Shown: piece after piece, positions 1 to 32,000 of the stretch
Layout of the letters: the number at the start of each line of letters is the position of its first letter
Numbering within the stretch: position 1 is the first letter of the stretch
Source of the DNA: Candidatus Scalindua sp.
Lineage (GTDB): Bacteria > Planctomycetota > Brocadiia > Brocadiales > Scalinduaceae
NCBI GenBank assembly: GCA_031316235.1
Contig: JALDRA010000001.1
Coordinates: 2,130,001-2,162,000, forward strand
Length of the DNA: 32,000 bases
Reading direction: 5' to 3'
Notes under the pieces: model-generated
The model's input: the letters and a program-made list of their open reading frames with translations, nothing else
Database searches by the model: none
Told to the model about the DNA's origin: nothing
Position numbers and translations under genes: made by a program

Positions 1-476
1 AAACTTTCCTTGTCTAACCAATTCCATTGAGAGGATTTTGACAGATATCCTTTATGACTGCTCCAGGCATAATCCTCTAATCGGCTAACTATTCCAGCCC
101 GTAGAGGATTGTGGTGAATATACCTTACCAAAACGGTAAGATAATTTTCACTGTCTAATAAAATAGATTTATATCTTCCTCTGAATAATTGTCCATCATG
201 CCTATTCCTACGATTGTATCTCTGAGTATAAACACCATTTATGTGCCTCATGCACCGTGAAAGATTCCCTTCGGGTGTCTGGACTAAAAGATGGTAATGA
301 TTAGACATTAAACAATATGCAACTATTTTAATATTCCATGCTGATACCGTTTCCTTTAATATCTCAATAAAGGCTATATAATCTTCTTTCTTTGGGAATA
401 TGGTTTCACGGCGACGCCCTCTATTCATTACATGATAGTACGCACCCGAGTATTGTATTCTGAGCGGTCTTGACAT
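1..476 (-). CDS. REP-associated / IS200-like Y1 (HUH) tyrosine transposase, RayT type; 3' end lies beyond the left window edge
   Basis: Absent from the ORF track because it runs off the window. My translation of the minus strand from ATG 476..474 gives MSRPLRIQYSGAYYHVMNRGRRRETIFPKKEDYIAFIEILKETVSAWNIKIVAYCLMSNHYHLLVQTPEGNLSRCMRHINGVYTQRYNRRNRHDGQLFRGRYKSILLDSENYLTVLVRYIHHNPLRAGIV... It has the HUH motif (NHYHLLV) and the Tyr region (RYIHHNP) typical of this family. Confidence 0.8.
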   Translation of the reverse strand, partial: MSRPLRIQYSGAYYHVMNRGRRRETIFPKKEDYIAFIEILKETVSAWNIKIVAYCLMSNHYHLLVQTPEGNLSRCMRHINGVYTQRYNRRNRHDGQLFRGRYKSILLDSENYLTVLVRYIHHNPLRAGIVSRLEDYAWSSHKGYLSKSSQWNWLDKES

Positions 477-544
477 TGCAACAATATAACACCATCAAGT
501 AGTATAGTCAATAGCAGACTTGACCCCTTTACCGACCCCTTTAC

Positions 545-581
545 CCGGATTTTATCCGAAAACAATCATGAGATGAGTATA
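545..581 (-). repeat. MITE family A, partial copy (left arm only, reverse orientation)
   Basis: ccggattttatccgaaaacaatcatgagatgagtata matches the reverse complement of the left arm of full copies (compare 26296..26332 tatactcatcttacaatggttttcggataaaatccg). Confidence 0.7.
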
Positions 582-1173
582 TCATGTGATGAATCGAGGA
601 ACAAACCCTGATAGAATCTTTTGCAAAGAGGAAGGTTATTCTCAACAGAAGAATATGAGATATTTTTAATATCGGTGAAAGTGTATTGTGTCAAACCAAA
701 AGAGGTAACCAAAATATACCCCAATTATTTGCAATATCATTGTCTGGGGAGCTATCGGGATTAAGTTTCCCTGGGCTTGCAGAAAGAAATAAAATAGCAA
801 CTTATAAGACTGTAACATCAAATGAAAGAAAAGGTAGAGAGTAGCATAAAGAAAAAAACAATATGCAAGGCTTATGCAGTCAAGAGGAGGATTGACCCCA
901 AACTCACTATAATAATCATTACACACCAGATGTTTTCCAGCAGTTGTTAACAGTCCCTTCGCAGTTTACACTCAAGAATTTAATCAGAGCTCCTTGATGA
1001 AATAATTATGATGCAAATTGATATCTATTAGATGGATTGTAATATCAAGGTCGTGTGTTAGCTCTATAATCAGCTGCCGGGATATACCGAATGGCTAATA
1101 TATTACGTTCTTTGTTTTTAGCATGTAGCCATGTATGGACTTGACCCCTTTACTTTATTCTCTGTAGTAACCA

Positions 1174-1779
1174 TCATCTACAAGAGCAGATGGTTTTTTT
1201 TGACCCCAGCAAATTATCTTGTGTAATATCTGGAAAGTCATCTACATAAGAGAATCTAGTGAAACGGTGACTAGCTGGTTTAGGTATTATAATTGGAATT
1301 GATAATTGTTCTACATTTGTCACCTTGCACTTAACCCTGATCCATTTTTTCCTAAATCCATCCCGGACTTCTTCTAAGGCTGCATCATAATTTTCAAAAG
1401 AATTACATGCGACTAATAATTCATTAGCCCTTCTATCAAAAAGTTTCTTATCTTCAAAGTAATTGATTATTGACGAATATTCATCTTCAGTTATTAATTC
1501 GGCATCATGATGAATACCAATGATTATAGATTCCTTAGTTTCTGGATGTATTGAAAAAAATCCTATACTAAATTTTCCATTATTATCATTTAGCTTCTTA
1601 GTTTGTGGTGTTTTATATGTATAAGGGAATATATATCCATTATATTCATCGGATAACTGAAAATTCCACTCTTCGTGTCCAAATCCTTTCTCACCTGGAA
1701 AGCCCCCCTCATATGTTGAACCAGACGGTAATTTCCATCCCCTTGTATTCCAACATATCCTTTGCATTACTCTTAACAT
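1174..1779 (-). CDS. hypothetical protein, 201 aa, directly downstream of brxA on the same strand; N-terminal CWNxxGWxxPSG...GFGHEEW motif
   Basis: ORF track entry. It lies 70 nt after the brxA stop on the same strand. The N-terminus is RICWNTRGWKLPSGSTYEGGFPGEKGFGHEEWNFQ. No catalytic motif was recognised. Confidence 0.65.
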   Translation of the reverse strand: MLRVMQRICWNTRGWKLPSGSTYEGGFPGEKGFGHEEWNFQLSDEYNGYIFPYTYKTPQTKKLNDNNGKFSIGFFSIHPETKESIIIGIHHDAELITEDEYSSIINYFEDKKLFDRRANELLVACNSFENYDAALEEVRDGFRKKWIRVKCKVTNVEQLSIPIIIPKPASHRFTRFSYVDDFPDITQDNLLGSKKTICSCR

Positions 1780-1849
1780 TACGAATTACCTTCTTTTAAT
1801 ATTTTTACTTACAGTTATAATTTTTAATCAGCTTAATTTCATACTAATT

Positions 1850-2560
1850 TTAGTGTTTCATCAATAAATGATTACGGTTGACATCTCGTATATATTCCCA
1901 TTCATTGGAGTGATATTTCTTTGCAACCTCTTTCAAGTCTACCTCTTTGAAATAATATAAAAGGGATGAATCAATACTTGATAAATCTACCATTGCTGAC
2001 TTTAAAAATACTTTAGAATAGAGCATCAGGAAATTCTTTGCCTGTTCATTTAACATTGAAGGTTTATTCATTAGATGATACTTTTGTGTACCCGTCTGCT
2101 CAAGTATTTTAAAATGAACTAAGGTTCTTAAGAATGATCTGACAGACCGTTTTACAACATCTCGATCTCCATATTCATGAATCATCTTTTTGGACAGGAT
2201 TGCTGATGATAGCTGATTTGTATGATCAAAGCTTAACCTGATCTTTTTTGTAATAAATCTTGTAATTTCATAATCCATTAATATCTTTATAAGGAAGAGT
2301 GGGAGTATCTGTTCGAGTGAATATTTTTCTACCCACTCCATAATTATATTATTTTCAATAATATTTCTTTTTTCTTGAAACGAATATACAAAACTGCGAA
2401 AAATAACAGTTCGTGCTTTTCTCTTACCTTCCTTACCGACTAATTCTTTAGCAATATCCTCAAAAGGCAGATTATATTTAGATGGATTCTCGCCCGGCTC
2501 GATCATTTTAAGTGTTTCATAAATCCATTCCGGCTTTAATGGTCTGTCAAATCCTATCAA
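1850..2560 (-). CDS. brxA: BrxA-like small BREX protein (assigned by position and size)
   Basis: This 236-aa ORF is the last gene of the BREX block. Its TTG start (2560..2558) overlaps the pglZ TGA stop (TTGA). A small BrxA after PglZ is the expected type 3 BREX order. The sequence itself was not independently recognised. Confidence 0.55.
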   Translation of the reverse strand: MIGFDRPLKPEWIYETLKMIEPGENPSKYNLPFEDIAKELVGKEGKRKARTVIFRSFVYSFQEKRNIIENNIIMEWVEKYSLEQILPLFLIKILMDYEITRFITKKIRLSFDHTNQLSSAILSKKMIHEYGDRDVVKRSVRSFLRTLVHFKILEQTGTQKYHLMNKPSMLNEQAKNFLMLYSKVFLKSAMVDLSSIDSSLLYYFKEVDLKEVAKKYHSNEWEYIRDVNRNHLLMKH

Positions 2561-3987
2561 GATATAACCTCAACAAATGGTACAATTAATTCATCCAATG
2601 TGATTCCTCCATGAGTAATTTCAATCTTATTTTTATATGAAAATGACGTGCGGTCTTTCGCCAATAATACTACTTTATCTTTTACAAAGGGAATTTCATA
2701 GATATTCGTATCATAAAATTTAGACAATTCGCTCCTTACAATAATAGTAGCACGCTTACTCGACGTCTCAATTAAGTATTTATCAATAACCTGCCCGTTA
2801 CCTGTAGCAACTAAACATCCATGATCTGAACAAATCCATATTTTATAACCTTCCTCTTTTAACAACATCAATTCTTTTTTTATTGAGGATTTTTCCAAAT
2901 AATTATGCACGTTCATAAAATACATTCCTTTATTCTTTTCTGTTGGTGGGAGAAGAGTTTTATGTGCAATATAGTCAAATAGATTATAAATTATTTTTAC
3001 CGTATCAATCCCAAGCAGCTGTTCATCAGATTGCAACTGTCCTTCCCGGTAAAAGCCAACACTCCTTTCATTAAATATCTCTTTGAAGGCTTTATCTTCA
3101 TTTTGCGATGTGATTTCATAAACTTTATTAGCACTGCCGTAAAAAATGGCTGATCTGGATATCCTGGTCATGGTTGGAATAAGTGCAAAAATATATTTCT
3201 CCTCAAAAGAAAAATCATCTTCTGTTAAATACTCTTTCAGTAAATGCCATTCTGCAACACCCATACCATCAAAACAGACTAAAGCGATTTTTGAATCGTT
3301 CTTGTTCGTAATGTATTTAACAATCCGATCAACAGTTTTAAAGTTGATTGTAGATTCATAGAAAGAGTTTTTTAATATTCCGTTTAATATAGGCTCTCCT
3401 GTAGCTTTATCTACTTTTTCAACCAATGCATCATCCGGTTCTTTACCTGACCTATAACTACAGTAAATAAATCTTCCCCATTTATCTCCTAACGTTAAGA
3501 TATCATCATATGTTTTTACGTTCTGGCAATCTTTTATTATTTGTTCCTGACAATATTTTGCTACTTTTTTAAACCCATATCTTTCCGAATTAATCAGTAT
3601 CTGTCTGAAATTGTGCCTGGAGATAAGTTGTAAGGAGTTTTTGTCAAGTTGATAATCGATAAGTTGAACCAACTGCCGAACAGATATTTGGAGTAATATC
3701 TGTGGTTCAATATCTAAAGGAAGCTGATTCTCATTAAATTCAATGATATTTACTTTTGTTCGTAAATATGCGGGCAAAGAGAGACTTTTTGATATGATTA
3801 TTTGATTGTTACCTGTCAAGCCAGAAAGAACTTCTTCGACGGATTGTGTGATCATGTAATTTATTGCAGTATTATTCAGATACTTCGTGAACTCAGGGCA
3901 ATGTAAAAGTCCAATCTTGTCTATGATTACCTTGTTAGAATTATCATGTAATTTTAGCCTGTTTATTATAATGTCCTGCCAGTTCAA
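2557..3987 (-). CDS. pglZ: PglZ-domain protein (alkaline-phosphatase superfamily), BREX core component
   Basis: 476 aa. PglZ-like motifs: KIALVCFDGMGVAEW, FALIPTMTRISRSAIFYG, KIWICSDHGC and the C-terminal ITHGGITLDELIVPFVEV. The TTG start 3987..3985 follows the brxHII TGA stop directly. Confidence 0.85.
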   Translation of the reverse strand: MNWQDIIINRLKLHDNSNKVIIDKIGLLHCPEFTKYLNNTAINYMITQSVEEVLSGLTGNNQIIISKSLSLPAYLRTKVNIIEFNENQLPLDIEPQILLQISVRQLVQLIDYQLDKNSLQLISRHNFRQILINSERYGFKKVAKYCQEQIIKDCQNVKTYDDILTLGDKWGRFIYCSYRSGKEPDDALVEKVDKATGEPILNGILKNSFYESTINFKTVDRIVKYITNKNDSKIALVCFDGMGVAEWHLLKEYLTEDDFSFEEKYIFALIPTMTRISRSAIFYGSANKVYEITSQNEDKAFKEIFNERSVGFYREGQLQSDEQLLGIDTVKIIYNLFDYIAHKTLLPPTEKNKGMYFMNVHNYLEKSSIKKELMLLKEEGYKIWICSDHGCLVATGNGQVIDKYLIETSSKRATIIVRSELSKFYDTNIYEIPFVKDKVVLLAKDRTSFSYKNKIEITHGGITLDELIVPFVEVIS

Positions 3988-6843
3988 TCAAATAAACTCC
4001 ACGTAAGCCAATTGATACAATTCCATTTTTGGCACAATATTTCTTTGCAATTTTAATTTTTCTAGCTGTTCAGTCCTATCTTTTTCCAGAGATTTCAATT
4101 TTGCATCACGAATATTGTCTATTTGTATTTTTGAAAAAGCATTCTGTTTAAATCTGAGATAATCATCATATTTCTGTTCATATTGATTTATTTCATTAAG
4201 CCATGTAAGTTTCACGGCTGTAAATATTTCATTCGCCTTTTCTTCCGCATATTTGAGAGCAGTCTTAGAGATGTTTTGTATATCATGCTTGCACGCATAA
4301 TTCTGTACAATTTGAACATCATTAATTATATTCTTTTCTAAATAATTGCTGATGCGGCTGTTATTAAACTCCTCATCTTCCATAAAAACAGTAATAAGAG
4401 ATGTTTTATGTTTATCAATCTGATTACTGGTGAATAACTTATAAATGAACCAATATCCGTTAATATTCTGAAATTTATTAATCTTAAAATGCATTGCCGA
4501 GACCGTACCCAGTCGTGAATTTTTCTTAAGATCGGTATGTATATTTTTGACGAGTGGATGATCCATGTTTACAAATTCGATATTCCCTTTTTTTGTAGAT
4601 GCTGAATTATCAAAAGTTACATTTCTGTACGTGACAGGATCATTCTCGTCGTCATGAAACGGATTGGTGAAATAACAATATTCCCCTTCATCTTTGTACC
4701 ATTTAACTTCGATACCCTTAAATGACAAATAGTTTATAACCAGATGCTTTAAAATAGAATTCAGATTACTATTAACAAGGCGTTGCGGATCTTCAGTCAA
4801 CTGGGAAAATGGTAATAACAGTTCGTCCTTATCTAAAATGTCTTTAGCCCGTTTATAAATCTGAGCTGCAATTTGATCGAGTTGCTCATTCTCAATATCT
4901 TTTATACGAATAGCGTCAAAATAGATTCGGTCAAATGAAAACTCTTCCTGCAAAAGTGTTATGACATCCGCATACTTATCATCACCGAACTGTATCTTTA
5001 TCTTTTTCAGTTTAACCTCCAGAATCTTTCTAACCCGATCCTCGATGGTATCTGTTAAATGAAAATTAAAAATCAGAGCATTATGCGTTTGCCCAATTCT
5101 GTCAATACGCCCTATTCGCTGTTCCAGGCGGGAAGGGTTCCAAGGCAAAGCATAATTTATAATAAAATAACAGAATTGCAGGTTAATACCTTCACCTCCT
5201 GCATCAGTAGAAACAAGTATTTGATTGGTCGTTCTGAATAATTCAACCTGTTTTACTTTTTCTTCTCTGGATAATAAACCGTTAATAAAGGAACAGGAAT
5301 AGCCGAATTTGCTTAGGAACTGGATAAGTGCATCCTGAGTTGCTCTGAATTCAGTAAAAATCAGACATTTTAAATTCGATTCTTTCTCTCGATTCTTGAC
5401 CTCTTCTATTATCTTTATGAGCTGGCGAAATTTTATATCTCTGTATGATACCGATAGCTTTTCTGCTAAACCGATACATGAGGCAACAAAGTTCTTCTCG
5501 ATTTCGATATCTTCTCTATTTGTAAAGGTTGACTTCTTTAAAAGTTCATCAACTTCAAGTTCCTCTTCATCTGAGTTGATATTTTTTTTATATTCGATCT
5601 TTTGTGTTTCATCTTCCAGAAATGTCTTTCGTTTCTTCATAGCATCCAATAATGCAAAACTGCTGGAAGATACTATTCGCTGGTAGAGCATTACCAGAAG
5701 TATCAATATCTGATTATTATTTCGTTTGGCAAGATTATAATATTTGGCGGTATATTCAGTAACAAATTCGTACAACTCAATCTCTTCTTTGTTATCAGTT
5801 CTGGTTCGATTTATTTCTATTAGTGAGGTAATACGGTGCTTGAAGATCCTGTTACCGTCAAAATCAACCACAGCTCTCTTTTTGTTCCGTACAGCGACTT
5901 CCTGAACCAGAGCGGGTGTTAATGACTTAATACTCGTGAATAATATAGGATCAATTAATCGTAGAAGATTTAAGAACAAATGCTCATCACCCTGATGTGG
6001 TGTGGCGGTGAGCAGCAACAGTACAGGAATCGATTCACTCAACTTCTCACCTAATTTAAAACGGGCAGATTCGTGCCCGTCACCATGCTTGCTTAGCTTA
6101 TGGGCTTCGTCTATGATTACAATATCAAATCCGGCGTCAGTAATATCCTCAAAGATATGTTTATTATGCCATTTCCTCCGATTCGTATCCTCTTTGTCCA
6201 GACTTTCATCAATTTTCAATGGTTTAATCGAATCTATAGAAGCAATGATTCTATCATGAAGTTTCCAGACATTGACATCTTCACCATAACTCTGTTTTAA
6301 GACACGGACATAATCCTTTGTGTAAATAACAAATTTCTCATTAAACTTGTCGACTAGCTCTTCATGCCATTGTAGAACAAGGCCGGATGGCACAACGATC
6401 AGGATTTTCTTAGCAATACCTCGAAGTTTGAATTCCTGATACACAAGGATAGCTTCAATTGTTTTTCCCAGACCCACTTCATCAGCAATAAGGCTGCGGG
6501 GTTGAAAGCGATTCATTACAAAATTTACCGTGAGCAATTGATGTGGGAGAGGCTGGATTCTATAATTGGTGGATGTAATCACCGCATTTTCAGAAATATT
6601 GGCCTGTAAACGCAGCAACATATGCCTGGCAAAGAAAAGAGAAGGGATATCAATGCTGGCTTTCTGCATTAAAGCGATAGAATCTTCTTCGATCTCTAAA
6701 TCGTCAGTCTTTATGGAAACAGTATTGCCGTCTTTAAATAAGATTTCTGTATAATTTTCACCAAAAAGCTCACTAAACCCGATAATAGTACCAATACCTC
6801 TGTTTTCATATAAACGGCTTTTTATTTTATCTCCGATTTTCAA
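3988..6843 (-). CDS. brxHII: SNF2/DEAH-family helicase, BrxHII-type
   Basis: 951 aa. Motif I is IADEVGLGKTIEA, II is DIVIIDEAHKL and III is LLLLTATPHQG. Motifs V and VI are STDAGGEGINLQ and LPWNPSRLEQRIGRIDRIGQ. The called start is TTG 6843..6841, 7 nt after the pglXI stop. Confidence 0.85.
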   Translation of the reverse strand: MKIGDKIKSRLYENRGIGTIIGFSELFGENYTEILFKDGNTVSIKTDDLEIEEDSIALMQKASIDIPSLFFARHMLLRLQANISENAVITSTNYRIQPLPHQLLTVNFVMNRFQPRSLIADEVGLGKTIEAILVYQEFKLRGIAKKILIVVPSGLVLQWHEELVDKFNEKFVIYTKDYVRVLKQSYGEDVNVWKLHDRIIASIDSIKPLKIDESLDKEDTNRRKWHNKHIFEDITDAGFDIVIIDEAHKLSKHGDGHESARFKLGEKLSESIPVLLLLTATPHQGDEHLFLNLLRLIDPILFTSIKSLTPALVQEVAVRNKKRAVVDFDGNRIFKHRITSLIEINRTRTDNKEEIELYEFVTEYTAKYYNLAKRNNNQILILLVMLYQRIVSSSSFALLDAMKKRKTFLEDETQKIEYKKNINSDEEELEVDELLKKSTFTNREDIEIEKNFVASCIGLAEKLSVSYRDIKFRQLIKIIEEVKNREKESNLKCLIFTEFRATQDALIQFLSKFGYSCSFINGLLSREEKVKQVELFRTTNQILVSTDAGGEGINLQFCYFIINYALPWNPSRLEQRIGRIDRIGQTHNALIFNFHLTDTIEDRVRKILEVKLKKIKIQFGDDKYADVITLLQEEFSFDRIYFDAIRIKDIENEQLDQIAAQIYKRAKDILDKDELLLPFSQLTEDPQRLVNSNLNSILKHLVINYLSFKGIEVKWYKDEGEYCYFTNPFHDDENDPVTYRNVTFDNSASTKKGNIEFVNMDHPLVKNIHTDLKKNSRLGTVSAMHFKINKFQNINGYWFIYKLFTSNQIDKHKTSLITVFMEDEEFNNSRISNYLEKNIINDVQIVQNYACKHDIQNISKTALKYAEEKANEIFTAVKLTWLNEINQYEQKYDDYLRFKQNAFSKIQIDNIRDAKLKSLEKDRTEQLEKLKLQRNIVPKMELYQLAYVEFI

Positions 6844-6850
6844 GATTTAT

Positions 6851-7251
6851 TTAAAATCCTTCCACTTTTAATTCCGCCACTTCAATAAACTCACTCAGTT
6901 CTGAATCGTTCTCTATGATCTTGTTGTCAAGGCGCCTGGCCAATGTCAAAATATCCTGAAACCGTTCCTTCTTATAACAATATTCAAAACCGAATATGAC
7001 AGCCTGCTTACGGAACTCCTTGATCTTCTTTTTAGAACCTTTGGCTTCCAACAGCAAAGCCTCGAATTCTTTCAGTAATTCTCTCTCACGCTTTTGCATA
7101 ACAGTTAATTTTTCATCTTCGGTTTGCGGACGACGGTATTTATCACCCTGCAGTATGAAATTATTATCTAGCAATTCACGTAAATCAGGAGTTTGATCAC
7201 CACTAATATTGGCCACTTTGGTAAAATCGGGATGAATAGTTTTAAAATCTC
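6851..7251 (-). pseudogene. pglXI: 3' fragment of pglXI (C-terminal 133 codons), cut off from the rest by the IS630 insertion; the ORF track shows it as 6851..7216 with a GTG start
   Basis: The reading frame stays open from the IS junction (..RDFKTIHPDFTK-VANISGDQTPDL..). It joins in frame to the 5' fragment once the IS and one TA copy are removed. Confidence 0.85.
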
Positions 7252-7267
7252 TAGTGTCACGTCAAGC

Positions 7268-7296
7268 TTGAATTGTCGTATATAATAGATTATAAT
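7268..7296 (+). promoter_or_regulatory. candidate sigma70-type promoter for the IS transposase
   Basis: TTGAAT (7268..7273), a 17-nt spacer, then TATAAT (7291..7296), about 40 nt upstream of ATG 7334. GGGAG at 7320..7324 is a possible RBS. This is a motif match only. Confidence 0.35.
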
Positions 7297-7333
7297 ATCT
7301 TCATAATTAAATTTTTTTCGGGAGATTTAGATT

Positions 7334-8466
7334 ATGAAGAAATACATAGTAACTCTTGATTGCGATGAACGTAACAGGCTTGTTGCTTTAACGTCTAAAG
7401 GGATGCATAGATCCCAAAAGATACTCAATGCATTACTATTATTAGCTTGCGACCAGGGTGAGTATCAGGGCAAACGTTCGACCAACGTTGAAATTGCCCG
7501 TGTTCTTAAAATAAGCATGAAGAAAATTGACCGGGTAAAGAAAAGATTTGTTGAAGAAGGTTTTGAAGTTGCGCTTAATGGACGCAAAGGCAATCGAGTA
7601 TATGAAAAGAAGACAGATGGTGACTTTGAAGCCCACCTGGTAGCGTTAAGTTGTAGCGAGCCGCCAGAAGGTTTTGCAAGATGGTCTCTGCGATTATTAG
7701 CAGACAAGGTAGTAGAACTTGAATATACTGACAAAATTTCCCACGAAACAATACGCCGTATATTAAAAAAAACGAAATTAAGCCCTGGCAACGAAAAGGT
7801 TGGGTAATACCGCCAAAAGAAAACGGCAGTTTTGTCGCTAACATGGAAATGGTGCTGGATGTATACAAACGTCCATATGACGCTAAGTATCCAGTAATAT
7901 GTATGGACGAGTCACCAAAGCAACTTATATCAGAGACAAAGATGCCAATTTCTGCTTCACCAGGGCAACCGGCTAAGTATGACTATGAATATAAGCGTTG
8001 TGGAGTGTGTAATATTTTTCTGGCCTTTGAACCATTGGCCGGGAAACGTATAGTAAAAATAACAGAAAGAAGAACTAAACAAGATTGGTCCTATTTTCTG
8101 GAAGACGTTGTTAATACATATGGTCATGCGAACAAAATAACATTAGTAATGGACAACTTGAATACTCATGATGCTGGATCGTTGTATGAAACGTTTGTGC
8201 CGGATAAAGCAAAGGAAATTTTAGATAAATTTGAGTTTGTCTACACCCCAAAGCATGGTAGCTGGTTAAATATGGCAGAAATCGAGTTGAATGTACTTGC
8301 TGGACAGTGTTTAAACAGGCGGATTGATAATATTACAAAGATAAAAAAAGAAGTACAGTCATGGCAGAAATTTAGAAACAATAAGAAATCAAAGGCTAAC
8401 TGGCAGTTTACTACGATTGATGCCAGGATAAGATTATCTAAACTTTACCCGACACTTGATGATTGA
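7334..8466 (+). CDS. IS630-family DDE transposase encoded in two frames (ORFs 7334..7807 and 7843..8466), joinable by a -1 shift on the A8 run at 7765..7772
   Basis: The N-terminal ORF is helix-turn-helix-like. The second frame is open from 7771 and reads NEIKPWQRKGWVIPPKENGSFVANMEMVLDVY, so the join gives ..RRILKK-NEIKPWQRKGW.., the conserved IS630 linker. DDE candidates are VICMDESP, LVMDNLNTH and WLNMAEIE. The joined product is about 377 aa. Confidence 0.85.
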
Positions 8467-10587
8467 CGTGACACTAGGTTCATCTATGTAAGAATTAAGC
8501 CAGATAAGCGCTGATTTTTCATCGGATACAAACATGTTCATTTGGCCTCTCCGTATGTCACCAATGCCTTCCAATTTCATTTTCTTTTTATATTCGCGGT
8601 AAGTTTCTATCTGATCTGGATTGAACCAATAGTCATCTTCATCTGCGAAGTTCTTTCGAAGCATTTTGTAAAATGTTGAAGCATCATATTTAACAGTATA
8701 ACTGCGTTGAACATAAAAGGAGAGCATCTTAGAATAAAGCATCTGCTCTGTACGTTCAATAGATGGCTCTGGAGAAATGTGCGATAGATGCATTTTGATA
8801 AATTCATCTTCCAATCCTTCTCCTGTCATATCCAGAAAAATTTGCTCAAATTTTTGCCTTGGTTTATAGGCCGTAATAATTAGATCACTATCTACACTAC
8901 CTGGAGCAGTCATTTGTTTAAATGTTTTTTGCTTCTTATCGAGAAGTGAAACGGAAGCGATTATGAAACCGGCTTTAGAAATAGAGTTTTGTAAAATGTT
9001 CCATATTTCAGATTTCGAATTGTGAAATTCGATAGTAATCCAACGATTTGGTTTTAGTATTCTATAAAATTCGCAAAAAGACTGTTCTATAACCTTACGG
9101 TAATGTATTTCATCTTTTAACTGTACTTTGTTAACAATTGCTTCATTACTATTATTTGTTAAAACTTTTAACCAAGATTCCCAAATGTAATTAAGTTCAG
9201 AATACATTATATTTCCACCAAAAGGTGGATCGACGAAAATATAATCAACCGAATTCTCAATTATCGGCAAATTTGTTGAGGAACCCGTATTTATAATCGT
9301 AGTATTTTTTGCATAGCCTAAGTATTTCGATATTTTTTTTATTTTGTTTGTTAAACTATATCTATAATTTACTTCTGAAATTTTCTTTCCAACATATAAG
9401 GTTCCTTTTAAATACCTATTGACTTGAGAGTAAGATGCCTCAAAATATCTATTCATTTTTGTCTGACCAAGCATCACGGATTGTAACCAAAACAATAATA
9501 AGGGTTGAATTTCTTTATCTGATTTTTTAATTTTATAGAATAAACAAGAAGTAACATATAGATTTCTTTTTGTATAAAAAGAATCAATAGTTTTTAATCC
9601 ATGTGACTTTCTTGGTTGAGCTGTATTGCTCCCATCAGGCAAGATATTCGTGGGAAACCAATATGGTATTTCAAGGTTATTACATTTTGAAATTATTTCC
9701 AAATCATATTGCTCTGGTTTTTTAGTATATACTGCTCCTTGAAAAGTATAATTAAGTAGTACTGGAACTAAAACAGCATATCCATTATCATTGTATTTCC
9801 TTTTCAAGGTCGTATTCGTGATATCCGCTTTGCATTCTTGGCAAAATATTATGTCCTTATTTCTTTTAAGTTTTTCATCTACACCAATATGCCAAAATAT
9901 GTTTTCTTCTTTGCAATAAGGACATAAATATACATCACTCCATACTGTGTAATTAATCCTACCAAATTCTGTATTATTAATTGTTTTATTCTTTGAGTTT
10001 GAATGAATTGTTTTGAACATCCATTCGCATTCAGAGTCTAATTCATTTAGAATTGCGTTAGATCTTTGTTCGAAGAGAGTAATATTGTGTTTTTTATTGT
10101 AATTCCATGAAATAAAAGTTGCTATTGGTGAAATATCTGAAAGTATACAAAACCTTTTACCCATATTTTTTAAATTACCGATTGCGCTTTGCACATATTC
10201 ATTATTTTCACATAATGCTGCCGCGACACCTGTCATTCCAGTTCCACAAAAACCATCAAAAACAATATCACCCGGTTTAGTATAATGTAAGATTTTTCTT
10301 AATATTACTTTAGGTGGTACTTTTGTGTGGTACGTATGAAGGTTGTATATTACATCTCCTTTTCCTTCAACTATATCATCAATAAAAGGTGTTATATTAA
10401 AATCATCCTCGTATTCATTATATTTTTTACCATATTCCTTAATAAAATCATTAATATATGGATTAGGGCAGGCTGTGTAATATGGCGGGTCAGATAATTC
10501 TAAAATATCTTCATCTTTACCAATGGGAAAACCTTCAATATCTCGTACGGAATCGAGCAGTTCTTTAAGCGGTTTAAAATTTTTCAT
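8434..10587 (-). CDS. pglXI: PglXI-type Zn-ribbon N6-adenine DNA methyltransferase, 5' fragment (704 native codons plus 13 IS-derived codons and a stop)
   Basis: SAM-binding motif I is DIVFDGFCGTGMTGVAA. The Zn ribbon is CPYCKEEN...FCQECK. Catalytic motif IV is IFVDPPFGGN. Native sequence ends at ..YIDEP (codon 8478..8476); the last 13 residues, SVTSIIKCRVKFR, are read from the IS right end. Confidence 0.8.
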   Translation of the reverse strand: MKNFKPLKELLDSVRDIEGFPIGKDEDILELSDPPYYTACPNPYINDFIKEYGKKYNEYEDDFNITPFIDDIVEGKGDVIYNLHTYHTKVPPKVILRKILHYTKPGDIVFDGFCGTGMTGVAAALCENNEYVQSAIGNLKNMGKRFCILSDISPIATFISWNYNKKHNITLFEQRSNAILNELDSECEWMFKTIHSNSKNKTINNTEFGRINYTVWSDVYLCPYCKEENIFWHIGVDEKLKRNKDIIFCQECKADITNTTLKRKYNDNGYAVLVPVLLNYTFQGAVYTKKPEQYDLEIISKCNNLEIPYWFPTNILPDGSNTAQPRKSHGLKTIDSFYTKRNLYVTSCLFYKIKKSDKEIQPLLLFWLQSVMLGQTKMNRYFEASYSQVNRYLKGTLYVGKKISEVNYRYSLTNKIKKISKYLGYAKNTTIINTGSSTNLPIIENSVDYIFVDPPFGGNIMYSELNYIWESWLKVLTNNSNEAIVNKVQLKDEIHYRKVIEQSFCEFYRILKPNRWITIEFHNSKSEIWNILQNSISKAGFIIASVSLLDKKQKTFKQMTAPGSVDSDLIITAYKPRQKFEQIFLDMTGEGLEDEFIKMHLSHISPEPSIERTEQMLYSKMLSFYVQRSYTVKYDASTFYKMLRKNFADEDDYWFNPDQIETYREYKKKMKLEGIGDIRRGQMNMFVSDEKSALIWLNSYIDEPSVTSIIKCRVKFR

Positions 10588-10605
10588 ATGTCCTCTTCAT
10601 TGTTA

Positions 10606-13600
10606 CTATTTCAATTTAATACGAATACTACCTTCTTCCTTGTTCTTCTTCAGATCTTCAATGAGTGTAAGAAAGCTTTTACGCAGTTCATCTATGGTCG
10701 TCATTTGCTGGTCAGGAAAGAGTGTCTTAATAATCTTTTCGCTGTCAACCTCAACAATATCAATTTCCTTGAACAGCTTATTAATGGTTTGCACCATCTG
10801 CTGTGTTATTTGCTCAGGCAGGTTTTGTTCCTTCAAAATTGCCTCAATCAGCTGCTTATCTGATTTTTTATCCAGAAACTGCACGTTATCCCGATATTCC
10901 CGCATCTCTTTCAGCGTAGTCTTTTCATAGGATTCGTAGAGCTCTTCGATCAAATCTTCTATCCGGCTCAGCGTTGCTGGAATAGTACTGTAATTTACGT
11001 GACCGGGAAACAGACATTGCTGGCAGCGCACGGCCTTTTGTAAACTGTCTTCCAGATTATGATTTATGCATTGGTATTGTTTTAACTCATTCCATGAAAC
11101 AACCATCTGGTGGAACTTAACGTTATTTATGCAGGTCAAATGACTTAAGATTGAAAGCTTCTTAAATGTCTCACTATTTTGATATGTATTTAAGATATTC
11201 CAATCTACTTTTTTCCCAACATATTTTGCATGAGCCGATAAATACAAATCAAAGATGTAGATCTTCTTAAATTGCTGTATCTTGCCCTTAATAGGATTTC
11301 GTTGTGATCGATCACTAAGGGTTGGATAATCACTGCAAATCAATTCTATTTCATCCCTGAAATCTTTCAACGTTTTAAATTTCTGTTCATCAGTAACAAG
11401 CAACGAATGTTCCGTAAGAAGGTTTATGGCATCATTCATATAGCTGAAAGAGTCATGGATTAAGTCAAGGTATTCGCATAAAGCACCAGATAGATTCCGA
11501 ATCTTATCCAGAACGATGACAAAACCTGGCAATTTATCATTGAAAGATTCAATCTTTCCAAATTGCGTGGGATTATCAATATCGAGCGCCTTCCATTCAA
11601 TTTCTGTTATGGTATCAAAATTGTCCTGAATCTGTTTTATATCGACATAGATCTTCTGCTTCTGTCTTAACAGATCAATAGCATTCCCTAAATTCTGAAT
11701 ATCCTGTTGAATAGCATTGACTTTTTCCTTGTATTCTCTAAATGCCGTGAACCTCTCTTTTTCAATCGTTATTTTACTGCCGTTTAAACCGAGCGCGTTA
11801 AGTAATCGAGCAGCAAAATCATAGGTGTAATCTTCCTGTAAACGCGCATAGGCAATAGTCTCAAAAACAGCGAGTGATTTTATCTTCTCTCTAACGTTAT
11901 TAATGTCAACCTTATCTCCACCTTTTAATTGCAGGTATATTTTCCCGAGAACAGTCATCACAACCAGAACAAAGTAAACAACTTCAGCCTCCAGGCCATA
12001 ATCAGAATCTCCAAGTGGCGTTACTATTTCTTTTTCAATGTCAGTTACCTGTTGTTTCTTCTTTTTCAGAATATCCAATATACGCAAAGCTATCTTTGAG
12101 TGAGAGAGGTCAGGATAGCCTTGTGAATCCAGGAGATCTATACTGCTTAAAAATTGTGAAGTGTTCCTACCCAGATTATTAAAATCACCTCTGGTTAGGT
12201 CAGTGACAATGGAACTTAATGAAGTCCCAATATTTCTGGAAGTGAGTTGTATTGAATATACTGGATGAGAAGGATAACTTCCATTAAAAGGTTCATTAAA
12301 GAGTGAAGTTTTCAACTCCTCAATAACCTCAGAAACACTGCCACGTTCTCGACTCAGTATCTTCTTTATAAACTTCTGCTCACCATTTAGAGCACATTCC
12401 GCAAAATGAATGAGTAACATTGACAGCCTGTATTTAAAACCCGTTACGGTAGTACCTGCACGTTCATAACCGTTTATCCTTTCATCCAGTTTTCGGGACA
12501 TAATATGCTTCTGGAAATTGTTGTTAAGTAAACCCTTGATTGCTACGATCTCTTTCAGCAGCTCAACATTCTCAACAACTTCTAAATGCAACTTTATGGT
12601 CAATTGATTTTTGGCAAAGGTTTTGTCAATCTTTTCCACTAATGGTGAAATGAAGACGATAGAATAATCTCTTTCTGGAAGTGTGTTAAACTTACACCCT
12701 TTCCTGGCAAAGATAATATAACCATATCTGCATGATTTCACTGTCTGCCACACACATTCATCATCAAAGACATCAGCTTGACCTGAAATAGGATCCAGTT
12801 CCAGGATTTCCTTTAACTGATTAAATAGTTCTTCTTCCATTTCATCTTCAGAGACGGGTCCGGCTTTATCACTGATTTTTTGTTCAGGATCAATTCCGGC
12901 TTTTGTATCAAATCGAAAATATTCTAACCCTGAACTTTGATCCTTGAATGTCTTGACATATTCACCATCAGTCACCTCACGAATCTTTTTAATGATTAAG
13001 GCAATATTGTCCGCAACATTAAACAGCTTTTTTTGTGGTAAAAGCATTAAGTTATTTGCTAGTTCCCGCGCAGTTGACCCTTTTTCTCTTTTATTCCACA
13101 ATGAATAGATTGCCAAACCTTTGACAACTTTAAGAGCATCCAACTGGTATTTACTTTCCAATAGATTGATCTTCTGGGTAATGATATCCATTGCCTTAGA
13201 GATTTCGTATATCTCCTCAAGATTCTTCTTGTTGGGATTGTTTTCGAGTAAATTATATATATTGTCAAAAGTCAGAAAATACGGGAATTTTTCATTTTGA
13301 ATGTACTTAATCTCAGACGTGGCAAACTGAATAACTCCGCGTTTCTCGAAATAAGGGAGATCACTGAAAAGCTCAATCAGAAATGGGGTTAAGGGAAAGA
13401 GGTTTATATAATCATCTATATTTCTGCTGACATCTTCAATCTTTTCAGCAAATGGTTTAAATCTATTTTCTAAAGTATGTTTTTGTTCAGATGTTTTAGG
13501 AACGATACGTTCAGAAATTACTTTTTTAATATCTTCCTTATGGATGATAATGTTCTGGAAACGCTCTTGAATTCTTCCTATTTCACCGGCTATATCTTTA

Positions 13601-14805
13601 AATTTAGGACTTGTGAATACATCTTCCTGCATTGAGCCTACAAACATCATGTCTTGATCCTGGCATACCTGACCAATAACCCGTAAGAATTGCAGGTCGG
13701 CTTTCATATCCGCCTTTTGCTTAGTATCTAAAAAGTCAGAAATTTCATCAATGACTACCAGCAGTCCGGAAGTAGGCCCACTTTTCTTTATACTATCTAT
13801 AATCTTTGCAATATTCTCCTTGTCATCAAAATCCTTCTCAGGATCGAACTGTGGTATTGTAATATTATATTTGGATTTTAACTGCTTCCTGATTTTTCCA
13901 TAAAACCATTGTTTAAGCGAGGCACGCCCGGCGCCCAATTCAAATTGTACGGTCAGGAATTTTCTATCTAATTCTTTTAATTTATTTTTGATGTTTTCAT
14001 TGGATATTAAATCTGATAATTCAGGCTCTTCTATAAGACATACTAGAAAACCTACTAAGTGAGATTTACCGCTTCCATAATTACCGATAACAGTTCTTGC
14101 TTTATGTGTAGGTTTTTCAATATCTTCGAAGAACTCTATTATCTGCTGTTCGAGAGATTCTGAAATGATGTAACTGCTTACGATATCTTGCCTGCGATTC
14201 TTTTCTTTTAAATCAGAATCAATATCTACAACATCTTTTATTTGCTTAAAATTGAAAAGATGTCCAATAGCCTCCTCATCCCATTCAGATGGTTCTGCTA
14301 TTATGGATTGTTTCGGCTTATGGGTTTCATATTCATCTGAGATTTCGTTAATGTCTGCGACAACAATATCATTAATTTCTCGATCATAATAATCAGATTT
14401 TCCAACTTCGCCATAATACAGACGAGATCCCAGCTTCTGTTCGTCCTCCATAAAGATGATACAGTTTTTGTTACGTGAGTTATACTTAAATGCGCCTACC
14501 GGAGAAATCTTTGTAAACAGATCATGATAGAGGATACTGGGATTAGTTAAGATCAGTTTGTTCGGCTTGGTATTAAACCACTCCTTGATTTTTGGACCGA
14601 TCTCAATATCAAAGTCAACCTCTTCCGCCCCCAACTCTTTCCGCAGATTTAGCAGCTCACTTTCGACATCAATGAGCACCCAGCCGTCTTTCTTCAAAGT
14701 CTTAATTAGCATCTTTTTCTTTGCTTTGTTTTCACCAATTATGGCTAGTAATTTAAAGCGTAAAGCATCGGCTTGAGTTAAAAGAGTATTAATCCCGATT
14801 GTCAT
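10606..14805 (-). CDS. brxC: BrxC/PglY-type large P-loop ATPase with an extra N-terminal module of about 170 aa
   Basis: 1399 aa. Walker A is VIGNYGSGKSHL at residues 239-250 and Walker B is GLLVVIDEISDF. It is the first gene of the block. GGAGG lies 4 nt upstream of ATG 14805. Confidence 0.8.
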   Translation of the reverse strand: MTIGINTLLTQADALRFKLLAIIGENKAKKKMLIKTLKKDGWVLIDVESELLNLRKELGAEEVDFDIEIGPKIKEWFNTKPNKLILTNPSILYHDLFTKISPVGAFKYNSRNKNCIIFMEDEQKLGSRLYYGEVGKSDYYDREINDIVVADINEISDEYETHKPKQSIIAEPSEWDEEAIGHLFNFKQIKDVVDIDSDLKEKNRRQDIVSSYIISESLEQQIIEFFEDIEKPTHKARTVIGNYGSGKSHLVGFLVCLIEEPELSDLISNENIKNKLKELDRKFLTVQFELGAGRASLKQWFYGKIRKQLKSKYNITIPQFDPEKDFDDKENIAKIIDSIKKSGPTSGLLVVIDEISDFLDTKQKADMKADLQFLRVIGQVCQDQDMMFVGSMQEDVFTSPKFKDIAGEIGRIQERFQNIIIHKEDIKKVISERIVPKTSEQKHTLENRFKPFAEKIEDVSRNIDDYINLFPLTPFLIELFSDLPYFEKRGVIQFATSEIKYIQNEKFPYFLTFDNIYNLLENNPNKKNLEEIYEISKAMDIITQKINLLESKYQLDALKVVKGLAIYSLWNKREKGSTARELANNLMLLPQKKLFNVADNIALIIKKIREVTDGEYVKTFKDQSSGLEYFRFDTKAGIDPEQKISDKAGPVSEDEMEEELFNQLKEILELDPISGQADVFDDECVWQTVKSCRYGYIIFARKGCKFNTLPERDYSIVFISPLVEKIDKTFAKNQLTIKLHLEVVENVELLKEIVAIKGLLNNNFQKHIMSRKLDERINGYERAGTTVTGFKYRLSMLLIHFAECALNGEQKFIKKILSRERGSVSEVIEELKTSLFNEPFNGSYPSHPVYSIQLTSRNIGTSLSSIVTDLTRGDFNNLGRNTSQFLSSIDLLDSQGYPDLSHSKIALRILDILKKKKQQVTDIEKEIVTPLGDSDYGLEAEVVYFVLVVMTVLGKIYLQLKGGDKVDINNVREKIKSLAVFETIAYARLQEDYTYDFAARLLNALGLNGSKITIEKERFTAFREYKEKVNAIQQDIQNLGNAIDLLRQKQKIYVDIKQIQDNFDTITEIEWKALDIDNPTQFGKIESFNDKLPGFVIVLDKIRNLSGALCEYLDLIHDSFSYMNDAINLLTEHSLLVTDEQKFKTLKDFRDEIELICSDYPTLSDRSQRNPIKGKIQQFKKIYIFDLYLSAHAKYVGKKVDWNILNTYQNSETFKKLSILSHLTCINNVKFHQMVVSWNELKQYQCINHNLEDSLQKAVRCQQCLFPGHVNYSTIPATLSRIEDLIEELYESYEKTTLKEMREYRDNVQFLDKKSDKQLIEAILKEQNLPEQITQQMVQTINKLFKEIDIVEVDSEKIIKTLFPDQQMTTIDELRKSFLTLIEDLKKNKEEGSIRIKLK

Positions 14806-15128
14806 TTTGCCTCCGTTAAGAGAATATAAATAGATTCCAGCTTAATATTGTTACTATAAACAATGTTATTTCAGAACTAAGTTACAACTTTTATGAAGAA
14901 TTACAATAAGATGCAAAAGCTGATTGGAGTTATTTTTATATACTAGAATACGGTTTGACAACATCTACTCCTGAAAGCTTTGGTGATAAGAATTTCTAGA
15001 ATAATTGTTATAAAATGGTGAAGCCTGCTTATAGCTAACAGTTAAATCAGACTTTTCAAGCAAAGAGTATTTACGGACTTTAAGATTATCAAGTCGCATA
15101 ATCAGGCGGATATTAAACCAGCTTAATT

Positions 15129-15152
15129 GGCTACACACTGTGTAGCCTTTTT
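15129..15152 (+). terminator. intrinsic-terminator-like hairpin on the plus strand, with no annotated plus-strand gene upstream
   Basis: ggctacac-act-gtgtagcc gives an 8-bp stem and 3-nt loop, followed by TTTTT (15148..15152). On the minus strand no T run follows the hairpin. Confidence 0.35.
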
Positions 15153-15375
15153 GATCATCCTTAAAAATTTAGAAATAAAACCCGGGAAGTTTGTTCCATA
15201 TAATCTGGTCCACTGCTACAGTAGGTGTCTTTATGCAATATGTCGTCGATATTCTTAAAAGTTTGTTCAAACACGTGAAAGTCCTTTTCTATTCAATAAT
15301 TTTAACCACTGTTTTTCTTGGGTGGTTGGAGGTTGATTGATAACAAAAGACTTGGCACGACCACCAAGCGATTTG

Positions 15376-16239
15376 TTAGCTGTTTTTAATTGGTGCTTTA
15401 TCCAAATTATGCTGGGGGACATAACTCCAAAAGTTAATTGGACAATTTGGATTAAAAGTACTTAAAGATTGATTTGTGTCAATACTTACCCTCAGTTTCA
15501 TGCTTTTACATTTTTTAATTAATAAGTCTAAAGTTTTAAACCTTTCATTTTTTGCACTTGAAAAGGTAGTTTCATTAATTTGCTCAAAGAAAGTCATTTG
15601 AGGGCCGTTAATCATACTCCATGTTTTATATTCTTGATAATATTTTTTTGAAAAAACAGCTAATCCTGCAAATAAATCAGCTACTTGGCAACATGGTACT
15701 TCGTTCGAACAAATCTGTTCGAACTTATCAATTTTAAAAAGTTCTTCAGAAAAGGTATCTCCAAAGAGGGGATTCTCAAAAAAAGTACGTCTCTTTCCAG
15801 CATTGATTAAACAGTTTAGTATAGTTTCCCAATCAATTTCATGCTTTTCATCGGGATATATTTCCCATTTAGCCTCTATTTCTCTCTTTGACATCAAATT
15901 TTTAAGAAGGTGAAAAAACATTCTTGCAAAGTTTGCTTTGTCATCTCTGCCAATAACGCTATGTCGTCTGTCATAGGTATCCCAAATTATTGTATCGATT
16001 CTAATTTGTTTCTGATCTACATTATCCAATATGAAATTGATGAATTTTTCAGCACAAAACATGTATTTCGCAGATCTTACCTTTTGCCATTTAAACTCAG
16101 AAACTCCTGATTCTTTCAAAATATCAAAGAGATATTTATTAATAAATTCATTATTATTTTGAGGAAAAGAAATTGCGGCAATACTTCTATGTCTTTCTGC
16201 CGAAATATAACTTTCATCAGAGCATACAATATATTTCAT
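15376..16239 (-). CDS. DUF3800-like hypothetical protein
   Basis: 287 aa. N-terminal MKYIVCSDESYIS (a DES motif after a beta-strand) and C-terminal CCQVADLFAGLAVF (QxAD) match the DUF3800 pattern as I recall it. It is on the same strand as the BREX block, 570 nt upstream of brxC. Confidence 0.55.
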   Translation of the reverse strand: MKYIVCSDESYISAERHRSIAAISFPQNNNEFINKYLFDILKESGVSEFKWQKVRSAKYMFCAEKFINFILDNVDQKQIRIDTIIWDTYDRRHSVIGRDDKANFARMFFHLLKNLMSKREIEAKWEIYPDEKHEIDWETILNCLINAGKRRTFFENPLFGDTFSEELFKIDKFEQICSNEVPCCQVADLFAGLAVFSKKYYQEYKTWSMINGPQMTFFEQINETTFSSAKNERFKTLDLLIKKCKSMKLRVSIDTNQSLSTFNPNCPINFWSYVPQHNLDKAPIKNS

Positions 16240-16340
16240 TATTTTTTATTTTATTGTCTCAGTCAACATTTAGATAGACTGTAACTAGGTATTCTTTCAA
16301 TCTTTAACCTTGCCAGCTATGTCTGTGGTGTCACCCCTTG

Positions 16341-16440
16341 ACAGGTTGTCCGAGAATAGGTGATTTTTTAAATTTACGAGTCATAAGCCTTTTAATATCA
16401 ACACCAAAATTTTCTGGTTTTGTCTTCTCGGACAACCTGT
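16341..16440. repeat. perfect 16-bp inverted repeat enclosing 68 bp (small MITE-like element or large hairpin)
   Basis: acaggttgtccgagaa (16341..16356) pairs with ttctcggacaacctgt (16425..16440). ttg precedes the left arm and tga follows the right arm; shifting each boundary inward by one base reads the flanks as a TTGA direct duplication. Confidence 0.6.
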
Positions 16441-17021
16441 TGAATAGTGAATTAGCGTTTTCGAATATTTTTTTATTCGGGATTCCTTTCTTACATTCAA
16501 CTTTATATAGGCGAGGTCACATTCATATTCCAATTGTCAAAAGCAGTCCCGGTTTATTACCGCATTATTATACACATTCATACCCTCTCGTTATCCTGAT
16601 CCCCCATTTCATAAGCATTGTATCTCTCTCAAAGTACGTATAGTGAAAATGTTTCACAAAGAAGAAAGGAGACGGGTTTCTCCTTAACTGCATATGAGAA
16701 TATGATAAATGTGATTCCGGTCTACGCTTTTGCTTTTAGAAAGAGTCTGAGAAACTGAGCTGCAATAGGCAACAGTATTTCTTTAAAACTTATCTAGTTC
16801 GAGTTAAATTTACGTATTACAGACTTGAACAGCTACAACCTTATGAAAAAACGATACCAATTTGTATTGTATGCTCTATTACATCTTTGAGAGATGTTTT
16901 TCAAAACTGACTGAAGTATCGACATAAATTTTCAAATCTTTGTTCATCATATTTAATTCTTATCTTAGAACGTAAGTAATTTTAAATTAAATAATGAAAG
17001 GCGAATATTACAAGAGTACAC

Positions 17022-17186
17022 AGTGTCGTCCGATTAGGTTTTTGCGTAGGCGGCTTTCGTCATACCCGAACGCCTTTATCGGGTATCCAGAGACTCGTTT
17101 CATCATAGATTCCCGCTAAAAACATGCGGGAATGACAGTTTTGGGGCAATAAATTAAATACGCAAAAACCTAACCGGACGCTACTG
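17022..17186 (+). repeat. MITE family B, copy 1 (about 165 bp) with a target-site duplication
   Basis: The 27-nt terminal inverted repeats are agtgtcgtccgattaggtttttgcgta and the reverse complement of tacgcaaaaacctaaccggacgctact, with 3 mismatches. A 10-bp direct repeat aagagtacac flanks it at 17012..17021 and 17187..17196. Internal hairpins are atacccga..tcgggtat and attcccgc..gcgggaat. Confidence 0.85.
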
Positions 17187-24804: not shown

Positions 24805-24913
24805 GTGAAAGCAGCACGCTGTTTATCAGTTTTGAATCACACAACATGTATCCTCTCAATACATTTAACTTTTTCAGATTGACTACTGCATGTATATTCT
24901 ATACACTTTTCCA

Positions 24914-25241
24914 ATGATACAGAGTTTCTGACATAAAGGGTGTGCAACGCCTTTTTGAGAAGGCCGACTGTAACAAGATTTCCTCTCAGGGTGTTCGCAA
25001 GCGCGAACATATACCTGCCGTTCTTAATCATGCTACAGAGTTGAGCGATAGGGGTTTGCCAGGATTTCACCTGCATCCCCTCAAAGGCCGCATGAAAAGT
25101 TTCTGGTCAGTGACTCTACGTGCGAGCTGGCGTGTGATATTCAAGATAAAGAATGGTGATGTGCATGATGTTGATTTAATTGATTACCATCAGGAGGAGA
25201 ATATGAAGAGCTCACCTCATCCAGGAAGACTTATCGTATAA
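24914..25241 (+). pseudogene. higB: decayed higB (RelE/ParE-superfamily killer-protein type) running into a 12-codon higA remnant
   Basis: ATG 24914 gives MIQSF, then TGA (24929..24931), then HKG, then one extra nt at 24941. The tracked ORF (GTG 24942) continues LPGFHLHPLKGRMKSFWSVTLRASWRVIFKIKNGDVHDVDLIDYH. No stop follows DYH, and the frame reads QEEN-MKSSPHPGRLIV*, where MKSSPHPGRLI resembles a HigA N-terminus (HPGEIL). Confidence 0.7.
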
Positions 25242-25286
25242 TATGAAGATAAAAATGAATGTTACCATTTAAACAGGAGAAGAATC

Positions 25287-25631
25287 ATGATTAAGACAAT
25301 TGCTGCACTATTTACGGTTTTAGCACTATCAACAAGTGCTTTCGCTGGTTTTGACGGTCCTGGCGCAGTTTCAAGCTTAGTTACTGTGAAATCAATTAGC
25401 AACATGAGTGATGATGCCAAAGTTACTCTAGAGGGATATTTAGTCAAACAACTCAGAGAAGAAATCTATATTTTTAAAGATGATACCGGCGAAATTGAAG
25501 TTGAAATTGATGATGAGGTTTTCAGGGGGGAGAATGTTACACCCAAGATCAAAGTAAGGATTATTGGTGAAGTGGACAAAGACCAGTCAGCGGTAACGGT
25601 GGATATTGATTACCTGGAAATCGTGGAGTAA
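25287..25631 (+). CDS. YgiW/YdeI-family periplasmic OB-fold (BOF) stress protein
   Basis: 114 aa. The signal peptide is MIKTIAALFTVLALSTSAFA. The mature part, VTLEGYLVKQLREEIYIFKDDTGEIEVEIDDEVF..V.IIGEVDKD, is typical of the family. An AGGAG RBS is present. Confidence 0.75.
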   Translation: MIKTIAALFTVLALSTSAFAGFDGPGAVSSLVTVKSISNMSDDAKVTLEGYLVKQLREEIYIFKDDTGEIEVEIDDEVFRGENVTPKIKVRIIGEVDKDQSAVTVDIDYLEIVE

Positions 25632-25723
25632 CAAAGGTAACAGGCAGCTTACCCGGGTACAGTGAGCAAGACGTTAGATGTAGATGAACAATAATTCAAA
25701 TATTACAGTAAGGGGATAGAAAA

Positions 25724-26140
25724 ATGAAGGAAAGAACAATCTATATTAGCTCTTTTGATAAGGAACGATTGATGAGTCTTATCGAAAATAGTGATAATTA
25801 TAATAACCCTGATAAAAATTATTTAAAGGTATTAGAAAAAGAGTTAAATCGAGGTAAAATAGTTGAACCAAAAAACATACCAAAAAATGTAATTACCATG
25901 AATTCTATGGTTCGCCTCAAAGATTTGGATTCAGGAGAAGAAATTACTTATACCCTGGTTTTTCCCGATGCAGCCGATAGTGATGAAAATAAGATATCGA
26001 TTTTAGCTCCAATTGGGACTTCATTAATCGGATATAAGGTTGGAAATACTATTGAATGGGAAGTTCCGGCAGGATTAAGAAGATTAAAAGTCGAAGAAAT
26101 TTTATACCAGCCTGAAGCAGCAGGAGATTATCAATTATAG
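25724..26140 (+). CDS. rnk: Rnk-like regulator (GreA/GreB C-terminal-domain family)
   Basis: 138 aa. MNSMVRLKDLDSGEEITYTLVFPDAADSDENKISILAPIGTSLIGYKVGNTIEWEVPAG matches the Rnk/Gre C-terminal domain pattern. Confidence 0.8.
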   Translation: MKERTIYISSFDKERLMSLIENSDNYNNPDKNYLKVLEKELNRGKIVEPKNIPKNVITMNSMVRLKDLDSGEEITYTLVFPDAADSDENKISILAPIGTSLIGYKVGNTIEWEVPAGLRRLKVEEILYQPEAAGDYQL

Positions 26141-26295
26141 ATTATTAAGTATAATGAATGTCGGGATTATTTTTTCAAGCAGTGATGCTGAGACTTGCTG
26201 GGTGGCGTTACGACATGCTGCCTTGGATTGTCAACCCAGAGGAGTTGAGGCTGCCCGCTGAGCGTGATCAACCTGGTGCTTACGGATTTTGTATA

Positions 26296-26407
26296 TATAC
26301 TCATCTTACAATGGTTTTCGGATAAAATCCGAGATAAAATTGAGCGAGTATACCTTCACCAGGATTTGGTTTCCGGTAAAACCGGAAACCAAATCGGTTT
26401 TAGTATA
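26296..26407 (+). repeat. MITE family A, full 112-bp copy (A6), forward orientation
   Basis: Sequence runs tatactcatcttacaatggttttcgg...aaatcggttttagtata. It contains a perfect 15-bp stem (26363..26377 with 26381..26395) and a 3-nt loop. Confidence 0.85.
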
Positions 26408-26487
26408 TTTAAAGCTGTTTTCTGCTTTTGTCGGGCATTATCCAGCTTGTCGTTACATGTCCAATACAATCGACCGTTTTCAAAGAG

Positions 26488-27861
26488 TTATTTCGCAACA
26501 TAAACGGTTTTGATGTTTACAAACTCTCGAATACCTATTGAAGATAATTCCCGGCCATATCCTGAATGCTTGATTCCCCCAAAAGGAAGCCTTGGATCAG
26601 ACTTCACATTGGTATTAACAAAACAACTGCCCGCCTGAAGTTCCTGTGCAGCAATCTTCTCTCCCCTTTTTTTATCCCGGGTAAAAACCGCCGCCCCTAA
26701 GCCAAAAGAAGAATCATTGGCCGTCCGGATGGCCTCTTGCTCATCTCCAACGCTGATGAGTGAAGCCACCGGACCGAATAATTCTTCATCATAGGCCGGC
26801 ATGCCCTTTCTTACGTTGGTTAATATCGTCGGAGAATAATAAGCTCCGGGCCCTTCAGAGTTTCCTCCTAAAAGTAGTTTCGCTCCCATTTTTATACTTT
26901 GCATAACCTGCTGGTGTAATTCATCCCGTAAATCTTCCCTGGCTTGCGGACCGACGTCCGTTGTCTCTAACATCGGATCACCCATTTTTTTTAGTCTCAT
27001 TTTTTGAACAAACAGATCTTCTACCTTCTTCTGCATTGAACGAAGAAAAATAAAGCGTTTGGCCGCAATACAACTTTGTCCAGAATTAATCAATCGCGCA
27101 TTAACACAGATTTCAATAGATTTTTCTAAATCGGCATCCGATAAAATGAGGTACGGATCACTGCCGCCCAATTCCAAAACTGTCTTTTTTAAACAACCCC
27201 CGGCAATGGACGCAACACTTTTTCCGGCGGGAGTACTCCCTGTTAACGTGATGGCCGCAACAGCCGGATGTTCAATAATTGAACGAATAGAATCAGATTT
27301 AATCAAGATGCTTCGAAATAAATCTTCTGGAAAACCAGCATTCCTGAACAGATCTTCGATCGCTAATGAACAACCGGACACATTCGACGCATGTTTTAAA
27401 ACTCCAGCATTGCCCGCCATCAACGCCGGAGCCGCAAATCGAAAAACCTGCCAGAACGGAAAATTCCAGGGCATCACGGCCAAAACAACTCCCAGTGGCC
27501 GATAAGCCACGTAACTGCGCACCGCATCACTTTTGATAATTTCATCAGCCAGAAATTTTCTGGCATGCTGAACATAATATTCACATCCCAGCGCGCATTT
27601 ATCGATTTCCGATCGGCCCTGAGAAATAGGCTTGCCCATTTCGAGAGTCATCAGTCGGGCAAATTCTTCACGCCGTTTTTTAAGCTCATTTGCGGCACGC
27701 TGCAACTTTAAGGCTCTTACGCTAAACGGAGTCTTCTGCCAGGACAAATATGCCTGGTAAACAGACTCCAATACAACGGTACATTTCTTTAAAGAATATT
27801 CCGGATACAGCTTAAGCAATTGTCCGGTCGCCGGATTAATAGATTGTAAACTCATCAGCAT
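26488..27861 (-). CDS. NAD(P)-dependent aldehyde dehydrogenase, succinate-semialdehyde-dehydrogenase-like
   Basis: 457 aa with ALDH motifs FPFWQV, VLELGGSDP and catalytic Cys GQSCIAAKR. The likely true start is ATG 27855 (GGAGG, 6 nt, ATG). The substrate is inferred only from overall likeness. Confidence 0.85.
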   Translation of the reverse strand: MLMSLQSINPATGQLLKLYPEYSLKKCTVVLESVYQAYLSWQKTPFSVRALKLQRAANELKKRREEFARLMTLEMGKPISQGRSEIDKCALGCEYYVQHARKFLADEIIKSDAVRSYVAYRPLGVVLAVMPWNFPFWQVFRFAAPALMAGNAGVLKHASNVSGCSLAIEDLFRNAGFPEDLFRSILIKSDSIRSIIEHPAVAAITLTGSTPAGKSVASIAGGCLKKTVLELGGSDPYLILSDADLEKSIEICVNARLINSGQSCIAAKRFIFLRSMQKKVEDLFVQKMRLKKMGDPMLETTDVGPQAREDLRDELHQQVMQSIKMGAKLLLGGNSEGPGAYYSPTILTNVRKGMPAYDEELFGPVASLISVGDEQEAIRTANDSSFGLGAAVFTRDKKRGEKIAAQELQAGSCFVNTNVKSDPRLPFGGIKHSGYGRELSSIGIREFVNIKTVYVAK

Positions 27862-29549
27862 CCTCCCTCAACGTCTTGCTTTGCACATTGCAATTTCCTG
27901 GTTTTCATAGAAAGTTCATAGTTGACTTTAGTATCAACAGGAATTTCAATTACATTCAGCGTTTTTGAATCTAACGCTTCCTTTAACTGAAGTTTCAGTT
28001 CTTTTACCGTCGTGGGACGGTAAGCCTTAATACCGAAACTTTCCGCATACGCCTTAAAATCAGGATTAGTCAATTTAGTCCCGAAGCTTCTTCCGACATT
28101 TATTGTTTGCTTCCAACTGATCAATCCGTAATCATTATCATTAAAAATAATTGTTGTAAAATTTACGCCGAGCCGTTTGGCCGTTTCCAGTTCCTGCGAA
28201 TTCATCAAAAATCCCCCGTCTCCCATCGCCGCCACAACCCGTCGATTTGGATTTTCTAACGCAGCCGCCACGGCTCCCGGCAAAGAAATTCCCATGGACG
28301 CTAATCCATTTGAAATAATGCACCCATTCGGAGAACTGGTTAAATAATTTCGTCCAATCCAGATTTTGTGACTTCCCACGTCGCTGATCAATAAGTCCTC
28401 ATCATTAAGACAGGTATTTAACAAACAGATTGTTCCAGGAATTGTAAATTTTTGACCATCTTTTAATTCGTAACTATTAATATCGTCGAGGATAGTTTTA
28501 CGGATCGAAGCATACCATTGGGAATCCAGCATCAGTGAAGTCTCGGTTAATTTTTGAACAAGGCTGCGCAAAGATGAGGAAATGTCGGCCGCAATCTCAA
28601 GGTCTGGTTGATAATGCCGGTAAACTTCCGCTGGGGTAAAATCAATATGAATAACCGTTTTGTCTGCACAATTCCATTTCTCCGGAGCGTATTCAGCAAT
28701 ATCATAACCAACTGTCAGGATTAAATCCGCCGCATCTACTGCCTCCATGACTAAATCTCTAAATCCAAATCCTATGGAAAATAAACACTGCGGACTTTCA
28801 GCGGATATCGCCCCCTTGCCCATTAAGGTACTGACAACCGGAATACCAAATTGTTCTGATAATGTTCTTAATTCTTTCGAGGCCATCTTGCGGATAGCTC
28901 CATTGCCGGCAATAATAAGCGGACGTTTGGAGCGCATGATCAAATCAATAGCCTCCGTTACCGTCGATGGATCAGGATAGGGCCGGCAGAATTTCTTTAC
29001 AGTTAACGGACGTCCTTGAGAATCCATTTTTGCCACATCTTCAGACAGTTCAATATGAGTCGCTCCGGGTTTCTCATTTTCGGCAATTTTAAAAGCTTTA
29101 CGAACCACTTCACAGACAATATCCGGATCAGTAATCGCGGCATTCCATTTTGTAATTGGTTTAAACATGCTGACTATATCCAAATGCTGATGACTCTCCT
29201 GATGCAGCCGCTCAATACTGCCCTGCCCGGTGATCGCCACAACCGGACTTTTGTCGAGCGTGGCATCTGCAATTCCCGTAATTAAATTAGTTGCCCCAGG
29301 ACCAAGTGTTGCCAGGCATACACCCGCTTTTCCTGTCAATCGGCCCCAGACATCGGCCATAAAAGCCGCTCCCTGTTCATGCCGGGTCGGAATAAATTTA
29401 ATACCTGATTTTTCTAATGAAAATAACAAATCTTCGTTTTCCTCTCCAGGAAGACCGAAGACATATTTTACTCCTTCATTTTCTAAGCAGCGCACGAATA
29501 AATCGGATGTTTTCATTATCCACCTTCTTTCTTGTATCAATTCTTTCAA
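27855..29549 (-). CDS. acetolactate-synthase-like thiamine-diphosphate enzyme (catabolic AlsS-like size)
   Basis: 564 aa. The N-terminal ThDP pyrimidine-binding region is HEQGAAFMADVWGRLTGKAGVCLATLGPGATN. The ThDP motif is MGDGGFLMNSQELETAKRLGVNFTTIIFNDNDYG. The likely start is ATG 29516 (MKTSDLFV..) behind GAAGGTGG. Confidence 0.85.
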   Translation of the reverse strand: MKELIQERRWIMKTSDLFVRCLENEGVKYVFGLPGEENEDLLFSLEKSGIKFIPTRHEQGAAFMADVWGRLTGKAGVCLATLGPGATNLITGIADATLDKSPVVAITGQGSIERLHQESHQHLDIVSMFKPITKWNAAITDPDIVCEVVRKAFKIAENEKPGATHIELSEDVAKMDSQGRPLTVKKFCRPYPDPSTVTEAIDLIMRSKRPLIIAGNGAIRKMASKELRTLSEQFGIPVVSTLMGKGAISAESPQCLFSIGFGFRDLVMEAVDAADLILTVGYDIAEYAPEKWNCADKTVIHIDFTPAEVYRHYQPDLEIAADISSSLRSLVQKLTETSLMLDSQWYASIRKTILDDINSYELKDGQKFTIPGTICLLNTCLNDEDLLISDVGSHKIWIGRNYLTSSPNGCIISNGLASMGISLPGAVAAALENPNRRVVAAMGDGGFLMNSQELETAKRLGVNFTTIIFNDNDYGLISWKQTINVGRSFGTKLTNPDFKAYAESFGIKAYRPTTVKELKLQLKEALDSKTLNVIEIPVDTKVNYELSMKTRKLQCAKQDVEGGC

Positions 29550-29773
29550 ACAGCGTAACGTAGTTTAACAAGATTCAGAATGGGATGGAAATGATTTTAT
29601 TCCCTTGATCTGGCGATAACAATCATCCAGAATATATGATATATGGAAGCATGATCAATAAGTACGTTAAGGGTAAGATGTATAATCTTTGGCCTGATAG
29701 TCAGAAGCTGGTAGTCTTTATGCCAGCGGGATAATTTATTAGTCTGTTAATTTAGAATAAGGAGGAAAATACT

Positions 29774-31540
29774 ATGCCGGGAGAAGACTCATTTGTTTTC
29801 AAAACTTTACGTCCATGGCCTAACGAAAGGCTTAAAAAAGCAGCTATTGTTGGGCATACTACAACAACTACGTCACGCCTGTGGTTTAGAACAGGTGACA
29901 ACGGAAAATTTACCATTTTATTATACGAAAGTTCAGGGAAAAAAAATGAGCCTATCTTCAACGGCTTAAGGGCAATTCCGTATCGACTAGACAGCTTGCC
30001 ACAAAAGGTGATACGTCATGATTTCGTGATAGAAGAATACAAAAACGATACGACCTACGTTTGGGATACCTGGGATCCACCCAGAAAAATCGAACTGAAA
30101 CCAGGCACATTGTACGCTTATGCGCTCTACAGTGATAAAGAAAAGCGAATTATTCTGGGTCATGACCGTGTGTATTCTTTTCGCACCATGCCAGAGGGAA
30201 ACGAACCTTATTCTTTCGCACTCTATTCATGCCATATGCCGTATTCATACACTATGTTTAAAAGCACTAAACTGGTAAATGAAGAGATGTGGGATTCTTT
30301 TAAGGGCGCATTAGAACGCCATCGCGAAAAGGATCTCCGTTTTGTTATTGGTGGCGGTGACCAGGTTTACACTGACGGTGTGGAATCGCTCAGCATCTGG
30401 GCATACCTCAATAAGGTAATGCGCAAAGAAAAAGAAACCGGTAAAATTCTTCCCACGCAGGAAGACATGGTAAGCTGGTACCGTGACATATATCGCGGTT
30501 ACTGGGGGTTTAAATCACTACAAAATGTATTCTCAGATTTTCCTCTTTATATGATGTGGGACGACCATGAACTTGGTGATGGCTGCGGTTCCTATTATCT
30601 AAATAAGGGCAGGAAAAAAGAACTGAACAGACTTCTGCCGGGTATAAATAATAAAAAAAAACATAAATCTCTTTCCTACAATGATGGGCTGACGCTGTAC
30701 GATCGGATGATAAAGGCTGCCAAGCAGGTCTATCTAGAATATCAGCATTCACATAATCCCAAGACCCCCAATGGGCAGTATGATTATGGGTTTTACCTGG
30801 GCGACCATTCGGCATTTTATTTTCTCGATGGACGTGGTTATCGAGATGTACAGCGTGATGATGAATACCGCATACTAGGCAAGGATCAATTAGATCGTTT
30901 TAAGAGATGGCTTAATCACAAAGATACGAAATCCAAGAAGTGTGTATTTGTTTTAGCTGCTGTGCCCGTATTTCACATACGTTCCATAATCGCAAACAAG
31001 ACGGTAACAGATACTTTTACCCGAGAACTTTCTGATGACCTGCGCGATTCATGGGAACATGATATTCATGACAAAGAAAGATCAGAGTTTACTGAACTAC
31101 TTTTTCAAGCGGCGGGAAAAGGGCAACAGGTAAGCATTCTCAGCGGAGATGTGCATATGTCCGCAGCTTTTAAACTGATAAATGATGCAGGTCATGTGAT
31201 ATATCAGCTCACCTCTAGTGCAATAACATATAACACGCCGCTCATATCAGGCTGGTTGTTCGGTCAATTCGGTACACTGCCGGAGGAAGGAGAGACAAAA
31301 GAGGGCTATAAATTTGAAAGGAGGGCACTTTATCTTGACAGCAACTTTTCGATCATAAAAGTGAATCCGAATAATGGACAAGTTACTTTTCAACTTTATG
31401 GAAAGCAGTCCATACAACCGCCGGATAAAACACTTTTAAAGAAAAACCAGCCATACGTGGGTATGGCTGACATTCCCATTACGCACTCAATAGCGAGAAT
31501 AGACCTCGATTTTACTAAGGTAGAAAAGTCTGTTATTTAA
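29774..31540 (+). CDS. PhoD-like metallophosphatase / alkaline phosphatase D family protein
   Basis: 588 aa with metallophosphatase motifs VIGGGDQVYTDG, MMWDDHELGDG and LSGDVHMSAAF. AAGGAGG lies 8 nt upstream of the ATG. Confidence 0.75.
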   Translation: MPGEDSFVFKTLRPWPNERLKKAAIVGHTTTTTSRLWFRTGDNGKFTILLYESSGKKNEPIFNGLRAIPYRLDSLPQKVIRHDFVIEEYKNDTTYVWDTWDPPRKIELKPGTLYAYALYSDKEKRIILGHDRVYSFRTMPEGNEPYSFALYSCHMPYSYTMFKSTKLVNEEMWDSFKGALERHREKDLRFVIGGGDQVYTDGVESLSIWAYLNKVMRKEKETGKILPTQEDMVSWYRDIYRGYWGFKSLQNVFSDFPLYMMWDDHELGDGCGSYYLNKGRKKELNRLLPGINNKKKHKSLSYNDGLTLYDRMIKAAKQVYLEYQHSHNPKTPNGQYDYGFYLGDHSAFYFLDGRGYRDVQRDDEYRILGKDQLDRFKRWLNHKDTKSKKCVFVLAAVPVFHIRSIIANKTVTDTFTRELSDDLRDSWEHDIHDKERSEFTELLFQAAGKGQQVSILSGDVHMSAAFKLINDAGHVIYQLTSSAITYNTPLISGWLFGQFGTLPEEGETKEGYKFERRALYLDSNFSIIKVNPNNGQVTFQLYGKQSIQPPDKTLLKKNQPYVGMADIPITHSIARIDLDFTKVEKSVI

Positions 31541-31590
31541 CGATTATTAAACTTAAGGGTTGACCTGTGAATTCAAGTTGACATTTTGAA

Positions 31591-32000
31591 ATGAATTTAA
31601 CAATTGAAAATATACTATTAGTTGGCTCTTTATTACTTTTTATAAGCGTTATTGTAGGCAAGACTTCTTATAAATTTGGCGTCCCTACATTATTGATTTT
31701 TTTAGCAATAGGAATGCTGGCAGGCACGGACGGAATTGGCGGTATTAATTTTGACAACCCACAAATGGCACGATTTGCGGGTGTTGTTTCTCTTAATTTT
31801 ATTTTGTTTTCAGGCGGGCTTGACACGAATTGGAAATCGGTAAAACCAATACTTCGCGAAGGTATTGTTTTGTCCACCCTGGGTGTTTTGTTAACAGCGA
31901 TGTCACTTGGAACTTTTGTTTGGTTCGTTACAGACTTCACTTTTTATGAAAGTATGCTGTTGGGTTCAATCGTATCATCGACGGACGCAGCAGCGGTATT
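31591..32000 (+). CDS. nhaP2: K+/H+ antiporter, CvrA/NhaP2 type (5' part; continues past the right edge)
   Basis: Absent from the ORF track because no stop falls in the window. My translation: MNLTIENILLVGSLLLFISVIVGKTSYKFGVPTLLIFLAIGMLAGTDGIGGINFDNPQMARFAGVVSLNFILFSGGLDTNWKSVKPILREGIVLSTLGVLLTAMSLGTFVWFVTDFTFYESMLLGSIVSSTDAAAV. It closely parallels the E. coli CvrA N-terminus (..GIPILVIFLAIGMLAG.DG.GGI.FDN.. ..GAIVGSTDAAAV). Confidence 0.85.
   Translation, partial: MNLTIENILLVGSLLLFISVIVGKTSYKFGVPTLLIFLAIGMLAGTDGIGGINFDNPQMARFAGVVSLNFILFSGGLDTNWKSVKPILREGIVLSTLGVLLTAMSLGTFVWFVTDFTFYESMLLGSIVSSTDAAAV

Follow-up and report, generated by a model that had tools for sequence, protein, structure and literature searches.

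What has divided the methyltransferase gene of a defence operon in Candidatus Scalindua, and is the system still likely to work? The operon lies in the window analysed here, a stretch of 32,000 nucleotides, where the gene pglXI is separated into two parts by an insertion sequence (IS).

The BREX operon and its split pglXI gene

The gene order brxF::brxC-pglXI-brxHII-pglZ-brxA supports the reading of this locus as a predicted BREX type 3 operon (Table 1). The product of the first gene was recognized as BrxC by PADLOC (7e-198, 658 bits) and as DUF6079 by Pfam (622 bits), and BrxF was found only as its N-terminal domain (PADLOC, 1.2e-19; NCBIfam BREX_3_BrxF, 53.2 bits for a cutoff of 50). The helicase gene brxHII, located between pglXI and pglZ, starts 8 nt past the pglXI stop codon; its product carries the Pfam domains SNF2-rel_dom and Helicase_C and has the same length in L001 (a Logan contig described below) and in L002. 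Gene callers place the start of pglZ at 3855, which gives a protein of 432 aa. PglZ scores 37 bits with Pfam PglZ (cutoff 25); the subtype model NCBIfam BREX_PglZ_3 gives 176 bits, short of its cutoff of 250, since the protein lacks the N-terminal ~230 positions of the profile. No frameshifts or stops relative to orthologues were found in brxC, brxHII, pglZ and brxA, and all four are intact, in agreement with the initial annotation of this locus, according to which nothing else was damaged.

Table 1. Coordinates of the operon genes and of the inserted element in the window.
Feature	Position	Strand	Remarks
brxA	1850..2560	-	236 aa, intact; PADLOC BrxA 2.5e-46
pglZ	2557..3987	-	longest ORF 476 aa, intact but short; PADLOC PglZ 4.5e-41
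brxHII, SNF2-family helicase	3988..6843	-	951 aa, intact; PADLOC BrxHI|BrxHII 625 bits
pglXI 3' fragment	6851..7253	-	codons 705-837 and stop
Left TA target-site duplication	7252..7253		within CTAG 7251-7254
IS630-family insertion sequence	7254..8474	+	1221 bp, GC 0.38
Left terminal inverted repeat	7254..7265	+	GTGTCACGTCAA
Promoter-like site TTGAAT-17-TATAAT	7268..7296	+	upstream of transposase start; consensus match only, 10/12
Transposase ORF A, HTH DNA-binding part	7334..7807	+	157 aa; Pfam HTH_32, HTH_29, HTH_28
A8 run	7765..7772	+	predicted -1 shift site (ribosomal/transcriptional slippage); ORF A-ORF B fusion, 377 aa
Transposase ORF B, DDE_3 catalytic domain	7843..8466	+	207 aa from first ATG
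Right terminal inverted repeat	8463..8474	-	GTGTCACGTCAA
Right TA target-site duplication	8475..8476		within CTAG 8474-8477
pglXI 5' fragment	8477..10587	-	native codons 1-704; PADLOC PglXI 884 bits
brxF-brxC fusion gene	10606..14805	-	1399 aa; BrxF P-loop domain (residues ~5-154) fused to BrxC/PglY (DUF6079)

The native pglXI frame ends with ..GAA CCT (8478..8476), where the A of the right TA (8476) serves as the last base of codon 704. It then continues over 13 codons of the IS (SVTSIIKCRVKFR) and stops at 8434. The present 5' ORF (8434..10587) thus encodes 717 aa and is identical to MDR4504922.1 and MEZ6155941.1, and the 3' fragment is annotated as a hypothetical protein of 121 aa (6851..7216) starting at an internal GTG. 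As the initial annotation had claimed, deletion of 7254..8476 (1223 bp) in silico restores a single minus-strand ORF of 837 codons (704 + 12 + 121). The repaired junction reads ..YIDEP-RDFKTIHPDFTK-VANISGD.. in the protein, and the exact empty-site junction was defined as CCTAGAGAT in the DNA.

The repaired protein scores 884 bits with the PADLOC model PDLC02541 (PglXI), over a best stretch (residues 5-738) that crosses the junction, and N6_N4_Mtase is the only Pfam domain detected. The assignment of the methyltransferase to the PglXI type, and not to PglX, is supported. Both catalytic motifs, motif I (D111-G-F113-x-G115-x-G117) and motif IV (D453-P-P-F456), were correctly placed 5' of the insertion by the initial annotation; they are invariant across 120 homologues, and a Cys4 zinc ribbon (C222, C225, C249, C252) is also encoded upstream of residue 704. 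The SAM-binding motif, the DPPF motif and the zinc ribbon are all retained in the 717-aa product, from which the last 133 residues are missing.

The inserted IS630-family element

Our reading of the sequence confirms the anatomy first proposed for the element: a size of 1221 bp, perfect 12-bp inverted repeats and a duplicated TA. The repeats are the sole two matches to their sequence in the window with one mismatch tolerated (chance expectation 0.08), and they extend imperfectly over 28 nt with 86% complementarity (7251-7278 versus 8450-8477). Both junctions are CTAG, with TA duplicated on either side. The limits of the element are corroborated by the orthologous contig, where the site is empty, and by a second copy, on contig L003, which shares 7251..8477 at 99.9% identity in a different flank, again with the limits CTAG..CTAG.

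The two transposase ORFs lie on the plus strand, antisense to the BREX operon, as the initial annotation had stated. ORF B matches Pfam DDE_3 with 104 bits over model positions 1-145 of 146, and a match of ORF A to HTH_23 falls below the curated cut-off. The frame of ORF B is free of stops from 7732 onward and reads ..KKNEIKPWQRKGW.., and the fused transposase of 377 aa is annotated as such by NCBI (P0128); this product scores 247.3 bits with NCBIfam NF033545 (transpos_IS630; cutoff 100). The identical transposase occurs under at least four NCBI protein accessions in the same genome, together with one variant, and the protein cluster of ORF B has 45 members. Membership of the IS630 family is thus supported by profile scores above curated cutoffs, the HTH and DDE_3 domains, the repeats, the TA target and the multicopy state. 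The contig look-up returned no record for the 717-aa product or for the 377-aa transposase. The left end of the IS (GTGTCACGTCAAGCTTGAATTG) has no match in the species-representative genome contigs, among which the source genome is not included. The known other copy differs at one base within this 22-mer (GTGTCACGTCAAGCTTGAATTG), so that the pattern is too strict.

Elements of the IS630 family duplicate TA and move by cut-and-paste transposition (PMC2170065). The Scalindua element resembles IS630 and ISY100 in its size (~1.2 kb), its short inverted repeats, its HTH and DDE transposase and its multiple copies. It also duplicates a TA embedded in CTAG, given as the preferred target of IS630 in PMC2170065, which refers to Tenzen & Ohtsubo 1991. 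Production of the transposase by frameshifting at an A-run, as predicted here, has been described for some members of the family (PMC5009743). In contrast to IS630 and ISY100, the element is distinct and apparently unnamed, and only 12 bp of its repeat are perfect.

Intact orthologues and the severed C-terminus

The repaired ORF aligns without gaps, at 94.4% identity, with an intact orthologue of 837 aa (P0121) encoded by the Logan contig L001, where the gene order brxC-pglXI-brxHII-pglZ-brxA is the same as in the window. Exactly 1223 bp are absent from this contig: window 11926..8477 corresponds to positions 1-3450 of L001 and 7249..1818 to positions 3455-8886. L001 derives from a related strain (~91% nucleotide identity) and is not literally the pre-insertion allele, since its insertion site reads CCAAAG instead of CCTAGA.

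A further 119 homologues, 812-878 aa long, are also colinear. The initial annotation had envisaged that the 121-aa part could be a separate conserved gene, or that homologues could end near residue 704; the 121-aa part is no such gene, the homologues are colinear throughout, and none of the 119 proteins, all of them full length, ends there. Among the 80 species-representative genome loci, 77 have a single uninterrupted full-length ORF. We thus rejected a natural end near residue 704: the only truncated gene, in L040, stops at ~residue 675, in a locus that has decayed and lacks a downstream helicase.

The lost 133 residues form a predicted C-terminal domain that is strongly conserved. Across 120 homologues they include 9 invariant and ~20 nearly invariant positions, with conservation up to the very last residue, and the dN/dS of the severed 3' fragment relative to its orthologue (0.08) gives no sign of decay. 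The AlphaFold model folds these residues with confidence (mean pLDDT 86.9, pTM 0.85) and places the cut between helix 690-700 and helix 707-717, following a low-confidence linker at 673-684. A sequence search of the PDB returned only a 39-residue match to CcrM at motif I, and a fold search of the PDB only generic Rossmann methyltransferases, with TM-scores (normalised by query length) of ~0.1. We found no dissection of any type 3 BREX system in the literature examined, and the requirement for the PglXI C-terminus is therefore argued from conservation alone.

Alternative explanations, consequences and related systems

We propose that a multicopy IS630-family element entered pglXI by cut-and-paste transposition, at a TA within CTAG. 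It duplicated the TA and broke the reading frame after codon 704, such that only a 717-aa protein can now be made. The likely outcome would be the loss of BREX methylation and of phage exclusion. The expression of brxHII-pglZ-brxA would probably also be lowered, because translation stops ~1.6 kb upstream and its coupling to brxHII would be lost. We are confident that such an insertion into the type 3 BREX pglXI of Candidatus Scalindua, with these probable consequences, explains the split gene. The insertion looks recent, as the other operon genes are undamaged and the cut-off C-terminus is without decay. Silencing of BREX by the insertion is likely, and polarity on brxHII-pglZ-brxA is plausible and reasonable to expect. 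We considered an outward hybrid promoter at the left end of the IS as an argument against polarity and rejected it: the inverted repeat ends with TTGACG toward the 3' fragment, no acceptable -10 was seen by eye after it, and a promoter scan of the minus strand at this end called nothing. No terminator-like sites were found between 6500 and 10900.

With several copies of the IS in the genome, and short-read contigs that end inside it, the assembly of the MAG could have joined a repeat to pglXI in error. Such an artefact is nevertheless extremely improbable: an independent Logan short-read contig has the same left junction, at 100% identity over window 1088..7299, this junction is present in two samples of the Logan assembly, and the chimeric 717-aa protein of two NCBI records, MDR4504922.1 and MEZ6155941.1, includes the right junction. 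Moreover, the exact TA duplication inside CTAG at the junctions is what a real IS630 insertion would leave. One could also imagine an old, decaying BREX pseudogene cluster in which the IS is merely one lesion among several, given the short PglZ that scores under the NCBIfam BREX-3 cutoff and the truncated gene in the decayed locus of one relative, L040. However, the 432-aa PglZ and the BrxF-BrxC fusion are common to the intact orthologous contig and to other relatives, and are therefore traits of the lineage and no sign of damage. Each of the five other reading frames is open over its full length, and dN/dS across the operon is 0.08-0.21, which makes general decay highly improbable. More credible, although still unlikely, is that the 717-aa PglXI still methylates DNA, the insertion either uncoupling methylation from exclusion or having little effect. 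The truncated protein could retain some activity because both catalytic motifs are kept, as is the zinc ribbon, and the low-confidence linker separates the core from the cut region in the AlphaFold model. Against this, a type 1 BREX methyltransferase alone leaves DNA unmodified, as other components are needed (PMC6326788). The C-terminal residues are conserved under purifying selection, the cut falls inside a folded unit and not at a domain boundary, and the downstream genes are probably subject to polarity.

IS256 in the ica operon of Staphylococcus and IS1301 in siaA of Neisseria are known for reversible switching, with demonstrated ON revertants. As in these cases, the IS of Scalindua lies within a coding gene whose frame is restored upon exact excision; unlike them, no revertant allele was found here, and the mechanism of the IS630 family disfavours exact excision. 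The initial annotation had mentioned a reversible switch. In such a switch, precise excision at a useful rate would restore the 837-codon gene and allow the population to hedge between defended and undefended states. Excision in silico is indeed perfectly in frame with all else undamaged, CTAG is repeated at both junctions, the multicopy IS has an apparently functional transposase, and phase variation is known to act on pglX genes (PMC9122589, PMC6326788). Yet in-frame excision is a property of every fresh IS insertion and hence no evidence for a switch. The direct repeat of 2-4 bp is a poor substrate for slippage, and exact resealing of the donor site is not expected because the transposase, as studied for ISY100, makes staggered cuts, placed 2 nt inward of the 5' ends (PMC2170065). 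The search for an empty site succeeded in the related strain (L001, ~9% diverged) and failed for the same strain: a collection of 15 billion proteins has no exact match to the repaired 837-aa protein, the back-translated, degenerate junction pattern (YIDEPRDFKTIHP) has no match in the JGI metagenome contigs, and every record found of this strain has the insertion. The population could be mixed. The switch is thus without support, and we consider it very unlikely. A broader possibility, that BREX is toggled at the population level by exact CTAG-flanked excision or that an orphan truncated methyltransferase persists after the loss of exclusion, also appears quite unlikely.

We regard the pglXI insertion as an ordinary case of a defence gene knocked out by an IS, an event of a well-known type, and pglX disruptions were known already. 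They are described as frequent in BREX systems in PMC9122589, which cites Goldfarb 2015. As with disrupted or phase-variable pglX, for instance at the G-tract of S. coelicolor, the methyltransferase gene has been struck and the rest is intact (PMC9122589, PMC6326788, PMC4365076). In contrast, the gene hit here encodes a type 3 PglXI, which belongs to another family of methyltransferases, of the N6_N4_Mtase type and with a zinc ribbon, and the lesion is an IS insertion instead of a homopolymer slip or a recombinase-driven inversion. In Halobacterium salinarum, brxHII is disrupted by a transposon in strain R1 and pglX is disrupted in strain 91-R6, and the system was proposed to be non-functional (PMC7002104). 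Both organisms have a BREX cluster that is recognisable apart from a mobile element or lesion in one gene. H. salinarum is, however, an archaeon with another BREX type and another target gene, and its methylome lacks m6A (PMC7002104), whereas the Scalindua case is known from sequence alone.

The pglXI insertion opens no new mechanism, and its value lies mainly in annotation and genome ecology. The 717-aa 'site-specific DNA-methyltransferase' and the 121-aa 'hypothetical protein' of the present records are the halves of one pglXI pseudogene, and this uncultured, marine anammox Scalindua strain should be scored as BREX-defective in comparisons of defence repertoires or methylomes. Among the BREX components, the methyltransferase gene is known to be prone to inactivation, and the present case is an example from type 3. 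Finally, the disrupted and intact lineages of related Scalindua form a clean pair in which the methylation motif of type 3 BREX could be sought.

An interrupted pglXI gene and its intact relatives

The methyltransferase gene pglXI of the BREX operon lies in two pieces of 717 and 121 aa, with ~1.2 kb of transposase sequence on the plus strand between them. The native frame stops at ..GAA CCT (8478..8476) and is followed by 13 IS-encoded codons to a stop. In silico deletion of 7254..8476, that is, of the insertion sequence (IS) and one TA, yields a single ORF of 837 codons (704, then 12 encoding RDFKTIHPDFTK, then 121), whose junction reads ..GAACCTAGAGATTTT... The codon count and reading of the initial annotation were right.

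Searching 5.8 billion protein clusters recovered the 717-aa fragment itself, annotated as 'Candidatus Scalindua sp. MAG, site-specific DNA-methyltransferase' on a 4.15-Mb contig, and 119 homologues of 812-878 aa, with 97-100% coverage of the repaired query and identities of 46-68%. The sequences stay colinear and gap-free through the junction region in alignments of both 18 and 120 members, with the homologue consensus ..FLxEPKDFxTIHPAFTKIANISGD.. facing ..YIDEPRDFKTIHPDFTKVANISGD.. in the repaired protein. In species-representative genomes, pglXI is one uninterrupted ORF at 77 of 80 loci. The other three (roughly 4% disruption in this sample) comprise a decayed locus with no helicase downstream, in which pglXI is cut short near residue 675 (L040, 9962-11935), and two loci with an in-frame stop (L053 and L070). 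The lengths of the homologues and the uninterrupted loci argue against the 121-aa part being a separate gene and against homologues ending near residue 704.

The 90% cluster of the 717-aa fragment has one other member, a protein of exactly 837 aa (P0121) encoded on a 9064-bp Logan contig (L001, from SRR23332760). The gene order there is the same: brxC 3' end, pglXI, brxHII (951 aa), pglZ (432 aa) and brxA (236 aa). At the DNA level, L001 aligns over 1-3450 to window 11926..8477 (92.4% identity) and over 3455-8886 to 7249..1818 (90.1%). Exactly the 1223 bp are thus missing from L001. Repaired PglXI and P0121 align without any gap at 94.4% identity, and this alignment and its contig provide the best evidence that the repaired gene is a real one. 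Since L001 has CCAAAG where the repaired window has CCTAGA, it represents the orthologue of a related lineage and not the literal ancestor.

The IS630 element and its insertion

The element (7254..8474, 1221 bp) is edged by perfect 12-bp inverted repeats, GTGTCACGTCAA, found at only two sites in the 32 kb with one mismatch permitted (0.08 expected); weaker complementarity reaches 28 nt. TA adjoins both ends. The size, repeats and dinucleotide duplication described initially are all borne out by the window sequence. The first base of the element is G and its last C, which makes CTAG of both junctions and gives ATCT-CTAG-GTTC as the reconstructed target. Similarly, IS630 itself targets TA within 5'-CTAG-3' and duplicates the TA (PMC2170065, citing Tenzen & Ohtsubo 1991). 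The transposase, antisense to the operon as previously noted, is split over two frames. That of ORF B is open from 7732, and a -1 shift at the A8 run 7765-7772 produces a 377-aa protein (..ILKK joined to NEIKPWQRKGW..). This fused form is annotated by NCBI and scores 247 bits with NCBIfam transpos_IS630 (cutoff 100); frameshift expression is documented in the IS630 family (PMC5009743). By every criterion that can be tested on sequence, the element belongs to this family.

The insertion is real. An independently assembled Logan contig (L002, SRR28338161, present in two samples) is 100% identical to window 1088..7299 and stops 46 nt into the IS, as expected of short-read assemblies, which break in repeats. 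The right junction lies within the 717-aa chimeric product, present in two NCBI records (MDR4504922.1 and MEZ6155941.1). A second IS copy, on a 1376-bp Logan contig (L003), is 99.9% identical over 7251..8477 and has an unrelated left flank, which fixes the IS limits at CTAG..CTAG. By eye, this flank (L003 1-149) looks much GC-richer than the Scalindua window, and the copy may belong to foreign DNA or to a different organism in that sample. Within the genome of the window, at least four accessions are given to the identical 377-aa transposase, besides one 378-aa variant; 45 members, from many metagenomes, make up the ORF B cluster. The structural interpretation, an IS630 element within pglXI, is supported.

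The proposal that the insertion is recent and that nothing else is damaged agrees with the state of the operon: all remaining BREX reading frames are open over their full length, and the severed pglXI 3' piece has no stop, frameshift or replacement excess. Against the L001 orthologue, dN/dS is 0.14 for pglXI codons 1-704, 0.08 for codons 705-837 and 0.09-0.21 for the neighbouring BREX genes, values that mainly record history preceding the insertion.

The BREX type 3 operon and its surroundings

The operon is compact and occupies window 1850..14805 on the minus strand. Its matches to PADLOC, Pfam and NCBIfam profiles place it in BREX type 3, as do all testable criteria of that type. It shows two features of its lineage, a BrxF-BrxC fusion and a short PglZ, both common to the intact orthologue and other relatives. 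brxF has no gene of its own, BrxF forming the N-terminus of BrxC. ORFs of 1399-1411 aa recur upstream of pglXI at relatives' loci L005, L006, L018, L028 and L030; BrxC has ~1225-1260 aa at other type 3 loci. PglZ is short relative to the 642-position BREX-3 profile, and its NCBIfam subtype score of 176 is below the cutoff of 250. We consider this a lineage feature rather than damage, because L001 has the same 432-aa gene.

Features of the BREX operon, the IS630 element and the dispersed repeats
Feature	Position	Strand	Details
brxF-brxC fusion	10606..14805	-	1399 aa; BrxC 658 bits; BrxF domain residues ~5-154; NCBIfam BREX_3_BrxF 53.2 vs cutoff 50
pglXI (two pieces)	8434..10587 + 6851..7216	-	837 aa when repaired; PADLOC PglXI 884 bits
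brxHII (SNF2-type helicase)	3988..6843	-	951 aa; 625 bits
pglZ	2557..3987	-	432-476 aa (432 aa as called elsewhere)
brxA	1850..2560	-	236 aa; PADLOC BrxA 2.5e-46
Transposase ORF A	7334..7807	+	HTH_32 + HTH_29 domains
Transposase ORF B	7843..8466	+	DDE_3, model positions 1-145 of 146
Promoter-like TTGAAT-17-TATAAT	7268-7296	+	just inside IS left end; consensus match only
Dispersed repeat copies	540-582, 17830-17942, 19672-19885, 20619-20694, 21848-22055, 23958-24061, 24135-24172, 26289-26415		

Unannotated ORFs lie on either side of the operon. Of the two, the 287-aa ORF (15376-16239, minus strand) has a weak match to the PADLOC candidate family PDC-M04A (3e-11); downstream of brxA, the 201-aa ORF (1174-1779, minus strand) has no family match and is conserved on L002. 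A family of dispersed intergenic repeats of ~40-160 nt occurs in both orientations, with an internal palindrome, GATTTGGTTTCCGGTAAAACCGGAAACCAAATC. Two direct copies (546-581 and 17907-17942, 94% identity) flank the entire low-GC BREX island, whose GC is 0.28-0.38 vs 0.40-0.44 at 22-32 kb. These repeats might represent elements of REP/MITE type or mark the boundaries of the island. Another small element resembling a MITE (~165-195 bp, terminal inverted repeats of 25-28 nt) is present at 17021-17186 and 24606-24799 (~85% identity). A tachylectin-like ORF (18220-19584, minus strand; Pfam 97 bits) looks foreign; its GC is ~0.565 vs ~0.35 in the region, and it contains a 300-nt duplication (18374-18673 / 18698-18997, 76% identity). 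A HepT-like RNase and Polbeta/MNT nucleotidyltransferase toxin-antitoxin pair (21006-21834, minus strand) adjoins the defence island.

Consequences of the insertion and comparison with known cases

As initially stated, both catalytic motifs lie 5' of the insertion and the last 133 residues are cut off. The 18- and 120-sequence alignments place motif I (D111-G-F-x-G-x-G117), motif IV (D453-P-P-F456) and a conserved Cys4 zinc ribbon (C222, C225, C249, C252) before the cut; in the missing part, 9 positions are invariant and about 20 nearly so, conservation reaching the last residue. A confident AlphaFold2 model from the 120-sequence alignment (mean pLDDT 86.9, pTM 0.85) shows a low-confidence linker (673-684) and, after it, a C-terminal region folded into helices and a small sheet. 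Helices 690-700 and 707-717 lie on either side of the cut, which is placed within this folded unit and not at its edge. PDB sequence and fold searches found no solved structure resembling PglXI outside the Rossmann core. With most of a conserved folded domain gone, PglXI is most likely inactive, or at least no longer able to integrate into the BREX complex; the methyltransferase of type 1 BREX does not modify DNA by itself (PMC6326788).

Polarity on the genes downstream of the IS would also be expected. Translation of pglXI now stops at 8434, ~1.6 kb short of brxHII, which normally starts 8 nt past the pglXI stop, and the operon transcript has to traverse the IS antisense to the transposase gene. 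In a scan of the minus strand around the IS and pglXI, neither a terminator-like site nor a convincing outward promoter came up. These functional consequences are plausible.

Passages in PMC9122589 (citing Goldfarb 2015), PMC6326788 and PMC4365076 present pglX disruption or phase variation as a recognised trait of BREX/Pgl systems, and Halobacterium offers examples of both a brxHII broken by a transposon and a disrupted pglX (PMC7002104). The initial annotation had also raised a reversible switch, a reading that found no support and that we regard as very improbable: neither the junction pattern of a same-strain empty site in JGI metagenomes nor the exact repaired protein in the protein collection was found. 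Moreover, on excision IS630-family elements are cut 2 nt inward of the 5' ends (PMC2170065), so that exact restoration would need rare slippage over a 2-4 bp repeat. Instead, we see in the insertion an ordinary knock-out of a defence gene by an IS. Such events are known; this one affects a BREX type that has been studied less, in an uncultured anammox bacterium. It calls for an annotation correction, and it offers a natural pair of intact and disrupted loci for finding the methylation motif of type 3 BREX.

Follow-up and report, generated by a model that had tools for sequence, protein, structure and literature searches.

The gene at positions 10606..14805 (minus strand) of the window, the whole 32,000-nt stretch of DNA analysed here, is a natural brxF-brxC gene fusion inside an operon of type 3 BREX, a phage-defence system. 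This gene, brxFC, is a single open reading frame (ORF) of 1399 aa. It starts with an ATG at 14805, a GGAGG Shine-Dalgarno sequence (14810..14814) lies 4 nt ahead, and homologues of the 1399-aa fused protein share the same start position. The type 3 gene set, BrxF, BrxC, PglXI, BrxHII, PglZ and BrxA, is encoded at 1850..14805 (minus strand) in the order brxFC, pglXI, SNF2 helicase, pglZ, brxA.

The genes of the operon are not all intact, as pglXI is split by an insertion sequence. The N-terminal part of PglXI (8477..10587, minus strand; about 703 native codons) matches positions 39-752 of the 919-position PADLOC PglXI profile (E 3e-244), and the C-terminal part (6851..7253, minus strand) matches positions 828-917 of the same profile. 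Between them lies a 1221-bp IS630-family element (7254..8474, plus strand) with HTH_32/HTH_29 and DDE_3 ORFs. The outer arms of its inverted repeats span 7251-7278 and 8450-8477, and the TA target duplication is found at 7252-7253 and 8475-8476. In-silico removal of 7254..8476 yields a contiguous 837-aa PglXI ORF. Because the IS630-family element interrupts pglXI, the BREX system of the window is probably non-functional. The SNF2-type helicase (3988..6843, minus strand) contains the Pfam SNF2-rel_dom and Helicase_C domains and is of the BrxHII class (PADLOC model BrxHI|BrxHII, E 7e-188), while BrxA (1850..2560, minus strand) is full length (PADLOC BrxA, E 2.5e-46). Between these two genes, PglZ (2557..3987, minus strand) is a short form of 476 aa that matches positions 231-641 of the 642-position NCBIfam BREX_PglZ_3 profile. 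PglZ measures 480-503 aa in other loci with the fusion and 488-490 aa in loci of the same lineage in which brxF and brxC are split (L046/L047). The split loci rule against reading the short PglZ as a truncation or as a change linked to the fusion, and a 476-aa PglZ is normal for this BREX-3 sub-lineage.

A first-pass annotation of this DNA had remarked that the 570 nt upstream of brxC lack any ORF of at least 60 aa and that a stand-alone brxF is missing, and both remarks hold. The intergenic leader (14806..15375, minus strand; 570 nt) carries no brxF gene; its longest ORF has 57 aa, and none of its ORFs of at least 50 aa matches a BrxF HMM. A search for a second brxF across the 32,000-nt window likewise found none. 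The hairpin at 15350..15369 resembles a terminator of the upstream gene, and an Rfam scan of the window returned no matches. A 37-codon ORF at 15161..15274 looked like the N terminus of an RM methyltransferase, an assignment that was dropped because Pfam gave no support for it.

Most of the fused protein is BrxC/PglY proper (residues 180-1399; 10606..14268, minus strand). This part matches positions 3-1238 of the Pfam DUF6079 profile (PF19557, E 2.7e-186), in line with the earlier estimate that an ordinary BrxC N terminus begins at about residue 175, and the PADLOC BrxC model matches with E 7e-198. When aligned by blastp to an unfused 1206-aa BrxC from a split locus, residues 180-1396 correspond to residues 4-1201. 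The Walker A motif GNYGSGKS lies at residues 241-248 (14062..14085), where it had already been placed in the 1399-aa protein, and the Walker B motif VVIDE lies at residues 350-354; G241, G244, G246, K247, S248, D353 and E354 are invariant in the alignment. Foldseek searches with the N-terminal region of this protein return Acinetobacter BrxC (9zll/9zdx) as top matches (E about 1e-9). A full-length DUF6079 match, intact Walker A and B motifs and an ORC/Cdc6-type AAA+ domain thus identify this part as BrxC/PglY. It is preceded by a linker (residues 157-179; 14269..14337, minus strand) that coincides with a gap in the blastp alignments, with low sequence identity (mean pairwise identity 0.27) and with low pLDDT at residues 162-166. 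The linker spans 21-26 aa across the clade of fused proteins (~23 aa here) and has no equivalent in split BrxF or BrxC. The position of the ancestral BrxC start methionine is now occupied by E177.

Ahead of the linker, residues 1-156 (14338..14805, minus strand) form a BrxF-like module that is recovered with NCBIfam, PADLOC, blastp, AF2 and Foldseek. The proposal of a separate unit at residues 1 to about 165 (14311..14805) is therefore confirmed, with the module proper ending at residue 156. Residues 5-151 cover positions 4-148 of the 149-position NCBIfam BREX_3_BrxF profile (NF033453), scoring 55.4 bits in a 175-aa N-terminal fragment and 53.2 bits in the full-length protein against a curated cutoff of 50 bits; residues 1-175 are thus a full-length match above the family cutoff. 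The PADLOC BrxF model (PDLC02498) aligns residues 13-154 to profile positions 12-151 of 158 (E 1.2e-19), and blastp aligns residues 3-156 to residues 2-153 of the stand-alone BrxF of locus L046 (34% identity, E 9e-25). These BrxF HMM scores are far above chance. Pfam, which contains no BrxF model, yielded nothing but noise (PAN_1, UvrA_inter) when residues 1-175 were scanned with an E limit of 10. When the BrxF alignment profile was run against PDB sequences, nothing significant came up, and the BrxB chain 9zll_E was not recovered. By sequence, residues 1-175 are not a member of the BrxB family (DUF1788), and the likeness to BrxB is one of fold alone, and weak. The module departs from the usual BrxF in being part of one ORF with BrxC rather than a separate small gene of about 150-170 aa, though it keeps the place upstream of BrxC. 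Residues 1-156 make up a BrxF module that is full length and belongs to a P-loop-degenerate sub-lineage, and the first-pass reading of a BrxF fused to the N terminus of BrxC is borne out by the HMM matches over the full profile length, the alignment to split homologues and a high-confidence structure model.

The AF2 model of the module (pLDDT 90.9, high confidence) has the topology b1-a1-b2-HEH-b3-a-b4-cap sheet-b5, with helices 47-58 and 65-78 forming the helix-extension-helix (HEH). This topology agrees with that published for BrxB and BrxF. The predicted fold comprises an ORC/STAND-like AAA+ core, the helix-extension-helix and a three-stranded cap sheet, and it lacks a C-terminal helical lid. 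Foldseek searches with the module return ORC5/ORC4, other AAA+ proteins and BrxB as top matches, all weak (E >= 3e-3); BrxB 9zll_E has the best TM-scores among the 50 matches, yet its match is weak too (E 0.075, TM about 0.4). In a profile comparison by hhalign, which we used as a consistency check only, the BrxF profile aligned to unfused BrxC with the degenerate P-loop on the BrxC Walker A, at a non-significant E of 0.064.

The nucleotide-binding motifs of the module have decayed. As had been noted, the loop between beta-1 and alpha-1 is a degenerate P-loop, GENKAKKK (residues 24-31; 14713..14736, minus strand), and it follows the pattern G-x-[ND]-x-x-K-[KR]-x in the fused clade (motif table, n=35 fused homologues). 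Aligned column for column to the GE[ST]GSGKT of P-loop-intact BrxFs, the second glycine has become lysine and the Ser/Thr is lost, so the module has no intact Walker A (GxxxxGK[ST]); the Walker B and sensor-1 residues are gone as well. The segment CIIFMEDE (residues 115-122; 14440..14463, minus strand) had been taken for a Walker B motif, but it forms beta-4, the sensor-1 strand, with an acidic patch. It aligns with VVASWNG of intact BrxFs, in which the strand ends in the sensor-1 Asn; here an acidic residue replaces that Asn, and AF2 models beta-4 at residues 114-119. The Walker B position proper is beta-3, KLILTN (residues 83-88; 14542..14559, minus strand; modelled as a strand at residues 83-87), which aligns with VVLDN / LLIDN of P-loop-intact BrxFs; its Walker B Asp has become Thr, and N88 is invariant. 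The motif FLE[DE]E is restricted to the fused clade, where F118, E120 and E122 do not vary among 25 fused proteins, and the position of the 'YR' arginine is occupied by Tyr in this clade (Tyr140 in the window protein). The sole invariant column of alignment A4 is R111 of the 'SR' motif (14473..14475, minus strand), common to all BrxFs examined, whether fused, degenerate stand-alone or P-loop-intact. We considered R111 as a BrxB-type arginine finger and rejected it, as R111 precedes beta-4 while the BrxB 'YYR' precedes beta-5.

One alternative is that the module still binds or hydrolyses nucleotide through a non-canonical GxxxxKK P-loop, making the protein a tandem two-ATPase enzyme. The conservation of G24, K29 and K/R30 in all fused proteins and of the acidic FLE[DE]E after beta-4 would fit such an enzyme, as would the existence of a P-loop-intact BrxF lineage that makes up the majority of the family. 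Yet the Mg-binding Ser/Thr is absent and its position variable (K/N/E/Q/D/S/A), the Gly preceding the Lys has been substituted, and the Walker B Asp and sensor-1 Asn are lost; in the AF2 model, helix alpha-1, which begins at residue 27, is predicted to run into the expected phosphate loop. Similar decay in stand-alone BrxF and in BrxB has been interpreted as inactivity, and we regard a second working ATPase as unlikely. The retained G24, K29 and K/R30 may still make some residual contact with phosphate or nucleic acid. An intact P-loop is not universal in BrxF, as stand-alone members above the NF033453 cutoff also lack it, and BrxF and BrxB have already been published as inactive STAND/ORC-like modules (PMC10164562; PMC12839542).

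We found 38 genomic loci related to the fused gene, at least 24 of which, in species-representative genomes, carry an uninterrupted ORF of 1399-1435 aa. The genomes with this ORF bear the names of Bacteroidota, Deltaproteobacteria/Desulfo- lineages, Spirochaetales, Calditrichia and Deferribacteres, and none of the fused loci has a second BrxF within 8 kb. An exhaustive profile search separates three size classes: stand-alone BrxF (151-162 aa, matching profile positions 3-156), unfused BrxC (1210-1218 aa, whose residues 4-74 match positions 180-245) and fused proteins (1398-1407 aa). Since many independent genomes carry the same uninterrupted fused ORF, an assembly error is excluded, and a one-off event or a frameshift was rejected on the same ground. 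In a rough neighbour-joining tree, the fused proteins form a single clade whose sister group is the degenerate stand-alone BrxFs. The fusion is inherited, forming a monophyletic clade in this tree, occurring in several phyla and lacking a separate brxF. A second fused lineage, with an intact P-loop (P0056), was considered as an independent functional fusion and set aside, as it is a single case and its locus is decayed, PglZ being reduced to a fragment of 151 aa.

Mean pairwise identity among the fused proteins is 0.61 in the BrxF module, 0.65 in the AAA+ domain and 0.49 in the rest, and 36 residues of the module are invariant. Purifying selection acts on the BrxF module as strongly as on the AAA+ core. 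These values bear on the idea that the module is a decaying, functionless remnant of an accidental read-through fusion, as its eroded catalytic motifs could suggest. The window locus is itself damaged by the insertion sequence, 6 of the 38 related loci are broken, and P0056, the fused protein of the P-loop-intact lineage, resides in a clearly decayed locus. A remnant is nevertheless very improbable: the module is conserved like the AAA+ core and more strongly than the rest of BrxC, the fusion has been kept across several phyla with no replacement brxF nearby, and BrxB, its type 1 counterpart, belongs to a core complex with BrxC and PglZ. The brxFC fusion is a conserved, widespread architectural variant of known parts and not a new mechanism. 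It had been put forward as an undescribed architecture, and in our literature search no paper text describing a BrxF-BrxC fusion was found; the protein itself, however, is common in public genomes, where the NCBI pipeline has labelled it either 'BrxF' or 'DUF6079 family protein'.

The closest relatives of the module bear on its origin. Degenerate stand-alone BrxFs, such as the 162-aa P0029 of locus L046, resemble the module in length, predicted topology and eroded Walker A and B motifs, and their NF033453 scores (50-96 bits) bracket its own (55 bits). They belong to the same operon type, with BrxC, PglXI, an SNF2 helicase and a short PglZ (about 488 aa). In contrast to the module, they are encoded by a separate gene that overlaps brxC by 8-14 nt (14 nt in L046, 8 nt in L044), share 31-34% identity with the window module and lack the conservation of FLEDE and SPVGAFKYNSRNK that is specific to the fused clade. 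Because this sister group shares the same decay, P-loop loss is neither peculiar to the fusion nor its consequence; it is probably older than the fusion. The P-loop-intact BrxFs, the majority form (about 171 aa, about 200 bits on NF033453), occur in Marinobacter, Akkermansia, Desulfovibrio, Acidithiobacillus and others. They are of the same family, occupy the same position directly upstream of brxC and share two residues with the module, the 'SR' arginine, which is invariant, and a conserved Asn that follows beta-3. They differ in keeping GE[ST]GSGKT, hhhhDN, the sensor-1 Asn and the 'PEYR' arginine, and they are essentially always separate genes (the best 120 hits listed are all 155-196 aa); in the P-loop-intact locus L041, brxF overlaps brxC by 4 nt. 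Probably, the BrxF P-loop had decayed beforehand, and a small indel within the brxF/brxC overlap then joined the two frames.

Taken as a whole, we consider it likely that the window encodes an inherited BrxF-BrxC fusion whose module is a non-catalytic BrxB-like adaptor tethered to the BrxC ATPase. In type 1 BREX, as represented by the complex BrxC(1-551):BrxB:PglZ(1-98) (PDB 9zll; Kaiser et al., NAR 2026, PMC13326643), the 2026 crystal structure shows BrxB on the AAA+ domain of BrxC, occupying the site of an additional BrxC subunit (PMC13326643). BrxB is the structural counterpart of BrxF, and the type 1 mechanism is carried over by analogy. The fused BrxF module would then most likely be an ORC2/3-like AAA+ adaptor, non-catalytic and tethered to the ATPase that it regulates. 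It would cap or limit BrxC self-association and recruit PglZ, and the fusion would set the BrxF:BrxC stoichiometry at 1:1. That the module docks on the AAA+ domain and binds PglZ is extrapolated from type 1 only. The BrxF-BrxC interface may differ from that in 9zll, because the residue that corresponds to BrxB R182 (YYR, at the shared ATP site) is a Tyr in the fused clade.

Another reading gives the module a more active role and lets the fusion alter the logic of the system: the tethered module would be an auto-inhibitory cap in cis, holding BrxC in the monomeric state until displaced by a phage cue, and so a sensor or switch and not a passive adaptor. Such a cap would be compatible with the exclusion of a further BrxC subunit by type 1 BrxB, with the flexible linker of 21-26 aa, with the clade-specific conserved surface motifs (FLEDE, DYY) and the loss of the YR arginine, and with the proposal that iSTAND modules are sensors (PMC12839542). 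The case is made by inference throughout, and iSTAND sensors are described as fast-evolving, whereas the module is strongly conserved, which argues against an arms-race sensor; we hold this switch to be improbable and favour the tethered adaptor. A further proposal, possible but doubtful, is that the fused clade constitutes a distinct BREX-3 sub-type. Its permanently tethered partner would have shed all contributions to the ATP site (P-loop, Walker B, sensor-1 and the trans-acting 'YR' arginine) and gained a conserved acidic surface (FLEDE) of its own. An intramolecular cap would govern BrxC assembly in cis, in the role that a diffusible partner sharing the ATP has in type 1. If so, the clade would be a natural 'Rosetta stone' for a BrxB/F-BrxC contact universal in BREX and a favourable single-chain target for type 3 structural work.

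A natural type 3 BrxF-BrxC fusion provides independent evolutionary evidence that contact between BrxB/F and BrxC is a general feature of the BREX types. To our knowledge, no structures of type 3 BREX have been solved, and the fused protein offers a single-chain subject for the biochemistry and structure of this type. In genome annotation, system finders that need a separate brxF gene may call fused loci incomplete.

Three known systems invite comparison. BrxB (DUF1788, type 1) is, like the module, an inactive ORC/STAND-like AAA+ protein carrying a cap beta-sheet; proposed as the functional counterpart of BrxF, it binds the AAA+ domain of BrxC. It differs in being a separate protein without detectable sequence similarity to the module, and in giving to the BrxC-bound ATP an arginine, R182, that aligns with Tyr in the fused clade. 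By inference, the module acts like BrxB without being a DUF1788 member. Covalent joining of an inactive module to a core BREX protein is also known from iSTAND modules fused to the C terminus of PglW in type 2 and to the N terminus of PglZ in type 4 (Rakesh & Krishnan, NAR 2026, PMC12839542), though there the partner is an effector (PglW or PglZ) and not the BrxC ATPase. The text of that paper describes no BrxC fusion; one label in its supplementary alignments, 'BrxF iSTAND+ATPase; Representative_2', may denote a BrxF-BrxC fusion. The nearest parallel in design is an engineered BrxC(1-551)-BrxB fusion studied by cryo-EM (PDB 9zn5), which likewise places the AAA+ domain and its inactive partner on one chain and is well behaved and compatible with PglZ binding. 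Unlike brxFC, that construct is artificial and of type 1, and BrxB sits at its C terminus, whereas here BrxF is N-terminal.

The brxFC gene (10606..14805, minus strand) encodes a 1399-aa protein. Its ATG lies at 14805 with a GGAGG 4 nt 5′ of it, and its homologues share this start position. A motif script places a degenerate P-loop at residues 24-31 (GENKAKKK), the sequence CIIFMEDE at 115-122, and GNYGSGKS, a canonical Walker A, at 241-248; together with the ORF call, these agree with the first-pass annotation, which had read residues 1 to about 165 as a likely BrxF and those from about 175 onward as the usual N terminus of BrxC. Both identities are borne out by profile searches. Pfam has no model for the N-terminal unit. 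The PADLOC BrxF model matches residues 13-154 (E 1.2e-19, profile positions 12-151 of 158), and NF033453, the NCBIfam model for "BREX-3 system P-loop-containing protein BrxF", matches residues 5-151 (profile positions 4-148 of 149). The NF033453 match exceeds the curated cutoff of 50 bits both with the N-terminal 175 aa alone (55.4 bits) and with the whole protein (53.2 bits). The Pfam DUF6079 match begins at residue 180, at profile position 3.

When 1.84 billion representative proteins were searched exhaustively with a profile, the matches fell into three size classes. Those of 1398-1407 aa are fused, those of 151-162 aa stand alone and span profile positions 3-156, and those of 1210-1218 aa are ordinary BrxCs, in which residues 4-74 align to profile positions 180-245. 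We then compared the window protein directly with a split locus encoding a separate BrxF (162 aa) and BrxC (1206 aa) (L046). Window residues 3-156 align with BrxF residues 2-153 (34% identity, E 9e-25) and residues 180-1396 with BrxC residues 4-1201; residues 157-179 have no counterpart in either L046 protein, and the former BrxC start methionine is now E177. By this alignment, the window protein comprises a BrxF, a linker, and a complete BrxC.

The fusion is a conserved lineage and not an accident. Scanning one genome per GTDB species yielded 38 loci, mostly from Bacteroidota by record title, and also from Deltaproteobacteria/Desulfo- lineages, Spirochaetales, Calditrichia, Deferribacteres, and Chlorobiota. 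At least 24 of the 38 hold an uninterrupted ORF of 1399-1435 aa that begins like BrxF and has a canonical Walker A 234-244 residues further on; of the remainder, six are broken and the others reach contig ends. The stand-alone brxF said to be missing is indeed absent, as an HMM built from stand-alone BrxFs detected no second BrxF within 8 kb in the related fused loci or in the window. In pairwise comparisons of 25 full-length fused proteins, the BrxF module averages 0.61 identity and the AAA+ domain 0.65; the remainder of BrxC reaches 0.49 and the linker (21-26 aa) only 0.27. In the module and linker (residues 1-179), 36 residues are invariant. This pattern in the aligned sequences indicates purifying selection on the module and not decay. 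Fragments of fused proteins carry the NCBI pipeline names "BREX-3 system P-loop-containing protein BrxF" or "DUF6079 family protein". Where brxF and brxC are separate genes, they overlap by 4 nt (L041), 8 nt (L044), or 14 nt (L046), and the fusion probably originated through a small indel within this overlap that joined both frames, with which the short, variable linker is consistent. A second candidate fusion, the 604-aa protein P0056 (L043 6352..8166, GCA_041685265.1), consists of a BrxF with an intact P-loop (GESGSGKT) followed by the initial portion of BrxC; its gene is followed by a 151-aa PglZ fragment, and we rejected it as a second functional lineage as the locus looks decayed.

Most BrxFs are stand-alone proteins of about 171 aa that score about 200 bits on NF033453; the search for them gave 1661 clusters at E <= 0.001, of which the top 120 range from 155 to 196 aa. 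Where aligned, these proteins have an intact Walker A GE[ST]GSGKT, a Walker B hhhhDN, a sensor-1 Asn (..ASWNG), and a "PEYR" motif. A second stand-alone group (151-162 aa, 50-96 bits) has lost the Walker A and B, sensor-1, and "PEYR" motifs, reading, for instance, VDNNQQYD or IGSEEAKRK. A rough NJ tree recovers the fused clade as monophyletic, with this degenerate group as its sister, which argues that P-loop decay preceded the fusion or was at least independent of it. The degenerate GxxxxKKK loop described earlier extends across the fused clade as G-x-[ND]-x-x-K-[KR]-x, which keeps the first Gly and the basic character of the Walker Lys, has Lys for the second Gly, and varies at the Mg-binding Ser/Thr position.

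An AlphaFold2 model of residues 1-175 from a 40-sequence alignment (pLDDT 90.9, pTM 0.83) contains, in order, beta-1 (19-23), alpha-1 (27-39), beta-2 (43-46), helices 47-58 and 65-78, beta-3 (83-87), helices 89-93 and 102-112, beta-4 (114-119), three short strands (123-143), and beta-5 (148-151). This predicted fold matches the published "inactive STAND" topology of BrxB and BrxF, which has a helix-extension-helix insert after strand 2 and a three-stranded cap after strand 4, and lacks a helical lid (PMC12839542). Given this modelled order, the true Walker B strand is beta-3, "KLILTN", which aligns with VVLDN of intact BrxFs and has Thr in place of Asp. CIIFMEDE, proposed in the first-pass annotation as Walker B-like, is present, but corresponds to beta-4, the sensor-1 strand. 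Among the BrxFs examined, whether fused, stand-alone with degenerate motifs, or P-loop-intact, a single residue never varies: R111 of an "SR" motif (14473..14475), just before beta-4. Its position differs from that of the BrxB arginine finger. Foldseek matches of the module in the PDB are weak and comprise ORC subunits and other AAA+ proteins, the best being ORC5 (7jps_E, E 3.4e-3, a highly probable homologue by the program's own estimate), and the highest TM-scores on the list belong to Acinetobacter BrxB (9zll chain E, 0.43/0.39). For a model of residues 1-520 (pLDDT 82.5, linker of low confidence), the nearest structures are those of the N-terminal domain of Acinetobacter BrxC (9zll and 9zdx, E about 1e-9).

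The window operon runs brxFC, pglXI, SNF2 helicase, pglZ, brxA, an order common to three related loci (L005, L007, L013). In the fetched flanks, Bacteroidota-type fused loci (L014, L015, L019, L020, L023, L024, L026, L027, L030, L031, L032) read brxFC-pglXI-pglZ-brxA, pglZ following pglXI without an intervening SNF2 helicase. The window pglZ (2557..3987, minus strand, 476 aa) matches only positions 231-641 of the 642-position BREX-3 PglZ model. Across the surveyed loci (L014-L032, L046, L047), PglZ is 480-503 aa in fused and 488-490 aa in split loci (e.g. L046, L047), so the short form is normal for this sub-lineage, with BrxF fused or separate, and the N-terminal region of PglZ lacks about 130 aa relative to the model family. 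The methyltransferase gene pglXI is knocked out by a clean insertion of an IS630-family element (7254..8474) with HTH and DDE_3 ORFs in different frames, 28-nt inverted repeats, and TA duplications at 7252-7253 and 8475-8476. Excision of 7254..8476 (the element and one TA) restores an 837-aa ORF, within the 814-883 aa of intact homologues; because of this interruption, the window copy of the BREX system is probably inactive. Directly downstream of brxA, a 201-aa ORF (1174..1779, minus strand) matches no Pfam, NCBIfam, or PADLOC model, and the flanks fetched for related loci contain no homologue.

Upstream, a terminator-like hairpin lies 3′ of the neighbouring gene, and the 570 nt that separate this gene from brxFC contain, as claimed, no ORF of 60 aa or more (longest 57 aa). 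Within this leader, a 37-codon ORF (15161..15274, minus strand; MFEQTFKNIDDILHKDTYCSSGPDYMEQTSRVLFLNF) bears what we take to be a resemblance to the N terminus of restriction-modification methyltransferases and may be a gene relic; Pfam gave no support for a methyltransferase identity. The neighbouring gene (15376..16239, minus strand) encodes a 287-aa DUF3800-like protein that matches PDC-M04A, a candidate defence model of PADLOC (E 3e-11), and no counterpart was found adjoining other fused loci. Farther upstream, a 454-aa Tachylectin-domain protein (18220..19584, minus strand) lies in a patch of 56% G+C, against 31-42% in the flanking 3 kb on either side, which suggests foreign origin. Two overlapping genes (21006..21834, minus strand) make up a HEPN/MNT toxin-antitoxin pair of a 137-aa HepT-like RNase and a 141-aa Pol-beta-type nucleotidyltransferase, in keeping with a defence island.

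We found no description of a BrxF-BrxC fusion in the text of those surveyed BREX papers that treat BrxF beyond its gene name. Rakesh & Krishnan report iSTAND modules joined to PglW and PglZ, as well as BrxF representatives with and without intact Walker motifs, and a heading in their supplementary alignment, "BrxF iSTAND+ATPase; Representative_2", may denote the fused form (PMC12839542). The parts and the type of fusion are thus known, and BrxC as partner is apparently not explicitly reported. The value of the fusion is mainly as Rosetta-stone evidence, a structural target, and an annotation caveat.

In type 1 BREX, BrxB docks on the AAA+ domain of BrxC where a further BrxC subunit would otherwise sit, and so excludes that subunit; the two proteins share one ATP, with BrxB R182 as arginine finger, and BrxB also binds PglZ residues 1-98, a contact kept in an engineered BrxC(1-551)-BrxB fusion (Kaiser et al., PMC13326643). 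In type 3 systems, the proposed equivalent of BrxB is BrxF (PMC10164562; PMC12839542). By analogy with these contacts, the fused module would most likely act as a tethered, non-catalytic AAA+ adaptor that occupies the neighbouring-subunit face of a BrxC AAA+ domain, links to PglZ, and fixes BrxF:BrxC stoichiometry at 1:1. Where BrxB has the arginine of "YYR", matched by "PEYR" in intact BrxFs, all members of the fused clade have Tyr or Phe (Tyr140 in the window), and an invariant acidic motif, F118/E120/E122, is particular to this clade. Both features suggest that the fused type 3 interface is not identical to that of type 1.
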